Assembly (NCBI GenBank): GCA_023151315.1
Contig: JAKLJE010000012.1
Location: 27,584-91,583 of the forward strand
DNA from: Bacteroidia bacterium
GTDB taxonomy: Bacteria > Bacteroidota > Bacteroidia > Palsa-965
Direction of reading: 5' to 3'
DNA length: 64,000 nt
Shown here: positions 1 to 64,000 of the stretch, piece after piece
Numbering within the stretch: position 1 is the stretch's first letter
How the letters are laid out: every line of letters starts with the position of its first letter
Translations under genes and position numbers: made by a program
Notes under the pieces: model-generated
The model's database searches: none
Told to the model about the DNA's origin: nothing
The model's input: the letters and a program-made list of their open reading frames with translations, nothing else

Positions 1-41
1 CTATTTATTTCTAAACGCAGGATCAACCTAGGTATTATTCA

Positions 42-899
42 TTAATTGGACCTGGTTACATTTTTAGTTCCGCCTTTACCAATCGGGAATTGAAAACCTG
101 CATCCAGTAGCACCATACCATCCCAGAATCTGTGACTGATCAGAAAATCATTTATCGCAAGTACCTTATTGAAGTTCGCGTATACGCCTTTCACACTTGC
201 TTCAATGAAAAAGAATCGAAACAACTCTGTCCGTACTCCCGCTTCAAATCCTGCAATCTGTCCCGCAACATGAAAGCAGTGGTTCCACCGTTGACCAAAT
301 AATGTAACATCAGACCTGGGAACTACTATTCCGGCTCCGAATTTTCCTACACCTGCAACAGTGATAAACCGTCGTGAAATGAAATTGTGACGGTACATGA
401 AATTGAACATCAGAAAATTTGCTCCGTCGGTATGTTCAAGTAACAGAAAGTCCTCATTTACCAATGTGTCTTTATCTAGATACTCGCCGTTAATACTTCC
501 TTTCACACGCACCGTTTGATCATTGTAAACAATGTATTTGGCGTGATCGAATTTCAATTCTATACCCAGTTTGCTCTTCGGAAGCCAGTATCCGATTCGG
601 TAGCCGTATTGCGGAATCGTTAATGCAACTTTGAACAGTTCACCGATGTGAGTACGGTCATGTGCTTTCATACCATACAAGGTGAAATTGTAGGCGCCGG
701 ATTCGTCAAACACATTTACATTGCTCTTGGAGTACCAGTTTTTATTATAGCCCCAGGCGAAGTAGAACTTACCGCGTTCATCATTGAGAATGCAATTGCC
801 ATTCGGCTTGAAATAATCGCGGCTGATTGAATCCTGTTGTGCCGAAACACGCAGTGTGATCAGCATAAGTTGAATTGCAATTAATGAGATTCTGAGCAT
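42..899 (-). CDS. Secreted hypothetical protein with predicted beta-rich fold. The first 24 codons of the 310-aa track ORF (TTG start) are trimmed so the CDS begins at the first ATG, MLRISLIAIQLMLITLRVSAQQ.
   Basis: ORF 42..974. The internal ATG at 897-899 is followed by a clear signal peptide. I recognise no family. Confidence 0.5.
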   Translation of the reverse strand: MLRISLIAIQLMLITLRVSAQQDSISRDYFKPNGNCILNDERGKFYFAWGYNKNWYSKSNVNVFDESGAYNFTLYGMKAHDRTHIGELFKVALTIPQYGYRIGYWLPKSKLGIELKFDHAKYIVYNDQTVRVKGSINGEYLDKDTLVNEDFLLLEHTDGANFLMFNFMYRHNFISRRFITVAGVGKFGAGIVVPRSDVTLFGQRWNHCFHVAGQIAGFEAGVRTELFRFFFIEASVKGVYANFNKVLAINDFLISHRFWDGMVLLDAGFQFPIGKGGTKNVTRSN

Positions 900-1090
900 G
901 TTATTATTGCTTCTTCTTTCTTGAAATATCAATGAGCAGCAACATTGCAAACGGCAATGCGTGCACCGCAGCAATTCCGGCGAAGTAACCGTTGAGAACC
1001 AGAACAGTTGTTACAATCGCAACTGCTATCAATCCGCCAATAGCGATTTTTCTCATTTTACTCATGTGCGTAAAGATACGATGGATGCCA

Positions 1091-1135
1091 AATAAAAAAC
1101 CCGGAAATCATCAGATGAAATCCGGGTTTTATTTT
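1091..1135. terminator. Bidirectional intrinsic terminator downstream of groEL.
   Basis: AACCCGGA (1098-1105) and TCCGGGTT (1121-1128) form a perfect 8-bp stem. It is flanked by an A-run upstream and TTTTATTTT downstream. Confidence 0.6.
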
Positions 1136-1149
1136 CAGGAAGGGATGAT

Positions 1150-2784
<1,635 letters not shown>

Positions 2785-2804
2785 TCAAGTAGATTAATTA
2801 CAGA

Positions 2805-3083
2805 TTAAACAATAGCGAAAATGTCTGATTCTCTCATGATCAGGAAATCTTTACCGTCGATCTGAATTTCAGTTCCGGCATACTTGCCGTAAAGAACGGT
2901 ATCACCAACTTTCACAGTCATCGGTTCGTCTTTTTTACCTGCACCAACTGCAATCACAGTTCCACGCTGTGGTTTCTCTTTTGCGGTATCAGGAATGATA
3001 ATTCCTCCTGCTGTTTTTTCTTCCGCAGCTGCAGCCTGAATCACAACACGATCGGCGAGTGGGTTGATTTTTACTTTGCTCAT
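2805..3083 (-). CDS. groS: Co-chaperonin GroES, 92 aa.
   Basis: Sequence [47 protein letters not shown]. It lies immediately upstream of groEL. Confidence 0.95.
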
Positions 3084-3193
3084 TGCTGAATTGATTTAAT
3101 CGGTTAAACAAATTTAAGTTTCCAAATTCTTGGCGTTTCCTCTGATCAAATGGTTTGCCATCGGCTTAATCCCGCCATTTTTTCGCACTCAAA

Positions 3194-3235
3194 TAAAAAA
3201 TGTCAGGCTCATAAGACAACCTGACATTTTTTTTC
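3194..3235 (-). terminator. Intrinsic terminator of secG that also works in the other direction.
   Basis: ATGTCAGG (3200-3207) and CCTGACAT (3220-3227) form the stem. A6 precedes it and T8 follows. Confidence 0.6.
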
Positions 3236-3252
3236 GAAATGATAAGTGAAAA

Positions 3253-3606
3253 TTACTGTCCTGCTGGTGGGGTTGGAGCTCCACCGCCCGGCATTGCTTG
3301 TGGTCCCGGTGCAGCTGGCTGCTCGGTGCCCATTTCACTTGCTTTATCTTTTGTTGCAGATGAACTTCCTTCTGAACTTCCTGTGCCGTCTGACAAGCTG
3401 GTTGCAAGAATGCTGAGTACCAGAATCAGAATTGCCAGAAACCATGTTGCTTTCTCAAGGAAATCTGCTGTACGACGCACGCCCATAACCTGAGCGCCCG
3501 ACTGAAAGCCTGACGCAAGTCCGCCTCCTTTTGGATTCTGGATCAATACTGCTACAACAAGCAGTATGCACGAAAGGAAAATGATAATTGAAATTGCAGT
3601 AACCAT
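3253..3606 (-). CDS. secG: Preprotein translocase subunit SecG.
   Basis: Motif LIQNPKGGGL. Two TM segments and a Gly/Pro-rich C-tail. Confidence 0.85.
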   Translation of the reverse strand: MVTAISIIIFLSCILLVVAVLIQNPKGGGLASGFQSGAQVMGVRRTADFLEKATWFLAILILVLSILATSLSDGTGSSEGSSSATKDKASEMGTEQPAAPGPQAMPGGGAPTPPAGQ

Positions 3607-3614
3607 TGTAAGTA

Positions 3615-4886
3615 TTATTTATTCGGTGTTCGTTTCAGTTCTTCAATAAGGGCTGCAAAGTAAGCGGTTTTTTCCGGAAATTTCAAACTGAGTTTCTGGT
3701 AAGCCCGGATAGCCTTCGGAATATTGCCTTGTTTTGCGTAAATCCTTGCTAATGTTTCAGTTATGAACTCGTCCGACTCCTGTACGCTCTTCTTCGCCAT
3801 GTTCACAGGATTGAAAAAACCGGACTTTTTGACCTGAATTCGAGGTTCTTCCTTGATAAAACGTTCAATCAGCTCTTCTCCGTTAGATGAAACAGGTGCC
3901 TTCTGTTCGGCAATTGATTGCTTTTCTGTTTGCTTAACAGGTCCGTTCTGCTTCAACGATGCAACCCAAGTTGCAAATGACATTTCGCCGATGTTGATTT
4001 CCTGTTCTTCTTTTACAGGTTCAAGCGGTTTTTCAATCTCCGAATTGATAGTGTTTTCGGAAACGGTCTTAAGTTCACTTACATCCGGTAACTTATCGTC
4101 TGCTTCAAGTTCAAATACAGAGTGAATTGCCTCTACAAGTATATCCTGTTGAACAGGATCCTGCGGAACTTCAACATGGACTTGAGCCTCTTCTTTTTCT
4201 TCCTTGGAATCTTCAACAGGATGAATTTCCCACTTGGTTTCTGCTGTTGTATTCTCGATTTCAGCAACCGGCTCTTCCGATAACTCTTCGCCGATATCTT
4301 CCGATTGACCGGGTTCTACCAATACATAAAGCAGTGTATTCAGTTCATCTTTGGCATCAGGAATTTCGTGCTTCAGAACTTCGTTCGGAACTTCTTTCTG
4401 TTCTGCAGCCGGTGTGGTGTTTGCAATCGGATGTATTTCTTCCTTCGGCTTAACTTCTTCTTTTTCTTTTCCTCTCCAGTGATGCAACAACTGAAGCTGA
4501 CGCAACATTCCTGCTTCCCATTCATCGGGATTGGAAACGAATCGCTTCTCCGGAAATTTAGGCGGCGCAGATTTTATTTCCTGTTTTTGCTCTTCCACAG
4601 GCAAAGCAATTTCAACCTTCGAAACTGTTGTTTCTTCAACCGGCTCAACGGCGTCCTTACGTTTGATCAGATCATACAACACTTTACGATCAGCAACATA
4701 AATCGCGGCTGATTTAAGCTGATTGTTGTAAAGAAAACTTCCCTGATTGTGAAGATTCTTGATGTATAGCAAATGCGCAGTCTGAAAATACGGATACGAT
4801 TGCAGAAGTGAATCCAGTTGCGCACCGTCTTCTCTTCCGGACATTCCCGGTTTTCTCATCCATTCCAGCAATTGCTTCGCGTTCAT
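3615..4886 (-). CDS. Hypothetical protein with TPR-like termini and an acidic, E/K-rich low-complexity core.
   Basis: The first codon of the track ORF is GTG. ATG at 4884-4886 overlaps the lptE stop by 1 nt. The C-terminus LARIYAKQGNIPKAIRAYQKLSLKFPEK is TPR-like. Confidence 0.5.
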   Translation of the reverse strand: MNAKQLLEWMRKPGMSGREDGAQLDSLLQSYPYFQTAHLLYIKNLHNQGSFLYNNQLKSAAIYVADRKVLYDLIKRKDAVEPVEETTVSKVEIALPVEEQKQEIKSAPPKFPEKRFVSNPDEWEAGMLRQLQLLHHWRGKEKEEVKPKEEIHPIANTTPAAEQKEVPNEVLKHEIPDAKDELNTLLYVLVEPGQSEDIGEELSEEPVAEIENTTAETKWEIHPVEDSKEEKEEAQVHVEVPQDPVQQDILVEAIHSVFELEADDKLPDVSELKTVSENTINSEIEKPLEPVKEEQEINIGEMSFATWVASLKQNGPVKQTEKQSIAEQKAPVSSNGEELIERFIKEEPRIQVKKSGFFNPVNMAKKSVQESDEFITETLARIYAKQGNIPKAIRAYQKLSLKFPEKTAYFAALIEELKRTPNK

Positions 4887-5416
4887 CACCAGGCGTAAAT
4901 TGATCGGTTGATAATGTCCTGAGTGATCTGGTCGGTAATTTCTTTAATCAAAGCATCTTCCACACTCGAAATATCGGTGGTACTCGGGAAATCCGCAAAT
5001 CGGCTGAAGTTTCCGTCGAAACTGTAACGATCTTCAATGTCGTCGGTGTACTTCACTTTCACAGTGATGGTAAGTCGGTTTAATGAAGCCTGATCAGTGG
5101 CACCTCCTGTAATCGCAACCGGCGCAACGGAATATCCCGTGATTTCACCTTCGTAATTCAAATCTCCGCCTGAAGGCAGCAGCGTGAAACGCGTTTGTCT
5201 CTGGATGAAATCTCGCAAAGATTCAGTCATCGTCTGCGCTAAAGAAGGCTTTGCTAGTGGTGCTGAGTTCGTAAACAGCAACACAGATACCGTTACTGAA
5301 TCATCCAGCGTTCTACCACCAGCTCCGGTTTGGTTGTACTGAATATGCTTGCATGAGAAAATACTCAGAGCAAACAGAGTGATTACAACAGCGAAGTATG
5401 TCAGTTTTCTGCTCAT
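4886..5416 (-). CDS. lptE: LptE-family lipoprotein (LPS assembly).
   Basis: Lipobox signal peptide MSRKLTYFAVVITLFALSIFSC. About 175 aa. Sits in the conserved miaB-EBP-lptE-secG context. Confidence 0.6.
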   Translation of the reverse strand: MSRKLTYFAVVITLFALSIFSCKHIQYNQTGAGGRTLDDSVTVSVLLFTNSAPLAKPSLAQTMTESLRDFIQRQTRFTLLPSGGDLNYEGEITGYSVAPVAITGGATDQASLNRLTITVKVKYTDDIEDRYSFDGNFSRFADFPSTTDISSVEDALIKEITDQITQDIINRSIYAW

Positions 5417-6669
5417 CCCTTGATGTTGTATTCGTTGATCTTTCTGTACAATGTACGTTCTGAAATACCAAGTTCTTTTGCCGCATTCTTCCGTTTGCCG
5501 CGATGCTTGTCAAGCGCTTTCGTGATCAGCTCGATTTCTTTGTCCTGCAGGCTCAAGGAATCTTCAACAACTTCTTCCGGTGCAAGAATTTCTTCATGCG
5601 GATTATTCCATGTCGGTTGGTGAATTACAACGGCATCATCGCTGTTGCGTACTGCCGTTTGCTGATTCTGATAATCGGAAAAATGTTTCTGTATTACAGG
5701 CCCGCTTTGCTGAAGCACCTCCGGCGTAATGCGCCCTCCGTTCTGAATCAGTTGCATCGTCAGTGCTTTCAGATCGTTCAGCTCCGTGCGCATTTGCTGA
5801 AGCAATTGAAAAAGAAAATCTCTTTCCTGCGCTTCGTTGCCGGTTTGTTGTGCACGTGCCAGTACCGGAACTCCGGTCATGGCCGATTGATGATCCGGAA
5901 GATATTTCTTCAATGTTTCCGCATCTATCTCACGTGCTTTCTCAATGATGGAAAGTTGTTCAGTTACATTTTTCAGTTGACGGATATTCCCGTGCCAATA
6001 GTAATTCACAAGAAGTTTCTCGGCATCCGGCATCAGTTTAATCACCGGCATTCTGTACTTCGCTGCAAAATCAGCAGCAAATTTCCGGAACAGCAAATGA
6101 ATATCCTGACGACGATCACGCAGCGGTGGCAAGAGAATCGGAACGGTGTTCAGTCGGTAATAAAGATCTTCTCTGAATTTTCCTCTGCCGATGGCTTCAG
6201 GAATATTTACGTTGGTCGCTGCAACCACCCGCACGTTGGTCTTCTGAACTTTTGAGGATCCTACGCGGATGAATTCTCCTGTTTCCAAAACACGAAGCAA
6301 ACGCGCCTGCGTGGCCATAGGCATTTCAGCAACTTCATCAAGGAAAATAGTTCCTCCGTCAGCAACTTCAAAATATCCTTTGCGCGCTTCTGTTGCGCCT
6401 GTGAACGATCCTTTCTCGTGACCGAAAAGTTCGGAGTCAATCGTTCCTTCCGGAATCGCTCCGCAGTTCACCGCAATATAAGCACCGTGTTTTCGCGCCG
6501 ACATCTGATGAATGATCTGCGGGAAAACTTCCTTACCTGTTCCGCTTTCTCCATTGATAAGTACAGCCAGATCTGTTGGCGCCACTTGCACAGCAATATC
6601 AATCGCACGATCCAGTTGAGGTGTCGTACCGATAATGCCGAAGCGTTGTTTTATATCTTGTATTGTCAT
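5413..6669 (-). CDS. Sigma-54-dependent Fis-family transcriptional activator (AAA+ plus HTH, no receiver or sensor domain).
   Basis: Walker A motif GESGTGKE. The GAFTGA-like loop reads GSFTGA. C-terminal HTH RKNAAKELGISERTLYRKINEY. Start placed at ATG 6667-6669 (MTIQDIK) because the first track codon is TTG. Confidence 0.85.
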   Translation of the reverse strand: MTIQDIKQRFGIIGTTPQLDRAIDIAVQVAPTDLAVLINGESGTGKEVFPQIIHQMSARKHGAYIAVNCGAIPEGTIDSELFGHEKGSFTGATEARKGYFEVADGGTIFLDEVAEMPMATQARLLRVLETGEFIRVGSSKVQKTNVRVVAATNVNIPEAIGRGKFREDLYYRLNTVPILLPPLRDRRQDIHLLFRKFAADFAAKYRMPVIKLMPDAEKLLVNYYWHGNIRQLKNVTEQLSIIEKAREIDAETLKKYLPDHQSAMTGVPVLARAQQTGNEAQERDFLFQLLQQMRTELNDLKALTMQLIQNGGRITPEVLQQSGPVIQKHFSDYQNQQTAVRNSDDAVVIHQPTWNNPHEEILAPEEVVEDSLSLQDKEIELITKALDKHRGKRKNAAKELGISERTLYRKINEYNIKG

Positions 6670-6689
6670 TAAATATTCAATCAATAGAA

Positions 6690-8117
6690 TTAATCAATCG
6701 CTTTGCCGATCAGCGTTGTCGCCGTACACTTCTCTACAAGCACGTTCACGTATTCACCTTTCTTGTAATTTCCTTTAGGGAATACAACAACTGTGTTCTG
6801 TGTGTTTCTTCCCATCCACATATCTGCTGACTTCTTCGACTCATGTTCGATTAACACGCGATGAACTTTCCCTACCTGAGCTTTCGTTTTCTTCTCTGAA
6901 AGCTTCTGCTGCAGAGCAATTACTTCAGTTAATCTACGCTTCTTAACTTCTTCAGGAATATCGTCTTTGTACTGACGCTCCGCCAAGGTTTTCGGACGTT
7001 CAGAATAGGCGAACATATACGAGAAGTCATATTCCACCCATTCCATCAACGATAATGTTTCCTGATGTTCTTCTTCTGTCTCTGTACAGAATCCGGTAAT
7101 AATATCCGAGGAAATTGCACAGTCAGGCATGATCCGTTTGATGGCGTTAATACGATCCATGTATTGTTCCCGCGTGTATCCGCGATTCATCACTTCGAGC
7201 ACACGCGTGCTTCCGCTTTGCACCGGAAGATGAATGTACTTGCAGATGTTGTCGTACTTCGCCATTACATGTAATACTTCATCTGTCATATCACGCGGAT
7301 TCGATGTGCTGTAACGTATGCGAAGATCCGGATGAATTTGTGCAACCATTTCCAGCAGTTGTGCGAATGTGGTCGCATTGGCTTTTTGCTCTTCTGTGAG
7401 AATCTCTTTCTTCAGTCCGCCACCTGCAAAAATGTATGAATCCACATTCTGTCCCAGCAAAGTTACCTCGCGGTATCCCTGATCAAACAGTTCTTTTGCT
7501 TCTTTAACAATACTTTCAGGATCGCGTGAGCGTTCGCGTCCGCGCGTGAAAGGCACAACACAGAACGAACACATGTTATCACATCCTCGCATGATGCTGA
7601 TGAACGCACTGACACCATTGGAATCTAAACGTACCGGTGTGATGTCTGCATACGTTTCTTCCTTAGAAAGAATCACGTTCACCGCTTTCTGCCCGCCTTC
7701 AACTTTACCAATGAGATTCGGTAAATCACGGTATGCGTCAGGACCTACAACGATATCAACGATTTTTTCTTCGTCCAGAAATTTTTCTTTCAATCGCTCT
7801 GCCATGCAACCCAGAACACCTACAATCATTTCAGGTTTCTTCTTCTTTGCATGTTTGAATTCCACCAAGCGATTTCGCACACGCTGTTCTGCGCCTTCGC
7901 GTATCGCACATGTATTTACAAATATCACGTCCGCCTCAGTGTAATCCTGAGTCGTTGAAAATCCTTCATTCTTCAGAATGGATGCAACAATTTCACTGTC
8001 CGAGAAATTCATTTGACATCCGTAACTCTCCAGAAAAAGTTTGCGCTTGCCTTGATTATTGTCTTGCAACATCAGCGCTTCACCTTGTCTGCTTTCATCG
8101 ATCACTTTTTCTTCCAT
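6690..8117 (-). CDS. miaB: tRNA-i6A37 methylthiotransferase MiaB.
   Basis: N-terminal cysteine triad region [14 protein letters not shown]. Radical-SAM motif [15 protein letters not shown] domain. Start at the first ATG (MEEKV). Confidence 0.9.
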
Positions 8118-8223
8118 CGGTTCCTTTTTTCGGCTTCCCCGGTTTTTCGGGGACACAAAGTTACCAAAATTTACACCCACTGACAAAATGACAGATTTGT
8201 AAATCAAAAAACAGAAAAAAATC

Positions 8224-8243
8224 TACCTATATATATATAGGTA
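8224..8243. promoter_or_regulatory. Perfect 20-bp palindrome TACCTATATATATATAGGTA in the miaB/topA divergent intergenic region.
   Basis: The sequence equals its own reverse complement. Position is 8224-8243. Confidence 0.4.
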
Positions 8244-8360
8244 AGGCCCCTTCGCCCGGTCCCGGATTTGGAAAATTGAAGTTCTCTTCTTTTTCTTTGC
8301 AGCCTCCGGAACCGAAAAATCCGGCAAAATTCAAGTGTTGTAATAAAAAGTAAAGAGCTG

Positions 8361-11006
8361 ATGGCAAAGAATTTAGTGATCGTAGAGTCGCCTGCAAAGG
8401 CAAAAACAATTGAGAATTTTCTCGGTAAAGACTTTACCGTGAAATCGAGTTTTGGTCATGTGCGGGACCTCGTTAAAAAAGGACTCGCTGTAGATACAGA
8501 AAAGGGATTCACTCCCAATTACGAAATCTCTCCGGATAAGGAGAAAGTGATTGCCGAACTGAAGAGATTGGCAAAGGACGCAGACATCGTCTGGCTCGCA
8601 ACGGATGAGGACCGCGAAGGAGAAGCCATTTCGTGGCACTTGTCGGAAGCGCTGAAACTTGACGACAAGAAAACACGTCGTATTGTGTTCCACGAGATCA
8701 CGAAACCGGCAATCATGAAAGCGATTGAATCGCCGAGAAAGATTGATCGTCACTTGGTAGATGCACAGCAGGCGAGACGTATTCTCGATCGTCTCGTTGG
8801 TTTTGAATTGTCTCCGATTTTATGGAAGAAAGTAAAACCATCTCTTTCTGCGGGTCGTGTACAGAGTGTAACCGTTCGTCTTATCGTTGAACGCGAGCGA
8901 GAAATTGCTGCATTCAAATCAACTTCTTCTTACAAAGTTTCAGCGGTTTTCATCAGCAACGGACAGAAGTTCAAAGCGGAATTGCGCTCTAATTTCAAAA
9001 CGATTGAAGAAGCACGCAAATTCCTGCATGTGTGTTCCAAGTCAACGTTCACAGTTTCTTCTCTCGAAACAAAACCATCACGTAAATCTCCTTCTGCACC
9101 GTTCACAACATCAACGTTACAGCAGGAAGCTTCTCGTAAACTTGGTTTTTCTCCGAAGAGAACAATGGTTGTGGCGCAGCGACTTTACGAAAGCGGTAAG
9201 ATCACATACATGCGAACTGACTCCGTGAACCTCTCTGAACTCGCTCTTGGTAAAGCCAAAGAAGTGGTAACTAAGAGTTACGGTGCAAAGTACGTTCACA
9301 CACGTCAGTATAAAACGAAAAACAAAGGCGCACAGGAAGCCCACGAAGCAATTCGTCCGACTTACCTCGAGCGCAATATGGTCGAAGGTGAACGTGACGA
9401 ACAACGCCTTTACGATCTGATCTGGAAGCGCACAATCGCTTCTCAAATGGCGGAAGCGGAACTCGAAAAAACAACTGCAGTTATTGCGGTGTCCGGTGCT
9501 TCAGAAACTTTCGTTGCGCAGGGAGAAGTAATCAAGTTCGACGGTTTCCTTGCTGTGTACATGGAGTCATCTGATGATGATAACGAAGATGACGACAGCG
9601 AGAACTCAGAAGCAATGCTTCCTCCTCTGAAAACAGGACAGGCATTGAATTCACACGCAATCACGGCAACACAACGTTTCACACATCATCCTCCGCGTTA
9701 TACAGAAGCTGCGTTGGTGAAAAAGCTTGAAGAGCTCGGAATCGGTCGACCTTCAACTTACGCTCCGACAATTTCTACAGTACAGGAACGCGGTTACGTT
9801 GTGAAGGAAGAACGTGAAGGAAAGCAAAGATCTTACGATGTTCTCACGCTCTCCAACGGAACAATCAATGAAGAAAAGCGCACGGAGAATACCGGCGCAG
9901 AAAAAAATAAATTGTTCCCGACGGATATCGGAACAGTTGTAACCGATTTTCTCAGTCAGTACTTCCCGAAAATCATGGACTACGGTTTCACGGCAAACGT
10001 GGAAGAAGAGTTTGATGAAATTGCCGAAGGAAAAATTGATTGGAGAAAAATGCTCGAGCAGTTCTACCGTCCGTTTCACAAAGACGTGGAGAAAACGGAA
10101 GAAACTTCTGAGCGAGCAAGCGGTGAACGTTTGCTCGGAAAAGATCCGCTTACGAAAAAGAACGTTTACGTTCGTATCGGTCGTTTCGGTCCATTGGTAC
10201 AGATCGGTGAAAGTGATGATCCGGAAAAGAAATTTGCAAGTCTGCGCAAAGACATGCGTCTCGAAACAGTGACTTTCGAAGATGCAATGGAATTGTTCAA
10301 ACTTCCTAAGACAGTTGGAAGTTATAAAGGCAAGGAACTCGTGATTGGAATCGGTCGTTTCGGTCCTTACGTGAAATGGGGCGATCAGTATGTTTCAATC
10401 CCACGCGGTGAGGATCCGATGAAAGTGGAAGAGGAGCGCGCTGTTGAGTTGGTGAAACAGAAAGAAGCTGCGGATGCTCCGATCGCGCAATACAAAGGAA
10501 CTCCGGTTACAAAAGGAAAAGGTCGTTTCGGACCGTTCATTAAGTTCGGTGATATATTCATCAACGTTCCGCGTGCATATGATTTCGATAATCTTTCGCA
10601 GAATGATATCGCAGAACTGATCGAAAAGAAACTCGAGAAGGAAGCGAATCGTTACATCAGGCAGTGGCCGGAAGAAAAAATTTCATTGGAGAACGGCCGT
10701 TGGGGTCCTTTCATTCGTTTCGGAAAAGCCATGTTGAAAATCACACGCAGTGATAAGCAGGAAAAACTTTCGCCGGAAGAAGTTGCTGAACTTTCACTCG
10801 AACAAGTGAAAGCCATGATCGAAGCTCAGGTTCCGGGTGCTTTTGACAAAAAAGGTTCTAAAGCTCCTGCGAAAAAGTCCAAAGCTCCGGCCAAAGCAAC
10901 GAAGGCTCCGGCGAAGAAAACAAAGGCGCCTGCAGTAAAAAAAGCTCCGGCAAAAAAAGCTCCGGCAAAGAAAGCAGCTAAGAAGGCGGCAAAAAAACGC
11001 AAGTAG
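8361..11006 (+). CDS. topA: DNA topoisomerase I (type IA) with a lysine/alanine-rich basic C-terminal tail.
   Basis: Toprim N-terminus MAKNLVIVESPAKAKTIENFLG. Several Zn-ribbon-like repeats of the form GRFGPY. Tail KAPAKKSKAPAKATKAPAKKTKAPAVKKAPAKKAPAKKAAKKAAKKRK. Confidence 0.93.
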   Translation: MAKNLVIVESPAKAKTIENFLGKDFTVKSSFGHVRDLVKKGLAVDTEKGFTPNYEISPDKEKVIAELKRLAKDADIVWLATDEDREGEAISWHLSEALKLDDKKTRRIVFHEITKPAIMKAIESPRKIDRHLVDAQQARRILDRLVGFELSPILWKKVKPSLSAGRVQSVTVRLIVEREREIAAFKSTSSYKVSAVFISNGQKFKAELRSNFKTIEEARKFLHVCSKSTFTVSSLETKPSRKSPSAPFTTSTLQQEASRKLGFSPKRTMVVAQRLYESGKITYMRTDSVNLSELALGKAKEVVTKSYGAKYVHTRQYKTKNKGAQEAHEAIRPTYLERNMVEGERDEQRLYDLIWKRTIASQMAEAELEKTTAVIAVSGASETFVAQGEVIKFDGFLAVYMESSDDDNEDDDSENSEAMLPPLKTGQALNSHAITATQRFTHHPPRYTEAALVKKLEELGIGRPSTYAPTISTVQERGYVVKEEREGKQRSYDVLTLSNGTINEEKRTENTGAEKNKLFPTDIGTVVTDFLSQYFPKIMDYGFTANVEEEFDEIAEGKIDWRKMLEQFYRPFHKDVEKTEETSERASGERLLGKDPLTKKNVYVRIGRFGPLVQIGESDDPEKKFASLRKDMRLETVTFEDAMELFKLPKTVGSYKGKELVIGIGRFGPYVKWGDQYVSIPRGEDPMKVEEERAVELVKQKEAADAPIAQYKGTPVTKGKGRFGPFIKFGDIFINVPRAYDFDNLSQNDIAELIEKKLEKEANRYIRQWPEEKISLENGRWGPFIRFGKAMLKITRSDKQEKLSPEEVAELSLEQVKAMIEAQVPGAFDKKGSKAPAKKSKAPAKATKAPAKKTKAPAVKKAPAKKAPAKKAAKKAAKKRK
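10850..10995 (+). repeat. Coding low-complexity AAAGCTCCGGC(A/G)AAG-type repeats encoding the KAPAKK tail of TopA.
   Basis: Repeated 'aaagctccggc' units are visible in the DNA. Confidence 0.6.
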
Positions 11007-11014
11007 TACTCAAG

Positions 11015-11052
11015 AAAGTCTCTCCAATCAACGGAGAGACTTTCTTGTTTTA
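11015..11052 (+). terminator. Intrinsic terminator of topA.
   Basis: AAAGTCTCTCC and GGAGAGACTTT form a perfect 11-bp stem with loop AATCAAC, followed by CTTGTTTT. Confidence 0.7.
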
Positions 11053-11129
11053 CAATACTCACATCTCGCTATTGACAACTTTTCCCGTCCACGCAAGCGC
11101 TATTGAATCGGTGTTGGTAATATTGGATC

Positions 11130-12320
11130 ATGGCGAACACCAATCTCGATTATTCTGATTTCTTCAAACCGCTTGATCTGAATTCCATCGCAGGCGGTAA
11201 TCAATATCTGGCTACGCAACTCGGTAACCTTGCCGCAATTCATACTTCTGCATCCGGTTGGCCTGATCTTTCTGAATGTCACTTCGCAATTATCGGTGTG
11301 AACGAAGATCGTCCTGCTGTTAGCAATATCGGCGCTGCTGATGCTCCTGATGAAGTGAGAAAGTATCTGTACAGATTGTTCCAGGGAAATTGGAATGTGA
11401 AACTTGCCGACTTAGGAAATATTGCTGCCGGCGCAACACCGCAGGATACCGACTTTGCAATCAAAACCGTGATGGGTGGATTGCTTCGCAAGAATATCAT
11501 TCCGATCATCATCGGAGGAAGTCATCATCTTACATACGCGCAGTATCTCGCTTATGAAGCTATTGAGCAAACAGTAAACCTGGTTGCAATCGATCCTCGT
11601 TTCGATATTGGTGTGGGTTCAGATGAATACACCAGCCAGTCATGGGTAAGTAAAATCATTCTGCATCAACCGAATTTCCTTTTCAATTTTTCAAACGTTG
11701 GTTATCAGACATATTTCGTGGAGCAATCTGCGGTGGAACTGATGAGCAAATTGAATTTCGATATTCATCGTCTAGGAGTTTGTCGCGATAAGATTGCAGA
11801 CATAGAACCGGTAATCCGCAACGCAGATCTCGTGAGTTTTGATATTTCATGCGTGCGTCGCGCAGATGCGCCCGGTTGCGGATTTGCATCACCGAATGGT
11901 TTCTCCGGCGACGAAGCTTGTCAACTCGCTCGTTACGCAGGTATCAGTGATAAATGCACTTCATTCGGAATCTTTGAAGTGAATCCGTTGAAAGATCCGG
12001 AAGGTCATACATCACATCTTGCTGCGCAAATGATCTGGTGTTTCGTTGACGGATACTATAACAGAAAAAAAGATTTTCCTTTCGGAACGAAAGACGATTA
12101 CACGCGTTACCGCGTGTTCCTCAAAGATCAGAATCACGAAATTATTTTCTTCAAGAGCAATCGCAGCGACAGATGGTGGATGGAAGTTCCTTATCCGCCG
12201 AATCAGAAAATACGCTTCGAACGTCACGCACTTGTTCCATGCACATATTCAGATTATGAACTCGCGTGTGCAGAAGAAATGCCGGATCGTTGGTGGCAGA
12301 CGTTTCAGAAACTTTCTTAG
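11130..12320 (+). CDS. Arginase or formimidoylglutamase family protein (ureohydrolase fold).
   Basis: Motifs IIGVNEDR and IIIGGSHHLTY. 396 aa. Confidence 0.6.
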   Translation: MANTNLDYSDFFKPLDLNSIAGGNQYLATQLGNLAAIHTSASGWPDLSECHFAIIGVNEDRPAVSNIGAADAPDEVRKYLYRLFQGNWNVKLADLGNIAAGATPQDTDFAIKTVMGGLLRKNIIPIIIGGSHHLTYAQYLAYEAIEQTVNLVAIDPRFDIGVGSDEYTSQSWVSKIILHQPNFLFNFSNVGYQTYFVEQSAVELMSKLNFDIHRLGVCRDKIADIEPVIRNADLVSFDISCVRRADAPGCGFASPNGFSGDEACQLARYAGISDKCTSFGIFEVNPLKDPEGHTSHLAAQMIWCFVDGYYNRKKDFPFGTKDDYTRYRVFLKDQNHEIIFFKSNRSDRWWMEVPYPPNQKIRFERHALVPCTYSDYELACAEEMPDRWWQTFQKLS

Positions 12321-12437
12321 TGCGAATGAAATAACTGCAACTTGAATTGCTCACTTGCAGTTGTATCTTTTTTTCTCTCGTCGGTTATACTTTCAAACTC
12401 CCCTGAACGGCAAACTCAGGGCTCAAACTCCGACGGT

Positions 12438-13472
12438 ATGAAACGCATGTTTACTTACATGGCATTGCTATGCCTTGCAGCGAACGGATTTTCTCAGCAG
12501 GATCCGCAGTTCACAAACTTCAATTTCAACAGAACATTTTTCAATCCTGCTCACACAGGTGTTAAACGTGCACTGTGTTTTACGGCGCTTGCGCGTAATC
12601 AGTGGAGCGGATTTGATGGCGCACCGAAAACTGCAACACTGACCGGCGAATACTGGATGGAAAATCTCTCCAGCGGTATAGGAGGATCTGTGATGATTGA
12701 TGAACTCGGTTTCGAAAAGAACATGAGCTACAGAATCAACTACGCATTTCACATGACTGAAGTTGCCGGAGGAAATCTCTCATTCGGTATTGATGCAGGT
12801 ATAACATCGAAAGTACTTGGACCTACAGGATCACAATCATGGATATCATCTTCATCATGGCAGAATGATCCTTCCATTCCTCCGCAAATCAAAAAATCAT
12901 CTCCGGATTTCGGTGCAGGAATCTGGTATCAACATACGAAATTCTGGGCGGGCGCATCCGCTTCTCACATTGGTACGCCGTCTATGAATCAGGGGAATGT
13001 TATTGTCAACACCAGTCCGCCCACTGTGCATTCCAGAATTTTTCAGGTAGCGCGACATTATTGGTTGACGGGAGGAGTCAATCTTCAGAAGCGAAACTGG
13101 TTGTTTCAGCCTTCGTTTCTGGTGAAATCAGATGCAGTTATTACATCATTCGATTTAAATTGTATCGCCACCTACAACAATGTTTTCTGGTTCGGAGCTA
13201 CATACCGTTATCAGGATGCGCTTTGTCCTCAACTCGGTTTTACGTGGCAAACAGGAGGAGTGAAAGGTAAACCAGGAACTGAAGAAACCGCGCCTGCTGA
13301 TCCGCGAAACAGAAAAAAGCCTGTTGCCACATGGAAAATCGGATTTGCGTATGATTACACAACTTCCAAACTGAATGACTACAACAACGGCACATTCGAA
13401 GTTTTCGTGAATTATTGCATTCCGATTACGCCATGGATTCAACGCCAAGGCTGTTCCAGACTGTTTGAATGA
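12438..13472 (+). CDS. PorP/SprF-family T9SS outer-membrane protein, copy 1.
   Basis: Signal peptide followed by QQDPQFTNFNFN and NPAHTG motifs. Lies directly upstream of gldK in a porP-porK-like arrangement. Confidence 0.8.
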   Translation: MKRMFTYMALLCLAANGFSQQDPQFTNFNFNRTFFNPAHTGVKRALCFTALARNQWSGFDGAPKTATLTGEYWMENLSSGIGGSVMIDELGFEKNMSYRINYAFHMTEVAGGNLSFGIDAGITSKVLGPTGSQSWISSSSWQNDPSIPPQIKKSSPDFGAGIWYQHTKFWAGASASHIGTPSMNQGNVIVNTSPPTVHSRIFQVARHYWLTGGVNLQKRNWLFQPSFLVKSDAVITSFDLNCIATYNNVFWFGATYRYQDALCPQLGFTWQTGGVKGKPGTEETAPADPRNRKKPVATWKIGFAYDYTTSKLNDYNNGTFEVFVNYCIPITPWIQRQGCSRLFE

Positions 13473-13781
13473 TCGATTTTTTATGGCGTTTTCTGCCTGA
13501 ATTGATCGATTTTCTTATGTTCCACGCTAAATTTTAAGTACTGATTATCAGTGGTATAGCTTTTATTCACAGGGTGTGTATCTTTTCCTGTTTCCTTGGT
13601 TATATATCTCAGAAACAGGTTAAAAAGCCCCAATCTGAACGAAATTCGGCTAAAGCCAGGTGTCGAGGTTTTGAACAGATTGGGGTTAAAAAAGATTTGG
13701 CATTAAAAAATGTTTACATATCTTAGCGACCTAGTGTACCGACCGTAAAGAGGAAGACGGGCGTGTAAACACCTTTTAACT

Positions 13782-14759
13782 ATGAAGAAAAGCTTTACAA
13801 TTATTGCTTTTGTATTGGGCAGCACGGCGGTTTTTGCTCAGCAGGATCCGCAATTCTCACAATACATGCACAACAAAATGTTCATGAACCCAGCTTACGC
13901 CGGCATGCGTCAGGCTCTGTGCGGAACATTAATCGCTCGCCAGCAATGGTCAGGATTTGAAGGTGCTCCACAAAGTGGTGTTCTTTCAGTTGACATGTTC
14001 ACCCCGCAACTTCATGGTGGTGTAGGTCTCAACGTAATGTATGATAAGCTCGGTTTCGAACAAACAATGGCTTATCGTCTTGCGTATTCATTCCATTTGC
14101 CACTCGCAGGCGGTACTCTCGGTATCGGTGTTGAGGGCGGTGCTGCATCAAAAACTCTCGGACCAACAGGTTCTCAGTCTTGGATCGCTACTACCAACTG
14201 GCAGAATGACCCTTCTGTTCCGCCTCAACTGAAGAAAACTACTTTCGACGTAGGTTTCGGTCTTTGGTACCAGCGTCAGAACATGTGGTTCGGTATTTCT
14301 TCAACTCACCTCGCTGCAAATAAATTCGACGACGGAACAACGAGCGTCAACCTGATCAACCACAATCTTGTTTACCAGATGGCACGCCATTACTGGGTAA
14401 CCGGTGGTGTTACTTTGATGCAGGGAAATACTTGGGAGGTTCGTCCTTCTTTCCTTGTTAAGTCTGACGCAACGGTAACTTCGTTCGATATCAACTGTAT
14501 CGCGATGTTTAATCAGCGTTTCTGGTTCGGTGCTTCTTATCGTTATCAGGATGCGATTATTCCAATGTTGGGCTTCCAGATTCCTCACGCTGTAACTGGC
14601 GAGAATGGCGGTCTTAAAGTTGGTTTCGCATACGACTACACAACTTCGAACCTTGGTGATTACAACAACGGTTCATTCGAGTTGTTCCTGAACTACTGCG
14701 TTCCAATCAAGTTTGTACAGAAAACTGAGCGTCACGGAGACGTACGTTTGTTCGACTAA
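13782..14759 (+). CDS. PorP/SprF-family T9SS outer-membrane protein, copy 2.
   Basis: N-terminus MKKSFTIIAFVLGSTAVFAQQDPQFSQYMHNKMFMNPAYAG. It shares a conserved C-terminal half with copy 1 (GFAYDYTTS.L.DYNNGSFE). Confidence 0.85.
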   Translation: MKKSFTIIAFVLGSTAVFAQQDPQFSQYMHNKMFMNPAYAGMRQALCGTLIARQQWSGFEGAPQSGVLSVDMFTPQLHGGVGLNVMYDKLGFEQTMAYRLAYSFHLPLAGGTLGIGVEGGAASKTLGPTGSQSWIATTNWQNDPSVPPQLKKTTFDVGFGLWYQRQNMWFGISSTHLAANKFDDGTTSVNLINHNLVYQMARHYWVTGGVTLMQGNTWEVRPSFLVKSDATVTSFDINCIAMFNQRFWFGASYRYQDAIIPMLGFQIPHAVTGENGGLKVGFAYDYTTSNLGDYNNGSFELFLNYCVPIKFVQKTERHGDVRLFD

Positions 14760-14954
14760 TTCTTTAACCAACAATATCAATTGAAACTTTAAAAGTCCAG
14801 TTGACGTTAAATACAGTCCTGATTTGACGAACCGCCCGGAAACGCGGTAAATATCTTCAGGAGGGGACAATTTCGGGAAAGATTGTTCCGTTATTTGATA
14901 GAACCTGGCACAGAAAACAACTACTACAACCAAGGGAAACCAAAGGAGGCTAAA

Positions 14955-16388
14955 ATGAAAAGATTGTTGTTCGCAGGCGTTGTTGCCATGTTATTGTTCA
15001 CTTCCTGCTCACAGGAAAATGGACAATTGATTGGCGTTCAAAACCGACCGGCATGGTATCCGTTCGATCCGTACGGAATGCTGTACTGTCCAATGGGCAG
15101 CTACAACATGGGACCGTCAGATGAGGATATTCCTTATGCCCACACAACGAAAGCTAAAACAGTTTCGGTACAGGCGTTTTACATGGACCAAACGGAAATC
15201 TCAAACAATGAGTACCGTCAGTTCGTGTATGATGTGCGTGACTCTATCGCACGTCGACTCCTCTCCGAAGAATACGAGGAAGAATACCTGATTCCGGAAG
15301 AAGAATGGATCGGATACGAAGACAATGGTCCTTTGTACATCGATGTTGACTATCCTCAGGATCCTTATCGTCCGTTGAATCGTTTGGAGAAAATCCGTTG
15401 GGACGAAACAGATCCTGACTACAAAGCTGCGTTGAACGACCTTTATCTTCCTATCGAAGAGCGTTTCTACAGCCGTAAAGACGTTGATACCCGCAAACTG
15501 ATTTTCGAATACTATCGTATCGACCTTCGTCTTGCTGCGTCAAAGTCTAACCGTTACAAGCCAAAAACAACTCCAGGCCCTGAAGGTCGTCAGTTCCCTA
15601 CACGTGAACAGGGAACCTATGACGTAACTAAGAAAGAAGGACAGCGTAACGGAGTAAACCGAAGCATCTTCATCATTAAAGATGTGATCAACGTTTACCC
15701 TGATACTTTGGCTTGGATTCATGACTTTACGTATTCATTCAACGAGCCAATGACCAATATGTATTTCTGGCATCCGGCTTATGATGATTATCCGGTGGTA
15801 GGTGTAACCTGGAAGCAGGCTCGTGCATTTTGTGTATGGCGCACAATGTTGCTGAACAACTTCCTGCGTTCAAACGATGAAGCAACTGTTCAGGATTTCC
15901 GTCTCCCAACGGAGTCTGAGTGGGAATACGCTGCTCGTGCCGGTCTGCAATTGTCTCCGTTCCCTTGGGGCGGTCCGTATATCCGTAACGCACGCGGATG
16001 TTTCTTAGGAAACTTCAAGCCAATGCGCGGTTCATACATCGATGATGGCGGATTCCACACGGTTAAGATTTTCTCTTATAACCCTAACGACTGGGGCTTC
16101 TATTGCATGGCTGGTAACGCAGCTGAGTGGACGAACAACGCGTTCGATGAATCAGCTTATGACTTCATGCATGACCTCAACCCTGATTACCAGTACGAGA
16201 CTACAGTTGCAGATGAGCAGATCCCTGTTCTGTGCCGCAAAGTAATCCGTGGCGGTTCGTGGAAAGATGTAGGTTTCTACCTGCAGAACTCTTCACGTAC
16301 TTATGAGTATCAGGATACAGCTAAGTGTTATGTCGGATTCCGTTGCGTAATGACCTTCCTCGGTCGTTCGAAGGATGATGATCTATAG
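14955..16388 (+). CDS. gldK: Gliding motility/T9SS lipoprotein GldK (PorK ortholog, FGE-sulfatase fold).
   Basis: Lipobox MKRLLFAGVVAMLLFTSC. An FGE/SUMF1-like domain carrying GGSWKD. AGGAGG lies 5 nt before the ATG. Confidence 0.88.
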   Translation: MKRLLFAGVVAMLLFTSCSQENGQLIGVQNRPAWYPFDPYGMLYCPMGSYNMGPSDEDIPYAHTTKAKTVSVQAFYMDQTEISNNEYRQFVYDVRDSIARRLLSEEYEEEYLIPEEEWIGYEDNGPLYIDVDYPQDPYRPLNRLEKIRWDETDPDYKAALNDLYLPIEERFYSRKDVDTRKLIFEYYRIDLRLAASKSNRYKPKTTPGPEGRQFPTREQGTYDVTKKEGQRNGVNRSIFIIKDVINVYPDTLAWIHDFTYSFNEPMTNMYFWHPAYDDYPVVGVTWKQARAFCVWRTMLLNNFLRSNDEATVQDFRLPTESEWEYAARAGLQLSPFPWGGPYIRNARGCFLGNFKPMRGSYIDDGGFHTVKIFSYNPNDWGFYCMAGNAAEWTNNAFDESAYDFMHDLNPDYQYETTVADEQIPVLCRKVIRGGSWKDVGFYLQNSSRTYEYQDTAKCYVGFRCVMTFLGRSKDDDL

Positions 16389-16451
16389 TAGTAATCCCAA
16401 AACCAAACATAATTTAATTCCTGTTTCTTAACCAACAAACAAGCACAAACA

Positions 16452-17324
16452 ATGAGCGGTAAAAGTTTATTTGAAACCAAGAAGTGGAAGATGTTTATGG
16501 CGAAGCTTTACGGCTTCGGAGCGGCGGTTGTAATCGTCGGTGCACTCTTCAAAATTCAGCACTGGCCAGGGGCTAGTCTTATGCTTATCGTAGGTCTGGG
16601 TACTGAGGCCGTAATCTTTATCTTCTCGGCTTTCGAACCGATTCACGAAGATCTGGATTGGACATTGGTTTACCCTGAACTTGCAGGAATGAGTGACGAA
16701 GAAGGAAAGCGTGGTCGTGAACTTGGCGGTGGCGGTGCAGTAGGTGATCCGCTTACTAATCAGCTCGACAAAATGCTTGAAGAAGCTAAGATCGGACCGG
16801 AACTTCTTGAAAGTTTGGGTCAGGGAATGCGTAACCTCTCCGACAGCGTTTCTAAAATGGGCGAAATTGCTGACGCGAGCGTAGCATCTAAAGAATTCTC
16901 TGATAACCTCAACAAGGCAACTTCTAAAGTTGACAACCTTGCTCAGGCATATGATCGTGCTAACGAAAGCGTTAGTTCATCTGTTGATCAGTTGGCAAGC
17001 GCATACACTCGTGCGTCACGTACGCTTGAGTCGTTCACTGTTGCTAATGATGAGGCTTCTAATTACAGCGAACAGCTTGGCAAGGTTTCTAAAAACCTCG
17101 CTGCACTCAATGCTGCTTACGAGCTTCAGCTTCAGGGTTCAAACGAACACCTCAAGGCTACAAACACGCTTTACGAAGGAATCCAGCAGATCCTTGGAAA
17201 CCTCAACGAGTCTATGGACGACACCCGTAGATATCGCTCTGAGATTTCTAATCTCGCGTCTAACCTCGAACAACTCAACACGGTGTACGGCAACATGCTG
17301 ACCGCTATGAACGTTCGTCGCTAA
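16452..17324 (+). CDS. gldL: Gliding motility/T9SS protein GldL (PorL).
   Basis: Motif YGFGAAVVIVGALFKIQHWPGASLMLIVGLGTEAVIFIFSAFEP. Two TM helices plus a cytoplasmic coiled-coil region. Confidence 0.9.
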   Translation: MSGKSLFETKKWKMFMAKLYGFGAAVVIVGALFKIQHWPGASLMLIVGLGTEAVIFIFSAFEPIHEDLDWTLVYPELAGMSDEEGKRGRELGGGGAVGDPLTNQLDKMLEEAKIGPELLESLGQGMRNLSDSVSKMGEIADASVASKEFSDNLNKATSKVDNLAQAYDRANESVSSSVDQLASAYTRASRTLESFTVANDEASNYSEQLGKVSKNLAALNAAYELQLQGSNEHLKATNTLYEGIQQILGNLNESMDDTRRYRSEISNLASNLEQLNTVYGNMLTAMNVRR

Positions 17325-17370
17325 TAATTCTGGTATTGCCTAACAAAAATTAAAAGGAGGATACTCGAAA

Positions 17371-19005
17371 ATGGCAGGTGGAAAACAGTCTCCGCGTCAG
17401 AAGATGATTGGTATGATGTACCTCGTACTTACCGCTCTTCTTGCGCTGAACGTATCAAAAGAAATCATCAACTCGTTCATGGTAATTGAAACGGGTCTGA
17501 TCAGCACTAACAACGGTATCGACAACAAAAACGGCATTCTTTACAGCCAGTTCGAGTTGGCGTTGCTGAACGATGAGAAGAAAGCAAAACCTTTCTACGA
17601 CAAAGCGATGGAAATCCGTAAAAAGTCGGATGAACTCGTGAAGTTTATTCAGGAACTTAAGTCTGAAATCAAAACTGAAACTCAGTTTGGTGTCAACTAC
17701 TCTCCTGAACAAAAGAAGATCGGTGATACTTTGAGCTCACGTCTCATAGACAAACCGGATGATTACGATACTCCGACTCACTACATGATTGGTGAAGACC
17801 CGGCGAACGTAACCGGAAAGGCTGCTGAATTGAAGAAGAAACTGAACGAACATCACAAATTCCTGATGTCTCAGTTGGCTCCTGATCAGCAGAAAGAACT
17901 TGAGAACAACCTCAAGACTCTTGAAACCAAAGAACAGTGGAACCAGTCTGAAGAGAAGACTGTAAGCTGGGAGTGGTACAACTTCTACCATATGCCTGTT
18001 ACGGCTATGCTTGCAAACCTTACCCGTATGCAGGTTGACGTAAAGAATGCAGAAGGTGACGTTGTAAACGAGCTTCTGGGTTCAGTTTCCAAGAACGACT
18101 TTAAGTTCGATACGCTTGCTGCGAAAGTAGTTGCTCCTACGAGCTACGTTCTTTCGGGTGATAAGTATGTAGCGAACCTTTTCGTTGCGGCATTCAGCAC
18201 TACGCAGGATCCTTCAATCTGGCTTTGCGATTACGATTCAGTAACCAAACAGCCAAAAGGACCGATCGACTCAACTTCAGTTAAAGTTGCTCGTGGTATC
18301 GGAACTTACGAAGTTGCTGCTAACGCAGTTGGTCTTCAGACTTGGAAAGGTTTGATCCGCGTTAAGAAGCCGGACAATTCATGGGAAGCATATCCATTCA
18401 AATCGGAGTACATCGTTGCTACACCATCTGCAGCTGTGTTCCTCGAGAAGATGAACGTGTTCTACATCGGTGTTGACAATCCTATCACAATTTCTGCAGC
18501 AGGTGTTGCTCCTGGAGATCTTCAGCCTTCAATCACTGGCGGAACTATGCGTCCTGCCGGTAAGCCGGGATCTTACATTGTATCTGTTTCTCAGGGAACC
18601 AAAGCTACAATCAACGTAGGTGCAAAACTGAACGGAGTACAGAAATCAATGGGATCATTCGATTTCCGTATCAAGCGTGTACCGGATCCGGTAGCTTACG
18701 TAGGAAACATCAAGGGTGACGGACAGATGACGAAAGCCGAACTCAATGCAGCAAGCGGTGTGTTTGCTCGTATGGAAGGCTTCGACTTCGATCTCTCATT
18801 CTCAGTTGTATCTTTCGTAATGTCAATGAACGTTAACGGTGTATTCGTGGAGAAGAAAGGAAACGGCCCTGCGATTACAGCGGAAATGAAGTCACTGCTC
18901 GCAGGAGCTAAGCCTGGAAACAAAGTCTTCTTTGAGCAGATTACAGTTAAAGGTCCTGATGGATCATTACGTAAAATACCTGGCGTAAACATCAAGGTGA
19001 AGTAA
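17371..19005 (+). CDS. gldM: Gliding motility/T9SS protein GldM (PorM).
   Basis: N-terminus MAGGKQSPRQKMIGMMYLVLTALLALNVSKE. AGGAGG lies 10 nt upstream. Confidence 0.92.
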   Translation: MAGGKQSPRQKMIGMMYLVLTALLALNVSKEIINSFMVIETGLISTNNGIDNKNGILYSQFELALLNDEKKAKPFYDKAMEIRKKSDELVKFIQELKSEIKTETQFGVNYSPEQKKIGDTLSSRLIDKPDDYDTPTHYMIGEDPANVTGKAAELKKKLNEHHKFLMSQLAPDQQKELENNLKTLETKEQWNQSEEKTVSWEWYNFYHMPVTAMLANLTRMQVDVKNAEGDVVNELLGSVSKNDFKFDTLAAKVVAPTSYVLSGDKYVANLFVAAFSTTQDPSIWLCDYDSVTKQPKGPIDSTSVKVARGIGTYEVAANAVGLQTWKGLIRVKKPDNSWEAYPFKSEYIVATPSAAVFLEKMNVFYIGVDNPITISAAGVAPGDLQPSITGGTMRPAGKPGSYIVSVSQGTKATINVGAKLNGVQKSMGSFDFRIKRVPDPVAYVGNIKGDGQMTKAELNAASGVFARMEGFDFDLSFSVVSFVMSMNVNGVFVEKKGNGPAITAEMKSLLAGAKPGNKVFFEQITVKGPDGSLRKIPGVNIKVK

Positions 19006-19032
19006 TCACCAACTATAAGGGAGGAAATAAAA

Positions 19033-19893
19033 ATGAAAAGGTTCAGATTCTTACTGGTAGCGGTCATTACCATTCTGTCCATCAGTACTACTGATGCGCA
19101 GGTACTCGATCCGAATTTTCCTGACCAGGTTTACCTGAAGGAAAATACGAGAACGCGTCGCCCGATCCCGTACACATATCTGCGTGAAGCAGATGTGATG
19201 TGGTCAAAGCGAGTGTGGAGAACAATTGACCTCCGCGAGAAATTCAACCATCCGTTGTATTATCCGGAAACCAGAATTCAGGACCGTCGCAGTCTGTTCG
19301 ACGTTTTGAAAGATGCTTTGATGGCTGGTTCTATCACTGCATTTGACAATCCTGCAATGGATGACGAGTTCAAGGTAAAAATGTCCAAAGCGGCTATTGA
19401 AGGTCTCTTCGTACAGTGGGATTCCACCAATCAGGTGGAAGATCCGAATAACCCCGGAACTTTCATTCTTGCTCCGATCAAAACTGAGCTTTTGTCAAAC
19501 AACGTGAAAGCGTACTGGATGAAAGAAGACTGGTTCTTTGATAAGCAGCGTTCTGTAATGGATGTGCGCATTCTCGGATTGTGCCCGATGAAAGAAAAAC
19601 AGGATCCGTCAACCGGTGAGGTTGTGGGTTACCTGCCGCTCTTCTGGGTGTATTTCCCGCAGTGCCGTCCGGTTTTCGCAACAGCTGAAGTTTACAACCT
19701 GAAAACAGATGCAGAGCGTCGTTCACTCGACGACATTTTCTGGAAGCGCATGTTCCAGAGCTATGTTCACAAAGAAACCAACGTTTACGACCGTAACATT
19801 CAGTCGTACTACACAGGTCTCGACGCTCTTCTGGAGTCAGATCGTATCAAGAACGACATTTTTGTTTACGAACACGATTTGTGGCACTTCTAA
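19033..19893 (+). CDS. gldN: Gliding motility/T9SS protein GldN (PorN).
   Basis: Motifs EADVMWSKRVWRTIDLREKFNHPLYYPE and KEDWFFDKQRSVMDVRILGLCP. GGGAGG lies 8 nt upstream. Confidence 0.9.
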   Translation: MKRFRFLLVAVITILSISTTDAQVLDPNFPDQVYLKENTRTRRPIPYTYLREADVMWSKRVWRTIDLREKFNHPLYYPETRIQDRRSLFDVLKDALMAGSITAFDNPAMDDEFKVKMSKAAIEGLFVQWDSTNQVEDPNNPGTFILAPIKTELLSNNVKAYWMKEDWFFDKQRSVMDVRILGLCPMKEKQDPSTGEVVGYLPLFWVYFPQCRPVFATAEVYNLKTDAERRSLDDIFWKRMFQSYVHKETNVYDRNIQSYYTGLDALLESDRIKNDIFVYEHDLWHF

Positions 19894-19912
19894 GACACGA
19901 ATTCAATAAAAA

Positions 19913-19943
19913 GGTCCCTCGGTAACCCCGGGGGATTTTTTTT
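19913..19943 (+). terminator. Intrinsic terminator after gldN.
   Basis: CCCTCGG and CCGGGGG form a 7-bp stem (one G-U pair) with loop TAACC, followed by T8. Confidence 0.55.
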
Positions 19944-20051
19944 GCCCTTGTGCGTCATAATGCGTTCCTGAAGATTTTTTTTAATGTCGAGTGACTTTCG
20001 TCCGGCAGCTGCTTTATGCTTCTGAATCCACAAACAAGAAAGGAGCATAAA

Positions 20052-20921
20052 ATGAAAAAGCAGATCATCATTATTCCACGTCCCGGCAGTTTTGTATTTG
20101 TTGTACTAATCGCTGTTCTGATGGCTTTACCGTCAATTCTGTCAGCGCAGATTCCATCAACATTTTACGTCAAGGAAAATACCCGTAACCGCAAGCCGGT
20201 AAGTTACAATCACGAGCGTGAAACGGATATCATGTGGTCGAAACGTGTTTGGCGCACTCTCGATCTGCGAGAAAAGTTTAATCATCCTTTGTACTATCCG
20301 GAGAATCCGATCAACGACAGAAAGAGTTTGTTTGACGTGATCAAGCAGGGAATTATGGACGGAGAGATTTGGGCTTATGATAACCCTGTGTTCGACGATG
20401 AGTTCAAAGTGAAAATGAGTAAGATTCAATTTGATTCTATGGTAGCCTGGGTTGATTCTGTTGACGTTGAGGATCCGTTTAATCCGGGTACTTACATCAG
20501 AGTGGCCGTGCCGGGATTTCTGGAGTCGCGTTCGGTGAAGCAATACTGGGTGAAAGAAGATTGGTTTTTCGATCGTCAACGTTCTGTGATGGATGTACGC
20601 ATTCTGGGATTATGTCCGCTGCAGGAAAAGACAGATGCGAATGGCGAGATCATTGGATACAAACCTTTGTTCTGGGTGTATTTTCCTCAGTGTCGCGAAG
20701 TGTTTGCACGCAATGAAGTATTCAACACGCACAATGATGCGCAACGACTTTCGGTTGATGACGTTTTCTTCAAACGCATGTTCTCCAGTTACGTGCATAA
20801 GGAAAGTAACGTGTACGACAGAAGCATTAACAGTTATGCAAGCGGATTGGATGCATTGCTTGAAGCGGACCGCGTGAAGGATGATATATCGAAGACTGAG
20901 CACGATGTGTGGCATTTTTAG
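20052..20921 (+). CDS. GldN paralog 2 (GldO-like).
   Basis: Motifs ETDIMWSKRVWRTLDLREKFNHPLYYPE and KEDWFFDRQRSVMDVRILGLCP. AGGAG lies 6 nt upstream. Confidence 0.88.
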   Translation: MKKQIIIIPRPGSFVFVVLIAVLMALPSILSAQIPSTFYVKENTRNRKPVSYNHERETDIMWSKRVWRTLDLREKFNHPLYYPENPINDRKSLFDVIKQGIMDGEIWAYDNPVFDDEFKVKMSKIQFDSMVAWVDSVDVEDPFNPGTYIRVAVPGFLESRSVKQYWVKEDWFFDRQRSVMDVRILGLCPLQEKTDANGEIIGYKPLFWVYFPQCREVFARNEVFNTHNDAQRLSVDDVFFKRMFSSYVHKESNVYDRSINSYASGLDALLEADRVKDDISKTEHDVWHF

Positions 20922-20941
20922 TCACGGGTGCTTTTTGCGGG

Positions 20942-20981
20942 GCGGCATTCTCTCTTCGGAGCGGATGCCGCTGTTTTTTTT
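20942..20981 (+). terminator. Intrinsic terminator after the second gldN paralog.
   Basis: Outer stem GCGGCAT/ATGCCGC with inner CTC-TTCG-GAG, followed by TGTTTTTTTT. Confidence 0.65.
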
Positions 20982-21091
20982 AGCATTCCTTCACACTAAG
21001 CGGCATGGTGTTTCGTTATTAATAGAACAAAGCATCAACTCATGCAAACCGATACACGAGCGTATTGTATCCATTTAGAAAGGAGGAACCT

Positions 21092-22030
21092 ATGTATTCT
21101 TCATTGCATGAGAAACGCGAACAGCCGGGAACCGCAAAGGTTGTGTTTCGCGAAGTGATTACATTCATCCGCATTTTTGTTTTTTTCGGTTTACTGTTTC
21201 TGTTTACGCAGGCGTGTGCACAGACTCAAACTGCAACACGTTATCCTGAATCGCATGTGATGATCTCTCCGGAATCGCACGGTGCTACTCTTCAGCGAAA
21301 AGCAGTTCCATATCCGTATGTACGTGAAGCTGATGTAATGTGGGCGAAACGTATCTGGAGAACGATTGATTTGCGGGAGAAAATGAATCACCCGTATTAT
21401 TATCCCGAAACACCGCATAACGGATTGATGAGTTTGTTTGACATTGTTAAGGAAGCTGTGTTGACAGGACAGGCAACTGCATTTGATAATCCGGCGATGG
21501 ATGATGAATTCAAAGTGAAGATGAACGCGGAAGCTGTAGCCGCATTGTTGCAGAGTAAAGAACTTGTAGAAGTGGAAGATCCGTACAACCCCGGAACTTA
21601 CATTCTCGATACAGTTGTTAACGAAGTAATGAGTTCTGATGTAATGGCTTGGTGGGTAAAAGAGGATTGGTTCTTCGATAAGCAACGTTCGGTGATGGAC
21701 GTTCGTATAGTCGGAATTTGTCCGCTGATGCAGAAGAAGGATCCTAACTCAGGAGATCCGATAGGAATGAAACCTTTGTTCTGGTGCTACTTTCCTCAGT
21801 TGCGACCGATATTGGTTAAGCATGAGATTTATCTCGGGCAAAACAACGGTCAACGATTAACCTACGATGATATTTTTCAGAAACGTTTTTTCGGAAGTTA
21901 TATTCACAAGGAATCCAATGTTTATGATCGTCCTATCCCGGAATACCTCAAAGGATTGGATGCGTTGCTGGAATCCGAAAGTGTGAAAGAAGGAATAATG
22001 AACTTCGAAAGTGACCTGTGGCACTATTAG
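21092..22030 (+). CDS. GldN paralog 3.
   Basis: Motifs EADVMWAKRIWRTIDLREKMNHPYYYPE and KEDWFFDKQRSVMDVRIVGICP. AGGAGG lies 5 nt before ATG 21092. Confidence 0.88.
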   Translation: MYSSLHEKREQPGTAKVVFREVITFIRIFVFFGLLFLFTQACAQTQTATRYPESHVMISPESHGATLQRKAVPYPYVREADVMWAKRIWRTIDLREKMNHPYYYPETPHNGLMSLFDIVKEAVLTGQATAFDNPAMDDEFKVKMNAEAVAALLQSKELVEVEDPYNPGTYILDTVVNEVMSSDVMAWWVKEDWFFDKQRSVMDVRIVGICPLMQKKDPNSGDPIGMKPLFWCYFPQLRPILVKHEIYLGQNNGQRLTYDDIFQKRFFGSYIHKESNVYDRPIPEYLKGLDALLESESVKEGIMNFESDLWHY

Positions 22031-22056
22031 CAGTTCGCGGTGAGCAGTTGTCGGTA

Positions 22057-22719
22057 TTAATCAATAGCACGTTGGAGAAAATCGTTCAAAGGTTTCATCG
22101 CCTTGAAGATTTTCTCCGCTGTTTTCGCGAAGTCTTTCGAAAGCAATTCTTTGTCAGATAATTCTGCGACAGCAACAAAGCTTTTCAGTTTCAGAATATC
22201 AATTGCTTCATGATCTTTCGGATATCCTTTCGGAGCAGTTGCCAGTTTATCTTCCTGATCGAGATCTCCGAAACAATCTTTAAATGATTTCGCTTTCAGA
22301 ATCTTTCTGAATTCATCCAGATTGTAATCGATTTCCTGGCGGATCTTCGCCAACTCAGGAGCTGGTGGCATCCACATTCCGCCGGCTAAAAATGCTTTGC
22401 CGGGTTCGATATGAATGTAATAACCCGGAGCAATGGTTTTCTTTCCGCCCGGACTGATATAAGCCCCCATGTTTGTTTTGTATGGACGTTTATCACCTGA
22501 GAAACGCACATCGCGATAAATGCGGAATAAACTTTTCTTCGCGGTGATTTCATCACCAATGCGCTTATCGAATTTCTTCACCGCTGCGATGATTTTTTCT
22601 ACACTCGCCTCCACATCCGATTTGGCTGCTTCATATTGCGCACGGTTTTTTTCAAACCATTCACGGTTGTTGTTTTTACTCAGACGGGTCAGAAAGTCAA
22701 GTGTGGATTTGCTGATCAT
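22057..22719 (-). CDS. DUF2461 (TIGR02453) family protein.
   Basis: RIYRDVRFSGDKRPYKTN motif. Start at the first ATG (MISKS); the first codon of the track ORF is TTG. Confidence 0.65.
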   Translation of the reverse strand: MISKSTLDFLTRLSKNNNREWFEKNRAQYEAAKSDVEASVEKIIAAVKKFDKRIGDEITAKKSLFRIYRDVRFSGDKRPYKTNMGAYISPGGKKTIAPGYYIHIEPGKAFLAGGMWMPPAPELAKIRQEIDYNLDEFRKILKAKSFKDCFGDLDQEDKLATAPKGYPKDHEAIDILKLKSFVAVAELSDKELLSKDFAKTAEKIFKAMKPLNDFLQRAID

Positions 22720-22733
22720 GGCTACTGAAATTT

Positions 22734-23852
22734 TCAATCATCCGGCGTTACTTCGTCGAGTTCGTCGGTGAGTTTTTTTACAAAGCGGGATTGCGTTACG
22801 AATTCACGCAGGATAATACGGAACACCGTGTAAACAGGTACAGCTGCCACCATTCCGCCGATCCCAGCAAGCGATCCTGCGACGAGAATTACAGTGAATA
22901 TTTCCAGTGGATGTGCCTTTACACGGCTGCTGAAAATGAAAGGTTGTACCAGGAAAGCATCAGTCAGATTCATTGCAACAAAGACAAGGAAAATTTTCAG
23001 TGCAAGAGGGAGCATACCATCGTAGAAATCGAGAGTGAGGTTAGTGGAAATGGCCACAACAATTGCAAATGAACCGCCGATGAGCGGACCGACATAGGGA
23101 ATGATGTTCATGATTCCGGCAAAAATTCCTATGATGAGCGCGTTTTTAACCCCGAGTATCATCATACCAATCGTGATGAATGCAGAAACGAAGAGCACAT
23201 CAATTAATACACCTGTGAAATACTTCGACAACATGAGTTGCGTATCCCGGATAACATTCCGGATACGTTTTACCTGCCGTGATGGAATAAGCAGGAGCAA
23301 CATGTGCAGAATCACATCACCATCCTTAATGAAGAAGAATGTGAAAAAGGAGATACAGAAGAACGCAACGAGAGTTCCGCTCAGAATGGAAACAATTCCG
23401 TTTGCCACTGAAGTCACCTGCGCTGCACTCATGAATGAAGCTAAATGCTGTTGCATATACTGTTCCAGTGTGACTTGATTGGGCTGATTCTGCTGAAACT
23501 GGGCGAATAAGGCTTCCAGTTGAGAAATCGGCTCATGTAAAGCCTGTGTAACCTGTTTCTGATCTACACTGCTGATGATTTTTATTTCGTTTGCAATAAG
23601 CGGGATAAAAATCGAGATGAACGCAAAAATGAACACATAAACCATCAGCAATAAGGAGATGGCGCGCAATGCACGTGGGATTTTCCACTTCTTGATACGG
23701 ACTTTTTCAAGTTTTTTATCAAGCGGGCGCAAAATCATTGTGATGATCGCTGCGACTGTGATGTACAGCAGAATGGAACGGATGAACCAAGCCACTACCA
23801 GAAAAAGGGCAATTCCACCAATCCACCACCAGCGATTCGATTTCATAGGCAT
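22734..23852 (-). CDS. AI-2E family transporter (UPF0118, PerM/TqsA-like).
   Basis: Eight TM helices. Motif MNIIPYVGPLIGGSFAIVVAI. Confidence 0.8.
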   Translation of the reverse strand: MPMKSNRWWWIGGIALFLVVAWFIRSILLYITVAAIITMILRPLDKKLEKVRIKKWKIPRALRAISLLLMVYVFIFAFISIFIPLIANEIKIISSVDQKQVTQALHEPISQLEALFAQFQQNQPNQVTLEQYMQQHLASFMSAAQVTSVANGIVSILSGTLVAFFCISFFTFFFIKDGDVILHMLLLLIPSRQVKRIRNVIRDTQLMLSKYFTGVLIDVLFVSAFITIGMMILGVKNALIIGIFAGIMNIIPYVGPLIGGSFAIVVAISTNLTLDFYDGMLPLALKIFLVFVAMNLTDAFLVQPFIFSSRVKAHPLEIFTVILVAGSLAGIGGMVAAVPVYTVFRIILREFVTQSRFVKKLTDELDEVTPDD

Positions 23853-23936
23853 AAAGATAATGAATTCGTTTATGGGTTACAGTTCCGAGACAAGCCGCAT
23901 ACTTACGGATCGCTGAATTGCTTACCTTTGCACCCC

Positions 23937-25859
23937 ATGATTTCAGTGAGTAATTTAACAGTGGAATTCGGCGGTTTTACGCTGTATGATAACATTTCGT
24001 TCATGATCAATGCGCGGGATCGAATTGGTCTTGCGGGAAAGAACGGTGCCGGTAAATCTACGCTTCTAAAAATTATTGCAGGGTTGCAGAAATGCGATAC
24101 CGGAGACATCGGCATGCCCAATGGCTGCACTGTTGGATACCTTGCTCAGGATATGCAGCACAACATGGGTAAAACCGTGTATGATGAAGCAGCATCAGCA
24201 TTCAAAGAACTGCGTGAGATGGAAGAGAAGGTGGCTCGTATCACCAAGGAGCTTGAAACACGCACGGATTATGAATCGGATGAATACATGAATCTGATTA
24301 CAGAGCTGACGGAAGCAAGCGAACGCTCGCATGTACTCGGGGGCAGCTCATTGGAAGGGCAGATTGAACAAACATTAAAGGGACTTGGATTCAAGCATGA
24401 AGACATGCATCGGTTGATGGATGAGTTCAGCGGTGGATGGAGAATGCGTGTTGAGCTTGCGAAGCTATTGTTGCGTCGTCCGGATGTTTTGCTGCTTGAC
24501 GAACCAACGAACCACCTCGATATTGAATCTATTTTGTGGTTGGAGGAATTTCTGACAACATATGAAGGGTCTGTTGTGTTGGTGTCGCACGATAAATCAT
24601 TCCTTGACAACGTAACGAATCGTACTGTGGAAATTTCCATGGGCAAGATTCATGATTACAAAGCGAATTACTCAAAATATCTCGTGCTTCGTAAAGAGCG
24701 TCGCGAAACGCAGCTTGCTGCTGCAAAGAACCAACAGCGTGAGATTGAGAAAACGGAGAAGTTGATTGATCAGTTCCGTGCGAAAGCGAGCAAGGCTTCA
24801 TTCGCGCAATCGTTGATCAAGAAGCTGGATCGCATGGAGATTATTGAAATTGACGATGAGGACAATTCCACATTGCGATTCAAATTTCCACCGGCACCTC
24901 GTTCAGGTAAAGTTGTTGTGGAAGCAAACGACGTGACAAAAGTTTACGACGATAAAACAATTCTGAGTCGTGTGGATTTTCACATTGAACGCGAAGACAA
25001 AGTTGCATTCGTCGGAAAGAACGGAGAAGGAAAGTCGACAATGGTTCGTATGATCATGGGGGAGAAAACCACGAGCGGAACTGTTGGTCCGGGCTTCAGT
25101 GTTGAAGTCGGGTATTTCGCGCAGGACGATGCAGACAATCTTGATGGAAACAAAACCGTTTTCGAAACGATTGATGAGTTGGCAATCGGAGATGTGCGCA
25201 AACAGGTGCGCGGCATCCTTGGATCGTTCCTTTTTTCCGGTGATTCAATCGATAAAAAAGTGAAAGTATTGTCAGGCGGAGAGAGAACTCGTTTAGCACT
25301 GTGTCGTCTGCTGTTAAAGCCGCACAATTTGCTGATTCTCGACGAGCCTACCAACCACCTCGATCTTCGTTCGAAAGACGTATTGAAGCAAGCGCTGTCG
25401 AATTTTGACGGTACATTGATTGTGGTTTCACACGATCGCGATTTCCTTTCCGGACTGACAACAAAAACTTTCGAGTTCAAGGATAAACGCGTGAAGCAAT
25501 ACATCGGAGATGTGAACGAATTTCTTCTCGCTAAGAAAGCTGAAGATTTCCGCGCGATTGAACAGGCGGCAGCTTCAAATGTTTCCACGACCAATCAGGA
25601 CAAGAAACAGGAATCCGGCGATACACGAGATAAAGAGTCGCGTACATTGAAATCGCAGCTCAATACAGTGGAGAAGAAAATCGCAGAACTCGAGAAGAGG
25701 ATTGCGGATTTTGACGCGATTCTGAACGACGCGAACCGTTATCAGGAGTTGGTGAACGACCGCAAGAAGTTTGATGAATACGAGGCGATGAAGAAAGAGT
25801 TGGAGTCGAAAATGGAAGAATGGGAACGTATTCAGATGGAAATCGACAAATTGAAATAA
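23937..25859 (+). CDS. ABC-F family ATPase (tandem ABC domains plus C-terminal coiled coil, EttA/Uup/YheS-like).
   Basis: Two Walker A motifs (GKNGAGKST, GKNGEGKST). Two LSGG signatures. A K/E-rich C-terminal arm. Start at ATG 23937 because the first track codon is TTG. Confidence 0.85.
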   Translation: MISVSNLTVEFGGFTLYDNISFMINARDRIGLAGKNGAGKSTLLKIIAGLQKCDTGDIGMPNGCTVGYLAQDMQHNMGKTVYDEAASAFKELREMEEKVARITKELETRTDYESDEYMNLITELTEASERSHVLGGSSLEGQIEQTLKGLGFKHEDMHRLMDEFSGGWRMRVELAKLLLRRPDVLLLDEPTNHLDIESILWLEEFLTTYEGSVVLVSHDKSFLDNVTNRTVEISMGKIHDYKANYSKYLVLRKERRETQLAAAKNQQREIEKTEKLIDQFRAKASKASFAQSLIKKLDRMEIIEIDDEDNSTLRFKFPPAPRSGKVVVEANDVTKVYDDKTILSRVDFHIEREDKVAFVGKNGEGKSTMVRMIMGEKTTSGTVGPGFSVEVGYFAQDDADNLDGNKTVFETIDELAIGDVRKQVRGILGSFLFSGDSIDKKVKVLSGGERTRLALCRLLLKPHNLLILDEPTNHLDLRSKDVLKQALSNFDGTLIVVSHDRDFLSGLTTKTFEFKDKRVKQYIGDVNEFLLAKKAEDFRAIEQAAASNVSTTNQDKKQESGDTRDKESRTLKSQLNTVEKKIAELEKRIADFDAILNDANRYQELVNDRKKFDEYEAMKKELESKMEEWERIQMEIDKLK

Positions 25860-25885
25860 TCAGGTTGCGGGAATACTGTTTTTTA

Positions 25886-25893
25886 TATATTTG
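25886..25893 (+). promoter_or_regulatory. Candidate Bacteroidota sigma-A -7 box TATATTTG upstream of the hisG leader.
   Basis: It matches the TAnnTTTG consensus. A TTG sits at 25865-25867, about 18 nt upstream. The motif ends 4 nt before the leader ATG. Confidence 0.45.
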
Positions 25894-25897
25894 CCAC

Positions 25898-25954
25898 ATG
25901 AAAATGAACAACACAATGAAACATCACCATCAGTTTGCAGGGCGCAAGCTGTGA
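25898..25954 (+). CDS. Putative his leader peptide MKMNNTMKHHHQFAGRKL.
   Basis: An 18-codon ORF with CAT CAC CAT at 25922-25930. It lies between the promoter box and a terminator hairpin upstream of hisG. Confidence 0.5.
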   Translation: MKMNNTMKHHHQFAGRKL

Positions 25955-25979
25955 TTTTTCATTTGAGAAATATTTCACG

Positions 25980-26010
25980 AGGCTTGCTGTAAAGGCAAGC
26001 CTTTTTTATT
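25980..26010 (+). terminator. Attenuator/terminator hairpin upstream of hisG.
   Basis: AGGCTTGC (25980-87) and GCAAGCCT (25995-26002) form a perfect 8-bp stem with loop TGTAAAG, followed by TTTTTTATTT. A leader segment GCGCAAGCT (25943-51) can alternatively pair with the 5' arm. Confidence 0.7.
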
Positions 26011-26020
26011 TGTTAACGGT

Positions 26021-26887
26021 ATGAAAACAGAAACGAAACTCAGAATTGCAATTCAGAAGTCGGGACGGCTGAACGACGATTCCATCCGGATGCTGAAAGA
26101 ATGCGGAATTGAATTCGACAACGGCTTGAACAAACTGAAAGCATCCGCATTTAACTTTCCACTCGAAGTTCTTTTTCTTCGCGATGATGATATTCCGGAG
26201 TACGTTGAACAAGGTGTAGCGGATATCGGAATTGTTGGTGAGAATGTTCTTGTAGAATCAGGAGCCAAAGTGAAACTTATTGAGAAACTGGGTTACGGAA
26301 AATGCCGTTTGAGTATTGCGGTTCCGAAGGATGTTAAGTATTCCGGGATAAAAGATTTGAACGGAAAGCGTATCGCTACAACTTACAGTCGAGTGTTGCA
26401 GAAATATCTCGCGAAGAATAAAGTGAAAGCAGAGATACACGAAATCAGCGGATCAGTGGAGATTGCAACAGGAATCGGACTTGCGGAAGCAATCTGTGAT
26501 ATTGTAAGTTCCGGCAGCACACTGTTTACAAACGGTCTCAAAGAGGTGGAAACCGTGATGAAATCTGAAGCTGTTCTGATCGGTAACAATAAACTGAATG
26601 CAGCTCAACTGCGTATAGTTGAACGCTTGTTGTTCCGCATCCGTGCATCGAGAACTGCGAAGCGCAACAAGTATTTGCTTCTGAATGCGCCGGACAATAA
26701 ACTTGACACTATCTGCAAATTGATTCCGGGAATGAAAAGTCCGACTGTACTTCCTTTAAAGCAAAAGGGATGGAGCTCTGTTCATTCAGTTATTGATGAG
26801 GAAAAATTCTGGGACATCATTGAGCAGCTTCGTGACGCCGGAGCTGAAGGAATACTTGTAGTGCCAATCGAAAAAATGGTAGTGTGA
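26021..26887 (+). CDS. hisG: ATP phosphoribosyltransferase HisG (long form).
   Basis: N-terminus MKTETKLRIAIQKSGRLNDDS. 288 aa including the C-terminal regulatory domain. Confidence 0.9.
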   Translation: MKTETKLRIAIQKSGRLNDDSIRMLKECGIEFDNGLNKLKASAFNFPLEVLFLRDDDIPEYVEQGVADIGIVGENVLVESGAKVKLIEKLGYGKCRLSIAVPKDVKYSGIKDLNGKRIATTYSRVLQKYLAKNKVKAEIHEISGSVEIATGIGLAEAICDIVSSGSTLFTNGLKEVETVMKSEAVLIGNNKLNAAQLRIVERLLFRIRASRTAKRNKYLLLNAPDNKLDTICKLIPGMKSPTVLPLKQKGWSSVHSVIDEEKFWDIIEQLRDAGAEGILVVPIEKMVV

Positions 26888-28167
26888 TGATAAAGTACAT
26901 TGAATATCCGGATGCGGAGATGTTGAAGTTGCTTCTGCAACGTCCCGTGAACAACAATTCCGCTGACGAATCTGTAGTTGCTTCAATACTTGAAGATGTT
27001 CGTGCGAATGGAGACGCAGCAGTGCGACAATACACCGAGAAGTTCGATCACTGCACAATTGGTGAAATGCTGGTCAGTGAACAGGAAATTTTCAATGCCT
27101 ATCAGGCGGTTTCCATTGAATTGAAAGAGGCGATTGAGACAGCAAAAGCAAATATTGAACGTTTTCACCGAACGCAACACGTAGGCAGTGCACCGATAGA
27201 AACCATGCCGGGTGTTCGATGCTGGAGAAAATCGGTTCCAATTGAAACTGTCGGACTTTATATTCCCGGTGGTTCAGCTCCTCTGTTTTCTACTGTGCTC
27301 ATGCTTGCTGTTCCTGCAGTGATTGCAGGCTGCGGAAGAATCGTGTTGTGTACTCCGCCGGATAAGAACGGGAATATCAATCCTGCGATATTATATGCCG
27401 CGAGTACTTGCGGTGTTTCTGAAATTTATAAAGTGGGAGGAGTGCAGGCAATTGCAGCAATGTATTTCGGAACGGAGTCTGTTCCGCAGGTTTCAAAAAT
27501 CTGCGGCCCGGGAAACAGTTGGGTGACTATGGCGAAGCAACTCATCGCAAAAAACGGATTTCCTATTGACATTCCTGCCGGACCTTCAGAGTTGGCTGTG
27601 TATTGCGATAACACTGTTCCAGCAGAGTTCGTTGCAGCGGATTTATTGTCACAAGCTGAACACGGTGCCGACAGTCAGGTTCTTGTACTTTCAGAAGACA
27701 AAGGAATACTTCAGGAGATAATTGAAGCAATCAAAGTTCAGGTTGATGTTTTGCCTCGCAAGGAGATTGCGATGAAAGCGTTGGCGAACAGTGCAGCAGT
27801 TCTTGTAAAGAATCAGAATGATGCAATGGAAATCTTCAATAAGTATGCACCTGAGCATTTGATTCTCGCATGTGATTCCGCGGAGATACTGGCGCAGCAA
27901 GTAGTGAACGCAGGAAGTGTTTTCATTGGCGCATGGTCTCCGGAGAGCGCGGGAGATTACGCATCGGGAACGAATCATACATTGCCAACCAATGGAAATG
28001 CAAGAGGGTGGAGTGGCGTTTCTGTGGATACATTCGTTCGGAAGATAACTTTTCAGCACCTGAGTAAAGAAGGATTGCAACGAATCGGGAAGACGGTTGA
28101 AGTGATGGCGGAAGCAGAAGGCTTACAAGCGCACAGGAATGCAGTAACAATTCGTTTAGGAAAATAA
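26887..28167 (+). CDS. hisD: Histidinol dehydrogenase HisD.
   Basis: ATG at 26887 overlaps the hisG stop (TGATG). Roughly 426 aa with conserved HisD motifs. Confidence 0.9.
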   Translation: MIKYIEYPDAEMLKLLLQRPVNNNSADESVVASILEDVRANGDAAVRQYTEKFDHCTIGEMLVSEQEIFNAYQAVSIELKEAIETAKANIERFHRTQHVGSAPIETMPGVRCWRKSVPIETVGLYIPGGSAPLFSTVLMLAVPAVIAGCGRIVLCTPPDKNGNINPAILYAASTCGVSEIYKVGGVQAIAAMYFGTESVPQVSKICGPGNSWVTMAKQLIAKNGFPIDIPAGPSELAVYCDNTVPAEFVAADLLSQAEHGADSQVLVLSEDKGILQEIIEAIKVQVDVLPRKEIAMKALANSAAVLVKNQNDAMEIFNKYAPEHLILACDSAEILAQQVVNAGSVFIGAWSPESAGDYASGTNHTLPTNGNARGWSGVSVDTFVRKITFQHLSKEGLQRIGKTVEVMAEAEGLQAHRNAVTIRLGK

Positions 28168-28177
28168 AAGGAAGATA

Positions 28178-29245
28178 ATGTTCAATTTAGAGAAACTGAT
28201 CAGAGCTAACATTCTTGCACTGACACCTTACTCCTCTGCACGCGATGAGTTTAAAGGCGAAGCAAAAGTATTTCTTGACGCGAATGAGAATAGTTTCGGT
28301 TCTCCGGCTGGAGATTCGCATAATCGATATCCGGATCCGATGCAGAAGAATCTGAAGGATCGCTTGTCGGCAATTAAAGGCGTGCCGGCGGGAAATATTT
28401 TTCTCGGCAATGGAAGTGATGAAGTAATCGATATTCTGTTCCGCGTATTCTGCGAGCCGGGACGCGATAATGTGATTATTGTTCCACCCACGTACGGAAT
28501 GTATGAAGTGAGTGCCAACATTAATGCAGTTGAGGTGAGAAAAGTTCCGCTGACGGCAGAGTTTCAGCTGAACGTTGAAGGTATTTCCGAATCGGTTGAT
28601 GAAAATACCAAGTTGATTTTCATTTGCTCTCCGAATAATCCAACCGGAAACAGTATTGACCGAGATGATGTTGAATTCGTGCTCAATAACTTCAATGGCA
28701 TTGTCGCAGTGGATGAAGCGTACATCAATTATTCAAGGCAGAAGTCGTTTATAGCGGAGCTGACAGAATATCCGAACCTGGTTGTGATGCAGACGTTGTC
28801 TAAAGCATGGGGGCTTGCCGGTGTACGCATAGGAATGTTGTTTGCGTCAGATGAGATTATTGCCGTGATGAATAAGGTGAAGCCACCGTACAATATCGGC
28901 ACTCCGGCACAGGAGCTCGCACTAAATGCGTTAAACCGTATTCAGGAAGTAAATGAATGGATTCGCAGTACGGTGAGTGAAAGAGACAGGTTGGTACGTC
29001 AGTTGGCGCACAATCTGTTGATTCGAAAAATATATCCTTCAGATGCTAATTTTCTATTGGTAAAAGTTGATGAACCGAAGAAGGTATATAATTACCTTGT
29101 TGATAAAGGTATTATTATACGAGATCGTTCAGGGGTAACGTTATGCGAAGGATGTTTGCGAATTACCGTTGGTACTCCTGCAGAGAACGAAATGTTGATT
29201 ACCGAGTTGAATAACTATTCGAAACAGTTTTCATTTAATCAATAA
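28178..29245 (+). CDS. hisC: Histidinol-phosphate aminotransferase HisC.
   Basis: 355-aa class-II aminotransferase with the PLP lysine region TLSKAWGLAGVRIG. Confidence 0.88.
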   Translation: MFNLEKLIRANILALTPYSSARDEFKGEAKVFLDANENSFGSPAGDSHNRYPDPMQKNLKDRLSAIKGVPAGNIFLGNGSDEVIDILFRVFCEPGRDNVIIVPPTYGMYEVSANINAVEVRKVPLTAEFQLNVEGISESVDENTKLIFICSPNNPTGNSIDRDDVEFVLNNFNGIVAVDEAYINYSRQKSFIAELTEYPNLVVMQTLSKAWGLAGVRIGMLFASDEIIAVMNKVKPPYNIGTPAQELALNALNRIQEVNEWIRSTVSERDRLVRQLAHNLLIRKIYPSDANFLLVKVDEPKKVYNYLVDKGIIIRDRSGVTLCEGCLRITVGTPAENEMLITELNNYSKQFSFNQ

Positions 29246-29251
29246 AGCGCA

Positions 29252-30364
29252 ATGAAACAGAAACTGCTTTTCATCGACAGAGACGGAACACTAATTTGGG
29301 AGCCGCCGGATACTTTTCAGATTGACTCGTTCAGCAAGTTGAAATTTCTGCCGGGTGTTTTTTACTGGTTGAGAAAAATCGCCGAAGAACTGGATTATGA
29401 ATTGGTGATGGTCACGAATCAGGACGGTCTTGGCACGGCTTCTTTTCCTGAGGATACATTCTGGCCGGTGCAGAATTTCATTGTGCAATCAATGAAGAAT
29501 GAAAACATAATTTTCTCTGAAGTTTGCATCGACAGAAGTTTTCCTGCGGATAGTCTTCCGACGCGTAAACCAGGAACAGGAATGCTGACGAAGTATTTTG
29601 CTCCTGAGTACGATCTGCAAAATTCATTTGTGATCGGAGACCGTTTGACAGACGTGAAACTGGCGAAGAATCTCGGGGCAAAATCAATTTTCATCCGTAA
29701 CTATGATGAAGCGGGAGAATACGCTGCTTCAATAGATCTCATCGCCGAAGATTGGTCGCAAATCTATCAGTTTCTGAAACTTCCTCCTCGCAGAGTTTCT
29801 CATTCACGCAACACCAACGAAACCAGAATAAGCATTGATTTGAATCTGGATGGAAGTGGAAAAGGTAAGATACGAACGGGTCTTTCATTCTTTGATCACA
29901 TGCTGGAGCAACTGGTTCGTCACGGAAATATTGATCTTGATTTGGTAGCAGAAGGAGATCTTCACATTGATGAACATCACACAATTGAAGATACGGGAAT
30001 TGCGTTGGGAGAAGCGTTCACCGCCGCATTGAAAGAGAAGCGTGGAATTAATCGTTACGGATTTCTTTTACCCATGGACGATTGTTTGGCGCAAGTAGCA
30101 GTTGATTTCGGAGGAAGACCATGGATTGAATGGAATGCCGAGTTTAAACGGGAAAAAGTCGGAGACATGCCAACAGAAATGTTTTTTCACTTTTTCAAAT
30201 CATTCAGTGATGCGGCGCGATGCAATCTGAATATTAAAGCAGAAGGTGATAACGAGCATCACAAAATAGAAAGCATTTTCAAGGCCTTTGCGAAAGCGAT
30301 CAGAATCGCAGTGAAGCGGAATCCGGATGATAATTCATTGCCGACAACAAAAGGGATAATCTGA
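29252..30364 (+). CDS. hisB: Bifunctional histidinol-phosphatase / imidazoleglycerol-phosphate dehydratase HisB.
   Basis: N-terminal HAD motif [10 protein letters not shown]-terminal IGPD domain with [14 protein letters not shown]. Confidence 0.9.
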
Positions 30365-30371
30365 TTGACGA

Positions 30372-31481
30372 CTATTTCTGTTCTGGTGATTTAATCGGAT
30401 AATACGTGTTCAGAAGATTGTAGTACGGACCGAAATAGTGATGTGTGAAAATACTTTTACCGTTATCCGGAAAAAGTTTGTGATAGTTTTCGTCCGGCTG
30501 GAGAATAATAGGAATGCCGCATGGATAATAAGCCATGCTCTTTACGTATTTCTGTTTAGGCATACCCGGAATTCGCTTACGCACCAGTTTTCCTGTTTTG
30601 TGAGCGAGATATTTTCGGAATCTTCGTTCCGCTCTTTTTGCTCCGCGGTTCATTTTTTTAATCACGTGATTTCCGATGAGTTTGGCGGGGAATCCAATTC
30701 GCACGCGTTTATCAAATTCCGAAAAAGGATTTCCGGGGCTAAGATCATTTATGGTTTGTACACTGAATGGAACTTCCGGGACCCAATCAGCTGTGTTCAC
30801 TATTCTGAATGCCCATCCGCCCCGCGAAATAAAATCGAAGTCGTATGAATACTTCAGATTTCCGGGTTTTGGTGCAGCACTTCCGTAAACTTTTAATCTG
30901 ATATCTGCAGGAATCGTTACTCCTCGTTTGTAATGAAGATACGAGTACAGCAGAAACGAAATTGCTGCACCTTGTGAATGACCGACGATTATAAAATCGC
31001 GAATACCGTTTTTGTACTGTTCATTGATTTTATCAGTCACGTTTTTAGCAATGCTCGCGAGTCCGATTGTCCATCCGATATGCACATAAGCCAGTGAATC
31101 CTGCGCAAGTTTATAATCGAATAATATTCCGTTTCCCAAGTTCAGCTTTCCGGTTGCGGGAATCATTCCGGCATAGAAATTCTCCAACCAAGAATCATTA
31201 GAAGCAGTAGTTCCCCGCACGCTGATTACTGCCACTGAATCGTTGCTCAGCCACATGTCCCAGCGGTTGTCAAGTCCGCCAACGGTAGAGCGATGAATCA
31301 TATTATATCCGGCAGGATAAGGAACCCGCATTTTATTCCAAGGCGTGTCAATCTGATGAGCACTGATCTGAAACATTTTTCTGAATTCAGCACCGTCAAA
31401 ACCCGGTTGAATACGACGGGCTTCAGCCGCAGCATCAAACTGCAGCAGAAATAGTAGCGTTAAGACGAGAGCTCTGCCCAT
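30372..31481 (-). CDS. Secreted class-3 lipase-like alpha/beta hydrolase.
   Basis: Signal peptide MGRALVLTLLFLLQFDAAAEA. Nucleophile elbow IVGHSQGAAISFL. Encoded on the opposite strand between the two his sub-operons. Confidence 0.7.
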   Translation of the reverse strand: MGRALVLTLLFLLQFDAAAEARRIQPGFDGAEFRKMFQISAHQIDTPWNKMRVPYPAGYNMIHRSTVGGLDNRWDMWLSNDSVAVISVRGTTASNDSWLENFYAGMIPATGKLNLGNGILFDYKLAQDSLAYVHIGWTIGLASIAKNVTDKINEQYKNGIRDFIIVGHSQGAAISFLLYSYLHYKRGVTIPADIRLKVYGSAAPKPGNLKYSYDFDFISRGGWAFRIVNTADWVPEVPFSVQTINDLSPGNPFSEFDKRVRIGFPAKLIGNHVIKKMNRGAKRAERRFRKYLAHKTGKLVRKRIPGMPKQKYVKSMAYYPCGIPIILQPDENYHKLFPDNGKSIFTHHYFGPYYNLLNTYYPIKSPEQK

Positions 31482-31570
31482 GACGTGAAATTACGCTATT
31501 CCATGTAAGATTATTCTCATTTTGCCTGTGAAAATATTAAGGCTGGTATCATTTACGTGTGATCTACGAT

Positions 31571-31578
31571 TATATTTG
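31571..31578 (+). promoter_or_regulatory. Candidate -7 box TATATTTG upstream of the second his leader.
   Basis: TATATTTGCC occurs 4 nt before leader ATG 31583, identical to the hisG arrangement. Confidence 0.45.
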
Positions 31579-31582
31579 CCTT

Positions 31583-31630
31583 ATGATTCTTAAACACATC
31601 TCAGTACATCATCATTTCTTATCGTTTTAA
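31583..31630 (+). CDS. Putative second his leader peptide MILKHISVHHHFLSF.
   Basis: A 15-codon ORF with CAT CAT CAT at 31607-31615. It is followed by a terminator hairpin before the PabA/TrpG-type gene and hisH. Confidence 0.5.
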   Translation: MILKHISVHHHFLSF

Positions 31631-31664
31631 GGAAGCGATGGTAACTCTGTTGATATAAATCAGA

Positions 31665-31690
31665 ACCCGCTTCCAAAGCGGGTTTTTTAT
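31665..31690 (+). terminator. Attenuator/terminator hairpin upstream of the PabA/TrpG-hisH-hisA-hisF-hisIE genes.
   Basis: ACCCGCTT (31665-72) and AAGCGGGT (31676-83) form a perfect 8-bp stem with loop CCA, followed by TTTTTATTAT. GGAAGCG (31631-37), just after the leader stop, is perfectly complementary to CGCTTCC (31668-74) and can form an antiterminator. Confidence 0.7.
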
Positions 31691-31702
31691 TATCTTGAAA
31701 CT

Positions 31703-32287
31703 ATGCCTGATTTCAGAATCTTGATTATTGACAACTACGATTCGTTCACCTACAATTTGGTGCACGAAATCGGGCGAGTGTGTCCTGAGGCATATATACA
31801 CGTTGTGCAAAATGATGTTGTAGATCCGTCGGATTGTTTCAACTACAATTGCATTGTGCTTTCTCCGGGCCCGGGTATTCCTGAAGAGTCCGGAAAATTG
31901 CTGGATGTGATTCGGGTGGCGGCAGGAAAGATTCCTATTCTCGGAGTGTGCCTTGGTCACCAAGCTTTGAATGTTGCATGCGGAGGTCAATTGAAAAATC
32001 TCAGTAAGGTTTTTCACGGCGTGAGTACGCCGATCGTTGTTACCGACAAAGACTCTGTTTTATTCCAAGGTTTTGGAACACAGTTTAACGCAGGTCGCTA
32101 TCATTCCTGGGTGATCGATGAAGAAACGCTGCCGGAGTCATTTACGATTACAGCGCAGGATGAATCAGGTAATGTGATGGCCATCGAAAACAAAGAGAAA
32201 AAAATGTTTGGAATACAATTTCATCCGGAGTCAATCATGACACCTGAAGGCAAACGTATCATACGTAATTTTTTATCCGTTGTATGA
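31703..32287 (+). CDS. Class-I glutamine amidotransferase of the PabA/TrpG type (aminodeoxychorismate or anthranilate synthase component II).
   Basis: The hallmark IIDNYDSFTYNLV is present, with catalytic GVCLGHQ and a His at the expected position in FHPES. Distinct from the HisH gene that follows. Confidence 0.8.
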   Translation: MPDFRILIIDNYDSFTYNLVHEIGRVCPEAYIHVVQNDVVDPSDCFNYNCIVLSPGPGIPEESGKLLDVIRVAAGKIPILGVCLGHQALNVACGGQLKNLSKVFHGVSTPIVVTDKDSVLFQGFGTQFNAGRYHSWVIDEETLPESFTITAQDESGNVMAIENKEKKMFGIQFHPESIMTPEGKRIIRNFLSVV

Positions 32288-32868
32288 AGATCGTAATTGT
32301 TAAATATAACGCTGGCAATGCAACGTCTGTTCGATTTGCGCTGCAACGTTTGGGAGCAGACGCTGTAGTCTCCAATGAACCGGAGATTATCAAGAGTGCA
32401 GATCGTGTGATTTTTCCCGGAGTTGGCGAAGCGTCTTCTGCAATGCAGTTTTTACGCAAAGCCGGACTTGATAATGTGATAAAGGAACTGCGTCAACCGG
32501 TTCTGGGTATTTGCCTTGGAATGCAGTTGATGTGTTCCCAAAGTGAAGAAGGTAATACCGAAGCGCTTGGAATATTTCCTGTTCAGGTGAAGAAATTTCC
32601 TGAAGCTGAATTCAAAGTTCCGCATATGGGATGGAACACGCTGTCCAATCTTAAAGGACCATTGTTTGCAGGCGTTCCCGATCAGGCATTTATGTATTAC
32701 GTACATAGTTTCTATGCCGAACAATGTGCGTATACTATTGCAAGCACTGAATACATTCTGAATTATTCTGCTGCGTTGCAAAAAGACAATTACTTCGGTG
32801 TGCAATTTCACCCTGAGAAAAGCGGCGCTGAGGGAGAACGTATTATCAAAAACTTTCTGGAAGTATGA
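32284..32868 (+). CDS. hisH: Imidazole glycerol phosphate synthase glutamine amidotransferase subunit HisH.
   Basis: N-terminus MKIVIVKYNAGN. GICLGMQ motif. FHPEKSG motif. ATGA overlap with the upstream gene. Confidence 0.88.
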   Translation: MKIVIVKYNAGNATSVRFALQRLGADAVVSNEPEIIKSADRVIFPGVGEASSAMQFLRKAGLDNVIKELRQPVLGICLGMQLMCSQSEEGNTEALGIFPVQVKKFPEAEFKVPHMGWNTLSNLKGPLFAGVPDQAFMYYVHSFYAEQCAYTIASTEYILNYSAALQKDNYFGVQFHPEKSGAEGERIIKNFLEV

Positions 32869-33596
32869 TTGAGATTATTCCTGCAATAGACATTATTGAC
32901 GGCAAGTGCGTGCGACTTACCGAGGGGGATTACCAACGCATGACCGTTTACAATAGCGATCCGGTTGCGGTTGCGTCTCAGTTTGAACAGGCGGGTGTAC
33001 GCCGACTGCATCTCGTGGATCTGGATGGAGCGAAAGCGGGAACAGTGAAGAATCTTGCGGTACTGGAACGCATTGCTGCAGCTACTAAACTTATAATTGA
33101 TTTTGGTGGCGGAGTAAAAACAGAGACAGAAATGAATTCTGTTTTATCTGCCGGAGCTTCTTTTGTAACGGTTGGTAGTCTGGCTGCTAAATCGCCTGAA
33201 GTATTTGAAATGTGGTTGGCAAATTCCGGAGCGGATAATTTTTTCATCGGTGCGGATGTCAGAGCGGGAAAGATCGCAGTGAGTGGTTGGTTGGAGCAAA
33301 CAGATATCGAAGTGGTTGAGTTTATTCGCGATCTGATGAATAAACGGGTGCATTATTTTTTCTGTACGGATATTTCAAAAGATGGTAAACTGGAAGGGCC
33401 TTCGGAAGAGCTTTACAGAATGATCATCGCTCGCTGTCCGGGAATACGTTTGGTGGCGAGTGGAGGTATCAGTAATTGGGAAGATATTTATTGCATGGAG
33501 AAGCTGGGCTGTGAAGGTGTGATAATTGGTAAAGCATTTTATGAAAATCGTATTTCTATCAAGGAAATCGAAAAGTTTAATCTGAACGCTTTGTGA
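32865..33596 (+). CDS. hisA: ProFAR isomerase HisA.
   Basis: N-terminus [18 protein letters not shown]. (beta/alpha)8 fold. Overlaps the hisH stop. Confidence 0.88.
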
Positions 33597-33597
33597 A

Positions 33598-34353
33598 ATG
33601 CTGACGAAAAGAATTATTCCATGCCTTGATGTGAAGAATGGTCGCACCGTTAAAGGTGTCAACTTTGTAAATCTGCGTGACGCAGGTGATGCAGTTGAAC
33701 TGGCTTCGCGTTATGCGGAAGAAGGGGCTGACGAGTTGGTGCTTCTGGATATCTCTGCAACCGATGAAAAACGGAAAACATTAGCAGAACTCGTTAGGAA
33801 TGTAGCAGCAGCGGTGAATATTCCATTCACTGTTGGAGGCGGTATTGTCGGGATAGAAGATGTGCGTTCAATACTTGAAAACGGTGCGGATAAGGTTTCC
33901 GTGAATTCAGCCGCAGTGCGGGATCATCTGTTGATTGATGCGTTGGCGCGCGAGTTCGGAAGTCAATGCGTGGTTGTGGCGGTAGATACGCGTCGCACTG
34001 CTCAAGGGAATCGCGTATTTCTGAATGGAGGAAAGGTTGCAACCGAGCTTGATACTTTGGAATGGATCAAAGAAGCAGAACAACGCGGTGCAGGAGAAAT
34101 TCTTCTGACTTCCATGGATCATGACGGAACGAAGAACGGTTTTGATGTGGAATTTCTGAAAGAGGTTTCCTCATCCGTACGGATACCGGTTATCGCGTCA
34201 GGAGGAGCGGGCACAATGGAACATTTCGCAGAAGCATTTCTTAAATCGGGAGCTGATGCAGCACTGGCAGCGAGTATTTTTCATTTCGGTGAAATCCGCA
34301 TCAAGGACCTGAAGGATTATCTTTACAAGCAAGGAATTCAGATTCGCTTATGA
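33598..34353 (+). CDS. hisF: Imidazole glycerol phosphate synthase cyclase subunit HisF.
   Basis: N-terminus [23 protein letters not shown]. Confidence 0.9.
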
Positions 34354-35003
34354 GAACATTTACTATTGCAGCACTTCTGATTGTATTGATATCAGGATGT
34401 TCGCATTCCAGATTTGTGAAGCCGCTCAATCCGGGGCAACATGCAGTTACTGCTTCGTTCGGCGGACCATTGATAAAGTTCAGCGGTGCGGTAATTCCGA
34501 TTCCGCTTACTTCGATAGGTTACGGGTACGGAGTGGATACAAATCTTACGTTGTTCGGGAATCTGCACACTACTTCATTGTTGTACGGTACAGGACAAGT
34601 TGATGCCGGTGTGTGTTGGAATGTGTTTACCGTAAATCGTTTCGGTTTAAATGCTGCTGTGTCCGCGAATATGACCATGGATAAGTGGGAGAAGAATTTC
34701 AGAGCGTGGCCGGTAGTTGATTTGAATCTCACTTTCGACAGAAAGCAAGGCGGCTATTGGTATCTGGGATGCAATAACTGGATTGAGTTTACAAAGCAGC
34801 GCTCTCATGGCGTGAATCAGGAGCGACAATTGATATTCTCTCCGCAAATCGGGCATATGTTCCTGAAGGAAAAGTGGCGTTTCCAGATTGAAGCAAAATA
34901 CATTTTACCATACGTGAAGAACCAACCCAATGCAGTGGATTACATCGGGTTGAATCACTACGGAGCAACAGGAGTTTATTTCGGACTTTACAGAACATTC
35001 TGA
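34350..35003 (+). CDS. Hypothetical lipoprotein translationally coupled to hisF.
   Basis: Lipobox [10 protein letters not shown]. The ATGA overlap with the hisF stop, the beta-rich sequence and the C-terminal Phe suggest an outer-membrane protein. Confidence 0.5.
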
Positions 35004-35902
35004 TGAGAAATCTGATCATAGCATTCTTAAGCGCAGCGTTGATATTTACTGCCTGTCAGCGCCTTGATACCAATCTGTACAACAGAACTGATAAATTGAC
35101 GCAGTATGAACTGGATGATTACACAGGCGAACAGGATTTCAAACTGGATGCGTCTTACGATATTCCGGATTCGCTTGTTCATGTTTTCTCATTGCAGAGT
35201 CAGGCTGACGGAGAAGGCAGTTCGACCACGATTTATGCAATTTACATTGGTGAAATTTCCAACATAGCAACAGATACAGTGATTCTGTATTGTCATGGCA
35301 ACAAGTGGCATATGGATTTTTACTGGCAACGTGCGAAGTTGCTGGCTCATTGCGGAGGAAAGAATCGCTTTGGTGTGTTGATGATTGATTACCGCGGATA
35401 TGGAATGTCTGATGGAGATCCTACCGAAGAAGGTTTGTATGCCGATGTTGATGCTGCAATGAAATGGTTGCAACAAAACGGGATGAACAATGATCGTTTA
35501 GCGATCTATGGTTTCAGTATGGGAAGTGCCCCTGCAACTGAACTTTGTTCAAAGCCAAGAACATTAACTCCGGGCTGGTTGCTGCTCGAAGCACCGTTTG
35601 CGTCAGCTGCTGTTATGGTGGAAGACGGTACACAACTGGCAATGCCTTCTTCGTATTTCACCAATCTCGAGATTGACTGTGCTGAAGAAATTAAACGTTG
35701 CAATCAGCCATTGTTCTGGACGCACGGGCTAGCGGATATGTTTCTCGGATACAACACGCACGGTCAGGTTGTATATGATAACCATCGCGGTGTGTACAAA
35801 GAATCTCATCCGGTTGACAATGCCGATCACGGAGAAGTGCCTGCGAAAACAGGATTCACAACATATTGCAACAACATCAGCAACTTCATAACACAACATT
35901 AA
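35003..35902 (+). CDS. Alpha/beta hydrolase lipoprotein.
   Basis: Lipobox FTAC. Nucleophile elbow GFSMGS. TGATG overlap upstream and TAATG overlap with hisIE downstream. Confidence 0.6.
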   Translation: MRNLIIAFLSAALIFTACQRLDTNLYNRTDKLTQYELDDYTGEQDFKLDASYDIPDSLVHVFSLQSQADGEGSSTTIYAIYIGEISNIATDTVILYCHGNKWHMDFYWQRAKLLAHCGGKNRFGVLMIDYRGYGMSDGDPTEEGLYADVDAAMKWLQQNGMNNDRLAIYGFSMGSAPATELCSKPRTLTPGWLLLEAPFASAAVMVEDGTQLAMPSSYFTNLEIDCAEEIKRCNQPLFWTHGLADMFLGYNTHGQVVYDNHRGVYKESHPVDNADHGEVPAKTGFTTYCNNISNFITQH

Positions 35903-36495
35903 TGAAACCGGATTATTCCAAATATTCAGACGGACTTGTTCCCGCTGTAATTCAGGACGCAGCTACAGGAGTTGTGTTAATGCTTGGCTTTATGAATGAA
36001 GATGCATTGCAAGCAACTCATTCTTCGGGGAACGTTACGTTCTGGTCGCGCAGTAAAAATCGCTTGTGGACAAAAGGAGAAGAGAGCGGTAATTTCCTCA
36101 GAGTTGTCGATGTTCGTATTGATTGCGATAATGATACGTTGCTCGTTAAAGCAAATCCTGTTGGGCCGGTGTGTCATACGGGTGCTGATACATGCTGGAA
36201 TGAATTGAACACGGGAGATTTTCTCCGTCAGATGGAAAGAGTAATTCAATCGCGAAAAGGCGCTGATCCTTCCACTTCATATACAGCACAATTGTATTTC
36301 AAAGGAATCAACAAGATTGCTCAAAAAGTAGGAGAGGAGGCGGTTGAATTGGTGATTGAAGCGAAGGACGATGACAAAGAAAAGTTTTTGGGAGAAGCAG
36401 CAGATCTGCTGTTTCATTACACTGTTTTACTTTCTGCTAAAGGATTTGCAATTAAAGATGTGGAAGAAGTGCTGAAAGCACGTCACAAGAAATAA
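35902..36495 (+). CDS. hisI: Bifunctional phosphoribosyl-AMP cyclohydrolase / phosphoribosyl-ATP pyrophosphatase HisIE.
   Basis: HisI motif CHTGADTCW followed by the HisE helical domain. Start ATG overlaps the upstream TAA. Confidence 0.85.
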   Translation: MKPDYSKYSDGLVPAVIQDAATGVVLMLGFMNEDALQATHSSGNVTFWSRSKNRLWTKGEESGNFLRVVDVRIDCDNDTLLVKANPVGPVCHTGADTCWNELNTGDFLRQMERVIQSRKGADPSTSYTAQLYFKGINKIAQKVGEEAVELVIEAKDDDKEKFLGEAADLLFHYTVLLSAKGFAIKDVEEVLKARHKK

Positions 36496-36497
36496 CC

Positions 36498-37241
36498 CTA
36501 CATTTTTTTCTCTTCCACCATCTGTCCGCGAACGTACTCCTGTACTGCGATCAGTTTACCGGTTTCGTCGTACACATTCCACTTGCCTTCTTTCAGAAAG
36601 TTATCCAGTTCTTCATAATACTGCATCGTGCCTTCGGTTTGCATTTTGCCGTTTTCGAAATATTCCTTGTGTGAATACCTTTTCTTTTTCTTGTCGAGCA
36701 ACTGCATGTCGGATTGCAGATTTCCGTTTTCGTAATAAAACTGACGGAACTTCAGATAGTCACATTTATCAGCAAACTCTTCCATGAATTCCGGTTTACC
36801 ATTGGAATAATATTCCATGGTAATCATTTCCGCACCTTGATAATATGTGATGTTTGATCGAATCTGTCCGTTGTCGTAGTACAGAATCATTTGATAACGG
36901 AAATAGTCAAGCGACTTGAACTCGCGCTCCATCTGTCCGTTCTCATAATAGTTTTTGTAAGTGGTGAGCATTCCATCCTGATAATATCCGGAATGCATCA
37001 GCGTGCCGTTTTTGTAGTAATCTTCCCACCAACCTTGAGACGCGTATCCTTTTGGGTTATAGCGAACGGAATCACCGCCCATTAAACGGTTCAGCTTTTC
37101 ATAAATATCTATTCCCGAAGCGGAATCATAAATAGCTGCGAATTCATAATACTTCCGCGTGTCTTTCTGTTTACCGAACTGGGCAAAAGAAGGAACCGAA
37201 ATGAACAGTGCCAGAAATAAAATTGAAATCCGCAGAATCAT
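36498..37241 (-). CDS. MORN-repeat-variant (YwqK-like) secreted protein.
   Basis: Signal peptide followed by repeated YYENG/YYDNG/YYSNG units. Confidence 0.65.
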   Translation of the reverse strand: MILRISILFLALFISVPSFAQFGKQKDTRKYYEFAAIYDSASGIDIYEKLNRLMGGDSVRYNPKGYASQGWWEDYYKNGTLMHSGYYQDGMLTTYKNYYENGQMEREFKSLDYFRYQMILYYDNGQIRSNITYYQGAEMITMEYYSNGKPEFMEEFADKCDYLKFRQFYYENGNLQSDMQLLDKKKKRYSHKEYFENGKMQTEGTMQYYEELDNFLKEGKWNVYDETGKLIAVQEYVRGQMVEEKKM

Positions 37242-37277
37242 GGTGTTCCGCGAAGATACAAAATCGCGCTTACAGGA

Positions 37278-38225
37278 TTAGTGTCCTTTGGCTGCTAAAT
37301 AACGTTCAGCATCCAAAGCACCCATACATCCGCTTCCTGCAGCAGTTACAGCCTGACGGTAAACTTTGTCCTGAGCATCACCAACTGCGAATACACCTTC
37401 GATATTGGTTTTGCTTGTGCCCGGAATAGTTTTGATATAACCGGATTCATCCATATCCAGCCATCCTTTGAAGATGTCCGTATTCGGTTTGTGTCCGATC
37501 GCCACGAAGAAACCGTAAATATCTATTGTACGATCCTGACCTGTCTTGGAATTGTGAATGATTGCCCCGGTTACACCGGTATCATTTCCGAGAACTTCTT
37601 TCGTCTCAGAATCGAAAAGCACTTCAATGTTCGGTGTATTGAGTACACGATGTTGCATTGCTTTAGAGGCACGCATCTCGCCTTTGCGAACAATCATGTA
37701 AACCTTATTGCAAAGTTTAGCCAGATAAGTAGCTTCTTCAGCCGCAGTATCTCCTGCACCAACAATAGCTACATCTTTACCGCGATAGAAAAATCCGTCA
37801 CAAACTGCGCACGCAGAAACGCCACCGACTGAACGATATTTTTGTTCTGATTCAAGTCCTAGCCACTTCGCAGAAGCACCTGTAGCAACAATTACCGTAT
37901 CAGCATGAATTTCGATTTTGTCGTCAATCCACACTTTGTGAACCGGTCCGGAAAAATCCACTTTAGTTGCCCATCCGAAGCGAATGTCAGTCTTGAAACG
38001 CTCCGCCTGCGCTTTGAAAAGTTCCATCATCTCAGGACCCTGTACTCCGTGAGGAAATCCCGGATAGTTTTCCACTTCAGTTGTTGTGGTCAACTGGCCG
38101 CCTGGCTCAGGACCCATGTACATCATTGGTTTCAGATCTGCACGAGCGGCATAAATTGCAGCAGTATATCCGGCAGGACCTGATCCTATGATCAGGCAGC
38201 TAACTTTTTCAGGTGATTGGCTCAT
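37278..38225 (-). CDS. trxB: Thioredoxin-disulfide reductase.
   Basis: FAD motif IIGSGPAGYTAA. Redox CAVCDG. NAD(P) motif GAGDTA. Start at ATG (MSQSPEK). Confidence 0.9.
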   Translation of the reverse strand: MSQSPEKVSCLIIGSGPAGYTAAIYAARADLKPMMYMGPEPGGQLTTTTEVENYPGFPHGVQGPEMMELFKAQAERFKTDIRFGWATKVDFSGPVHKVWIDDKIEIHADTVIVATGASAKWLGLESEQKYRSVGGVSACAVCDGFFYRGKDVAIVGAGDTAAEEATYLAKLCNKVYMIVRKGEMRASKAMQHRVLNTPNIEVLFDSETKEVLGNDTGVTGAIIHNSKTGQDRTIDIYGFFVAIGHKPNTDIFKGWLDMDESGYIKTIPGTSKTNIEGVFAVGDAQDKVYRQAVTAAGSGCMGALDAERYLAAKGH

Positions 38226-38346
38226 AGTGCGTGTTGTATTTTTTGTGTTGAGTGCGGACAAAAATAGCAACTATCCTGAACCTTGCACATTCGATTCGGC
38301 TGATACCCCGATTGTTTTTGTCTATCCGGGCTGATTCATGTCATTT

Positions 38347-39207
38347 CTACTGACAAATCAGCGTATCATAGGTTGGCGCGTAACCGCAGAAAATACCAAG
38401 ACCGCCGGTTACATTATGCTCGATAACGCCTGGTGCTGCAAACGGATTGCCGTTGTTGCTGACCTCAATTTCATAAGTACGGAAAAAGTCAGCTTCTGCC
38501 TGGCCAATCGCACAGAACTTCACAACAACAACGTCGCCTGTGATGAAGTATCCTCTGCGGAAGTCGTTGTCTTCAGGCAAAGTTGAACCGGGTGCTGCCG
38601 GACGGTTGTAAGCAAAATCGAAACTCTTGCCTTCAATGAAATTATCGTCGAACGTAGAGCCGAACGGAGCAAGAAATGCATCATCTTCTCCAATGCGTTT
38701 TGTGAACCAACGATAACCGTTACCCATACCAACAGGTTCCGTCATATGTGCCCATACGAATCCTAAACTGTCGCCAGGGATTTCCGGTTTGAACCATACA
38801 CTGTCCAGCGGAACAGGTTGAGGAATTGTTGTGGTTGCAGTTGCGCTGTGATCAGTGGTGCTGACATTCAATGTGTAGGTTCTTCCTGCTTGACCAATAA
38901 TATTGCTGCCACGATACACAAACGGAATAGGTCGTGAGAAGTCCACTGTAAGGTTAAGTGTGTCCGTTGTGATTCCGTCAGTAACTGTTACTGTTGCGTT
39001 CGTTATAACGTAGTTCGCAATGGAAGCAGAATCGATAGGATCGAAGTAACCCGCACTCCAGGTCAATGTTACTTCTGCAGGCTCACCTGTTGTAATACCA
39101 CCGTCAACAACGATGAGTTGTTCCGGTTGCGGAAGATCAACGGAAATTTCCTTTTCACATGAAAAGAGTGCAAAGCTCAGAACGAAAAATGCGATTGTTT
39201 TTTTCAT
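38347..39207 (-). CDS. DUF4249-family lipoprotein (TonB-receptor-associated).
   Basis: Lipobox MKKTIAFFVLSFALFSC. Adjacent to a TonB-dependent receptor as is typical for this family. Confidence 0.55.
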   Translation of the reverse strand: MKKTIAFFVLSFALFSCEKEISVDLPQPEQLIVVDGGITTGEPAEVTLTWSAGYFDPIDSASIANYVITNATVTVTDGITTDTLNLTVDFSRPIPFVYRGSNIIGQAGRTYTLNVSTTDHSATATTTIPQPVPLDSVWFKPEIPGDSLGFVWAHMTEPVGMGNGYRWFTKRIGEDDAFLAPFGSTFDDNFIEGKSFDFAYNRPAAPGSTLPEDNDFRRGYFITGDVVVVKFCAIGQAEADFFRTYEIEVSNNGNPFAAPGVIEHNVTGGLGIFCGYAPTYDTLICQ

Positions 39208-39212
39208 GATTC

Positions 39213-41594
39213 TCAGAATGAAAAGTTCCACGTTACAGAAGGAAGAATAGGGAAGAGCGAAACCTGCTTCGCGGTTACGCGGAGATTTCCTTCCTGAATG
39301 CTTCCTTCGTTATCGAAATAAATGAAATACGGATTCATGCGGTTGTAGATGTTGTACACCGAGAAGTTCCAACTGCTGCTGTAAGGTACACGGCGGAAAA
39401 GTTTTTTCGGTTTGCATGTATATGTTACCGAAATATCCGCACGGTGATAAGCCGGCATACGGAAACTGTTTCTGTCACCGTATTCCGGAACAATCTGTCC
39501 TTCGATGATGTAACGTGATTCCGGCAAAGTGATCGCGTTACCAGTTCCGTAAACAAATACAAAACTGAATGTCCAGCGTTCATTCAACTCGTAAACATTT
39601 ACAAAGCTCACATCATGACGACGGTCGTAGCGTGCATAAAAAACTCTTCCGTCTTCAATGTCCGGGAATGATCTTGTAGTCCATGATAAAGTATAACCGA
39701 TCCAGCCTGTGTACTGACCTTTTCTCTTCTTGAAGAAAAATTCCGCGCCGTATGATTCGCCGGTTCCGAAAACGAAATTATTATCAGTGTTGTTGTTTAC
39801 ATTGTCTTCTGGCAATGCACCAGGTGTGAATTCAACCTGGTTGAGCATTTTCTTGTAGTAGATTTCCACTGACGATTCGTACTGATTGTCGAAGAGATTC
39901 TTGAAGTAACCCAATGCATATTGCGTTCCGATCTGCGGTTTAACAACATCTGAACATGGAACCCAGATGTCTGTAGGAAGCGAAATAGGGGACAACGTGG
40001 CCAGATGCACATATTGGTAATTGTGTGTATAAGCTGCTTTGATAGATGAGGTTTTGTCAATCTGGAAGCGCACTGTAAGTCGCGGTTCTATTCCGTAATA
40101 GTCCTGAACTTTATCAAACTTTCCGTAGGAGACCGTGTCAACAGTCCGGCCGGTTACATCTTTCACGTAACGATCGAATGGACCAACCTGCATGAAGTAA
40201 GAAAAACGCATTCCACCTGAAACTCTCCAGCGTTCACTGATGTCCCAATCATCGTTGATGTAAACACCGGCTTCATGTGCGTATTGCTTTACGAGTCCGC
40301 CAAGGTCAAATACAGTTTCACCTGATTTCGCAGAGACGTTGTTCGGGGTGAAAATATGCCATGTGTACGCACTGCCGAAACGGATGTTGTGTTTCGTGTT
40401 TGGCTGATAATAGAAATCGGTTTTCACATTGAAATCTCGGATGCCTGAAAACAGTTTAAACTCGAAACCATCCTGCTCTGCAGCAAACTCAAATTGATAA
40501 TCGCTGAACACCGCTGTTGTATTCATAAACAGCTTCGGACCGAAAAGATGGTTCCATCGTATAGAAGTGGTCGCATTTCCCCAAGGAATACTCACATTGA
40601 AATCCGCTTCCGAATTTTTGTAAGTAAACACATCTCGTCCGAAATATCCGCTGGCAAAAACACGGTTACGGTCATTGATCCTCCAGTTTACTTTAGCGTT
40701 CATGTCGTAGAAGTAGTATCCGCTGCCGTTGAAGCGCGATGTTTCCTTAATGAACGGTTTCATTAAAATATCGATATAAGTTCTTCTGGCTGACACAATG
40801 AAAGAGGCTGTATCCTTCTTGATCGGACCTTGTACCGTGAGTCGAGAAGCAATTACTCCGATTCCTCCATCTGCCTGAAAGCGTTGATCATTTCCTTCTT
40901 TCATGGTGATATCCAAAACGGATGAAAGTCTTCCTCCGTACTGTGCAGGCATACCTCCTTTGATCAGATTGATATCTTTCACAGCGTCACCGTTGAACAC
41001 AGAGAAAAATCCGAATAAGTGTCCCGCATTGTATACGGTTGCTTCATCCAGCAGAATCAGATTCTGATCCGGTCCGCCTCCTCGTACATAAAATCCGGAA
41101 TTTCCCTCCGCTCCGCCTTTCACACCCGGAAGAAGCTGAATTGTTTTTAATACATCCACTTCACCCATGAATGCAGGAATTACCTTCACCTGCTTCATGT
41201 CCAGTTTCATCTTTCCCATCTGAGGATCCTGCACGTTACCATCAGCTTTATCTGAGGTAATTAATACAGTCTGCATTTGTTTCGATTTCAATCTGATCTC
41301 GAAAAATGTATCTTTCTGCAGCTTGATGTGTGTATTGAAAGGTTCAAGACCGATATACGAAACCGTCATGTCATATTCTCCTGCTTCAGCAGTAAGAGAG
41401 AAAAATCCGTAAACATTGGTTGCTGTTCCTTTGATAGGATCTTTAATCATCACCGATGCACCAATGAGTGCTTCACCGTTTGATTCATCACGGACATATC
41501 CGCTGATGGTGAATTTTTGCGTTTGCGCTTCTGCATTAAGTCTGAGGAAAAACATCATCAGAAACAGAATGAAACGGGAGTGCTGCTTTAACAT
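39213..41594 (-). CDS. TonB-dependent receptor with an N-terminal carboxypeptidase-regulatory-like domain.
   Basis: Signal peptide, CarbopepD_reg-like FTISGYVRDESNGEALIGASV, a plug domain, a roughly 600-aa barrel and C-terminal Phe. Confidence 0.85.
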   Translation of the reverse strand: MLKQHSRFILFLMMFFLRLNAEAQTQKFTISGYVRDESNGEALIGASVMIKDPIKGTATNVYGFFSLTAEAGEYDMTVSYIGLEPFNTHIKLQKDTFFEIRLKSKQMQTVLITSDKADGNVQDPQMGKMKLDMKQVKVIPAFMGEVDVLKTIQLLPGVKGGAEGNSGFYVRGGGPDQNLILLDEATVYNAGHLFGFFSVFNGDAVKDINLIKGGMPAQYGGRLSSVLDITMKEGNDQRFQADGGIGVIASRLTVQGPIKKDTASFIVSARRTYIDILMKPFIKETSRFNGSGYYFYDMNAKVNWRINDRNRVFASGYFGRDVFTYKNSEADFNVSIPWGNATTSIRWNHLFGPKLFMNTTAVFSDYQFEFAAEQDGFEFKLFSGIRDFNVKTDFYYQPNTKHNIRFGSAYTWHIFTPNNVSAKSGETVFDLGGLVKQYAHEAGVYINDDWDISERWRVSGGMRFSYFMQVGPFDRYVKDVTGRTVDTVSYGKFDKVQDYYGIEPRLTVRFQIDKTSSIKAAYTHNYQYVHLATLSPISLPTDIWVPCSDVVKPQIGTQYALGYFKNLFDNQYESSVEIYYKKMLNQVEFTPGALPEDNVNNNTDNNFVFGTGESYGAEFFFKKRKGQYTGWIGYTLSWTTRSFPDIEDGRVFYARYDRRHDVSFVNVYELNERWTFSFVFVYGTGNAITLPESRYIIEGQIVPEYGDRNSFRMPAYHRADISVTYTCKPKKLFRRVPYSSSWNFSVYNIYNRMNPYFIYFDNEGSIQEGNLRVTAKQVSLFPILPSVTWNFSF

Positions 41595-41737
41595 CTTGAG
41601 TTGGAGTGCTGCTGGGTGGCAAAATTAGTCATATTGCTTTGCGGGTTTATCCGTATTTGCCCGTTTCTTGATGGTAATTGAAGCTTTTTTAACAAACGCG
41701 ACGGTATTCTGCTAATGTTATCTATCCATAGACGTGC

Positions 41738-41781
41738 GTCTGGTCTGAAAGTTACTTGCCATCTGAAAAGTCTGGTCTGAA
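41738..41781. promoter_or_regulatory. Direct repeat GTCTGGTCTGAA twice, 32 bp apart, in a divergent intergenic region.
   Basis: Copies at 41738-41749 and 41770-41781. TCTGAAA occurs three times. Confidence 0.35.
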
Positions 41782-41873
41782 TTTTCCACTTTGTCGACCG
41801 GTGCTCATTATGTCACGACGAGTTAAGTGCATTTTGCATTCCCATTAAATTTTTGTAAAGTTGTTAAGGCAAT

Positions 41874-42263
41874 ATGAAATCACTTTTACCATCACTTTTT
41901 ATCGGCATTTCTTCACTGTTTCTCATCTCGTGTGAGGAAGCGCAGAAAGTTCCTGTCGTGTCAGCAGATCCCGTTCCTCAAACTATCCAGCCCGAAGCCT
42001 ATTCAGCTTCTGCTTTTGAGGTTGTGGACAGTACCGGGAAATTTCTCGGATTCGGTTATGACATTTACAATGGTTCAAAGAAAATGATTCATCAATCCAC
42101 TATTCCGGGAGAACCTGGTGTCAATGGATTCGTAAGCGCTGAAGAGGCAGAACGTGTTGCCAAACTGGTAATTCATAAGCTGGAAAGTAATGCGGGGTTT
42201 CCGACAATTAACAGGGCGGAGCTGGACAGTTTGAAAATAACATTGCAAACAATTACTCAATGA
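41874..42263 (+). CDS. Small hypothetical lipoprotein.
   Basis: Lipobox SSLFLISC. Stop overlaps the start of the first Kelch-like gene. Confidence 0.5.
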   Translation: MKSLLPSLFIGISSLFLISCEEAQKVPVVSADPVPQTIQPEAYSASAFEVVDSTGKFLGFGYDIYNGSKKMIHQSTIPGEPGVNGFVSAEEAERVAKLVIHKLESNAGFPTINRAELDSLKITLQTITQ

Positions 42264-43450
42264 AGAACATTATTACGCTAACCTTATTGTGCATTGTGTT
42301 GGTTGCGGAGGCGCAAACACAATACGGTTGGGTGCAGAAAGCGTCCATCCCGGCAACAGGCAGACATAGATCTACAGCATTGTCTTGCGGCAATCGTGGT
42401 TATGTTGGATTGGGACACATCAATTCCATTGTAGATGTGTTATTCGATGACTGGTGGGAATATGATCCCGGTTCTGATACCTGGTCGCAGAAGGCAAACT
42501 TTGCAGGTGGGTTGCGCTATCATGCAGCAGGATTTACAATAGGAAATGAAATATTCGTTGGAACCGGACGCGCACCAAGTTCTGTTTTGATGAATGATTT
42601 TTACAAATACAGTCCTGCAACAAACACATGGACACCTGTGGCAAGTTTTCCCGGAACAGCACGTCGCGGTGCAGTGTCGTTTGAAATAAATGGCGCCGGT
42701 TATGTAGGTACCGGATCGTACTATGGTGATTGGTACAAATACAATCCTGTTACCAACAGTTGGAGCGGAATTGCATCAGGACCGCCCGCTCGTATTTCAG
42801 GTGTGGGAATGTCGGTGAACGGAAAAGGTTATTGTGGTACGGGTGATGTTGGCGGAAATACAGGAGACTGGTGGGAATACAATCCTGTAACCAATCAATG
42901 GACACAGAAAGCAACATTGACCGGACTTCCGAGAATGGAAGCATGTGGTTTTGCATATGATGGAAAATGTTTTGTGGGCACGGGTGATGATTATTCCAGC
43001 GGAACAAACTATCAGGATTTCTGGTGCTGGAATCCGGTAACGAATGCATGGACACAGGTTACTGATTTCGGTGGTGCTGCGCGCCGTTATCTTGTTGCAT
43101 TAACTATCGGACAGCGCGTCTATGCCGGTACAGGAACCAGCGGAATGAATTACAATGATTGGTGGGAATATGGTTCTATCTCCTCGATTGATGAGCAGCA
43201 GGTGAATGCAGAAGTAGTTGCATTTCCTTCTCCGGCAGTAGAGTCGGTTACGTTGCGATCCGATGTTTTTCCATTGCAGAACATGACTTGTGTTCTCTAT
43301 GACGTGAACGGAAAAGCAGTTCGAATTGAGAATTTCTCCAATGAAGCAATGCCTGTCATTCAGCGCAATGATTTGCCGGCAGGTGTTTACACATTCGTGT
43401 GTACGGCGAATTCTCAATTTGTTTCAACCGGTAAATTTATTTTCCAATGA
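42260..43450 (+). CDS. Kelch/galactose-oxidase-like beta-propeller protein with a T9SS C-terminal sorting domain, paralog 1.
   Basis: Repeats of roughly 45 aa DWWEY(D/N)P.TN.WT.KA.F.G..R (seven to eight copies). C-terminal roughly 80-aa T9SS tail (AFPSPAVESVTL...GVYTFVCTANSQFVSTGKFIFQ). Confidence 0.75.
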   Translation: MKNIITLTLLCIVLVAEAQTQYGWVQKASIPATGRHRSTALSCGNRGYVGLGHINSIVDVLFDDWWEYDPGSDTWSQKANFAGGLRYHAAGFTIGNEIFVGTGRAPSSVLMNDFYKYSPATNTWTPVASFPGTARRGAVSFEINGAGYVGTGSYYGDWYKYNPVTNSWSGIASGPPARISGVGMSVNGKGYCGTGDVGGNTGDWWEYNPVTNQWTQKATLTGLPRMEACGFAYDGKCFVGTGDDYSSGTNYQDFWCWNPVTNAWTQVTDFGGAARRYLVALTIGQRVYAGTGTSGMNYNDWWEYGSISSIDEQQVNAEVVAFPSPAVESVTLRSDVFPLQNMTCVLYDVNGKAVRIENFSNEAMPVIQRNDLPAGVYTFVCTANSQFVSTGKFIFQ

Positions 43451-44658
43451 GAACGCTGCTGTTCATTATTGCGACATTGATTGTAACGAACATTGGTGCG
43501 CAGAATTCGTGGGAGAAGAAAGAAGCGTTCGGCAGCGACAAACGTTCGCGAGGAATAGCATTCGCTATCGGTAATCGCGGTTACTATGGGATGGGTGAGG
43601 ATACTGCCGATATGGTGCGCAATGACTTGTGGGAATATGACCCGGGAACAGATTCTTGGATGCAGAGAGCAACGCTTCCTGCACCGGGAAGAAGAGATGC
43701 CGTTGGTTTTGCGATTGGAAACAAAGGTTATGTAGGTACCGGAATTGATGCTGCTGAATCTTTGTTTGGAAATAACCTTAACGATTGGTGGGAATATAAT
43801 CCTGCAACAAACACTTGGACTCAGAAAGCAACTTATCCTGGAAGTTCTTCATGGGGAGGTATTTATTTCGGTTGCGGATTCACCGTGAACGGGATGGGTT
43901 ATATTGTTGGAGGCAAGCAGGGCAACTCTCAATATGTTGCCGGATTATGGCAGTACAATCCAGCAACTAATTCATGGTTGCAAAGAGCAACTTTCCCCGG
44001 AGGAACGCGCTACGCGATGAGTGCATTCACGATTAATGGTAAAGCTTATGCCGGCTGCGGTACAGATGAAAATATTCTTCAGAACGACTGGTGGCAATAC
44101 GATCCGGTAACGAATATCTGGACCCAGAAGAATAATTTTCCGGGAACAGGCAGATTCGCTGCCGCAGGATTTGCAATCGGACAATACGGTTATCTGTTGG
44201 GTGGATCAGACGGCGGTTACAAAGATGAATTATGGCAATATGATTACACGTCGGATTCCTGGTATCCGAAAGCACCTTATGGTGGCGGAGAACGTCGTTC
44301 GTTGGGTGTATTCGTAATTGCAAACGCGGCTTACGGATGTTGCGGAAGCGGTTTCTCGGGTAAACGCCGCGACGTGTGGCAATACGAACAGTTCCTCACT
44401 GACATCGAGACACGTGACGTGCATACAATTTCAGTTTACCCTAATCCTGCGTCTGATCGCATTACAATCGCAGGTGGTAATACTTCAGCTAGATATTCGG
44501 TTGAGATAATATCAGCGTTTGGAGAAATTGTAAGCATTGAAAATTACAATGGTGTGCAAAACGCAACCATTGATATCGCTGATCTCACTCCCGGATATTA
44601 CATCATCCGCATGACGTCAAACGGCGTTGCAACCAACAGCTCATTCGTAAAACACTGA
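43447..44658 (+). CDS. Kelch-like T9SS-CTD protein, paralog 2.
   Basis: Same repeat architecture. C-terminal tail ISVYPNPASDRITI...GYYIIRMTSNGVATNSSFVKH. ATGA overlap with paralog 1. Confidence 0.75.
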   Translation: MRTLLFIIATLIVTNIGAQNSWEKKEAFGSDKRSRGIAFAIGNRGYYGMGEDTADMVRNDLWEYDPGTDSWMQRATLPAPGRRDAVGFAIGNKGYVGTGIDAAESLFGNNLNDWWEYNPATNTWTQKATYPGSSSWGGIYFGCGFTVNGMGYIVGGKQGNSQYVAGLWQYNPATNSWLQRATFPGGTRYAMSAFTINGKAYAGCGTDENILQNDWWQYDPVTNIWTQKNNFPGTGRFAAAGFAIGQYGYLLGGSDGGYKDELWQYDYTSDSWYPKAPYGGGERRSLGVFVIANAAYGCCGSGFSGKRRDVWQYEQFLTDIETRDVHTISVYPNPASDRITIAGGNTSARYSVEIISAFGEIVSIENYNGVQNATIDIADLTPGYYIIRMTSNGVATNSSFVKH

Positions 44659-44667
44659 TTCATCATT

Positions 44668-45885
44668 ATGAGAAAATATATATTTCTATCCGCCTGTTCG
44701 CTGTTGTTCACCGCGTTCTCTGCAAAAGCCTGGATACAGCGCGATACGATAGGTGGAGGTGCAAGATCTTCTGCGTGCAGTTTCAGCATTGGCAGTGCTG
44801 CCTTCGTCGCTACTGGACTTGATAGCAATTCATTCAAGCGGAGCATGTGGATGTACAATCCGGCTACAGACATCTGGACACAAATGACCAGTCTGGGAAA
44901 TTCCACAGGACAAGGTCTGGAGCGTAACGTGGCAATGAGTTTTTCTATCGGGAATAAAGGTTATGTCGTTGGCGGACAAGGTTCCAACCCTTATTTCAGT
45001 GATACGTGGGAATGGGATTTTGCAACTGACACCTGGTCGCAGAAACAGACTTTTACGGGCGGCGGTCGTCGCGCCGGAGTGGGATTTGCTATCAATGGAA
45101 AAGGATATGTTGGATTGGGGCAATCTTCAACAGGTTTGCGTAACGACATGTGGGAGTACAATCCAACTACCAATCAGTGGACCGCAAAAGCGAATTTCCC
45201 GGGAACAGCAAGAAGATTTCCCGCATGCTTTATCATTGCGAATGTCGCGTACATCGGAACAGGAGATGACGGAGCATTCAAGTCGGATATGTTTGCATTC
45301 GATCCTGCTTCCAATTCATGGACTGCCAAAGCTTCTTTTACAGGAACACCGCGTTATTCAACCGTGAGTTTTTCACTCTTCGGTAAAGGTTATATCGGAC
45401 TCGGTTACGACAATACGTTGCAGAATACCGATGATATATGGGAATACGATCCTGTTGGCAACAACTGGATTTTCAAAGACAATTTCCCGGGATCAAAACG
45501 TGCCAATGCAAGTGCCGTTACAACATCAAACAACAAATGTTACATCGGTTTGGGATATGATTCACTGCTGCGTGATGACTGGTGGGAGTTTGATCCGCTC
45601 GTTGACGGAATCAATGACAACAACGGCCTTGCTTCGCGTGTTGAAGTTTATCCGAACCCTGCTCAGGAATTTGTTACGATCAGTATACCATCAACCGCTG
45701 TTCCGTTCAATTCAGATTATGCAATCCGTATTTATGATGCTGCAGGAAGAACCGTGTACTGCAGTAATGCATTCGGCACCGGCCCGGTGAACGTCAGTCT
45801 GGCAAACTTCAGCAGCGGCTCATATCAGATTGTTCTGGAGAACGAACATTTCGGTCGTGTTACCAAACCTCTGATTGTTCAGTAA
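44668..45885 (+). CDS. Kelch-like T9SS-CTD protein, paralog 3.
   Basis: Same architecture. C-terminal tail VEVYPNPAQEFVTI...SYQIVLENEHFGRVTKPLIVQ. Confidence 0.75.
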   Translation: MRKYIFLSACSLLFTAFSAKAWIQRDTIGGGARSSACSFSIGSAAFVATGLDSNSFKRSMWMYNPATDIWTQMTSLGNSTGQGLERNVAMSFSIGNKGYVVGGQGSNPYFSDTWEWDFATDTWSQKQTFTGGGRRAGVGFAINGKGYVGLGQSSTGLRNDMWEYNPTTNQWTAKANFPGTARRFPACFIIANVAYIGTGDDGAFKSDMFAFDPASNSWTAKASFTGTPRYSTVSFSLFGKGYIGLGYDNTLQNTDDIWEYDPVGNNWIFKDNFPGSKRANASAVTTSNNKCYIGLGYDSLLRDDWWEFDPLVDGINDNNGLASRVEVYPNPAQEFVTISIPSTAVPFNSDYAIRIYDAAGRTVYCSNAFGTGPVNVSLANFSSGSYQIVLENEHFGRVTKPLIVQ

Positions 45886-46118
45886 TGGAACAGATTGTTC
45901 GCGGACGTTACCTTCATTATAAAGGCAACGAATACGAAGTATTAGGAACCGCCCGTCACAGCGAAACCGAAGAAGTTTTTGTTTTGTATCGCCCGCTGTA
46001 TAACACGAAAGAAAAAGGTGAACACCAATATTGGATTCGTCCAATAGCGATGTTCACCGAAAATGTTTTGGTTGAAGGTAAATTACAACCTCGATTCGCT
46101 TTAATTGAAGCGTACTAG
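45885..46118 (+). CDS. DUF1653-family small protein.
   Basis: 77 aa, RYLHYKGNEYEVLG...YRPLY pattern. TAATG overlap with Kelch paralog 3. Confidence 0.55.
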   Translation: MEQIVRGRYLHYKGNEYEVLGTARHSETEEVFVLYRPLYNTKEKGEHQYWIRPIAMFTENVLVEGKLQPRFALIEAY

Positions 46119-46577
46119 TTACGCACGTCCGCCTTCAGTATTTACAGGAGGAGCCGGATCCCAGCAGCCTTGATATTTGAATGAAAGTTTGGAATAGTAG
46201 TCGGTGCTGTAAAACGCAACGCGATCCAGCGATGCATCAATTTCGCTTTGATCAATATTCGCAGTTTCACGCAATGTCAAAACATAAATCCATCCGTCTT
46301 TCTTACACATCCATGATCCGTACATCTGATAGTTGATTTCGAGAAGATCCTGGTAGAATTCTGCCGTTTTACGAGCAGGCAGAGCGCAGAGCGGACTCAT
46401 TACCTGAAAATACCATTTACCTTGATTGGCGTCTGAACTGAAGACATCGATCCAAACATTCGCGTCTTTCAATTTGTATGACCATTGTCCGGGTTTCTGA
46501 CCTCTGCACAATGCAGGATCCACTTTCAAACCGGCAAGACTGTTTTCGATGAGCGGTGTGATTTCCTGAAGATTCAT
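46119..46577 (-). CDS. YbjN-domain protein (putative sensory-transduction regulator or chaperone-like).
   Basis: About 150 aa starting MNLQEITPLIE. YbjN-like alpha/beta pattern. Confidence 0.5.
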   Translation of the reverse strand: MNLQEITPLIENSLAGLKVDPALCRGQKPGQWSYKLKDANVWIDVFSSDANQGKWYFQVMSPLCALPARKTAEFYQDLLEINYQMYGSWMCKKDGWIYVLTLRETANIDQSEIDASLDRVAFYSTDYYSKLSFKYQGCWDPAPPVNTEGGRA

Positions 46578-46767
46578 AATGATTTGTTGTTTAGGGTTTG
46601 TGATTGTTTCAAATGTGAAGTTAGAAGACAAATTACCAATCACAAGCGGAGAAAGCGATTTTATTTTGTGCATTGACAAAGATCATTTGCGACAAACGTC
46701 AATTCTTTGCGGGTAAACACAGCATGTTTTAACACGGGTTGTGACTTCAGGCGATTATCTTTGCCCG

Positions 46768-49638
46768 ATGATCACCGCGAAACGGTTTATTCTTGCGACA
46801 CTGTTGCTTCTTGCGGCTTCTTGCGGTTTGAACGCGCAGGTAACTGTAAGCGGACAGCTTGTTAGTACGCGAGACACTACAGCACTCTACGGGGCCGTGA
46901 TTGTGATGCGGAGTTTCCCGGATTCCACATTGATCGGAACAACAGCTGATACTGCCGGCAAGTTTGAACTGAGCAACGTTAAAGACGGTCGTTACCGTAT
47001 GACGATTCGATATTCCAGTTTTCTACCGGTTGTTAAGATGATTCGTGTGGAAGGAAAAGCAATTGATCTCGGAGTGATTCCAATGTATCCGGATTCCTCT
47101 TATCTGAAGACAGTTGTTATAGGCAGTACAATGATTCGTGTTGTACAGAAGAACGATACAACGGAAATGAACGCAGCGGCATTTAAAACAAATCCAGATG
47201 CAACTGCAGAAGATCTTGTGGGTAAAATGCCCGGTATTCAAGTGCAGAACGGCGAAGTAAAAGCTCAGGGTGAAACTGTGCAGAAAGTACTCGTTGATGG
47301 CAAAGAGTATTTCGGCGATGATGCGTCTTCGGTATTGCGGAATATGCCTGCCGATATGGTTGATAAAGTCCAGATTTTCGATCAGCGCAGCGACATGGCA
47401 ATATTTACAGGCGTTGATGACGGGAACACGAAAAAAACACTGAACATCATTACTAAGAATCAATATTCCAATGCAACATTCGGAAAAGTGTACGCAGGTT
47501 ACGGTACCGATAATCGTTATCAGGCAGGTTTCGTGCTGAACGATTTCAGAAAGGATCAGAAAATCACGCTGCTTGGAAATTTCAATAACATCAATCAGGT
47601 CAATTTTTCCATGCAGGACATGAGCGGAATATCAGGGAATAATTCCGGCGGCTCACGCGGAGGAGGAATGATGGGCAGAGGCGGAATGGGCCGTGGAGGC
47701 GATAACAGTTTCATGGTTGGACAACAGAAGGGAATAACTCAAGTGAGTTCATTCGGTATGAATTATGCCAATAAGTGGGGAACGAAGACACAGTTGTCCG
47801 GAAGTTATTTCTTCAACGCAACAGACAATACCAATCAGTCGTTGACTGCGCGTACGTTTTATGCGCCTGCATCAGGAACATTCTATTATCAGGATAATTC
47901 AACTTCTTCGTACAACCTCGGACATCGTGCCAATTTGCGCCTCGAATACAATCCGGATTCAGTGAACAGTTTCACATTTGCACCTCGTTACAGTTATCAG
48001 TATACGGACTATCGTAATCTGATTTCCGGAGCCAATTACACAACGGAAGATACGTTGAACTCAACTTCTACTGATAACGCGTCATTGAACACATCCAACA
48101 GCATCAGCGGAAATCTCAGTTACAGACATCGCTTTAAGAAAGCGGGACGCACTTTCTCGGCTGAAGTCAGCGGCAGTTTTCTCAGCAGAGACGGAAGCGG
48201 AGATTTGTTTTCTCTGAACAAATGGTTTTCAGGCGGTGATTCAAGTGTAGTTGTTGATCAGAACTCCGATTTGAATTCCGTAAGCTGGAGTGTTGCACCG
48301 ACCCTTACCTGGACTGAAAAAGCCGGTAAAGCAGGAATATTGTCATTCAGTTACAGTCCGTCCTACTCATTGAATGCATCAACGAAGATGGCACTCAGCT
48401 TTGATTCAACCTACAGTGATTACATTCTCGTTGATACTACAGTCAGCAATGATTACGACAACTATGTTGTGGTGAACAAAGCCGGAGTGAATTACAGAAC
48501 AGGCGGTAAGGGAAATATGTTCTCTTTCGGATTGGATGCGCAGCGCACTGACTTAATCGGTTATCGGTATTTTCCTTCCGAGGTAAATACAGAAGAACAG
48601 TTTTATAATCTGCTCCCGAGTTTTACCGCACACATTAAAAAAGGGAAGAAGATTTCCGCACGTATCAATTACCGTACTTCAGCAAATGCTCCTTCACTAT
48701 CCCAATTGCAGAACGTAATTGATAACTCGAATCCGCTTTCATTGTCTGCAGGTAATCCGTTTCTTAAACAGAGTTATTCGCACACTTTGTTCTCACGCTA
48801 TTCGTATAACAATACTGATAAAGCACGAAATCTTTTCCTCTTTGTAACTGCAACGTTGACGAACAATTACATTGGTTCATCATTACTTCTTGCGGGTGCG
48901 GATACTGTTCTCGGCAACGGTGTGGTACTTGGAAAAGGAGCACAGTACTCGCAGCCGGAAAATCTCTCGGGTTACTACTCAGCCAGTACATTTGGTGCAT
49001 ACAGTTTTCCATTGCTGAAACTTAAATCGAATTTCAGTTTTAACTGGATGTACAGTTTGCTCTCTTCGCCGGGATTAATCAACGGAGTAAAGAATATTGC
49101 CTTGAGCAATACTGTTGGTGGCGGATTTACTTTAAGCTCCAATATCAGTCAGCGAATAGATTTTTCTGCAGGATGGAATGCTAACTATGTGGTTGTGGCG
49201 AATTCAGTGAATGAATCTTCCGACAACAGTTACTATTATCATACTCCGAACGCACGACTTAATCTTCTTCTTGGAAAAGGATTTGTATTGAGCAGCGATG
49301 TAAACTTTACAAGTTATCGTGGATTAGGAGATGGCTTCAATCAGGATTTTCTGTTGTGGAATGCCTCATTCGGATACAAGTTTGCAAAGAATCGTCAGTG
49401 TGAATTCCGTATTACAGCGTTTGATATCCTCAAACAGAATCAGAGTTTATCGCGTACTATCGGAGAAACTTACATTGAAGACCAGCGCACGCAAGTATTG
49501 CAGCAATATCTGATGTTTACGTTCACCTGGAACTTCAAAAAGTTCAGAGGTGGCGGCGAGCCTACCGAAAATCAGACTCCTGCGGAAGGTCCTCGTCCGC
49601 AATTTCCTCCGGGACCACCTCCCGGACACATGCATTAA
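46768..49638 (+). CDS. Large outer-membrane beta-barrel / TonB-dependent-receptor-like protein with a CarbopepD_reg domain.
   Basis: Signal peptide MITAKRFILATLLLLAASCGLNAQ. Plug-like region. Internal Gly/Arg-rich segment GGSRGGGMMGRGGMGRGG. The barrel ends FTWNF and is followed by a Pro-rich tail. Confidence 0.7.
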   Translation: MITAKRFILATLLLLAASCGLNAQVTVSGQLVSTRDTTALYGAVIVMRSFPDSTLIGTTADTAGKFELSNVKDGRYRMTIRYSSFLPVVKMIRVEGKAIDLGVIPMYPDSSYLKTVVIGSTMIRVVQKNDTTEMNAAAFKTNPDATAEDLVGKMPGIQVQNGEVKAQGETVQKVLVDGKEYFGDDASSVLRNMPADMVDKVQIFDQRSDMAIFTGVDDGNTKKTLNIITKNQYSNATFGKVYAGYGTDNRYQAGFVLNDFRKDQKITLLGNFNNINQVNFSMQDMSGISGNNSGGSRGGGMMGRGGMGRGGDNSFMVGQQKGITQVSSFGMNYANKWGTKTQLSGSYFFNATDNTNQSLTARTFYAPASGTFYYQDNSTSSYNLGHRANLRLEYNPDSVNSFTFAPRYSYQYTDYRNLISGANYTTEDTLNSTSTDNASLNTSNSISGNLSYRHRFKKAGRTFSAEVSGSFLSRDGSGDLFSLNKWFSGGDSSVVVDQNSDLNSVSWSVAPTLTWTEKAGKAGILSFSYSPSYSLNASTKMALSFDSTYSDYILVDTTVSNDYDNYVVVNKAGVNYRTGGKGNMFSFGLDAQRTDLIGYRYFPSEVNTEEQFYNLLPSFTAHIKKGKKISARINYRTSANAPSLSQLQNVIDNSNPLSLSAGNPFLKQSYSHTLFSRYSYNNTDKARNLFLFVTATLTNNYIGSSLLLAGADTVLGNGVVLGKGAQYSQPENLSGYYSASTFGAYSFPLLKLKSNFSFNWMYSLLSSPGLINGVKNIALSNTVGGGFTLSSNISQRIDFSAGWNANYVVVANSVNESSDNSYYYHTPNARLNLLLGKGFVLSSDVNFTSYRGLGDGFNQDFLLWNASFGYKFAKNRQCEFRITAFDILKQNQSLSRTIGETYIEDQRTQVLQQYLMFTFTWNFKKFRGGGEPTENQTPAEGPRPQFPPGPPPGHMH

Positions 49639-51846
49639 TTATTTAAGAGCCTGTGCTGCGGCGAGATTGTTTTTCGCCAATTCCCATTCAGGATTCAATT
49701 CAACAGCCTTCGTGCCTGCATCAATAGCGCATTGCTTGTCTTTAAGTTGCGTACACGCTGCACAGATATTGTTGTAACCTGCTGCGCTTTTCGGATCGAT
49801 CTTTACTGCCTCCTGTGCTGCATCTCGGCTCGCTGCATAATTTCCTACGTTGTAATAACCTAAACTCAGGTTGAGCCATGTGTCATGTGTAGGTGTTGCA
49901 TCTACTGCAGCCTTCAGCGACTCAATCTGCGCTTTCTGACGCTGCGCTTCCGCAAGGTTATTGCGACTCATTTCATCGGTTGGTAACAATTGCACGGCTT
50001 TTTGTCCGGCTTCAATTGCTTTGTCAAATTGTCCGAGTTTATTGTAAGCTGCGCAAATATTATTGTACGCCAATCCGTAATCGGATTTCATCTCTGCAGC
50101 TTTTTCCGCTGCCAATGCGCTCTCCATATATTGACCATCAAGATAATATTGCAGAGAGAGATTAACGTAGTTTTCCGGAGTAGGTTTTTCCGTAGCCGCC
50201 TTCTTGGCTAAGTCCAACGCGGAAACAAAATTCGGAGTGTCGTAGAATGCCAGGTAATTGTTGATTCCCTGATGTCCCGGTGATTTCTCATGTCCTGTTC
50301 TCAGGAAAGGGATTGCTTCTTTTTCGCGATGTGTGCGAATCAGGAAATCTGCGTAATAATAGTAAGGCTCCGGATTTCCGGGATCAACAGCCAGAGCTTC
50401 CTTATAATAACGCTCCGCTTCCGCATTCATATTCTTTCTGGAAAGCGCAACTCCCATGTTGATTTTCGCATAAGCGTAGCCCGGAGCGAGATCAAGTGCT
50501 TTCTGGAATACAATAATTGCGCTGTCAACATTTCCACGTGCCATCAAAGCGTTACCGTAGTTCATCCAGCCACGTCCGTTTTCAGGACTCTTAATGGTTA
50601 CATCTTTCCAAAGAGATTCACCGCTGCCCCAAACTTCACAACGTTCTCTTGTTCCGATCATATGAGCAGTCAGAAGGAATCCCGTAAATCCGAGAGCAAC
50701 CATTTTGTGCAAGCTGAATCCGGATTCTGTATTAATGCGTCTCCAGCCAATCACAGCGAAATTCGCAACTACCAGAATCAATCCGATATAAGGGAAAAAG
50801 ACACGGTGATCGTTCATCACTTCCGCAAACGAGAATATACTGCTTGTAGGTGCAAGTGCTATGAAGAACCACGCAATGCCGAATGCCGCTGCCTTTGTTT
50901 CTTCTTTGAATGACCAGCGTATACCTGCAACAATCAGTGTTCCCAGAATAAATGCCCCTGCAAAAACACGCGTATCAAACAGATTGGAGAAATATGCCCA
51001 ATCTGTATCAGCGCTCAGATTAACAGGAAGTATGAACGTGTACAGATAATGGACGATCACGAACGATTGCGTGAACAAGTAATGTAAAGGGTCTGCTCCT
51101 CCGCTGGTCCAGGTTGACAGTGTCATTTTTCTCGAAATCAGAAATAACACGGCAGCAAGTATGAATGAGACAATTATTCCCGGGGATACAAGATTGCGAT
51201 TGGATTCATTTCGTACAAAGAGCAAGTGGTATACGAGCAACATTGGAGCGAACATGATGGCTGTTTCTTTAATCAGGAATCCATAAGCTATCGGTAACAG
51301 ATAGATGTAATATTTTCTTCCTTTTTCCCAATAGAAATACAGGTTGAAGGCCAGAATGATAAATAACGTGGATTGTGAATCAGATCGTGCCGAGATATAA
51401 TTAATGGTTTCCGCATTGGCGGTATGCAGCATATAAAACCCGGTTGAGAGAAGAGCAATCCAATTTGTCCACTCAATGGAAGGGAAGCATTTTTTCAGCA
51501 AGTGCAGAATGAAAAAATAGAGCAGCACTCCAAGTATCAGATACAGAATAAAGATGTGAATGTGAAACACTACCGGATCAGGTGTGCCATCAGATAAAAT
51601 AGTGTCAATACTATTGGTAATTGTCATCCCGGGTCGCCAAGCCTGATTGGCAGGAAGTGTGCTGAACGCTGTCGGATCAGTCAGAAATCTTCCGATATCA
51701 AGAGTGTCGAGAGAACTGTTTTTGACAATAGTGTGGTCATCGTCAAAGTGAAAAGGATTGTCGAAATGATTCTGGTAGGCTAGAAACACCATGAGGAGCA
51801 GTGCCAGGGCCACGCCGAAGAATGGAATAGAGTAGGGTTTTTTCAT
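49639..51846 (-). CDS. Polytopic membrane protein with C-terminal TPR repeats (PMT/TMTC-like, possible GT39-type glycosyltransferase).
   Basis: N-terminal roughly 400-aa multi-TM domain with FHFDDDHTIV, followed by at least eight TPR motifs. Confidence 0.5.
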   Translation of the reverse strand: MKKPYSIPFFGVALALLLMVFLAYQNHFDNPFHFDDDHTIVKNSSLDTLDIGRFLTDPTAFSTLPANQAWRPGMTITNSIDTILSDGTPDPVVFHIHIFILYLILGVLLYFFILHLLKKCFPSIEWTNWIALLSTGFYMLHTANAETINYISARSDSQSTLFIILAFNLYFYWEKGRKYYIYLLPIAYGFLIKETAIMFAPMLLVYHLLFVRNESNRNLVSPGIIVSFILAAVLFLISRKMTLSTWTSGGADPLHYLFTQSFVIVHYLYTFILPVNLSADTDWAYFSNLFDTRVFAGAFILGTLIVAGIRWSFKEETKAAAFGIAWFFIALAPTSSIFSFAEVMNDHRVFFPYIGLILVVANFAVIGWRRINTESGFSLHKMVALGFTGFLLTAHMIGTRERCEVWGSGESLWKDVTIKSPENGRGWMNYGNALMARGNVDSAIIVFQKALDLAPGYAYAKINMGVALSRKNMNAEAERYYKEALAVDPGNPEPYYYYADFLIRTHREKEAIPFLRTGHEKSPGHQGINNYLAFYDTPNFVSALDLAKKAATEKPTPENYVNLSLQYYLDGQYMESALAAEKAAEMKSDYGLAYNNICAAYNKLGQFDKAIEAGQKAVQLLPTDEMSRNNLAEAQRQKAQIESLKAAVDATPTHDTWLNLSLGYYNVGNYAASRDAAQEAVKIDPKSAAGYNNICAACTQLKDKQCAIDAGTKAVELNPEWELAKNNLAAAQALK

Positions 51847-52013
51847 ACTGGAGGAAGTCCGGAATACGGATTCTGCAATGGTTCCGAAGATAAGAAAAGT
51901 TCTACCTGCAAGTGCTTTATCGTGCCGGTATTCATACCTGTATCCGCATTGTAATTGTATCTTTGCGCCCTGTGGGACTTTTTACAAAACGAAGCGATAA
52001 GAAAGAAGGCGAA

Positions 52014-52799
52014 ATGTCTTTCCTAAGCCACATCGAAGCATTACGATGGCATTTGGTGCGTTCCGTTATTGTAATTCTGATTCTTGCCGGCGTAGCATTC
52101 GGCTTCCCGGAAATATTATTCGGCAAAATAATACTCGGTCCTTCAAAACCTGAATTCGGTACTTATCAGGTGTTGTGTTCACTATCAAACAGCTGGGGCA
52201 TGGGCGACGCTTTGTGCTTCAAAACATTTGAGTTTACTTTTCAGAATACCGCTGTAACCGGCCAGTTTACTTTGCACATGTGGGCGGCGTTCGTAGCCGG
52301 CCTCATTGCCGGATTTCCTTACCTGTTGTGGGAGTTATGGAGATTTGTGAAACCGGCATTGCAAATCAAGGAAATCAAAGCTGCCCGCGGATTTATTTTT
52401 TACGCTTCTGTACTCTTTCTCATGGGCGTTGCTTTTGCCTATTGGATCGTTTCGCCGATGGCCATCTACTTTCTCGGTAACTACAAGGTGGATCCTACGA
52501 TTCAGAACGATTTTGCCATCGACTCCTATATTTCTGTAGTTACCACTCTGGTGCTGCTGATGGGTTTGGTGTTTGAGTTGCCTATCATCATGTATTTTCT
52601 CGCACGTTTCGGAATCATCACTGCCGAATTCCTTCGCAAATACCGAAAGCACGCGTTGGTTGTGATCCTTATTGTTTCTGCTGTTATTACTCCGACTACC
52701 GATGTGTTCACGCAGGCTTTGGTGGCAGTTCCGCTCTGGATTCTTTTCGAAGCCAGCATCATCGTCGTGGCACGCACGCAGAAGCGGAGCGAAGTCTGA
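52014..52799 (+). CDS. tatC: Twin-arginine translocase subunit TatC.
   Basis: N-terminus MSFLSHIEALRWHLVRSVIV. Six TM helices. Start at the first ATG. Confidence 0.88.
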   Translation: MSFLSHIEALRWHLVRSVIVILILAGVAFGFPEILFGKIILGPSKPEFGTYQVLCSLSNSWGMGDALCFKTFEFTFQNTAVTGQFTLHMWAAFVAGLIAGFPYLLWELWRFVKPALQIKEIKAARGFIFYASVLFLMGVAFAYWIVSPMAIYFLGNYKVDPTIQNDFAIDSYISVVTTLVLLMGLVFELPIIMYFLARFGIITAEFLRKYRKHALVVILIVSAVITPTTDVFTQALVAVPLWILFEASIIVVARTQKRSEV

Positions 52800-52864
52800 T
52801 CTTCATGCATTGGTTTTTTACCGATGCGAATTCCTATTTTTAACATCCTAAAATTCTACCGACC

Positions 52865-53212
52865 ATGACACTGGTAAATGAGTTCAATGCATACAGAGAG
52901 AAGATGAATGCGAAAATTCTGGACGCAGACAATCTTGTTCTTAAACGACTTTTCAATCTCGACACCAATACGTATCAGGACGGAGCATTGCCTGCGAAAA
53001 CGAAAGAGCTGTTGGGCCTTGTAGCATCAATGGTGCTGCGTTGTGATGACTGTATTAAGTACCATTTGGGCAAATGCTATGAACTGGGTGTTACTAAAGA
53101 GGAAATATTTGAAACATTCGCTGTGGCTAATATCGTAGGCGGTACGATTGTCATCCCCCATACACGCCGTGCTGTGGAGTATTGGGACGCATTGAGCGAA
53201 AACGCAGACTGA
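52865..53212 (+). CDS. Carboxymuconolactone decarboxylase (CMD)/AhpD-like family protein.
   Basis: CxxxH-type motif LRCDDCIKYHL. 115 aa. Confidence 0.75.
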   Translation: MTLVNEFNAYREKMNAKILDADNLVLKRLFNLDTNTYQDGALPAKTKELLGLVASMVLRCDDCIKYHLGKCYELGVTKEEIFETFAVANIVGGTIVIPHTRRAVEYWDALSENAD

Positions 53213-53252
53213 TTGTGCCGTTTTCCCATTGTCAATTCTTATATTCGTAGGG

Positions 53253-55718
53253 ATGATGCGCCCCGTATTTTCGCTTCTGATATTTATACTGTGTTTTGCA
53301 CCTTCCGGTGTATTCGCGCAGGCGCAGACCATCATCACCGGTACTGTTTACGATTCATTGACAAACGAACCAATGCCGTTCGTCAATATTATTCTTCCCG
53401 GAACGAAAGCCGGTGCTGTTTCCGATATCGAAGGAAAGTTTACAATCGTTACAACTGTGCATGCAGATTCCATTCGTGCACAGTACATCGGTTACAAACC
53501 AACAACACTTCCAATTCGTAACGGGGTTAAACAGAATATCAATATTCCCCTAAGTAAAAATACGGTTGCACTCGGTGAGATTATAGTTTATGCAGGAGAG
53601 AATCCCGCTCACATTCTGCTTCGAAAAGTTTGGGCGAAGAAGCCGGACAACAATAAAGAGAAACTGGATTGCTACCAATACGAAGCATACAATAAACTGG
53701 AATTCGATCTGAATAATATTTCCGAAGATTTCCAGAAGCGTAAAGTGATGAAACCGGTAAGTTTCATTTTCGATCGTATCGACAGTACAAATCCAACTGA
53801 GAAACCGCATCTTCCGATGTTTTTCTCTGAATCCATCTCGGATTTTTATTATCGCAAGGATCCGAAAACAAAAAAGGAGATCATCAAAGGCTCGAAGGTT
53901 TCCGGCGTTGAAGATGCTTCCATCTCTCAGTTCACCGGCGAGATGTACCAGGATGTAAACATCTACGATAACAATATTATTCTTTTCGGTAAGCATTTCG
54001 TCAGCCCCATGAGTACCAACGGCTTGTTGTTCTATAAGTACTTTCTGGTTGATAGTATGAATGTTGACGGACATTGGTGTTATCAGGTACAGTTCAAACC
54101 GAAGCGTAAACAGGAATTACTCTTCGTAGGGAATATGTGGATCGCTGATTCGTCATACGCTGTAAAACGCCTTGAAATGACAATCACTGAGGATGCCAAC
54201 CTTAACTATGTTACTGCGTTTTATGTGATTCAGGATTACGATAATGTTTCAGGAGAATGGATGCTCTCAAAAGAAAAAGTTGTTGCGGATTTCGCTCTCA
54301 CAAAACGACAGATGGGATTGTATGGACGCAAAACAACGTCGTATCGTAATGTCAAAGTGAATCAGTGTAAGGACGATGAGTTTTATACACGCACCGAGAA
54401 TCTGATCGTGGAGGAGGGCGCGGAAAAGAGAGACAGTGTATTCTGGGCTCAGGCACGTCACGATACACTTTCGCGAACTGAACAGGGTATTTATGATATG
54501 GTGGATTCAGTGCAGAATCTTCCCGTATACCGAACGTGGGAGAATATCATGATCACTGCCTATTCCGGTTACAAAATCATCGGTCCGTTTGAATTCGGTC
54601 CTTGGTATAAAACGGTTTCCGGCAACCAGATTGAAGGAGTTCGATTCCGTTTGGGAGGTCGAACGAGTAACGCGTTTTCAAAGTGGGTTGAGTTCAGCGG
54701 TTACGCTGCTTACGGGACGAAGGACGAAGAGTTTAAATACAATTTCGGATTCAAATCATTTATCACGAAGAAACCGCGTCAACTCGTTGGTGTAAACTAC
54801 AAGAACGACTACGAGATTCTCGGCCAAAGTAATAACGCATTCACAAGCGATAACCTCCTGGCTTCCATCTTCCGGAGAAATCCACTGAACAACATGACAA
54901 GAGTTGAGCAGTACGAAGTTTGGTATGAACGTGATTGGTTCACCGGATTCAACATGCGACTTTCATTGGTGAACAGAAACATGTACGCGTTGAACGATAC
55001 TGCTTACTATCATCTCATGCCTTCCGGAGCGCCTGAGTATCACTCTTCAATTCAGACTTCTGAGGTCCGCGCCAATTTCCGTTTTGCGTGGGATGAAAAG
55101 TATATTGAAGGTGTATTCTCCCGTGTAAGTATGGGAACACGTTATCCTGTTGTACAAGTGCAGTATGTTGCAGGATTGAAAGGAGTTTTCAATTCCGATT
55201 ACACTTACCACAGAGTTAGTATTAACGTGGACGACAGAATACGTATCAATCCGATCGGTTATACCAACTACATACTGGAAGCCGGAAAAATTTTCGGAAC
55301 TGTTCCTTATCCATTAATGATCCTGCATCCGGGTAATGAAACCTACGTGTACGATTGGGCGTCATTTAATATGATGAACTACTATGAATTTGCAAGCGAT
55401 CAGTACGCAATGGCAACGCTGATTCATCACTTCGACGGATTCTTCCTCAATAAGATTCCACTGATGCGAAAACTGAAATGGCGTGAAGTGGCATCGTTCC
55501 GTGCAGTATACGGCAGTGTTTCAAATTCAAACAAGGATGCGCTCGTGTTTCCGTCTACTTTGTATTCTCTGAATCGCGGTCCTTATATGGAAGCCGGTGC
55601 AGGAATCGAGAATATATTCCGTTTCTTCAGAGTAGACTGTTTCTGGCGACTGACTTATCTCGATAATCCGCGCGTGAAACCTGTAGGAGTGCGGATTTCA
55701 CTTCAGGTATTGTTCTGA
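53253..55718 (+). CDS. DUF5686-family protein with an N-terminal carboxypeptidase-regulatory-like domain.
   Basis: Signal peptide, IITGTVYDSLTNEPMPFVNIILPGT, roughly 820 aa. Confidence 0.6.
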   Translation: MMRPVFSLLIFILCFAPSGVFAQAQTIITGTVYDSLTNEPMPFVNIILPGTKAGAVSDIEGKFTIVTTVHADSIRAQYIGYKPTTLPIRNGVKQNINIPLSKNTVALGEIIVYAGENPAHILLRKVWAKKPDNNKEKLDCYQYEAYNKLEFDLNNISEDFQKRKVMKPVSFIFDRIDSTNPTEKPHLPMFFSESISDFYYRKDPKTKKEIIKGSKVSGVEDASISQFTGEMYQDVNIYDNNIILFGKHFVSPMSTNGLLFYKYFLVDSMNVDGHWCYQVQFKPKRKQELLFVGNMWIADSSYAVKRLEMTITEDANLNYVTAFYVIQDYDNVSGEWMLSKEKVVADFALTKRQMGLYGRKTTSYRNVKVNQCKDDEFYTRTENLIVEEGAEKRDSVFWAQARHDTLSRTEQGIYDMVDSVQNLPVYRTWENIMITAYSGYKIIGPFEFGPWYKTVSGNQIEGVRFRLGGRTSNAFSKWVEFSGYAAYGTKDEEFKYNFGFKSFITKKPRQLVGVNYKNDYEILGQSNNAFTSDNLLASIFRRNPLNNMTRVEQYEVWYERDWFTGFNMRLSLVNRNMYALNDTAYYHLMPSGAPEYHSSIQTSEVRANFRFAWDEKYIEGVFSRVSMGTRYPVVQVQYVAGLKGVFNSDYTYHRVSINVDDRIRINPIGYTNYILEAGKIFGTVPYPLMILHPGNETYVYDWASFNMMNYYEFASDQYAMATLIHHFDGFFLNKIPLMRKLKWREVASFRAVYGSVSNSNKDALVFPSTLYSLNRGPYMEAGAGIENIFRFFRVDCFWRLTYLDNPRVKPVGVRISLQVLF

Positions 55719-55803
55719 TGCGTTTGTAGCAGATCAAACTGATCGATTTCCCAAAATAATCCAACTGAACTCAACCTGTTCTGCAAATACATAACTTTAC
55801 TTC

Positions 55804-56535
55804 ATGATTCTTGGTGCAGATAATATCATCAAAAAGTACAAGAGCAGAACAGTGGTTCAGGGCGTTTCTATTGAAGTGCGTCAGGGAGAAATCGTGGGTT
55901 TGCTCGGTCCGAACGGTGCAGGAAAAACCACTTCGTTCTACATGATCGTGGGGATGATTCAGCCGAATTCAGGTCGCGTTTATCTTGATGATGTGGATAT
56001 CACCGGAGAACCTATGTATCGCCGTGCGCAGCGCGGAATCGGGTATCTCGCGCAGGAAGCATCAGTGTTTCGTAAACTCAGTGTGGAATCAAACATCAAA
56101 GCGATTCTCGAGATGACGAAACTTACGAAGGGAGAGCAGGAGAAGAAGCTGGAACAACTTCTGGATGAATTCGGCTTGCAACACATACGCAAGAACAATG
56201 GTGATTCTCTTTCCGGCGGTGAGCGTCGCAGAACGGAAATTGCACGTTGTCTGGCAAACGATCCGAAGTTCATTCTATTGGATGAGCCTTTCGCAGGTGT
56301 GGATCCTATTGCCGTGGAAGACATTCAAACTGTAGTATATAGCTTGAAGAAGAAGAACATCGGCATTCTGATTACCGATCACAACGTTCACGAAACGCTT
56401 TCAATTACTGATCGCGCTTATCTGCTTTTCGAAGGACGTATCCTGAAAGCAGGGACCGCTGAAGAACTTGCTGCCGATGAAAAAGTGCGGCGCGTTTATC
56501 TCGGTAAGAATTTCGAACTACGCAAACACGTATAA
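55804..56535 (+). CDS. lptB: LPS export ABC transporter ATPase LptB.
   Basis: Walker [10 protein letters not shown]. Signature LSGGERRR. 243 aa. Confidence 0.88.
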
Positions 56536-56567
56536 AAAAAGGCTCTGATTTCAGAGCCTTTCATTTT
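56536..56567. terminator. Bidirectional intrinsic terminator between the convergent lptB and dsbD genes.
   Basis: AGGCTCTGA and TCAGAGCCT form a perfect 9-bp stem with loop TT. It is flanked by A7 and T-rich runs. Confidence 0.7.
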
Positions 56568-58721
56568 TTACTTTCCGCTTCGTTTCTTGAATTCACTTAC
56601 TCCTGATTTCAGCAGGTTGGAATACTGGGTAACATCAGGTGTGTATGGAATAGGAGGAAGGAGTGTTTTTTCGTTATGATCGAGTAAAACATATAATGGC
56701 TGCGCATTACTTCCGTAACGGTCAATCTGCATCTGACTCCATTTATTTCCCCATGTTTTAATCTTTATTCCGTCAGGAGTTGTGTATTGCAGGTTTTCCG
56801 GCATTGCTTCTTTGTCGTCGCAGTATAATGACACAAGCACGTAATCATCGCTCAACTGACGCAGTACTTCCGGCTGCGGCCACACGTTATCTTCCATACG
56901 ACGGCAATTTGCGCAATTGTATCCTGTGAAATCCACAAACAAAGGCTTGCCTACTTTCTTTGCATAAGCGAGTGCAGCATCGTAATTATGGAAGCAGTTC
57001 AGGTTAAGCGGACAATGCGCAGGATCCACACCTTCCGGCAATGCTTCTCCGTCTGATTTAGCTGTTGTTTTCGATCCGCTGAAAGCTGCGATGTTTTCAC
57101 TGTAATAGGAAGGAGGAAGAATTCCGCTCAGCATACGAACAGGCGCTCCCCACAATCCCGGAATCATATACATCACAAAAGCGAATGTAATGATGGCGAA
57201 AGTGATTCGCGGTACAGAGATAAACGGCAGATCACTGTCGTGTGAGAATTTGAGTTTCCCGAGAAGATAGAATCCGATGAGCGAGAAGCAAACGATCCAC
57301 ACCGCAAGGAAAATTTCACGGGTTACAATTCCCCAGTGGTAAGAAAGGTCAACGTTGGAAAGGAACTTCAAAGCAAGTGCGAATTCCAAAAGTCCCATTA
57401 CCACTTTAACAGAGTTAAGCCAGCCTCCAGATTTCGGAAGTGAATTCAACCATCCCGGGAACATCGCGAACAACGCGAATGGCAATGCAAGTGCAATTGA
57501 GAAACCAAGCATCACGAACAATGGACCTGTAATTCCGGCTTTGGTTGCTTCTACAAGTGCTGTTCCTACTATCGGACCTGTGCATGAGAATGAAACAAGT
57601 GACAGCGTAAACGCCATGAAGAAAATTCCCATCAAACCGCCTTTGTCTGAAGCACGGTCGATCTTATTCACGAATGCTGATGGTAATGTAATTTCAAATG
57701 CTCCGAGGAATGAAACACCGAATACGATGAACACCAGGAAGAAGATCAGGTTGAACCAGATGTTGGCACTGAGCTGATTCAATGTTTGCGGATCTCCTGT
57801 TGCAAGCGTTACAAGCAATCCGAGTGATACATAAATTCCAATGATGGACAACGCATAAATAAGTGCATCGCGGATTCCTTTCTTTCTGTTCTTAGCGCGT
57901 TTCGTGAAGAAACTCACAGTCATCGGAATCATCGGGAATACGCATGGCGTAATCAATGCAAGCAATCCGCCTGCGAATCCGCCGCCGAATGCAGTCCAGA
58001 TGGATTTATCTTTCAACTCACCCGATTGGGGAGCAACCGATGCGGTATCACTGTTCTCCGGAGTAATTGCCGTTGCAACAGAATCTGTATTGTGGTTGCT
58101 TGTGTCCGATGTTGTTGTTCCGCCGGTCAGCGTTGCGATCACCTGATTCAGACTGTCGCAATTACAGCTTCCGCCATTAGTGTTCGCTCCGTTTTCCGGA
58201 TTTACATTTTGCGAAGCGTCACCGGGTTTGCCTTGTACATTAAATGTAAATGCAGGTTGCGGAAAGAAGTTCACACATTGCTGATCGCTGCAAACCATTC
58301 CGTCAATAACACCTGTAATTTTTACCGGCTTGTCTGTTTTTACTTTGATTCGCTGCTTGAAAACGGCTTTGTCTTCAAAGTATTTGATCACCTGATTGTC
58401 AAATACAGGTTCAGCCTTTTCAATTCCTTTCGGCTCGGTTGCTTTACCGACCAAAACGTAATCCGGACTTGGATCAAAAAGGAATGCCGTAGGAAGCGGG
58501 CCGTCTTTTACTTCAACCTGCGAATACAGATGCCAATGTTTATCAATTGTTGCAGTGAAAATCAGATCGAATTCAGAATCATTGATCTGTTTGGTGGAAT
58601 AACTCCATGAACAATGCAGATCCGGTTTTTGCGCATACAGATTGCTGCCGCTGAATAATAAAGTAAGCAACGCAATCATTGCGCTGAATCCAAATGTTCT
58701 TTTCATCACAATTCGCTTCAT
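56568..58721 (-). CDS. dsbD: Thiol:disulfide interchange protein DsbD (alpha domain, CcdA-like TM core, thioredoxin gamma domain).
   Basis: N-terminal alpha domain with CSDQQC. TM core with LITPCVFPMIP. C-terminal thioredoxin domain with YNCANC. The alternative start MKRTFGFS lies 5 codons downstream. Confidence 0.85.
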   Translation of the reverse strand: MKRIVMKRTFGFSAMIALLTLLFSGSNLYAQKPDLHCSWSYSTKQINDSEFDLIFTATIDKHWHLYSQVEVKDGPLPTAFLFDPSPDYVLVGKATEPKGIEKAEPVFDNQVIKYFEDKAVFKQRIKVKTDKPVKITGVIDGMVCSDQQCVNFFPQPAFTFNVQGKPGDASQNVNPENGANTNGGSCNCDSLNQVIATLTGGTTTSDTSNHNTDSVATAITPENSDTASVAPQSGELKDKSIWTAFGGGFAGGLLALITPCVFPMIPMTVSFFTKRAKNRKKGIRDALIYALSIIGIYVSLGLLVTLATGDPQTLNQLSANIWFNLIFFLVFIVFGVSFLGAFEITLPSAFVNKIDRASDKGGLMGIFFMAFTLSLVSFSCTGPIVGTALVEATKAGITGPLFVMLGFSIALALPFALFAMFPGWLNSLPKSGGWLNSVKVVMGLLEFALALKFLSNVDLSYHWGIVTREIFLAVWIVCFSLIGFYLLGKLKFSHDSDLPFISVPRITFAIITFAFVMYMIPGLWGAPVRMLSGILPPSYYSENIAAFSGSKTTAKSDGEALPEGVDPAHCPLNLNCFHNYDAALAYAKKVGKPLFVDFTGYNCANCRRMEDNVWPQPEVLRQLSDDYVLVSLYCDDKEAMPENLQYTTPDGIKIKTWGNKWSQMQIDRYGSNAQPLYVLLDHNEKTLLPPIPYTPDVTQYSNLLKSGVSEFKKRSGK

Positions 58722-58827
58722 ATTTTCTTCGGTTGAAGTATTGATGCGGCTAAGTTAACGGTATTAAACATCTTGCTGATGCGCGGACAGAACATGCAAA
58801 CAATCAGTCAAAATCGCTCAGTTCTGT

Positions 58828-58862
58828 AAAAATAAAAAGAGGCTGTCCCTTAAACAGCCTCT
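58828..58862 (-). terminator. Intrinsic terminator of the DsbD-alpha-like gene.
   Basis: AGAGGCTGT and ACAGCCTCT form a perfect 9-bp stem with loop CCCTTAA. On the minus strand it is followed by TTTTTATTTTT. Confidence 0.7.
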
Positions 58863-58883
58863 TTAACATAGTTTTCAAAACAC

Positions 58884-59369
58884 TTACTGTATGGTAATCT
58901 CAAAATCTTCGTCGTCAGGTGAAAGACTTTCTCCTGTGCGGTTGAGCATGTAGTTTGCAACAGCCTTAATAATGAAGTTGTTTGCGCCGTCTTTAATTTT
59001 AATATGCTGAATGTAATGAACTTGTCCTTCCAGACACGTCACTTCAAAGCCATATTGAGAATCATAGAAATTGGTTGTCTTCCCTGATTCTTTAAGTTCT
59101 CCAACCAATTCATATGAATCTGAAGGATCGAAATCAATCGTTGTTGCCAAAGGACCGTCTTTTCCTACCATTGATTTGGAGTAAATCTTCCATCCGGCAG
59201 GAACTGAACCGATAAAATGTACATCCGCCTCATTATTCTGCTGGTGTACTACATAGCTCGACCATTTAACGCGAACAGCATTGGTTTGCTTAAAACTGCC
59301 CATTAAGATGATTGAGGAAAGGAGAATCGCAACAAGCGAAACTCTTGAAACTAACCCTGATGCCTTCAT
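58884..59369 (-). CDS. Stand-alone DsbD N-terminal (alpha) domain-like secreted protein.
   Basis: Signal peptide followed by VRVKWSSYVVHQ...GWKIYSKSMVGKDGPLATTIDFDPSDSYELVG. This parallels HCSWSYSTKQ...HWHLYSQVEVKDGPLPTAFLFDPSPDYVLVG of the adjacent DsbD. Only one Cys is retained. Confidence 0.55.
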   Translation of the reverse strand: MKASGLVSRVSLVAILLSSIILMGSFKQTNAVRVKWSSYVVHQQNNEADVHFIGSVPAGWKIYSKSMVGKDGPLATTIDFDPSDSYELVGELKESGKTTNFYDSQYGFEVTCLEGQVHYIQHIKIKDGANNFIIKAVANYMLNRTGESLSPDDEDFEITIQ

Positions 59370-59499
59370 TTTCAGCTTTTTAGTTAAAATAAAGGGCAGA
59401 TATTGTGCCTCCTGCCTTAAAACAAAGGTAAGAAACAAAAAGTTATTAACAAAATAATGTTGAAGGGAATAATCGGCGATTTTAAGCTAAAATCGCAGG

Positions 59500-59793
59500 T
59501 TAGGTAATAATCTGATGAATACGACGAATCGGAATCACCATTCCGCTCTTAAGAATGATACGTTCCTCTGTTACTGCCCAAATGGTGGTTTCCACCTGCT
59601 TCATTCCTGTCATATCTGAGAATATGATTTTCACTTTGGAATGATCCACGTTGCCCAATATAAGCGCACGATCCAGCTCATTTCTCCTCTGTCGGCGTTC
59701 GTCCGCGTTGGATAAAACATCTTCTTTAGGAAAGCTCATTTCGCTGATAGTTTCCTTTTCGATTTTCTGGATGTTGGTAGCTGAGAACGACAT
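59500..59793 (-). CDS. Small hypothetical protein, 97 aa.
   Basis: Complete ORF with no signal peptide. I recognise no family. Confidence 0.4.
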   Translation of the reverse strand: MSFSATNIQKIEKETISEMSFPKEDVLSNADERRQRRNELDRALILGNVDHSKVKIIFSDMTGMKQVETTIWAVTEERIILKSGMVIPIRRIHQIIT

Positions 59794-59922
59794 GGGAGTG
59801 TGTTTTGATGCGTGTGTATACGTTTTACGTAAAATTGCGATAAGAGTTCAGCGACTCCCGCATGTAAATAGGGACGAGTTATACCCAACTTTCACAATTA
59901 ATAGAAAATCCTCTAAATCTTA

Positions 59923-60471
59923 TCAATTTTCAGGGTTTTGACGTTGTGTGTGCAACAGGCTTCTCAGTATTTGAACCAATTCACCCGATTTCTGCGTGCC
60001 GATTCTGTAAATCTCTCCGGCGTTATCACGGATTTCAACGAATTCGTTGCCCCAGGTATAAAACCTGATCTTGCCCTTAATTTTCAAATTGAAAACCGGT
60101 CGCGCAAAAATTGTAGGTCGTACCGTCACTTTTCTGACTTGAACAATCGATTGAATCGGGATCTCAACTATTCTTCCCGCAAGCTTCCCTTTAATTCTGA
60201 TGATTCGATTGTCCACTTTGATTTTCATGTGAGGAACAAACAACAGAATCACCGACAATGCAACTAACGCTAATCCCAGTACGAAAAAGAGTTCACCGTA
60301 TCTCACATCACCCGGATATTCACCAATGTGAATCATCGCCACGTCAACCGGTTTCGGGTTTTCAGACCAGTAATAAGCAACGAAGCAAAATACACTCAGA
60401 AGCAATCGCCTGATCATGGAGTGTTTGTTGAGACCATGATATTGCTGTTCTTCAAAAATCAGTTTTTCCAT
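59923..60471 (-). CDS. Membrane protein with a bacterial PH (bPH_2/YdbS-like) domain.
   Basis: Two TM helices followed by a beta-rich PH-like domain. Start at ATG (MEKLIF), which overlaps the 3' end of tilS by 13 nt. Confidence 0.5.
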   Translation of the reverse strand: MEKLIFEEQQYHGLNKHSMIRRLLLSVFCFVAYYWSENPKPVDVAMIHIGEYPGDVRYGELFFVLGLALVALSVILLFVPHMKIKVDNRIIRIKGKLAGRIVEIPIQSIVQVRKVTVRPTIFARPVFNLKIKGKIRFYTWGNEFVEIRDNAGEIYRIGTQKSGELVQILRSLLHTQRQNPEN

Positions 60472-61775
60472 GATAAATGAATTACTGTTGTTGAAGAAGG
60501 TGTGACTTTGTATTTGTCGGCAATTCTGTATCCCGGCACCCAAACAATTTCATTATTGAAAACCACAACAGGATAATTTCTTTTAAGATGCGACGGAACC
60601 TGAATTTCATTCAGCACATCACTGATTTTTTTTGTGCCTGAAAATCCGAAAGGAACAAATGCATCTCCGGTTTCCCATTGTCGTACTTCAAGTTCTCCCG
60701 CGCCCGGATCAATACTCAGGAGTGCATCATATCCGCGAAATTCTCGAGGATCTGCTCCACTGATAATGCGACAGCTCCAACCATTATGTGTAACTGAGTC
60801 GGGCTGCAGGCGGAATGAAATAAATTCATCACTGTTTTCCTGTTTCAGAATAAAATCTTCGCGATCCACATGCAGCGACATTCTATTGGAGAGGAATTTC
60901 TTACCGGTTTGCAGTTCGAAAAGTGAGTCGAATGTTGCTTCGTCGAAGTAAAAATCAAATCCTTCCTCTCTCAGCAAATGATTGAACAGCAATCTCGGTT
61001 CCGGACTATGCCGCAGTGAACTTTTCCTGAAGTGTATTCCGTCTTTATGCGGTGTTGCAATTTGTTCTGCAAATGAATCGGCAAGAGCATTCAACAATGC
61101 ACTTTCATCCGCAAGGTTGTCAATTGAATTTTTCCAACCTTCTCCGTTCCGTTCATCACATTCATTAAGCACCGGAATCAGGTGGTGACGGATTCTGTTG
61201 CGGAGGTACGCATCAGAGCTGTTGGAAGAATCTTCTCTCCAGCTGATATTTTTCTGTGTGAGATAATTTCTCAGTTCAGTGCCTGAAACATTCAGAAACG
61301 GGCGAACAACTTTTCCTTCGTGAAATTTCATTCCGCTCATTCCGTTAATTCCGGATCCACGCAGAAAATTCATGAGCACCGTTTCCAGTTGATCGTCGGC
61401 ATGATGGGCAGTAGCGATGAAATTGATTTGTTCCGTTTCAATTATAGTGTGAAAGAAATCGTAACGGATTTTCCGTGCCGCATTCTGAAGATTAGAAGAA
61501 ATGGAATCAAGCTCGGCCTGCGATGTTTGCCGGATGTACAACGGAACGTTAAGTGTTGTGCACAAATCAGAAACGAACTTTTCATCTCCGCCGGATTCGA
61601 CACCACGCAAATTGTAATTCACATGAGCAACGCAAAACGGGATTTCGCATTCCCGTAATGCATGAACGAGAGCAACCGAATCAGCACCTCCTGAACATGC
61701 GGCAAGAACGGTTTGCCCCGAATGGAAACCGCAACGCGTTAATAAACTATTCCGAAGATGATCCGCAATATTCAT
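60459..61775 (-). CDS. tilS: tRNA(Ile)-lysidine synthetase TilS.
   Basis: PP-loop LAACSGGADSVAL. About 439 aa from ATG (MNIADHL). Confidence 0.85.
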   Translation of the reverse strand: MNIADHLRNSLLTRCGFHSGQTVLAACSGGADSVALVHALRECEIPFCVAHVNYNLRGVESGGDEKFVSDLCTTLNVPLYIRQTSQAELDSISSNLQNAARKIRYDFFHTIIETEQINFIATAHHADDQLETVLMNFLRGSGINGMSGMKFHEGKVVRPFLNVSGTELRNYLTQKNISWREDSSNSSDAYLRNRIRHHLIPVLNECDERNGEGWKNSIDNLADESALLNALADSFAEQIATPHKDGIHFRKSSLRHSPEPRLLFNHLLREEGFDFYFDEATFDSLFELQTGKKFLSNRMSLHVDREDFILKQENSDEFISFRLQPDSVTHNGWSCRIISGADPREFRGYDALLSIDPGAGELEVRQWETGDAFVPFGFSGTKKISDVLNEIQVPSHLKRNYPVVVFNNEIVWVPGYRIADKYKVTPSSTTVIHLSWKN

Positions 61776-61789
61776 TTCCCTGTTCTTGA

Positions 61790-63055
61790 TCAGGCATTTT
61801 CGATTACTCGTTTCATCGCTTCCATTTTCAGCATGCACTCTTCATATTCGAGGTCAGGATCTGAAAGTGATGTTATGGCACTCCCGGCCATTACTGAAAG
61901 ATAACCCGTTTTTGCATTCCAAGTGATGCTTCTGATCACAACGTTGAAATCAAAATCGCCATTTGGACTGATTACACCTACGGTTCCGGAATAGATTCCT
62001 CTGGATTGCGTTTCAAATTCTTCAGCAAGTTGGAGTGCACGTCGTTTCGGCGCTCCTGTCATTGATCCCATTGGAAATGTGTTCCTGATGATTTCTGAAG
62101 TTGTAACGTTGCTGTTAACGCTGCAACGCACGGTTGAAATCATCTGATGAACAGTTTTGAAAGTATAAATTCCAAACAGCTCTGCAACCTCCACCGTTCC
62201 TCGTTCAGCAATTCTGGACAAATCATTTCTGACGAGATCAACGATCATCACATTTTCCGCGCGTTCTTTTGCATCATTCCGGAGTTCATCTTTCAGTCGC
62301 GCATCTTCAATCGTATCGTTGCTCCGTTTGCGCGTACCTTTTATCGGCTGCGAAATAAGCGTTGACCCTGTTCTGTTCATATATCGTTCCGGACTTCCGC
62401 AAATGAGCCAGGAGTTGTTGAATTTATATAACGCACCGAAAGGCGCATCCGTCAATTCCATCAGACTTAGAAAGGCATTAGCCGGATTGAATTCAGTATT
62501 CATTGCGCTGAAGCCCTGACAAAAATTTACCTCGTAAATGTCGCCACGCTGAATATGCCTTAGCAACGATTGCACTCTTGAAATGTATTCTTTTCTGGTG
62601 AGATGTGGTTGTAATTCGACTGAATTCCCGGAAGCTGTTCTCTTTCGGATGTGAGCCAGTCTGTACATGAATGTATTCAGATGAAATTCGCTTTGGTATC
62701 CGATTTCAACGTTGTTGCTTTCGCTGTGGCGAATTACAATTTCCGCATTGAAAAAACCATAATCAGGAAATCCATCAACGTTTGGGAATTGGCAGCGAAC
62801 ATCTGCAGTAGCGGATTTAAAGTTGTACCCGACGTGTCCGAAAACGTACTCATTCCTAGTAGGGTTTTTCAGATCAAGTGCAGCTTCAAAAGTTGCATTT
62901 GTTTCAGAATCGGAAAACGCTGCGATCACGCCGGTTTTCCACCCGTTCGCAGATTTGTTGAAGAATATCGCGTGTTTGTATGCAGAAGTTGCATCGGTCA
63001 GGTTTTCATTTGTGAATAGTCCGGCCATTTCCGGTGCAACCAGTTCGAACTTCAT
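61790..63055 (-). CDS. pabB: Aminodeoxychorismate synthase component I / anthranilate-synthase component I family (chorismate-binding) protein.
   Basis: Chorismate-binding motifs PMGSMTGAPKRRALQL and RGIYSGTVG. Start at ATG (MKFEL) with GGAGA 8 nt upstream; the first track codon is TTG. Confidence 0.75.
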   Translation of the reverse strand: MKFELVAPEMAGLFTNENLTDATSAYKHAIFFNKSANGWKTGVIAAFSDSETNATFEAALDLKNPTRNEYVFGHVGYNFKSATADVRCQFPNVDGFPDYGFFNAEIVIRHSESNNVEIGYQSEFHLNTFMYRLAHIRKRTASGNSVELQPHLTRKEYISRVQSLLRHIQRGDIYEVNFCQGFSAMNTEFNPANAFLSLMELTDAPFGALYKFNNSWLICGSPERYMNRTGSTLISQPIKGTRKRSNDTIEDARLKDELRNDAKERAENVMIVDLVRNDLSRIAERGTVEVAELFGIYTFKTVHQMISTVRCSVNSNVTTSEIIRNTFPMGSMTGAPKRRALQLAEEFETQSRGIYSGTVGVISPNGDFDFNVVIRSITWNAKTGYLSVMAGSAITSLSDPDLEYEECMLKMEAMKRVIENA

Positions 63056-63212
63056 TGGGTAAATCTCCGAAAAAAAAGCGATTTTCAACGAATAACGCGA
63101 TATTAACAGGAGTGAGGCCGTTGTTAATTTTCACTGACTATTTTCGCTTCCAAAAATTGGAAAGATCGGTGTGTTTTTACGTAACTTGCGTACCTGAATA
63201 ACCTCCTACCCA

Positions 63213-64000
63213 ATGAAGAAAATTTACGTTTTGGCTGTTACAGCCTGTTCTATTCTTGCGTCAGAAGTAAGTGGACAAAATGTAGCAATTAACGCTACCG
63301 GAGCAGCTCCAGCGGCTTCCGCGATGCTTGATGTCGCATCTACAACCACCGGTATTTTGATTCCCCGAATGACATCGGCGCAAAGAACTGCAATTGCCGC
63401 TCCTGCAACCGGCCTGCAGGTGTATGACACAACTACAGGAACTTTCTGGTATTATGATGGTACACAGTGGTTGGAAATGCTCAATGGCAGTATCGGATGG
63501 AGGCTCACAGGAAATTCTATCGCTGCTGCAAATTTCATTGGTACAACCAACGCGCAGCCGTTCCGCTTCTACGCAAATAACGTTGAACGTATGCGTATCA
63601 ACCCAACAGATGGAGAAGTCGTGGCAGGAGCTACCGCATCACCGTATGCGGGAGATATGATCGCGGCAGTCGGTTCGGCCGCACTTCCATTCGCTGTGAA
63701 TGGTTACAGCGCACAAAACGGTTCCGGCACTTGGGGTGAGATTCTTGCTGCTGGTACAACAGCATTTTCTGCCGTTCAAGGTGTATACGGTGGTAGCGGT
63801 GCAGGAGCCGGCTCACTTGGAAACTATAATGGAACGAATACATCAAATGTGCGTGCCGGAGTGTATGGTGTAGCAAGTACACCTGCTGCCAGTGCTGGAG
63901 GAGCCGGTGTTTACGGATACAGCGCAATGACAAGTGGAAATGCGCACATGGGTGTTTTAGGATTTTACAATGGATCTTCATTCGGGCTTGGTGTTGTTGG
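63213..64000 (+). CDS. 5' portion of a large secreted protein; the ORF continues beyond the window.
   Basis: ATG at 63213, then signal peptide MKKIYVLAVTACSILASEVSGQ, then ...GILIPRMTSAQRTAIAAPATGLQVYDTTTGTFWYYDGTQW and Gly/Ala/Thr-rich repeats. No stop before 64000. It is absent from the ORF track because it is incomplete. Confidence 0.6.
   Translation, partial: MKKIYVLAVTACSILASEVSGQNVAINATGAAPAASAMLDVASTTTGILIPRMTSAQRTAIAAPATGLQVYDTTTGTFWYYDGTQWLEMLNGSIGWRLTGNSIAAANFIGTTNAQPFRFYANNVERMRINPTDGEVVAGATASPYAGDMIAAVGSAALPFAVNGYSAQNGSGTWGEILAAGTTAFSAVQGVYGGSGAGAGSLGNYNGTNTSNVRAGVYGVASTPAASAGGAGVYGYSAMTSGNAHMGVLGFYNGSSFGLGVV

What the first reader, a model, noticed from the sequence alone, without database searches (positions are those of the whole stretch)
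12438..22030. T9SS/gliding core with duplicated PorP/SprF and triplicated GldN, each gldN paralog with its own terminator
The gene order is porP-like, porP-like, gldK, gldL, gldM, gldN, gldN', gldN''. The three GldN paralogs (286, 290 and 313 aa) share the EADVMWSKR(V/I)WRT(I/L)DLREK and KEDWFFD(K/R)QRSVMDVRI(L/V)G(L/I)CP blocks. They diverge at the N-termini and in the central region. They are separated by two strong intrinsic terminators (19913-43, 20942-81), and each has its own SD, so they are probably differentially expressed rather than one polycistron. To my knowledge Flavobacterium has two (gldN and gldO). Three copies plus two PorP-like genes suggests subfunctionalised periplasmic rings or cargo-specific shuttles.
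Basis: partly seen in the sequence, partly recalled or inferred. Interest (0 to 1): 0.6.

Follow-up and report, generated by a model that had tools for sequence, protein, structure and literature searches.

The report
T9SS operon with three GldN paralogs
This is the core type IX secretion / gliding gene cluster of an uncultured freshwater Bacteroidia bacterium; its periplasmic ring protein GldN exists as three old, intact and separately terminated copies, an unusual but not revolutionary variation on a well-known machine.

Summary
Window 12438-22030 (+ strand) encodes porP, porP', gldK, gldL, gldM and three full-length gldN genes. All match their families far above the curated cut-offs. Strong hairpin plus U-tract terminators follow gldN1 and gldN2.

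Comparison with 79 related loci, all but one from MAGs, adds four points:
- The three GldN form orthologous groups kept across a whole lineage, which carries 1-4 tandem copies, and each is under strong purifying selection (dN/dS 0.01-0.05).
- gldN1, next to gldM, evolves slowest. A terminator follows it in nearly all relatives, and none follows gldK, gldL or gldM. The ancestral operon is therefore gldKLMN1.
- gldN2 and gldN3 have conserved upstream blocks. In three genomes they lie away from gldKLMN1, so they are autonomous units.
- The paralogs differ most in the N-terminal arm, which in PorN docks into PorK.

That gene-specific strong SD in an SD-poor class is itself the oddest feature seen.

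Verdict: a new variant of a known system, of moderate interest.

The parts
12438..13472 (+). porP-a: PorP/SprF-family outer-membrane beta-barrel, 344 aa. It is the fast-evolving upstream copy and is present in only part of the lineage.
   Evidence: TIGR03519 scores 197 bits and PF11751 207 bits. It is 49% identical to porP-b. It is 87% identical to the L001 ortholog with dN/dS 0.047, but only 51% identical to L003. It is absent in L010-12, L017, L018 and L020.
13782..14759 (+). porP-b: PorP/SprF-family beta-barrel, 325 aa. This conserved copy sits next to gldK and is the counterpart of P. gingivalis porP.
   Evidence: TIGR03519 scores 236 bits. It is present upstream of gldK in every complete locus. 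It has a conserved C-tail, NYC-x18-VR(I/L)FD.
14955..16388 (+). gldK: ring/track lipoprotein with an FGE-sulfatase fold, 477 aa. It carries the Arg-Gly-Cys-Phe motif.
   Evidence: TIGR03525 scores 551 bits. The N-terminus is MKRLLFAGVVAMLLFTSC, and the motif ARGCFLGNF is visible in the translation. PMC12635249 describes this motif as the Cys that bonds SprF and PorG.
16452..17324 (+). gldL: motor stator protein, 290 aa. It is the only core gene of the operon without an SD-like motif.
   Evidence: TIGR03513 scores 222 bits and PF22827 also matches. The predicted SD:ASD energy is +0.3 kcal/mol.
17371..19005 (+). gldM: motor / periplasmic arm protein, 544 aa, with four GldM domains.
   Evidence: TIGR03517 scores 348 bits, and PF12081, PF21601, PF21602 and PF12080 all match.
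19033..19893 (+). gldN1: the operon-internal GldN, 286 aa, starting 27 nt after gldM. It is the slowest-evolving copy.
   Evidence: TIGR03523 scores 235 bits. Mean ortholog identity is 0.81, against 0.64 for N2 and 0.69 for N3. dN/dS is 0.039. The orthogroup has 89% bootstrap support.
19908..19943 (+). Intrinsic terminator after gldN1: stem TCCCTCGG / CCGGGGGA, loop TAACC, then T8.
   Evidence: Folding gives -23.4 kcal/mol, z = -2.9, and 0 of 200 shuffles fold as well. An equivalent hairpin plus T-run lies 31-49 nt after the stop in at least 19 of 23 close relatives and after the first gldN of all sister-clade loci. The same test finds 0 of 39 after gldK, 0 of 40 after gldL and 0 of 44 after gldM.
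19989..20020 (+). Conserved two-box block in the gldN1-gldN2 spacer (GAGTGACTTT, a variable spacer, then TATGCT). It is a candidate promoter or operator for gldN2.
   Evidence: GTGACTTT and TAT.C are invariant in 9 genomes at fixed spacing, while the sequence between them varies. It is not a canonical TAnnTTTG box.
20052..20921 (+). gldN2: second GldN paralog, 289 aa.
   Evidence: TIGR03523 scores 213 bits. It is 62% identical to N1. dN/dS is 0.036 against L001. Orthologs group with 91% bootstrap support among near relatives and 54% across the whole clade.
20941..20981 (+). Intrinsic terminator after gldN2: stem GGCGGCATTC / GGATGCCGCT with an inner CTC-TTCG-GAG, then T8.
   Evidence: Folding gives -25.2 kcal/mol, z = -3.2, and 0 of 200 shuffles fold as well. 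Hairpin plus T-run also follows most N2-type copies in relatives.
20992..21058 (+). Conserved blocks in the gldN2-gldN3 spacer: CACACTAAG, CGTT, TCATGCAAA and TACACG. They are candidate regulatory sites for gldN3 and differ from those before gldN2.
   Evidence: The blocks appear in the alignment of 8 spacers.
21092..22030 (+). gldN3: third and most divergent GldN paralog, 312 aa. Its N-terminal arm is longer and different, and it lacks the second Cys (FPQLRP instead of FPQCRP).
   Evidence: TIGR03523 scores 209 bits. It is 53% identical to N1. The orthogroup has 98% bootstrap support. dN/dS is 0.012 against L048. Clade-specific residues are listed.
14942..14949 (+). SD-like motif AAAGGAGG before gldK. 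Equivalent motifs lie at 17352-17360 (gldM), 19017-19024 (gldN1), 20038-20045 (gldN2) and 21077-21087 (gldN3).
   Evidence: Predicted pairing with a canonical 16S tail is -11.7 to -16.2 kcal/mol for these five genes. It is no stronger than -6.8 kcal/mol for 19 other genes of the window. The motifs are conserved in relatives.

Best explanation
**What it is.** This is the chromosomal core type IX secretion / gliding cluster of an uncultured Bacteroidia lineage. Its nearest relatives are freshwater and soil MAGs.

**Operon structure.** The ancestral unit is (porP)-gldK-gldL-gldM-gldN1, closed by an intrinsic terminator.
- GldN1 is the canonical partner of GldK in the outer-membrane-associated GldK/GldN ring or track that the GldLM motor drives.
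- gldN2 and gldN3 are old tandem duplicates lying outside that terminator.
- Each of the two has its own upstream control region, and gldN2 also has its own terminator. The cell can therefore set their amounts separately from gldKLMN1.

**The paralogs.**
- All three keep the complete GldN core, so they most likely enter the same kind of GldK-bound assembly.
- They differ most in the N-terminal arm, which in P. gingivalis PorN inserts into a groove of PorK, and in a central surface segment.
- I infer that they are non-redundant isoforms that change the composition or partner contacts of the ring or track. Possible forms are a mixed ring, GldK-side versus GldJ-side rows, or condition-specific assemblies.

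**The second porP.** porP-a is a younger, fast-evolving extra carrier or anchor barrel.

**Shown versus inferred.**
- Shown: gene identities, conservation, selection, terminators and autonomy of location.
- Inferred: separate transcription, incorporation into the ring, and distinct roles.
For: - **Family matches.** All eight genes match far above the cut-offs, and PDB PorN/GldN chains are hit at 1e-23 to 1e-25.
- **Synteny.** The order topA, arginase-like gene, porP, gldKLM, gldN(x1-4), DUF2461(-), AI-2E(-) holds in 79 loci.
- **Orthogroups.** Bootstrap support is 89% for N1, 98% for N3 and 54% for N2 (91% among near relatives).
- **Selection.** dN/dS is 0.012-0.05 for every copy in close pairs.
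- **Rates.** N1 evolves at the rate of GldK (93% against 93% identity to L003). N2 and N3 are 72% and 62% identical to L003, and mean ortholog identities are 0.81, 0.64 and 0.69.
- **Terminators.** They fold far better than shuffles. They recur after the first gldN in almost all relatives and never after gldK, gldL or gldM.
- **Physical autonomy.** The gldN2..gldN3 group follows an acyltransferase gene, away from gldKLMN1, in L042, L043 and L051. In L051 an opposite-strand restriction-modification module is inserted just before gldN3.
- **Spacers.** Conserved, mutually different spacer blocks precede gldN2 and gldN3.
- **Precedents.**
  - F. psychrophilum gldN has its own ECF-type promoter (PMC9723704).
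  - F. johnsoniae GldO interacts with GldK and GldM (PMC8986121).
  - The PorN N-terminal helix docks in a PorK groove (PMC12421860, PMC12635249).
- **N-terminal arm.** It is conserved within N1, partly conserved in N2 and replaced in N3.
Against: - There are no RNA or protein data, so read-through of the terminators cannot be excluded.
- No canonical Bacteroidota sigma-A box (TAnnTTTG) occurs in either spacer, nor upstream of any gene of the cluster. The promoters are inferred from conservation only.
- The deep nodes of the GldN tree are poorly resolved: N2 monophyly has 54% support and N1+N2 48%.
- Whether N2 and N3 bind GldK at all was not tested, because no multimer modelling was available.
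- The genome's gldJ and sprA content is unknown, because only 64 kb is available.
Confidence: 0.6

Rival explanations
1. The copies are redundant dosage copies. gldN2 and gldN3 would be interchangeable back-ups of gldN1, like GldN and GldO of F. johnsoniae, kept only to raise the GldN supply.
For: [quoted passage not shown]
- All three proteins keep the same invariant core, with 99 of 286 columns identical and conserved in all three groups.
Against: - The copies are 53-62% identical.
- They form separate orthogroups kept through the divergence of a whole lineage.
- Each is under strong purifying selection.
- They have group-specific conserved residues and different N-terminal arms.
- Purely redundant copies are not expected to persist this long.
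Confidence: 0.12
2. The cluster is one graded polycistron. The hairpins would be leaky terminators or RNA-stabilising structures, so gldK to gldN3 is read from one promoter. Partial termination would fix a stoichiometry of N1 > N2 > N3 for a heteromeric ring.
For: - All genes are on the same strand and the spacers are only 158 and 170 nt.
- No canonical promoter box is found in the spacers.
- Partial termination is a recognised transcript class in Flavobacterium transcriptomes (the 3'-PT class in PMC9723704).
Against: - Both hairpins are strong and followed by T8.
- Each spacer has its own conserved two-box or multi-box block downstream of the terminator.
- gldN2 and gldN3 persist when detached from gldKLMN1 and when separated by opposite-strand genes.
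Confidence: 0.18
3. N2 and N3 have changed function. They would no longer be ring subunits but periplasmic regulators, assembly chaperones or adaptors, for example capping or competing for GldK or GldM sites.
For: - They evolve faster.
- In N3 the PorK-docking N-terminal arm is replaced and one Cys is lost.
- Unlinked single gldN-like genes occur in related genomes in non-T9SS neighbourhoods.
Against: - The match to the GldN profile is full-length and strong, at 209-213 bits.
- The blocks that make up the conserved core of the fold are retained.
- There is no added domain.
Confidence: 0.1

Closest known systems
Flavobacterium johnsoniae gldK-gldL-gldM-gldN-gldO
   Same: The gene order gldKLMN is the same, and an extra tandem gldN paralog follows on the same strand. 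GldO also interacts with GldK and GldM (PMC8986121, PMC9127263).
   Different: - The window has three copies and relatives have up to four, against one extra copy in F. johnsoniae.
- From my own memory of Rhodes 2010, which I could not read here, GldN and GldO are a young, very similar pair. The copies here are 53-62% identical and form lineage-wide orthogroups.
- A conserved terminator separates the copies here.
- Two porP genes sit directly upstream of gldK here.
Porphyromonas gingivalis porP-porK-porL-porM-porN
   Same: porP lies directly upstream of the K-L-M-N genes. The PorK/PorN ring is 1:1, and the PorN N-terminal helix docks in a PorK groove. The Arg-Gly-Cys-Phe motif of PorK is present in this GldK (PMC12635249, PMC12421860).
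   Different: - P. gingivalis has a single porN and a single porP in the cluster.
- It does not glide.
- PorN has a long C-terminal extension that is absent here.
Flavobacterium psychrophilum gldN with its own ECF-type (SM6) promoter
   Same: It is a precedent for transcription of gldN under separate control from the rest of the operon, together with porU and the PorG homolog, and induced at low nutrient levels (PMC9723704).
   Different: - That case is one gldN gene with an internal promoter, not separate paralogs.
- The conserved boxes seen here were not shown to be ECF-type.
rpsU (bS21) strong-SD autoregulation in Flavobacteriales
   Same: A strong SD (pairing energy below about -12 kcal/mol) sits on selected genes in a class whose bulk mRNAs lack SD sequences. 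gldN3 reaches -16.2 kcal/mol (PMC9976891, PMC13000453).
   Different: - That mechanism is known only for rpsU, which is stated to be the one strong-SD gene in F. johnsoniae.
- Here the motif marks gldK, gldM and the gldN genes.
- No functional evidence exists for these genes.

Membership tests
T9SS ring subunit PorN/GldN (TIGR03523 / PF19841) | Full-length match to the family profile above the curated cut-off | tested here: met
   N1, N2 and N3 score 235, 213 and 209 bits against a cut-off of 85.9, covering profile positions 4-280 or 11-280 of 280. They score 234-240 bits against PF19841. PDB PorN/GldN chains 9myj, 9mzu, 9ots and 7pvh are hit at 4e-25 to 6e-23.
T9SS ring subunit PorN/GldN (TIGR03523 / PF19841) | Periplasmic protein with an N-terminal signal peptide | tested here: met
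   Hydrophobic N-terminal segments end in A-Q (TDAQ, LSAQ, ACAQ), as read directly from the translations. No predictor was run.
T9SS ring subunit PorN/GldN (TIGR03523 / PF19841) | Encoded immediately downstream of gldM/porM in the gldKLMN cluster | tested here: met
   gldN1 starts 27 nt after gldM, and N2 and N3 follow in tandem.
T9SS ring subunit PorN/GldN (TIGR03523 / PF19841) | Forms a 1:1 ring or track with GldK/PorK and contacts GldM D4 | not testable with these tools
   No multimer prediction or biochemistry was available. There is only indirect support, because N1 evolves at the rate of GldK.
T9SS lipoprotein PorK/GldK (TIGR03525) | Equivalog-level profile match, FGE-sulfatase fold, lipoprotein signal, and the reactive Cys in an Arg-Gly-Cys-Phe motif | tested here: met
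   It scores 551 bits against a cut-off of 350, and 137 bits against PF03781. The N-terminus is ...LLFTSC, and the motif ARGCFLGNF is in the translation. The motif is defined in PMC12635249.
T9SS motor PorL/GldL and PorM/GldM (TIGR03513, TIGR03517) | Equivalog-level matches, with the GldL N-terminal domain and all four GldM domains | tested here: met
   GldL scores 222 bits against 68.3 and GldM 348 bits against 180. PF22827, PF12081, PF21601, PF21602 and PF12080 all match.
PorP/SprF family outer-membrane protein (TIGR03519 / PF11751) | Full-length profile match, and a position next to gldK (PorP-like) or next to a type-B CTD cargo (SprF-like) | tested here: met
   The two genes score 197 and 236 bits against a cut-off of 90.55. 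Both lie directly upstream of gldK, and no cargo gene is adjacent.
PorP/SprF family outer-membrane protein (TIGR03519 / PF11751) | SprF-type Cys-x-Cys motif in the periplasmic C-tail, used for the disulfide link to GldK | tested here: not met
   There is no CxC motif. All gldK-adjacent PorP proteins have a single conserved Cys (NYC/GYC) at the start of the tail. Only window PorP-a and its L001 ortholog add a second Cys (QGCSRLFE). These proteins are therefore PorP-like and not SprF proper.
GldN/GldO-type partially redundant pair | Functional interchangeability of the tandem copies | not testable with these tools
   This needs genetics. The comparative data (old orthogroups, purifying selection, group-specific residues) argue against full redundancy.
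Intrinsic (Rho-independent) terminator | A stable GC-rich hairpin directly followed by a U-tract, at the 3' end of a gene, folding better than shuffles | tested here: met
   One search gives z = -2.9 and -3.2, with 0 of 200 shuffles folding as well. The position is conserved while the stem sequence changes. The control finds none after gldK, gldL or gldM. Termination activity itself was not tested.

The most novel reading that the evidence does not exclude
The three GldN would be non-interchangeable isoforms that build GldK-GldN assemblies of different composition. Examples are a secretion hub versus a gliding track, or a GldK-facing versus a GldJ-facing row. Each would be under its own transcriptional control. 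In addition, the output of GldK, GldM and every GldN would be set at translation by unusually strong SD sequences. In SD-blind Bacteroidia, only ribosomes with an exposed anti-SD (for example those lacking bS21) could read such sequences. T9SS ring and arm genes would then be a second natural client of 'specialised ribosomes', after rpsU.
Probability: 0.15. Interest if true: 0.7.

Novelty: new variant of a known kind. Interest (0 to 1): 0.4.

Why it matters
The 2025 structures and the disulfide-track model make GldK/GldN (plus GldJ) the moving element that powers both secretion and gliding. That work studied a single GldN or PorN subunit and did not address paralogous isoforms. This lineage has kept three to four distinct GldN isoforms for a long time, each separately terminated. 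It is therefore a natural system for asking three questions:
- Can ring or track composition be varied?
- Which GldN surface (N-terminal arm, central loop) decides the partner?
- Is the T9SS tuned by isoform switching?

The gene-specific strong SD motifs on gldK, gldM and gldN raise a further question. If they are functional, they would extend SD-dependent translational control in Bacteroidia beyond rpsU. If none of this holds, the locus is simply a T9SS operon with extra gene copies.

Tried and rejected
- **Canonical promoter search.** I searched for the Bacteroidota sigma-A -7 box TAnnTTTG upstream of every gene of the cluster and found none. The sigma-70 scan gave fewer hits than shuffles. 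Promoters therefore cannot be called by consensus.
- **Rfam.** A search at gathering thresholds over the whole window gave no hit. There is no rRNA gene for taxonomy or for the anti-SD sequence, and no known riboswitch or leader.
- **Terminator consensus fold.** RNAalifold on a MAFFT alignment of the post-gldN1 hairpins gave only a 4-pair consensus, because the stems are misaligned. I used per-sequence folds instead.
- **Tree with fast-evolving copies.** NJ bootstraps that included the fast-evolving extra copies (L020_c2, L042/43/51_c2) collapsed N1 and N2 support to about 10-40%. Without them support is 89%, 54% and 98%. The order of the duplications relative to the sister clade stays unresolved.
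- **Partner genes near unlinked gldN copies.** I looked for a gldJ/gldK-like partner beside the unlinked gldN copies of related genomes. The conserved neighbours showed no similarity to gldK at BLAST level. By my own reading of their sequences, without a family search, they look like a PepT-like peptidase, a secreted metalloprotease and a TPR-containing signalling protein.
- **Other T9SS genes in the window.** None were found. The flanks are housekeeping genes such as groEL, miaB, topA, his genes, dsbD and tilS.
- **GTGACTTT regulon.** The motif occurs three times in the window, which is the chance level, so there is no evidence of a local regulon.
- **Rhodes et al. 2010.** The paper (PMC2820869) is not held. 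The GldN/GldO identity is therefore quoted from memory only.
- **Structure prediction.** I did not run it. Only monomers can be modelled, and family membership was already unambiguous.

Full report

Yes. The + strand of 12438-22030 carries eight ORFs at the stated places.

| Gene | Coordinates | Length |
|---|---|---|
| porP-a | 12438-13472 | 344 aa |
| porP-b | 13782-14759 | 325 aa |
| gldK | 14955-16388 | 477 aa |
| gldL | 16452-17324 | 290 aa |
| gldM | 17371-19005 | 544 aa |
| gldN1 | 19033-19893 | 286 aa |
| gldN2 | 20052-20921 | 289 aa |
| gldN3 | 21092-22030 | 312 aa |

- Gene calls made independently on public assemblies that carry an identical GldN3 give exactly these lengths. The protein was seen on 13 contigs from several sequencing runs. 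The tandem array is therefore not an assembly artefact.
- All eight proteins match their NCBIfam and Pfam families far above the curated cut-offs, and the three GldN cover the whole profile. PDB PorN/GldN chains are hit at about 1e-25.
- N1/N2 are 62% identical, N1/N3 53%, and the two PorP 49%.
- The two hairpins with T8 tracts at 19908-19943 and 20941-20981 fold at -23.4 and -25.2 kcal/mol. Their z-scores are about -3, and 0 of 200 shuffles fold as well. Nothing comparable follows gldN3, which abuts a convergent gene.

**2. Context**

- The flanks are housekeeping genes.
  - Upstream: groEL, a sigma-54 activator, miaB, topA and an arginase-family gene.
  - Downstream: a TIGR02453/DUF2461 gene, an AI-2E transporter, an ABC-F gene and his genes.
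- No other T9SS gene, cargo gene or RNA family is in the window.
- A scan of species-representative genomes found 79 related loci. All are MAGs, labelled Bacteroidia, Bacteroidota or 'Flavobacteriales bacterium' and mostly from lakes, rivers and soil, except one Niastella isolate at 37% identity. The closest is JBJOKQ01 (Sycamore Creek surface water), at 96-99% amino-acid identity.
- The order topA, arginase-like gene, porP, gldK, gldL, gldM, gldN(xN), DUF2461(-), AI-2E(-) is conserved throughout.

**3. What the relatives show**

*(a) Copy number.* The number of tandem gldN genes varies from 1 to 4.
- Three copies occur in the window's own clade (L002-L005, L010-L012, L014-L017).
- Four occur in L006, L020 and the L018+L042 and L019+L043 genomes.
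- Two occur in a sister clade at about 60% identity, and one in more distant genomes.

*(b) Orthology.* The copies of the window's clade fall into three orthologous groups that follow gene order.
- Bootstrap support is 89% for N1, 98% for N3, and 54% for N2 (91% for the N2 of near relatives).
- Extra copies are lineage-specific offshoots of N1 or N2.
- Deep branching is unresolved, including whether N3 is orthologous to the sister clade's second copy.

*(c) Selection.* Every copy is under strong purifying selection.
- dN/dS is 0.039, 0.036 and 0.012 for N1, N2 and N3 against the closest genome.
- It is 0.01-0.05 in other close pairs.

*(d) Rates.* The rates differ between copies.
- N1 keeps pace with GldK, each 93% identical to L003. 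N2 and N3 have dropped to 72% and 62%.
- Over 45 genome pairs the mean ortholog identities are 0.81, 0.64 and 0.69.

*(e) Terminator after the first gldN.*
- A hairpin plus T-run lies 31-49 nt after the N1 stop in at least 19 of 23 close relatives, with different stem sequences. It also follows the first gldN of every sister-clade locus.
- The same test finds 0 of 39 after gldK, 0 of 40 after gldL, 0 of 44 after gldM and 1 of 47 after porP.
- gldK-L-M-N1 is thus the conserved transcription unit, and the extra copies lie beyond its terminator.

*(f) Spacers.*
- The gldN1-gldN2 spacer holds a two-box block (GTGACTTT, then about 17 nt of unconstrained sequence, then TATGC). It is invariant in nine genomes.
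- The gldN2-gldN3 spacer holds different conserved blocks.

*(g) Physical autonomy.*
- In three genomes the gldN2-type..gldN3 group sits behind an unrelated acyltransferase gene, on a different contig from gldKLMN1.
- In one of them an opposite-strand HNH plus cytosine-methylase module lies directly upstream of gldN3.
- These genes therefore function as autonomous units.

**4. Where the paralogs differ**

- Of the 286 N1 positions, 99 are conserved and identical in all three groups.
- The mature N-terminal arm is strongly conserved in N1 (QVLDP.FPDQ....ENTRTR.PIPYT). It is partly kept in N2 (ETFY.KEN.R.RK) and replaced by a different, variable segment in N3.
- N3 also has group-specific substitutions (RIWRT, GL.SLFD, FPQLRP.LV, with loss of a Cys).
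- The segment at about 118-155 is variable in N2 and N3.
- The main differences therefore fall on the part expected to grip the lipoprotein partner. This is an inference from homology and was not tested here.

**5. Most likely mechanism**

- GldN1 is the canonical 1:1 partner of GldK in the ring or track driven by GldLM.
- GldN2 and GldN3 are old, non-redundant isoforms that are produced from their own units and enter, or modify, the same assembly.
- In the current model GldK, GldN and GldJ together form the moving track, and GldN touches both lipoproteins (PMC12635249). Isoforms specialised for different partners or for different assemblies are therefore a reasonable reading.
- I put about 0.6 on 'three functional, separately controlled, non-redundant GldN'.
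- I put about 0.3 on the narrower idea of physically distinct rings or tracks.
- The rivals are pure redundancy as for GldN/GldO (0.12), one graded polycistron with leaky terminators (0.18), and loss of the ring role by N2 and N3 (0.10).

**6. The two porP genes**

- porP-b, next to gldK, is the conserved one, at 85-97% identity to close orthologs. It has an almost invariant C-tail, NYC-x18-GHGDVR(I/L)FD.
- porP-a is present in only part of the clade and evolves fast, at 51-87% identity. It carries a 20-residue insertion and has a variable tail.
- Neither has the Cys-x-Cys motif of SprF, and no cargo gene is adjacent. Both are PorP-like rather than SprF-like.

**7. The Shine-Dalgarno point**

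In this window a strong SD-like motif precedes only gldK, gldM, gldN1, gldN2 and gldN3.
- Their predicted pairing with a canonical 16S tail is -11.7 to -16.2 kcal/mol.
- For gldL, both porP genes and 16 other genes, the value is no stronger than -6.8 kcal/mol.
- Across relatives the contrast between T9SS genes and their neighbours holds.

| Genes | Share with an SD-like motif or strong pairing |
|---|---|
| gldK, own clade | 17 of 17 |
| gldM, own clade | 17 of 18 (12 of 18 at or below -9 kcal/mol) |
| gldN copies, own clade / sister clade / others | 79% / 55% / 40% at or below -9 kcal/mol |
| topA, arginase-like gene, porP, gldL, DUF2461, AI-2E | essentially none (2 of 217) |

- Ribosomes of Bacteroidia studied so far ignore SD sequences. 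In F. johnsoniae the only strong-SD gene reported is rpsU (PMC7797042, PMC9976891, PMC13000453).
- The motif therefore does not show independent expression, because it also marks operon-internal genes. It is a conserved, gene-specific signal of unknown function.
- I found no paper linking SD sequences to gld or por genes.

**8. Comparison with known systems, and novelty**

- The cluster is a bona fide member of the T9SS/gliding core (see the membership table).
- Tandem gldN duplication is known from F. johnsoniae gldN/gldO, which are partially redundant (PMC9127263). GldO was absent from the other Flavobacterium genomes compared in PMC5395568.
- Separate control of gldN has a precedent in F. 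psychrophilum (PMC9723704).
- Three things are new here:
  - the scale and age of the expansion, with three to four orthogroups across a lineage;
  - the consistent placement of the extra copies beyond the operon terminator;
  - the asymmetric evolution centred on the partner-binding arm.
- My full-text searches found no description of this.
- I class it as a new variant of a known kind, with interest 0.4.

Noticed in passing
window 14942-14949, 17352-17360, 19017-19024, 20038-20045, 21077-21087; also L001-L068 upstream of gldN: Strong Shine-Dalgarno-like motifs (AAGGAGG type, predicted pairing -11.7 to -16.2 kcal/mol) precede only gldK, gldM and the three gldN genes among 24 genes tested in the window. 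The same gene-specific pattern holds across about 60 related genomes, whereas neighbouring housekeeping genes, gldL and porP essentially never have it (2 of 217). Bacteroidia ribosomes are reported to be SD-blind apart from rpsU autoregulation.
   Followed up: partly
window 14711-14759 (PorP-b C-tail), 13400-13472 (PorP-a C-tail), and the GldK motif ARGCF inside 14955-16388; all PorP ORFs of L001-L074: Every gldK-adjacent PorP has one conserved Cys (NYC/GYC/GFC) where the barrel ends and an approximately 20-residue periplasmic tail begins. GldK keeps the Arg-Gly-Cys-Phe motif whose Cys is disulfide-bonded to SprF and PorG tails in F. johnsoniae and P. gingivalis. PorP might be a third disulfide client of GldK. 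Window PorP-a and its L001 ortholog carry a second tail Cys (QGCSRLFE).
   Followed up: partly
window 12438-22030 compared with L001/L048: Synonymous divergence from the closest genome is very uneven along the locus. It is 0.29-0.57 for porP-b, gldK, gldL, gldM and gldN1, about 0.9 for topA and the arginase-like gene, and 1.4-1.9 for porP-a, gldN2 and gldN3 (NG86 estimates, which are noisy above 1). This could reflect codon bias in the core operon, or recombination and old alleles at the accessory copies.
   Followed up: no
window 11130-12320 (+): An arginase / formimidoylglutamase-family gene sits between topA and porP/gldK in almost every related locus, from 98% down to about 40% GldN identity. 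It scores below the NCBIfam hutG cut-off (95 bits against 229). This is a conserved linkage of unknown meaning.
   Followed up: no
L050, L052, L055, L058-L060, L064, L068 (around position 10000 of each): Sister-clade genomes carry an additional, unlinked gldN-like gene in a conserved neighbourhood. No gldK-like gene lies nearby at BLAST level. By my reading of the sequences, without a family search, the neighbours look like a PepT-like peptidase, a large secreted metalloprotease and a TPR-containing signalling protein. This gene also has a GGAGG motif before its start.
   Followed up: partly
L051 8570-10731 (- strand): An HNH endonuclease plus C-5 cytosine methylase module is inserted between the fourth gldN copy and the gldN3 ortholog in one MAG.
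   Followed up: no
window 14864-14889 (+): A 10-bp hairpin (GGGACAATTT...AGATTGTTCC) followed by GTTATTTGAT lies in the 195-nt porP-b-gldK spacer. It could be a weak terminator or a leader structure upstream of gldK. Its conservation was not examined.
   Followed up: no

Follow-up and report, generated by a model that had tools for sequence, protein, structure and literature searches.

Strong Shine-Dalgarno sequences precede gldK, gldM and three gldN paralogs in an otherwise Shine-Dalgarno-poor genome of Bacteroidia

Results

Shine-Dalgarno sequences in the gld cluster

Five of the six gld genes in the window, i.e., the whole stretch of 64,000 nucleotides of Bacteroidia DNA analysed here, are preceded by strong Shine-Dalgarno (SD) sequences, compared with none of its 49 other genes (Fisher p = 1.7e-6). 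These sequences are probably functional SD-ASD sites through which translation of K, M and N, the equimolar components, is set apart from that of gldL, by a mechanism that we infer. The T9SS core operon gldKLMN/porKLMN consists of adjacent genes, all scoring above the cut-offs of the NCBIfam equivalog models, and lies, like all genes and sites of the cluster given below, on the forward (+) strand. It comprises gldK/porK (14955-16388; T9SS ring lipoprotein of 477 amino acids; TIGR03525, 550.9 bits against a cut-off of 350; same start from the gene caller), gldL/porL (16452-17324; motor stator of 290 amino acids; TIGR03513, 222 bits), gldM/porM (17371-19005; 544 amino acids; TIGR03517, 348 bits against a cut-off of 180) and gldN1/porN (19033-19893; 286 amino acids; TIGR03523, 235 bits against a cut-off of 85.9). 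Two further copies, gldN2 (20052-20921) and gldN3 (21092-22030), encode proteins of 289 and 312 amino acids and score 213 and 209 bits with TIGR03523, respectively. Upstream of gldK are located two porP/sprF-family genes (12438-13472 and 13782-14759), both without an SD.

All five motifs were found where the earlier note had placed them. The sequence AAAGGAGG occurs upstream of both gldK (14942-14949, with an AGGAGG core at 14944-14949, 5 nt from the ATG at 14955) and gldM (17353-17360, core AGGAGG at 17355-17360, 10 nt from the ATG at 17371). The gldN1 gene is preceded by AAGGGAGG (19017-19024, GGGAGG at 19019-19024, 8 nt from the ATG at 19033) and gldN2 by AGAAAGGAG (20037-20045, AGGAG at 20041-20045), 6 nt from the ATG at 20052, or 5 nt if counted from the aligned GGAGG core. 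The 10-nt motif of gldN3, AGAAAGGAGG (21077-21086, AGGAGG at 21081-21086), ends 5 nt from the ATG at 21092. The start codons given by an independent gene caller and by the N-termini of homologs agree (alignment offset 0).

Pairing was computed with the standard Bacteroidota 16S tail, assumed for this organism; Rfam detected no rRNA genes in the 64-kb window, which also lacks the rpsU, rpsR and rpsF genes. The five gld SDs match AGAAAGGAGGTGATC exactly over 5-10 nt, gldN1 reaching 8 bp when one G-U pair is counted, and the gldN2 motif presents 9 nt complementary to the extreme 3' end of the tail. For gldK, gldM, gldN1, gldN2 and gldN3, the predicted pairing energies were -10.9, -10.9, -10.6, -7.2 and -10.9 kcal/mol with the 8-nt anti-SD, and -12.1, -12.2, -11.7, -12.6 and -16.2 kcal/mol with the 15-nt tail, respectively, the gldN3 value being the strongest in the window. 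According to a hand nearest-neighbour estimate (stacks, initiation and end terms), these ViennaRNA duplexfold energies include the initiation penalty and are therefore roughly comparable with the published thresholds of -7 and -13 kcal/mol. In contiguous complementarity to the CCUCC core of the assumed tail (at least 5-6 nt required), in distance from the start codon (about 4-12 nt required) and in their excess over both chance and a mock upstream window, the gld motifs agree with canonical SDs.

SD usage in the window and adjoining DNA

The best anti-SD pairing among the 49 other window genes is -6.6 kcal/mol. The earlier note had listed groEL, groES, topA, hisG, trxB and lptB as well-expressed genes with SD-less leaders; their identities were confirmed (trxB-like and lptB-like in the last two cases) and all of them lack an SD, the high expression being that reader's assumption. 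The attribution of SDs to the gld genes holds for five of them and fails for the sixth, gldL, which has an A/C-rich leader (ccaacaaacaagcacaaaca, ATG at 16452) with an anti-SD pairing of +0.6 kcal/mol. The word AGGAGG itself is not enriched, with 25 copies on both strands of the window against about 23 expected (hand estimate from base composition), so the SD signal is positional and not compositional. An imperfect 10-nt match (AGAAAGAAGG, 52000-52009) precedes tatC, provided that this gene starts at ATG 52014.

The statement that SDs are confined to gld genes is correct within the window, but not outside it. In the adjoining DNA of the same organism 1 of 17 genes has an SD; just outside the window, at a distance of 16 kb on the left side, a gene occupying the ftsQ position is preceded by a perfect 10-nt SD, which has a pairing of -20.1 kcal/mol and is situated within the 3' end of murC, with ATGGTTAA overlap. 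No NCBIfam or Pfam family was matched by this gene or by an SD-bearing background gene of the related loci. The SD-poor setting described earlier was thus confirmed (window, 0/49; adjoining DNA, 1/17; four relatives, 0/33; 80 related loci, 0.6%), and nearly all the remaining genes of this SD-poor lineage use A-rich, SD-less leaders.

Conservation in close relatives and recurrence across Bacteroidota

In clade relatives (GldM 56-82% identical), the SDs of the K, M and N genes are kept despite changed flanking bases. The gldK SD, which sits in a conserved leader block (AAGGGAAACCAAAGGAGGC, 14932-14950), is invariant; those of gldM and gldN shift in register and persist. The gldM variants include TAAGGAGG, CAAGGAGGT, GAAGGAG, AAAGGAG, CGGAGGT and a weak AAGAGGT, every clade relative has a GGAGG core before gldN1, and the gldN2 SD of relatives is AGAAAGGAG, GGAAAGGAG or AGAAAGGAA. 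In the window and four clade relatives, SDs are absent from gldL (0/5), porP (0/9) and flanking genes (0/33). This conservation argues for function, and from such sequence comparison the gld SDs appear to be genuine elements under selection.

Recurrence was analysed in 80 loci picked by similarity to this GldM rather than drawn at random from the phylum, and was counted in non-redundant lineages (about 75 other Bacteroidota). A strong SD precedes the first gldN copy in 15 of 74 lineages (20%, p = 7e-13) and gldK in 6 of 69 (9%, p = 8e-5), while extra gldN copies have one in 5 of 17 cases, the ring genes gldN and gldK being the most recurrent carriers. None was detected before gldL in 73 lineages and four further clade relatives, nor before the 71 porP-family genes of related loci. 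The background in these loci, against which the p values were obtained, was 4 of 669 genes (0.6%; 0.3% in the mock window). Background start codons were assigned by rule; with the best alternative start for every gene, the background was still only 1.8%. The earlier designation of the secretion motor as the SD carrier is not borne out, since none of about 78 lineages has an SD before gldL, one of the motor genes.

The SD-positive lineages are spread over at least eight separate clades of the GldM tree. Among the gld leaders with an SD, 34 in all and from many lineages, the last core G is located 4-11 nt from the ATG (mode 5). The variants extend 5' (AGAAAGGAGG) or 3' (GGAGGT), and all that they have in common is that they can pair with a single contiguous segment of the 16S tail. 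In Flavobacteriales-labelled loci the gld genes mostly lack SDs; together with Flavobacterium johnsoniae, where a strong SD has been reported only on rpsU (PMC13000453), this indicates that gld SDs are lineage-specific and not intrinsic to the T9SS.

Discussion

Alternative explanations

Instead of being read by the anti-SD, the purine tracts could bind a different factor, be it a small RNA or an RNA-binding protein, or form one arm of a structure with a regulatory role in the mRNA or DNA, their SD likeness being coincidental. In line with this, the gldK leader is conserved well past the SD (AAGGGAAAC-YAAAGGAGGC) and has a conserved upstream hairpin, for which the RNAalifold support was weak, in part owing to a one-base MAFFT misalignment of two sequences. 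Moreover, the segment between the gldN2 SD and its start codon (AGGAGCATAAA) forms an inverted repeat with TTTATGCTTCT, which lies 18 nt upstream, and similar gldN2 leader pairing is possible in several relatives. Across lineages, however, only the 16S-tail complementarity at SD spacing is common, flanks and register varying freely, and no consistent SD-sequestering structure was found in the five leaders folded from -70 to +40, gldN2 alone having an 11-bp helix over its SD. Rfam returned no family at the gathering threshold in the whole window, and its E-value mode, applied to 13400-22200, recovered only a sub-threshold hit to the SD-sequestering SAM-III (SMK box) riboswitch (RF01767, 18942-19035; 20.2 bits against a gathering threshold of 45, E = 0.93), which was rejected as a chance match. 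A coincidental SD likeness is on balance unlikely.

Translational coupling or re-initiation within gldKLMN, whereby the SDs would catch ribosomes terminating on the upstream cistron, is in our opinion less likely still. The spacing is suitable, with the gldN1 SD starting 13 nt past the gldM stop codon and the gldM SD 28 nt past that of gldL, and the layout of the out-of-window SD in murC is a classic one for coupling. Many of the SD-bearing ribosomal genes of Bacteroidia, exemplified below, are also operon-internal. On the other hand, gldK is the first cistron, with an upstream gap of 195 nt, and gldL, although within the operon, is always SD-less. An intrinsic terminator (19913-19943), a strong hairpin with a T-run predicted by RNAfold directly 3' of gldN1 and also present in five related loci, ends the gldKLMN unit, and a terminator-like site occurs 3' of gldN2 (20960-20981), so that gldN2 is apparently a transcription unit of its own. 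The gldN2 and gldN3 genes thus follow terminators, yet have the longest SDs, so the SD is not just a device for coupling within an operon. As regards other transcription and RNA signals, the TAnnTTTG promoter motif occurs in the window less often than expected and defined no gldK promoter, a sigma-70 promoter scan was discarded as inapplicable to Bacteroidota, and a tRNA scan found no genes.

A generally higher SD usage in this organism than is typical of Bacteroidota, of which the gld cluster would be an unremarkable sample, is a very unlikely explanation. The strong non-gld SD 16 kb away, and perhaps the imperfect one of tatC, would fit such a habit, as would the variation of SD frequency among Bacteroidota classes, from 0.2% to 1.7% (PMC7797042); nevertheless, the non-gld counts in the window, the adjoining DNA and the four clade relatives are those of an SD-poor genome, and the gldN and gldK families recur as SD carriers in unrelated lineages. 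Finally, although gene callers favour SD-bearing starts and AGGAGG is close to its expected frequency, chance, start-codon mis-assignment and a horizontal-transfer relic from an SD-using donor are effectively refuted by the window and lineage statistics, by starts fixed through homolog N-termini, by SDs kept even where GldM identity has fallen to 56%, a divergence long enough for a relic to have decayed, and by the SD-less gldL of the same cluster.

Proposed function of the gld SDs

The preferred explanation, that the gld SDs are functional SD-ASD sites, implies that gldK, gldM and each gldN copy would be under an initiation mode different from that of gldL and nearly all other genes. The ribosomes of F. 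johnsoniae are blind to SDs because bS21, bS18 and bS6 sequester the anti-SD (PMC7797042). As the anti-SD of Bacteroidia is normally buried by these proteins, extra initiation would most likely come from ribosomes with a free tail, that is, those without bS21 or with a tail only loosely held; among wild-type ribosomes, those without bS21 may exceed 10% (PMC13000453). The most likely consequence of pairing with the organism's own 16S tail would be that such ribosomes add, under certain conditions, to initiation on the gldK, gldM and gldN cistrons, and the K2:M2:N2 periplasmic/outer-membrane parts would be tied to one common signal, apart from the five-copy stator GldL.

The special translational regime proposed in the earlier note is in part borne out, as the SDs are real, statistically exceptional and conserved, while their mode of action is one that we infer. 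Of the two examples it offered, regulated anti-SD availability matches the published F. johnsoniae mechanism (PMC7797042, PMC9976891). The other, stoichiometric tuning, would fit the T9SS architecture that has been proposed, (PorL5/PorM2/PorK2/PorN2)18 (PMC9170169), in which the SD families are the 2:2:2 components and gldL, the only SD-less core gene, corresponds to the odd-stoichiometry PorL5; this argument is weakened by the presence of three gldN copies. By analogy with wild-type F. johnsoniae, where a perfect SD led to slightly lower output, the gld SDs need not raise expression.

More speculatively, the T9SS ring and rotor genes (gldN and gldK, with gldM in this clade) might constitute a translational regulon of bS21-free, anti-SD-exposed ribosomes in several Bacteroidota lineages, a possibility that we regard as doubtful. 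If true, the make-up of the ribosomes would bear on how the machine for secretion and gliding is assembled, and the specialised-ribosome system of the rpsU type would have its first clients outside the ribosomal genes.

Comparison with known SD-dependent systems

The closest parallel is the extended SD of rpsU in Flavobacteriales and other Bacteroidota, which serves autoregulation via bS21-lacking ribosomes (PMC7797042, PMC9976891, PMC13000453, PMC13000457). In both cases a canonical SD, with the same 16S-tail complementarity and spacing, marks specific genes where ribosomes otherwise ignore SDs. With 10 bp and -16.2 kcal/mol, gldN3 reaches the "exceptionally strong" class of rpsU (below -13 kcal/mol), whereas gldK, gldM, gldN1 and gldN2 show 8-9 bp and -11.7 to -12.6 kcal/mol, compared with 9-13 bp and about -20 kcal/mol for rpsU. 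Unlike bS21, the gldK, gldM and gldN products do not occlude the anti-SD, leaving no obvious autoregulatory loop, and the gld leaders are also A-rich, so strict SD dependence may be absent.

SDs of moderate strength have been described in non-Flavobacteriales Bacteroidia for rpsR and, among other examples, rpsE, rpsG, rpsK, rplE, rplF, rplI, rplJ, rplW, rplX, rpmA and rpmD (PMC7797042, PMC9976891). The gld SDs resemble these in their class of -8 to -12 kcal/mol, their dependence on lineage and their still unexplained function; however, the published examples are all ribosomal protein genes, whereas the gld SDs mark T9SS genes, and no link between SDs and T9SS genes was found in the literature searched. 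In F. johnsoniae, AGGAGGU placed in an A-rich leader caused a more than 2-fold reporter rise upon bS21 mutation or depletion (PMC9976891). The gldK, gldM and gldN leaders are likewise A-rich with a 7-8 nt SD, the likeness to this synthetic tuf leader, an engineered reporter from a different order, being one of leader architecture. In Francisella tularensis, bS21 paralogs alter virulence-gene translation (PMC9578407, PMC12262407), i.e., the bS21 content of ribosomes selectively affects a gene set, although this organism belongs to another phylum, has no anti-SD sequestration pocket and exchanges bS21 paralogs rather than lacking the protein. In motif, spacing and predicted energy the gld SDs are indistinguishable from ordinary SDs of Escherichia coli and Bacillus subtilis, where most genes have an SD by default, as opposed to about 1% of genes here, in an SD-less background.

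That Bacteroidia keep a perfect anti-SD yet ignore SDs is a live question, for which rpsU has been the only explained client so far. The gld SDs provide natural non-ribosomal test substrates, with gldL as a negative control in the same operon. Should ribosomes with a free anti-SD be involved, one of the phylum's major envelope machines would be governed by ribosome heterogeneity, the T9SS being needed for gliding, polymer degradation and virulence. As for annotation, the gld SDs show that start-codon models relying on SDs carry information for a small and specific set of Bacteroidota genes.

SDs of the T9SS core cluster

The T9SS core cluster of the window (G+C content 44%) was confirmed by NCBIfam equivalog models and comprises gldK (14955-16388), gldL (16452-17324), gldM (17371-19005) and three gldN paralogs, gldN1 (19033-19893), gldN2 (20052-20921) and gldN3 (21092-22030), together with two porP/sprF genes (12438-13472 and 13782-14759; NCBIfam). 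Independent gene calls made on identical metagenome contigs agree with the gld start codons used here. Inspection of the window sequence located the Shine-Dalgarno sequences (SDs) of gldK, gldM and the gldN paralogs exactly where the earlier note had placed them, with full-length motifs exceeding the lengths given there: AAAGGAGG precedes both gldK and gldM (5 and 10 nt to the ATG, respectively), AAGGGAGG precedes gldN1 (8 nt), AGAAAGGAG gldN2 (6 nt) and AGAAAGGAGG gldN3 (5 nt). Predicted pairing energies with the 15-nt 16S rRNA tail, computed with the standard Bacteroidota sequence (expected to end in CCUCCUUUCU), which may differ from that of the host, were -12.1, -12.2, -11.7, -12.6 and -16.2 kcal/mol for gldK, gldM, gldN1, gldN2 and gldN3, respectively, and +0.3 kcal/mol for the leader of gldL. 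The attribution of SDs to all gld genes is thus reduced to five of the six in the window. No rRNA or tRNA genes were found by Rfam and tRNA scans of the whole window.

For all 55 genes in the window, the 20 nt upstream of the best-supported start were scored against the 8-nt anti-SD of published studies; an SD of -7 kcal/mol or stronger was present in 5/6 gld genes versus 0/49 others (Fisher p=1.7e-6), the strongest score among the latter being -6.6. AGGAGG occurs 25 times on both strands of the window, close to a hand estimate of roughly 23 based on nucleotide composition, so the signal lies in where the motifs are placed and not in composition. The identities of groEL, groES, topA, hisG and the trxB-like and lptB-like genes, previously listed as lacking SDs, were confirmed, as was the absence of an SD in each. 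The sample was then widened by 17 genes from DNA of the same organism flanking the window to the left and right, one of which carries a perfect 10-nt SD (AAAGGAGGTG, -20.1 kcal/mol), of the strength of rpsU-class SDs. This unannotated gene lies between murC and ftsA, the usual position of ftsQ, approximately 16 kb left of the window (18342-19148, minus strand, of locus L089), and its protein has no Pfam or NCBIfam match. The motif is located 3 nt upstream of an in-frame ATG, four codons 5' of the called start, within the 3' end of murC (ATGGTTAA overlap). SDs are therefore rare in this organism, yet not exclusive to gld genes: their proposed confinement to this gene set holds inside the window and fails outside it. 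Strong SDs occur in 0.2-1.7% of genes across Bacteroidota classes (PMC7797042).

Conservation and recurrence of the gld SDs

The gld leaders were compared with those of six clade relatives (loci L093, L094, L095, L008, L096 and L009, with GldM identities of 82, 72, 69, 63, 61 and 56%, respectively). In the gldK leader, AAAGGAGGC is invariant across relatives with GldM 56-82% identical. The gldM SD is kept while drifting in sequence and register (TAAGGAGG, CAAGGAGGT, GAAGGAG, AAAGGAG, CGGAGGT and a weak AAGAGGT), a GGAGG core is always present before gldN1, and the SDs of gldN2 and gldN3 are usually retained. In the window and four relatives (L093-L096), SDs were absent from gldL (0/5), porP (0/9) and flanking genes (0/33). 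Neutral intergenic sequence would be expected to be randomised at such divergence; the gld SDs are therefore under purifying selection. Their turnover is consistent with selection on the ability to pair with the 16S tail, as opposed to a single fixed motif.

Recurrence was assessed in 80 genomic loci encompassing GldM homologs with 34-97% identity, a sample biased towards relatives of the window's GldM, the closest genome being an uncultured Bacteroidota MAG (GldM 97% identical). With gld starts set by aligning the proteins with those of the window, background starts assigned by rule and a cut-off of -9.5 or stronger, strong SDs preceded the first gldN copy in 15/74 lineages (p versus background 7e-13), extra gldN copies in 5/17 (p=5.9e-07) and gldK in 6/69 lineages (p=8e-5). 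Those of gldM were found in 2/77 lineages, in the window's clade only (p=0.12), and none preceded gldL (0/73 lineages, p=1) or the porP family (0/71). The background rate in the same loci was 4/669 (0.6%), or 1.8% with the best alternative start allowed per gene, and a mock window at -45..-25 gave 0.3%. In SD-bearing gld leaders, the last core G lies 4-11 nt from the ATG (mode 5), and the SD-positive lineages belong to at least eight separate clades of a GldM neighbour-joining tree. In Flavobacteriales-labelled loci the gld genes mostly lack SDs, in agreement with a published account of F. johnsoniae in which rpsU alone carries a strong SD (PMC13000453). Judged against the standard Bacteroidota 16S tail, the gld elements display every sequence-level property of a functional SD.

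Possible role of the gld SDs

Translational coupling alone cannot explain these SDs, since gldK is the first cistron and gldN2 and gldN3 are probably separate transcription units, as indicated by the terminator sites that follow gldN1 and gldN2. Directly 3' of gldN1, a very strong intrinsic-terminator hairpin with a T-run (19913-19943) is kept in all clade relatives examined and was not listed by a consensus terminator scan; a second terminator-like site (20960-20981) lies 3' of gldN2.

Ribosomes of Bacteroidia retain a canonical anti-SD, buried in a bS21/bS18/bS6 pocket, and do not respond to SDs (PMC7797042). An extended SD precedes rpsU, which bS21-lacking ribosomes translate preferentially (PMC9976891, PMC13000453). 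A 7-nt SD put into the A-rich tuf leader lowered GFP output slightly in wild-type cells and raised it >2-fold with bS21 mutated or depleted (PMC9976891). In non-Flavobacteriales orders, moderate SDs (-8 to -12 kcal/mol) whose role is unexplained precede rpsR and several other rps/rpl genes (PMC9976891). A full-text literature search found no paper linking SDs with gld or por genes. The gld genes add a new class to those already known to carry gene-specific SDs in SD-blind Bacteroidia.

A proposed T9SS stoichiometry is (PorL5/PorM2/PorK2/PorN2)18 (PMC9170169). In the reading that we regard as most likely, the equimolar K, M and N components would share, through their SDs, a mode of initiation that depends on anti-SD availability and differs from that of gldL. 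Such a mode could boost, limit or conditionally regulate synthesis. The observation behind the special translational regime proposed earlier for the secretion motor stands; the interpretation is partly supported, and the label 'motor' is wrong, as one motor gene, gldL, is the exception.

Other features of the leaders and gene starts

The tandem gldN triplet (19033-22030), each copy with its own SD, is kept in L093, L094 and L096, and four copies are present in L008 and L009; in the majority of other lineages the number is one or two. In L096, gldK (7437-9020) was called from a TTG, giving a 527-aa product, and the homologous ATG with its SD (…aaaggaggcacaaATG) lies ~170 nt downstream, an example of start mis-annotation in the clade.

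The region upstream of gldK (14760-14954) contains a stem-loop with a T-rich run after it (14864-14899; GGGACAATTTCGGGAAAGATTGTTCC GTTATTTG). The element is kept in relatives at 56-82% GldM identity, shows apparent compensatory changes (ACAAT/ATTGT versus GCAAT/ATTGC), and could act as the terminator of porP or as an attenuator in the leader. The same region contains the conserved boxes CGTAAAAACGATTCTGTT, which most relatives have but which has diverged in the window, and AAGGGAAAC, as well as an extra, non-conserved AGGAGG (14859-64). Between 19989 and 20051, an inverted repeat, TTTATGCTTCT (20013-23) / AGGAGCATAAA (20041-51), comes after a conserved box (GAGTGACTTTC) and spans the SD and leader of gldN2; comparable complementarity occurs in L096 and L008 (ATGCTTTC / GAAAGCAT). 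Box and repeat could form a promoter/operator for gldN2 or an SD-masking RNA hairpin. A weak SAM-III (SMK box) match at the gldM-gldN1 junction (18942-19035) scored 20.2 bits (E=0.93; gathering score 45); the GGGAGG SD probably accounts for it, and it was treated as chance.

Finally, tatC (51912/52014-52799) may represent another protein-export gene with a weak or imperfect SD and a mis-called start: within 52000-52016, AGAAAGAAGG matches the 16S tail over 10 nt with a single mismatch and ends 4 nt short of the ATG at 52014. In the 261-aa form that starts at this ATG the Pfam TatC model begins at residue 5, but the gene caller prefers a GTG at 51912.

Follow-up and report, generated by a model that had tools for sequence, protein, structure and literature searches.

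A candidate ribosome-mediated histidine attenuator upstream of hisG in a Bacteroidia bacterium, and the leader family around it

What decides whether RNA polymerase enters the hisGDCB genes of this Bacteroidia genome? In the 64,000-nucleotide stretch of DNA analysed here (the window), hisG is preceded by a short open reading frame with three consecutive His codons and by a hairpin followed by a run of thymines. From the sequence alone it had been predicted that the two act together as a histidine attenuator. Is this arrangement a leader that senses charged tRNA-His through a translating ribosome, or can it be explained in another way?

Anatomy and alternative folds of the hisG leader

The leader in front of hisG (leader 1) follows an ABC-F ATPase gene, which is located on the same strand and has its stop codon at 25859. 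A -7 box, the His ORF and an intrinsic terminator located 17 nt ahead of hisG make up an element at positions 25886-26012. The individual features are these:

25865-25867, plus strand: candidate -33 promoter element TTG, recognised by sequence, 18 nt 5' of the -7 box
25886-25893, plus strand: σA -7 box TATATTTG of the Bacteroidota type (TAnnTTTG), 4 nt 5' of the first ATG
25898-25954, plus strand: leader peptide ORF MKMNNTMKHHHQFAGRKL*, 18 codons, from ATG 25898 to TGA 25952-25954, with in-frame alternative starts at 25904 and 25916
25922-25930, plus strand: regulatory His codons CAT CAC CAT, read from the sequence
25915-25938, plus strand: region 1, the 5' arm of the 1:2 anti-antiterminator hairpin, which includes CAGTTTGC; 5 of the 9 nt of the His run are paired (RNAfold)
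25944-25963, plus strand: region 2, the 3' arm of the 1:2 hairpin; its GCAAGCT (25944-25950) alternatively pairs with the terminator 5' arm and abuts the stop codon
25944-25987, plus strand: antiterminator 2:3, GCAAGCU:GGCUUGC with GUGA:UCAC and UUUUUC:GAGAAA, from constrained nascent folds, -16.5 kcal/mol
25979-26012, plus strand: intrinsic terminator 3:4, a 10-bp stem (25979-26003) with a 5-nt loop, followed by TTTTTATTTG; -15.4 kcal/mol
26021-30364, plus strand: hisG, hisD, hisC and hisB (bifunctional hisB), by NCBIfam equivalog matches (hisG by TIGR00070, 195 bits)

Most of the anatomy given in the original prediction was recovered. The -7 box placed at 25886-25893, 4 nt before the ORF, is present and is also kept in relatives; the 18-codon ORF with its three His codons is as described, and the start of hisG at 26021 agrees with the profile match. 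The hairpin arms AGGCTTGC (25980-25987) and GCAAGCCT (25995-26002) stand as well, but the tract read as T6ATTT is T5 (26003-26007) followed by ATTT, and six thymines are obtained only by counting the last base of the arm. The 3' end of the leader ORF, GCGCAAGCT, had been placed at 25943-25951 and lies at 25942-25950; it does carry the proposed copy of the terminator 3' arm, exact only for GCAAGC at 25944-25949.

The TAnnTTTG motif occurs only 23 times on the two strands of the 64-kb window, and its spacing from the ORF predicts a leaderless or near-leaderless transcript. Which ATG opens the ORF is ambiguous, since those at 25904 and 25916 are in frame and also precede the His codons; a covariance model built with the window left out (see below) aligns the family start codon to ATG 25904. 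An extended ORF of 44 codons, running from an ATG within the 3' end of the ABC-F gene, was rejected, as it begins 5' of the -7 box and has no counterpart in relatives.

The 121-nt leader 1 region has a fold energy of -36.3 kcal/mol, against -23.1 ± 3.1 kcal/mol for shuffled sequences (z = -4.3; 0 of 200 shuffles as good). Three mutually exclusive pairings are available to it, 1:2 at -17.1, 2:3 at -16.5 and 3:4 at -15.4 kcal/mol. In the 1:2 hairpin (25915-25963), AAUGAAACAUCAC and CAGUUUGC pair with GCAAGCUG and GUGAUUUUUCAUU. Taken alone, the 2:3 duplex of the window barely exceeds shuffled sequences in stability (-11.3 kcal/mol, z = -1.7; 5.5% of the shuffles reach it).

Ribosome positions were modelled by folding nascent RNA cut 5' of the terminator 3' arm, with a masked footprint assumed to extend from -15 to +12 relative to the first base of the A site. 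In the fold without a ribosome, the 1:2 hairpin forms (-18.9 kcal/mol in total), the His codons are base-paired and region 3 is free. Whichever of the three His codons occupies the A site, the fold changes to the 2:3 antiterminator (-16.5 to -17.7 kcal/mol); when the A site is placed on the stop codon, region 3 is unpaired (-0.5 kcal/mol), leaving the 3:4 terminator (-15.4 kcal/mol) able to form. According to the original prediction, the 3' end of the ORF pairs with the terminator 5' arm as an antiterminator and is masked by a ribosome that has reached the stop codon, and folding under these two constraints had been suggested as a check. Both parts are borne out: the antiterminator appears under the His stall, with 7 pairs between the two segments in the window (-16.5 kcal/mol when extended) and the like in 60-61 of 62 relatives, while the stop-codon mask frees region 3, in keeping with the position of the pairing segment. 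The 1:2 hairpin found in the folds, with the His codons paired inside it, was missing from the original prediction and completes the mechanism first proposed. In folds of the full-length leader 1 RNA at equilibrium the terminator is kept in every ribosome state, and the switch is visible only in nascent RNA; antitermination would therefore have to be kinetic, as in classical attenuators.

Conservation of the leader and of its pairings

Relatives were collected by scanning one genome per species with a HisG alignment. The HisG of the window is itself identical to a protein of an uncultured Bacteroidia genome. The scan yielded 80 loci with 62-97% HisG identity. As labelled, most come from Chitinophagaceae/Chitinophagales; Sphingobacteriales and cytophagal families contribute some, and Acidobacteria (Pyrinomonadaceae) several. 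In 59 of the 80 loci, three or more His codons in a row are found on the sense strand within 300 nt upstream of hisG, compared with 0.56 of 80 in mononucleotide shuffles and 0 of 80 on the antisense strand of the same regions. ORFs of the family are 13-27 codons long, most often 16, and typically encode M-x4-5-H-x-HHHH-x4-6; two members start with GTG. Among the 59 family members the longest His run is 2 codons in 7, 3 in 14, 4 in 32, 5 in 5 and 6 in 1, and the three His codons of the window are at the low end.

The promoter elements are kept too. TAnnTTTG ends 4-18 nt before the start codon in 54 of the 59 members (0.014 expected per 25-nt stretch), the most frequent spacings being 4 nt (17 loci, including the window) and 7-10 nt; a TTG is located 13-26 nt upstream of the -7 box, at about -33, in 50 of the 54 members that have the box. 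That a terminator is present in 59 of 59 follows from its having been a selection criterion, and the stem sequence itself is conserved in most of the 59 (AAGGGCTTACC...GGTAAGCCCTT). Only two of the 80 loci, L001 and L004, have an ABC-F gene as their immediate upstream neighbour, and L028 has a weak third match about 2.2 kb upstream; the leader element therefore belongs to hisG and not to the upstream gene. A comparison of hisG upstream regions had been named as a way to check the original prediction; it reveals the His micro-ORF, the -7 box and the terminator conserved across dozens of Bacteroidota species.

A first covariance model, made from the alignment, retrieved members outside its seed at 82.6 (L067), 67.9 (L078), 55.5 (L033) and 44.3 bits (L044), as well as a match in L043 (60.8 bits) that is cut by the contig end. 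All sense-strand matches are located just upstream of hisG except that in L033, which is 1.25 kb upstream, ahead of an unannotated region preceding hisG. A second model (R2, 61 hits) was built without the window and without its closest relative, L001. It matches the window at 25901-26010 over its full length (model positions 1-119 of 119) with 54.1 bits and an E-value of about 1e-10, which is rough because calibration was shortened. A third match in the window, at 58791-58868 (18 bits), is a plain hairpin between two minus-strand genes and not a leader.

Known RNA families do not account for the element. No family reached threshold when the whole window was scanned with Rfam at the gathering score, and neither two local scans at E-values up to 10 nor scans of three related loci gave anything above threshold. 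His_leader (RF00514) had no match at the gathering score, nor at E-values up to 10 in 25700-26200; Bacteroid-trp (RF01692) matched neither this leader nor the second one in the window (described below), the regulatory codons of which are His codons; T-box and riboswitch models gave no match in the local scan even at E-values up to 10. Sub-threshold matches to Phe_leader (22.9 bits) and to the proteobacterial Trp_leader (24.7 bits) rest mostly on the terminators and were discarded.

Pair counts for the three helices were made on a MAFFT alignment of the 59 sequences; MAFFT is not structure-aware, and the helices were derived from folds of the same sequences. The 1:2 and 2:3 counts are to some extent circular, since both helices came from per-sequence folds.

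Terminator 3:4: 92.5% of cells paired (slid controls 28-68%); compensatory change in 8 of 12 pairs; 0 of 500 shuffles as good
Antiterminator 2:3: 87.5% of cells paired (slid controls 21-50%); compensatory change in 4 of 9 pairs
1:2 hairpin: 72% of cells paired (slid controls 25-55%); compensatory change in 15 of 20 pairs

The covariation in 2:3 is modest because its sequence is highly conserved. An RNAalifold consensus on the same alignment recovered the terminator alone. Coordinated changes can be followed in individual lineages. In the window and L001, a U-A pair of the 2:3 helix is replaced by C-G with a matching change in the terminator 3' arm, and in the subclade of the window TTAC/GTAA has become TTGC/GCAA coordinately in regions 2, 3 and 4. 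In the 1:2 hairpin, the synonymous third position of the His codons (CAU/CAC) covaries with its A/G partner. In 56 of 59 leaders, half or more of the nucleotides in the His codons are paired with sequence lying 3' of region 2. Region 1 is read in all three codon phases (23, 21 and 15 leaders), and the apparently "conserved" residues after the His run (TYL, FLP, TCP etc.) are therefore a by-product of the constraint on the RNA.

The position of region 2 (consensus GGTA[A/G]GC) relative to the stop codon is conserved as well. Of 59 leaders, 39 have the stop codon inside region 2, and in 11 more, the window included, region 2 stops 1-6 nt short of it, so that in 50 of 59 it lies at or adjoining the stop codon, which under the assumed footprint is the geometry of leader-peptide attenuators. 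The stop-codon masking rule fails for about nine members with longer ORFs because their region 2 sits well inside the ORF. When 62 leaders were folded with the ribosome masks, region 3 was captured by upstream sequence in 60-61 with the ribosome stalled at His codons, in 12 with the ribosome at the stop codon and in 27 without a ribosome.

Proposed mechanism and rival explanations

We consider it about 85% probable that leader 1 controls hisGDCB as a ribosome-mediated transcription attenuator, with charged tRNA-His as the signal sensed, transcription into the his genes most likely continuing only when histidine is scarce. The transcript would begin at the leader ATG or just 5' of it, a few nucleotides past the -7 box. 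When His-tRNA is scarce, a ribosome translating the ORF would stall on CAU CAC CAU and cover region 1, leaving region 2 free; region 2 would then capture region 3 as it emerges, before region 4 exists, and RNA polymerase would read into hisG. When His-tRNA is plentiful, the ribosome would proceed to the UGA and cover region 2, the 3:4 terminator would form, and transcription would stop 17 nt before hisG. If the ORF is not translated at all, 1:2 should form, and the terminator with it. The classical his attenuation logic invoked in the original prediction is supported by the anatomy, the conservation, the three pairings and the mask folds.

The same RNA switch might act at another step, through Rho-dependent termination or through translational coupling (access of Rho, or re-initiation at hisG). 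The enterobacterial his leader has been listed as possibly combining intrinsic with Rho-dependent termination (PMC12360218), and re-initiation after a short leader ORF has been suggested as a means of raising translation downstream (PMC4833913). However, a canonical terminator, stem and U-tract, is conserved with compensatory changes, and neither version needs a conserved 2:3 complementarity positioned at the stop codon. Re-initiation is in itself unlikely, since 66 nt separate the leader stop codon from the hisG start and the terminator lies in between; on balance we regard a switch acting at either of these steps as improbable. That the ORF arose by chance, the hairpin being the terminator of the ABC-F gene and regulating nothing, would fit the location of the hairpin 3' of the ABC-F stop codon on the same strand. 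Yet a -7 promoter box sits between that stop codon and the ORF, leader and terminator persist although 78 of the 80 relatives have a different gene upstream, and the His-run enrichment is a property of the sense strand (59 of 80, against 0 of 80 antisense). Synteny and enrichment rule out, computationally, that the hairpin is a mere ABC-F terminator, and we give practically no credence to this explanation.

His-rich peptides can bind metals, and the ORF is conserved, as would be expected if it encoded a functional small peptide (for instance a metal-binding one) with the hairpin merely as its terminator. Beyond the His run, however, it is nucleotides and not amino acids that are conserved, region 1 occurring in three phases; the ORF can be anywhere from 13 to 27 codons long and sometimes starts with GTG; and synonymous His codon choice covaries with the RNA partner. 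Moreover, the ORF is always directly upstream of his genes, and in the window this holds at two separate his loci. A peptide function is thus very unlikely to be what maintains the ORF. T-box elements control his genes in Firmicutes, which makes a ribosome-independent RNA sensor, either a T-box-like element binding tRNA-His or a riboswitch, worth weighing. Regulation of clostridial and Bacillus hisZ that depends on histidyl-tRNA has also been mentioned (PMC4833913). Such a sensor is disfavoured because a conserved start codon, an in-frame His run and a stop codon in region 2 make sense only if the ORF is translated; together with the Rfam scan of the window and the T-box and riboswitch searches reported above, this leaves it a very small chance.

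A second His leader and relation to known systems

Ribosome-mediated attenuation, as proposed for leader 1, seems to be used again within the window. The his genes are split into two blocks by a minus-strand class-3 lipase gene (30372-31481), and ahead of the trpG-like-hisHAF genes of the second block there is another His leader (ORF 31583-31630), which the original prediction had overlooked:

31571-31692, plus strand: second His leader, with -7 box TATATTTG at 31571-31578, 4 nt before the ATG, and ORF MILKHISVHHHFLSF* at 31583-31630
31631-31674, plus strand: antiterminator of the second leader, from folds, -16.5 kcal/mol
31662-31686, plus strand: terminator of the second leader, from folds, followed by a T-run
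31703-35003, plus strand: trpG/pabA-like amidotransferase, hisH, hisA (profile matches for these three) and two further ORFs

For the ORF at 33598-34353, the assignment as hisF depends solely on position and on the Pfam profile of its counterpart in a relative with 93% HisG identity (L161). In the same relative, the counterpart of the ORF at 34350-35003 has no Pfam match, and the PRA-CH/PRA-PH (hisIE) gene sits two genes beyond it.

The second leader also folds better than shuffles (z = -4.6). Under the ribosome masks it behaves as leader 1 does: a His stall lets the antiterminator form, and the stop mask leaves region 3 free. When no ribosome is present, unlike in leader 1, the antiterminator is the minimum-energy nascent fold. 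Against the leave-out model it scores 25.2 bits, with an E-value of about 0.0025 that is rough owing to the shortened calibration. As far as these folds can tell, the second leader is an internal, independent replicate of the leader 1 logic.

A metagenome scan with the trpG-like protein is uninformative on the conservation of the second leader, because it returned only relatives of at most 54% identity; it brought in Trp leaders as well. The region behind the lipase gene could be followed in contigs of four closer relatives:

L161 (HisG 93%): gene order after the lipase as in the window; second leader VKKNSKSQNHHHRI of the His type, starting with GTG
L164 (HisG 78%): three further minus-strand genes after the lipase, then His-type leader MKDNKNKHLHCRHHSIIS before GATase-hisHAF
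L162 (HisG 82%): after the lipase, Trp leader MKGYSNNKHWWHNSIFNRTV (KHWWHN) before trpE-trpG-trpD-trpC-trpF-trpB
L165 (HisG 81%): after the lipase, a degenerate copy of the L162 leader before trpE-trpG, then other genes

The leader directly adjoins the lipase gene in L161, L162 and L165, and three genes intervene in L164. In these loci and in the window the leaders carry the same promoter box, and their terminators follow the pattern GCCCGCT...CACAGCGGGC-TTTGTT. Similarity of the terminators alone is insufficient to argue for common descent, since GC-rich CCCGC hairpins are common terminators. The leaders of L164 and L162, however, align over their whole length, with CAT TGC CGA CAT CAT (H C R H H) opposite CAT TGG TGG CAT AAT (H W W H N), and this alignment across the ORF is the stronger argument for a shared lineage. 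The five sequences suggest that one attenuator lineage changed its amino-acid specificity through few substitutions as the genes behind it changed. Confirmation of such a His/Trp switch between orthologous attenuators would provide a case from nature in which few substitutions rewired regulatory specificity. The joint proposal that the second-leader lineage switched specificity and that leader peptides are made from leaderless or near-leaderless mRNAs, in a phylum largely devoid of Shine-Dalgarno sequences, is a tentative one, to which we would give slightly less than an even chance.

Leader-peptide attenuation is textbook knowledge in Enterobacteria, whereas documentation for Bacteroidota is scant. 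Vitreschak et al. (2004, FEMS Microbiol Lett 234:357) reportedly found candidate amino-acid attenuators "in some cases" in Bacteroidetes/Chlorobi. Annotation pipelines miss the his leaders of Bacteroidota because no curated RNA family (none in Rfam) covers them. The 59-61 leaders collected here, with a covariance model and three pairings backed by pair counts, supply a usable definition of such a family. Its design is compact, the stop codon lying within the antiterminator strand and the His codons within the opposing hairpin, and in the genome studied the his regulon is split, with a separate His leader for each half.

The nearest described system comes from Flavobacterium psychrophilum, the transcriptome of which was mapped by Guerin et al. 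in 2021 (ISME Commun 1:33, PMC9723704). The supplement of that study assigns the hisG, pheA and trpE operons to probable leader-peptide attenuation. The his element, THC0290_N_0824, has a mapped start site and read-through in some conditions, with top hisG expression in minimal media (PMC9723704); the main text describes it as conserved in Flavobacteriaceae and without a match in Rfam. The view that such leaders are not routinely annotated in this phylum, expressed with the original prediction, has to be revised in that a hisG leader was already annotated in F. psychrophilum (PMC9723704, Table S7). The sequence of the F. psychrophilum element aligns closely with L080, a member of the family model (50.6 bits). 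It shares with leader 1 the phylum and the gene controlled, a σA -7 promoter, a His-rich ORF (of 19 codons there, MSLNQLHHHHFHICSQAKC), a terminator and a 1:2 hairpin that spans the His codons. The two differ at the 5' end, where the start mapped in F. psychrophilum gives a 15-nt 5' UTR whereas in the window the -7 box is 4 nt from the first ATG; in the number of His codons, four plus one there and three here; and in the terminator sequence, CCCGTTTGA there and GGCTTGC here. The published work offers annotation and expression profiles without alternative-structure or comparative analysis (PMC9723704), both of which were made here. A literature search for other papers on his leaders in Bacteroidota found none.

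The enterobacterial hisL leader (RF00514) works by the same logic: its ORF contains His codons in tandem, the RNA can form alternative hairpins, and hisG is preceded by an intrinsic terminator. Its His codons too lie inside the first hairpin arm; in sequence and by covariance model, leader 1 shows no similarity to it. In hisL the His run is seven codons long and the pairing segments number six (A-F), compared with three codons and four segments in the window. The hisL ORF is led by a Shine-Dalgarno sequence, whereas that of leader 1 is near-leaderless, in a phylum largely without such sequences. An analogous Trp leader of Bacteroidetes, Bacteroid-trp (RF01692), was described by Weinberg et al. 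in 2010 (PMC2864571). It is of the same phylum and architecture as leader 1, and differs in its Trp codons and in the operon behind it (trpE onward). In the Trp leaders collected here from metagenomes and related contigs, a -7 box precedes the ATG by a few nucleotides; about six codons come next, followed by WW or WWW and then by a terminator, and the His-leader model cross-matches Trp leaders at 29-44 bits.

Judged by its sequence, then, leader 1 is a homologue of the F. psychrophilum element that follows the logic of hisL and is not a member of RF00514. The basic finding is ordinary regulation of an already known kind; the particulars of leader 1 would be its very short or absent 5' UTR, a stop codon abutting the antiterminator strand, and the small number (three) of His codons.

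A second His leader and the genes around it

The his genes of the window are divided by an opposite-strand class-3 lipase gene into hisGDCB and trpG-like-hisHAF, an insertion that is kept in relatives as far as 76% HisG identity. A second His leader stands before the latter group and is followed by the trpG-like gene, hisH, hisA and two more ORFs. The features are as follows (window coordinates):

30372-31481, minus strand: class-3 lipase gene (PF01764)
31571-31692: second His leader, made up of a -7 box TATATTTG, an ORF and a terminator
31583-31630: ORF of the second leader, peptide MILKHISVHHHFLSF followed by a stop codon
31662-31686: terminator of the second leader
31703-32287: trpG/pabA-type glutamine amidotransferase gene (TIGR00566, 182 bits)

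When folded in the His-stall and stop-codon states, the second leader behaved in the same way as the hisG leader (leader 1). Unlike these matching states, the ribosome-free state differed, its minimum-energy fold being the antiterminator too. An amidotransferase gene of the trpG/pabA type is placed under a His leader, with an overlap of 4 nt between its stop and the start of hisH. With its counterpart in the related locus L161 the protein shares just 66% identity, despite 93% identity of HisG for the same pair, which points to a gene that either evolves rapidly or has been replaced.

Leader specificity beside the lipase gene

Two relatives have a Trp leader (KHWWHN) next to the lipase gene, at the position orthologous to that of the second leader, and three genomes have His leaders:

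window 31571-31692; L161:15564-15680; L164:11978-12107: His leaders before trpG-like-hisHAF
L162:15551-15675; L165:15553-15675: Trp leaders before trpE-trpG

Since leaders of the two kinds can be aligned, with HCRHH opposite HWWHN, the comparison suggests that attenuator specificity was switched here between His and Trp.

Divergent leaders and the promoter box

In L033 (Bacteroidia), the His leader matched by our covariance model (1640-1747) lies 1.25 kb upstream of hisG, which starts at ca. 2995; a long open frame reaches hisG from upstream, and a gene may therefore have been inserted behind the attenuator. Three leaders are degenerate: L067:2829-2951 keeps the RNA structure (82.6 bits) with a single His codon, leader 1 of L165 (9878-9991) has HH only, and the L165 Trp leader has a TTG start and CW in place of WW. 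These could reflect regulatory decay or assembly errors. Leader ORFs are longer (22-27 codons) in a subgroup comprising L002, L004, L005, L008, L009, L010, L013 and L028, where region 2, the antiterminator strand, is deep within the ORF and not at the stop codon; the rule of stop-codon masking is, as such, inapplicable to them.

The -7 box TAnnTTTG occurs 23 times on both strands of the whole window, about half of the 44.8 ± 7.3 found in dinucleotide shuffles, a depletion that would fit selection against stray promoters. The copy at 23923-23930 overlaps the listed TTG start of the ABC-F gene (23928), which argues that the true start is probably further downstream.

Leaders of Acidobacteria and of trp genes

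His-rich leaders were also found in Acidobacteria (Pyrinomonadaceae; L027, L041, L057, L059, L068 and L073; for example, MKFCTVQIHHLHHHAHFHHRAN). HisG of these genomes shares 62-65% identity with the Bacteroidota protein, and the terminators of their leaders differ in sequence.

The His-leader model also cross-matched Trp leaders (29-44 bits; for example, MMKQQNIWWWNSLKD and MKTILNNTWWWNNLRHTS) located ca. 1.5-1.8 kb upstream of trpG on metagenomic contigs:

L119:799-912; L124:821-951; L104:711-851; L084:163-285; L088:450-564: Trp leaders

A single scan of such a contig (L084) with the Rfam Bacteroid-trp leader, RF01692, gave no match to its Trp leader. The cross-matched Trp leaders share with the His leaders a promoter, a short ORF and a terminator in the same layout.

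Follow-up and report, generated by a model that had tools for sequence, protein, structure and literature searches.

A his locus split by a lipase gene in a Bacteroidia bacterium, with two predicted His attenuators, the second most likely a re-coded trp attenuator

Gene content of the split his locus

The window (the whole stretch of DNA that was analysed, 64,000 nucleotides) carried two co-directional his blocks, hisGDCB at 26021-30364 and a second one at 31703-36495 composed of a trpG-like glutamine amidotransferase (GATase) gene, hisHAF, two exported-protein genes and hisIE, with a minus-strand class-3 lipase gene between them (Table 1). Gene identities were checked by Pfam and NCBIfam scans, and they agreed with the original prediction that a minus-strand lipase gene splits the his genes. 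The order from hisD to hisH recurred at 100% identity in independent metagenome contigs, and the arrangement is thus not an assembly artefact. As to the second block, its GATase-hisHAF-hisIE content was predicted correctly, but the two non-his genes between hisF and hisIE had been overlooked, and hisIE most likely starts at the ATG at 35902 rather than at 35866.

The first of these two genes encodes a lipoprotein of 217 aa without match in the Pfam and NCBIfam scans; its AF2 model (pLDDT 93.6) matched outer-membrane barrels in Foldseek, and its dN/dS was 0.05-0.07. The lipase protein shows a signal peptide and a GHSQG motif. Its gene is convergent with hisB, 7 nt separating the stop codons, and divergent from the leader that precedes the GATase gene (leader 2).

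Table 1. Features of the split his locus and of the candidate GATase partner, with positions in the window.
Feature	Position	Strand	Evidence or remark
Leader 1, putative -7 promoter box TATATTTG (TAnnTTTG)	25886-25893	+	Match to pattern TANNTTTGNNNNATG
Leader 1 ORF, MKMNNTMKHHHQFAGRKL*	25898-25954	+	ORF scan; His codons 25922-25930
Leader 1 hairpin 1:2 (anti-antiterminator)	25915-25963	+	Minimum-free-energy folds; spans His codons
Leader 1 antiterminator (2:3)	25944-25987	+	Fold, dG -16.2 kcal/mol
Leader 1 intrinsic terminator, 10-bp stem and T run	25979-26009	+	Fold, dG -15.4 kcal/mol
hisG	26021-26887	+	Pfam scan
hisD	26884-28167	+	Pfam scan
hisC	28178-29245	+	Pfam scan
hisB, bifunctional (HAD and IGPD)	29252-30364	+	Pfam scan
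Class-3 lipase-like exported protein	30372-31481	-	Pfam Lipase_3, 55 bits (cutoff 22)
Leader 2, putative -7 promoter box TATATTTG	31571-31578	+	Pattern match; 4 nt ahead of leader ATG
Leader 2 ORF, MILKHISVHHHFLSF*	31583-31630	+	His codons 31607-31615, one extra 31595-31597
Leader 2 hairpin 1:2	31608-31642	+	Minimum-free-energy fold; spans His codons
Leader 2 antiterminator, GGAAGCG:CGCUUCC pairing	31631-31674	+	Fold, dG -16.5 kcal/mol
Leader 2 intrinsic terminator, 11-bp stem and T run	31662-31692	+	Homologous to Trp-leader terminators of lineages D and E
TrpG/PabA-type GATase	31703-32287	+	TIGR00566, 182 bits (cutoff 121)
hisH	32284-32868	+	Pfam scan
hisA	32865-33596	+	Pfam scan
hisF	33598-34353	+	Pfam scan
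Lipoprotein outer-membrane beta-barrel, 217 aa, uncharacterised family	34350-35003	+	Lipobox; AF2 model; Foldseek
Lipoprotein alpha/beta-hydrolase, 299 aa, inside operon	35003-35902	+	Pfam Hydrolase_4 and Abhydrolase_1; lipobox
hisIE (start revised)	35902-36495	+	Pfam scan; 197-aa gene calls in relatives
PabB-like chorismate-utilising enzyme, candidate GATase partner	61790-63088	-	Top NCBIfam match TIGR00553 pabB, 305 bits (just below cutoff, 328)

Predicted attenuators of the two his blocks

Upstream of each his block lay a putative promoter box, then a short ORF containing three His codons and, after it, a strong terminator; alternative 1:2 and 2:3 pairings were present in both leaders. The -7 box of leader 1, located before hisG, ends 4 nt ahead of the leader ATG; its TAnnTTTG pattern corresponds to the Bacteroidota -7 promoter consensus, and relatives have an equivalent box upstream of leader 2. 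Over the 11 kb scanned, no other terminator-like hairpin was as strong as the two terminators (11 and 10 pairs), and leaders 1 and 2 folded better than their shuffles (z -3.6 and -3.8, respectively). Both leaders are kept in relatives; the related lineages examined are here designated A to F. The ORF of leader 1 is almost unchanged in lineages B, C and D, and the leaders of lineage B carry just two His codons. Equivalent His-rich leaders were found ahead of hisG in most of 80 Bacteroidota loci scanned; leader 1 is an ordinary hisG leader occurring across this phylum.

In folds of leader 1 without ribosome, hairpin 1:2 formed at -18.9 kcal/mol and the terminator 5' arm stayed unpaired (0/10 nt); when the ribosome was set to stall on the His codons and the transcript ended before the 3' arm, the 2:3 pairing sequestered 7/10 nt of this 5' arm. 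The antiterminator of leader 2 sequestered the complete 5' arm (11/11 nt) in its fold. In leader 2 the ORF stop lies immediately next to region 2, so that a ribosome terminating there would block antiterminator pairing. Co-transcriptional-style folds gave the expected three states for the leaders of the window and of lineages B, C, D and E. Full-length equilibrium folds retained the terminator every time, a behaviour that is expected of kinetic switches and is not a proof of them.

The ORFs, terminators, folds and conservation lend in silico support to the proposal that both halves lie behind separate His-codon leaders, and suggest that each half is controlled by a classical transcription attenuator of the ribosome-mediated (leader-peptide) type. 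The near-leaderless short ORF with its three His codons would be translated as RNA polymerase transcribes the leader. With His-tRNA charged, the ribosome would reach the stop codon and cover region 2, the terminator (3:4) would form and transcription would end. With His-tRNA scarce, the ribosome would stall on the His codons and leave region 2 free to pair with the terminator 5' arm (2:3), and the polymerase would enter the downstream genes.

Synteny of the locus and origin of leader 2

The original prediction explained the split by insertion of the lipase gene into an uninterrupted hisGDCBHAFIE operon, after which duplication of leader 1 or a newly acquired promoter-leader-terminator module rescued the second half. 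That contiguous order is found in most Bacteroidota loci. The synteny of relatives, set beforehand as the test, did not bear this out: each of the six related lineages examined (A to F) had a lipase ortholog at the same position, even where a trp operon comes next, and the lipase is hence ancestral at the locus. The hisGDCB genes lie upstream of the lipase in lineages A to D, not in E, and lineages B and C share the gene arrangement of the window. In lineage F the his operon is gone from the locus, and the lipase and the GATase remain, with no leader.

Ancestrally, the gap between hisB and hisH was filled by a trp operon, as it is in lineages D and E and in many Chitinophagaceae. Lineage D has hisGDCB, the minus-strand lipase and Trp leader-trpEGDCF(BA)-aroG-hisHAF-U217-ABH-hisIE; lineage E, the minus-strand lipase and trpEGDCFBA-aroG-hisHAFIE; many Chitinophagaceae, hisGDCB-Trp leader-trpEGDCFBA-hisHAFIE. 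The nearest relative of the window, with 92-99% identity in the his proteins, shows a Trp-type leader, MKMNLINKHWWHN..., and then trpEGDCFBA-aroG, between the lipase and hisH. The order hisGDCB-trp-hisHAFIE was already known for two genera, Thermoflavifilum and Filimonas (PMC8305728).

The supposed copying of leader 1 into leader 2 fared no better. The similarity of the two leaders was not significant (local-alignment z 1.3), their terminators and spacers are unrelated, and leader 2 is continuous with the Trp leader in position and sequence. Both leaders do have TATATTTGCC-NN-ATG in common, and the leader 2 ORF of lineage C is identical to the leader 1 ORF at 30 of 36 nt; the Trp-type leaders of lineages D and E already have this 5' likeness, and it is therefore no mark of a duplication creating a His leader. 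Insertion followed by duplication or acquisition is thus considered very improbable.

Along the leader 2 series, local-alignment z values were 31.8 (window-B), 13.8 (B-C) and 8.8 (window-C), and the lineage C leader 2 reached 14.9-16.5 against the Trp leader of lineage D. Direct comparison of the window leader 2 with Trp leaders was weak (z 3.7 and 0.3), comparisons of spacers alone being of low power, and the argument for homology depends on the lineage C intermediate together with the conserved position. In all lineages, neither the placement of the element with respect to the orthologous lipase nor its geometry changes. Across nine leaders, His-type and Trp-type, the terminator helix was 97.9% paired, with four pairs changed on both sides, and its covariation score was reached by none of 500 shuffles. 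The terminators of lineages C and D agree at all but about 3 of 27 positions and have the loop sequence and the GUGUGA antiterminator partner in common.

Leader 2 could instead have arisen independently, de novo or imported with the GATase, its terminator resembling that of Trp leaders by convergence of GC-rich terminators. With a covariance model derived from 20 Trp leaders, leader 1 scored higher (27.1 bits) than leader 2 (19.6 bits), so that the model does not place leader 2 in a trp family; that it matches leader 1 too points to a generic architecture, as do, in favour of this alternative, the subthreshold Rfam Trp_leader matches of both leaders and the weak direct similarity of the window leader 2 to Trp leaders. 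However, the constant position and geometry, the closeness of the C and D terminators and the highly significant window-B-C chain argue against an independent origin, which is regarded as highly unlikely.

The absence of significant likeness to leader 1, the chain of intermediates leading to the Trp leader, the same position and the terminator pairing kept by compensatory changes indicate that leader 2 is most likely the resident trp attenuator with its codons changed from HWWH to HHH, the re-coding probably having run from Trp to His.

A chimeric origin would retain the trp attenuator for the 3' half (antiterminator and terminator), with short-patch gene conversion bringing in the 5' His-codon half from leader 1, a one-step switch of specificity. 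The likeness of the leader 2 ORF in lineage C to that of leader 1 (30-31/36 nt, z 6.4, 0/500 shuffles) allows such a conversion for part of leader 2; the lineage B leader 2 is identical to leader 1 at 20 of 23 nt (z 3.8), and the two leaders lie in direct orientation, 5.7 kb apart. Nevertheless, nine of the matched nt are His codons, alike by function alone, and the rest of the 5' likeness (ATGAAAATGAA) is found too in the Trp leaders of lineages D and E. The window leader 2 ORF is itself unlike leader 1, and 16 of 57 unrelated hisG leaders score equally. Gene conversion may be the source of the His-codon part of the leader 2 ORF, and the chimera as a whole is judged unlikely.

The GATase gene is best read as the surviving trpG of the lost trp operon; beyond its own clade, the homologs closest to it are trpG genes in trp operons at the same position. 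Its stop overlaps the hisH start by 4 nt in lineages A, B and C, whose GATases were monophyletic in 197 of 200 bootstraps; both features suggest a single origin of the trp-less cassette. A search with TrpB of lineage D gave matches at 99% and 98% and the next only at 78%. Since TrpB of the well-sampled lineages A, B and C, if kept, should appear at about 85-97%, the trp genes have probably been lost in these lineages. The GATase is predicted to be functional, given its intact catalytic motifs, its dN/dS of 0.12-0.13, the PabB-like gene in the window and its retention in lineage F, and it has probably been kept as PabA.

The his and GATase trees conflicted strongly. All 100 bootstraps of HisA+HisF+HisIE gave ((A,D),B),C), and the A+D grouping appeared in none of 200 for the GATase. 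Between the window and lineage D, dS was 0.33-1.0 in the his genes and 1.73 in the lipase and was saturated in the GATase; nucleotide identity rose from random level to 92-100% precisely where hisH starts. This conflict between cassette and flanking his genes points to the lipase-leader-GATase segment as an exchangeable allele, trp-plus or trp-minus.

The ancestral locus would have consisted of the minus-strand lipase followed by leader-trpEGDCFBA-aroG-hisHAF-..-hisIE. In the lineage carrying the cassette of the window, trpE and trpD-aroG would have been deleted, trpG surviving joined to hisH, most likely as the PabA partner of the PabB-like protein. Once the trp genes were gone, the regulatory codons would have passed from H-W-W-H to H-H-H, with the terminator and overall geometry retained and the antiterminator pairing rebuilt, and the lipase-leader-GATase allele would have been swapped between close lineages by homologous recombination in hisB and hisH. 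The joint explanation, that is, two His attenuators, leader 2 as a re-coded trp attenuator, the GATase as surviving trpG and an exchangeable cassette, is considered probable.

Comparison with known systems

Like the enterobacterial his attenuator (hisL; RF00514, His_leader), the window leaders combine a short ORF in which His codons follow one another, hairpins 1:2, 2:3 and 3:4 that exclude each other, and an intrinsic terminator immediately ahead of the first structural gene, with ribosome stalling relieving termination, in the window as predicted in silico. No sequence-level match to RF00514 was obtained for them, either at the gathering score or with E values up to 10, and they have three His codons, or two in lineage B, where hisL has seven. 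Unlike hisL, they have a predicted Bacteroidota-type promoter and a near-leaderless ORF without Shine-Dalgarno sequence, and two such elements serve one pathway.

With respect to the trp attenuator (trpL; RF00513) and the Trp leaders of Chitinophagales, leader 2 holds the Trp-leader position of sister lineages, has the terminator core CCCGCU..AGCGGG in common with the latter, and its best subthreshold Rfam match was Trp_leader (24.7 bits, gathering score 41). In contrast to Trp leaders, its regulatory codons are His instead of Trp, its antiterminator is GGAAGCG:CGCUUCC instead of GUGUGA:UCACAC, and it precedes trpG-like and his genes, with no trpE, trpD, trpC, trpF, trpB or trpA.

Del Duca et al. 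(2021) reported that trp genes interrupt the his operons of Thermoflavifilum and Filimonas (Chitinophagaceae), the cluster being probably one transcription unit; the available text (PMC8305728) gave no description of leaders for these clusters. Compared with that text, the same hisGDCB-trp-hisHAFIE architecture is found in many Chitinophagaceae and in lineages D and E, but here a Trp leader lies before trpE, the halves are separated in this clade by a divergent lipase, and the window keeps only trpG of the trp genes.

A limited literature search, which is not proof of novelty, found no described case of a leader-peptide switch from Trp to His codons. The closest parallel is T-box specificity switching by specifier-codon change, described together with swaps between attenuator sensing systems by Naville and Gautheret (2010; PMC2965389). 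As would be the case for leader 2, the terminator/antiterminator scaffold stays working while the sensed amino acid changes; the change lies in a tRNA-binding RNA in the T-box, whereas in leader 2 it would lie in the translated leader peptide.

Gene content and synteny of the his locus

The gene order of the his locus was obtained from an ORF listing and profile scans of the window. These scans agreed with the coordinates of the two his blocks in the original prediction, which had omitted two genes from the second block, those for a 217-aa protein and a 299-aa hydrolase.

Features of the his locus, with the PabB-like gene of the same window
Feature	Position	Strand	Remarks
Leader 1 ORF	25898-25954		before hisG
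Leader 1 terminator	25979-26009		
hisG	26021-26887	+	
hisD	26884-28167	+	
hisC	28178-29245	+	
hisB	29252-30364	+	bifunctional
Lipase_3 gene	30372-31481	-	class 3 lipase, PF01764
Leader 2 ORF	31583-31630		before GATase
Leader 2 terminator	31662-31692		
GATase	31703-32287	+	TrpG/PabA-type amidotransferase
hisH	32284-32868	+	
hisA	32865-33596	+	
hisF	33598-34353	+	
217-aa protein	34350-35003	+	no family match; lipoprotein outer-membrane beta-barrel
299-aa protein	35003-35902	+	lipoprotein alpha/beta-hydrolase
hisIE	start at ATG 35902	+	start from ATG position and comparison with relatives
PabB-like gene	61790-63088	-	305 bits, just below the NCBIfam pabB cutoff of 328

The lipase gene matched its Pfam family at 55 bits (gathering score 22) and encoded a GHSQG motif (GxSxG nucleophile) and an N-terminal hydrophobic signal, judged by eye; lipase activity is predicted. 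It is convergent with hisB, the two stop codons lying 7 nt apart, and no convincing terminator was found on either strand of this junction (30364-30372). The hisB and lipase transcripts would each extend antisense into the other gene, and transcription past the end of hisGDCB could extend to leader 2. The two exported-protein genes lying between hisF and hisIE (34350-35902) have overlapping stops and starts. The 217-aa barrel belongs to no Pfam family and has about 412 cluster representatives; its AF2 model reached a pLDDT of 93.6, with fold matches to generic outer-membrane barrels only.

Relatives of the window (lineage A) were found by protein search with the GATase and by contig look-ups, and are referred to as lineages B to F. 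A metagenome scan with the GATase returned only trpG genes, of at most 54% identity, in ordinary trp operons. Lineages B (L166-L171, L182, L183) and C (L172, L173, L181) showed arrangement and flanks exactly as in the window. Lineage D (L174, L178) carried hisGDCB, the lipase on the minus strand, and leader-trpEGDCF.. and ..trpGDCFBA-aroG-hisHAF-217aa-hydrolase-hisIE. In lineage E, contig L175 carried the minus-strand lipase and then leader-trpEGDCFBA-aroG-hisHAFIE; contig L180 was without the lipase and had rearranged genes 3' of hisH. The 217-aa barrel and the 299-aa hydrolase were conserved under purifying selection in lineages A-D and were missing from the lineage E operon.

On L180, the IGPD/HAD domains of hisB were called within a 661-aa protein with a faint PD40 match (428-2413, minus strand), and hisA, hisF and hisIE were inverted 3' of a truncated piece of hisA, a layout suggestive of local rearrangement. 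Lineage F (L176) kept the outer flanks of the window, GldN ... ABC-F on one side and MORN, TrxR and DUF4249 on the other. Its his operon was gone, and the lipase, the GATase and a hisC-like aminotransferase were left from the cluster beside unrelated genes (8721-10576); no leader or terminator was found 5' of this GATase.

In the original prediction, the operon was taken to have been divided by insertion of the lipase gene in the lineage of the window. This was not borne out: the gene stands at this position across related lineages, even before a trp operon, and is therefore an old resident of the locus, divergent from the leader.

Anatomy and folding of the two leaders

The same layout was found 5' of hisG and of the GATase, comprising a promoter box, a short His ORF and a strong hairpin with a T run. 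The TATATTTG box, which corresponds to the Bacteroidota -7 promoter consensus, ended 4 nt 5' of the ATG in both leaders (25886-25900 and 31571-31585), and because of this short distance both ORFs would be read from leaderless or near-leaderless mRNA. Each ORF contained three consecutive His codons (leader 1, MKMNNTMKHHHQFAGRKL; leader 2, MILKHISVHHHFLSF), which were kept in relatives. The terminator stems were of 10 bp in leader 1 (-15.4 kcal/mol) and 11 bp in leader 2 (-14.1 kcal/mol), each followed by a T run, and were the top two terminator-like sites among 11 kb scanned. Both leaders folded better than their shuffles (z -3.6 and -3.8, respectively). A third match of promoter box plus ATG in the window, at 46756, was rejected as a leader, as it opens a signal-peptide protein.

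Without a ribosome, the hairpin over the His codons (1:2) was present in the full-length folds of both leaders, and in the truncated transcript of leader 1 it left the 5' arm of the terminator (3:4) unpaired. The antiterminator (2:3) was examined by folding transcripts that ended before the 3' arm of the terminator, with a ribosome positioned over the His codons. Region 2 then paired with 7 of the 10 nt of the 5' arm in leader 1 (-16.2 kcal/mol) and with 11 of 11 nt in leader 2 (-16.5 kcal/mol). The stop codon of leader 2 adjoins region 2, and a ribosome completing the peptide would therefore block the antiterminator. In full-length equilibrium folds with the ribosome footprint masked, the terminator persisted every time; the alternative pairing is visible only in transcripts lacking the terminator 3' arm, as expected for a kinetic switch. 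Both leaders would follow, to judge from their sequences, the classical logic of ribosome-mediated attenuators.

No matches were obtained with Rfam at gathering score over the whole window, and His_leader (RF00514) matched neither leader at gathering score or at E values up to 10. By their predicted logic both act like the His_leader family, yet they are not members of it. Trp_leader (RF00513) was the best E-value-mode hit of leader 2, at 24.7 bits, and matched leader 1 at 19.5 bits, both below the gathering score of 41; these subthreshold matches are nonspecific, being obtained with both leaders, and were given no weight as evidence. A covariance model derived from 20 Trp leader sequences scored leader 1 higher (27.1 bits) than leader 2 (19.6 bits); it reflects generic architecture and does not discriminate leader families.

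Relation of leader 2 to Trp leaders and history of the cassette

Among 80 Bacteroidota loci retrieved with hisB, a His-rich leader ORF was found 5' of hisG in the great majority, mostly followed by a terminator, and a His leader before hisH in none. The first His attenuator of the window is therefore ordinary and a second one within the pathway unusual. Candidate attenuators are said to have been reported in Bacteroidetes/Chlorobi by Vitreschak et al. in 2004. Many Chitinophagaceae showed the order hisGDCB, a leader ORF that contains a Trp run together with a terminator, trpEGDCFBA and hisHAFIE, with trpA overlapping hisH in at least one locus. Trp genes within the his operon were already noted in Thermoflavifilum and Filimonas (PMC8305728); the parts of that article covered here do not describe leaders for them. 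In many Chitinophagales the second his half is probably under a trp leader and not under histidine control, which should not be assumed in annotation.

The leader ORF kept a constant distance to the downstream gene throughout the lineages. The peptides were MKMNLINKHWWHNLKNLQTV in lineage D, MNKITINKHWWHNSNSRIV and MTTININKHWWHNSNSRIV in E, (V)KKNSKSQNHHHRI and MNSKSQNHHHRM in C, and MFKQINQWNHHCSSN, MFMQIIQWNHHCTSL and MLKQINQGNHHCSSI in B, beside that of the window; the terminator core CCCGCU..AGCGGG was common to the leaders of the series. Leader similarity was measured as local-alignment z scores against shuffles, which were 31.8 (window to B), 13.8 (B to C), 8.8 (window to C) and 14.9-16.5 (lineage C leader to D Trp leader). 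Scores of leader 2 of the window to Trp leaders were marginal (3.7 and 0.3). In spacer-only alignments, for which the sequences are short and the power low, even the undoubted Trp leaders of D and E gave just z 0.2.

The terminator helix was 97.9% paired in nine leaders, with four pairs altered on both strands, and its covariation score was reached by none of 500 shuffles. This test covered the terminator helix; the antiterminator register differs among lineages. In C, D and E the antiterminator partner is GUGUGA, pairing with the loop UCACAC; in A and B the partners are G(G)AAGCG and CGCUUC(C). The two strands of this pairing have changed in concert, with the terminator retained. One of the lineage C sequences (L172 9873-10000; L181 412-539) had a GTG start. 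The T run behind the lineage C terminator is interrupted (UUUGUUGCUU), and this terminator may be weaker than those of A and B.

Leader 2 of the window gave a z score of only 1.3 to leader 1, and was rejected as a duplicate of it for the whole element. The origin of the split in the original prediction, by lipase insertion with duplication or acquisition of a leader, is not supported. A minor rival explanation is that gene conversion over a short tract of leader 1 supplied part of leader 2. The lineage C ORF is identical to that of leader 1 at 30 of 36 nt, but much of this match consists of His codons and the ATGAAAATGAA start, and the Trp leaders of D and E share this start with leader 1. The better-supported origin is that a resident trp attenuator was re-coded after trp gene loss, leaving a trpG relic, with the cassette of lipase, leader and GATase exchanged between sister lineages. 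Homology is argued from the conserved position, the lineage C intermediate and the near-identical terminators of C and D.

The GATase matched TIGR00566 at 182 bits (cutoff 121) and, set against E. coli PabA, had intact GVCLG and FHPES motifs and the Cys-His-Glu triad. Its dN/dS of 0.12-0.13 indicates purifying selection, somewhat relaxed relative to the his genes (0.02-0.08). None of trpE, trpD, trpC, trpF, trpB and trpA was found within the 64-kb window, where the PabB-like gene, whose product is a candidate partner of the GATase, is the sole gene for a chorismate-utilising enzyme. The start of tilS (60459-61838, minus strand) lies within this gene. Lineage F kept the GATase at its locus with no trp gene alongside. 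A search with the TrpB of lineage D gave matches of 99% and 98%, the next being at most 78%. Had trpB been kept in lineages A, B and C, for which sampling is good, matches at about 85-97% would be expected, so that the result points to trp loss. The most economical reading, slightly more likely than not, is that tryptophan synthesis disappeared from A, B and C and that trpG was retained there as PabA.

By flanking proteins, lineage D was closest to the window (hisG 98%, hisB 97%, hisH 92%, hisA 97% and hisF 99% identity), and the HisA+HisF+HisIE tree was (((A,D),B),C),E in every one of 100 bootstraps. The GATase of the window was 58% identical to the trpG of D, 70% to that of B and 65% to that of C; in its tree A+B+C were monophyletic in 197 of 200 bootstraps and A+D never grouped. 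Synonymous divergence between the window and D was 0.33-1.0 in the his genes, 1.73 in the lipase (equal to window-to-B) and saturated in the GATase, and nucleotide identity changed precisely at the start of hisH from a random level to 92-100%. From this tree conflict and the jump in divergence, the segment of about 30365-32283 (lipase, leader and GATase) has a history unlike that of its flanks.

Either lineage D regained a trp-plus cassette or lineage A received a trp-minus one, in both cases through recombination in hisB and hisH; the GATase/hisH overlap, identical in A, B and C, argues for a single origin of the trp-minus cassette. A simple trp deletion from a D-like ancestor was rejected on the 58% GATase identity, against 92-99% in the flanks. 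Additionally, hisH and the GATase (31703-32868; orthologs in L166, L169 and L172) evolved 2-3 times faster than the adjoining his genes, with window-to-B identities of 64-70% against 86-97% in other genes.

Possible dual sensing and comparison with known attenuators

In Trp leaders followed by hisH, a His codon stood right after the Trp run in 18 of 18 loci, and also in the L174 leader, as WWWH or HWWH (the leaders, upstream of trpE, were those of L008, L009, L012, L021, L030, L035, L039, L040, L052, L070, L072, L095, L101, L111, L119, L123, L174, L175 and L180). Of 12 trp operons lacking his genes, only 3 showed this codon. Lineages D and E have H-W-W-H, and in D the 5' side of the 1:2 hairpin stem includes all four codons. 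In the E. coli trp operon, stalling at an adjoining non-cognate codon relieves attenuation (PMC1183508). Dual Trp/His sensing by the Trp leaders before hisH is plausible, the association being confounded by phylogeny.

The ancestral second leader, with the control region K-H-W-W-H-N, may have been a dual Trp and His sensor for a mixed operon, trpEGDCFBA-aroG-hisHAF..IE. After trp gene loss other codons would have taken the place of the W codons and a new antiterminator would have formed with the old terminator, giving a His-only sensor, and trp-plus and trp-minus cassettes would persist between sister lineages as exchangeable alleles. This joint reading is put forward tentatively, with somewhat less than an even chance of being correct. 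If true, it would be a natural case of a leader-peptide attenuator being re-specified, with the intermediate forms surviving today.

The locus is a moderately interesting evolutionary case, its regulatory behaviour being predicted throughout from the DNA. Together with its relatives it forms a natural series of graded steps: a trp operon inside the his operon behind a Trp (possibly Trp and His) leader; the same scaffold carrying His codons, with the trp genes lost; and a lineage with lipase and amidotransferase as remnants at the locus. The series opens the questions of how many codon changes are needed to re-target an attenuator, whether a mixed control region can respond to two amino acids, and how remodelling of the operon, a probable auxotrophy for tryptophan and the rewiring of regulation combine. 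Leader-peptide attenuators are textbook switches, and to our knowledge a change of the amino acid sensed by them is poorly documented. The mechanism is the known one, employed twice at the his locus.
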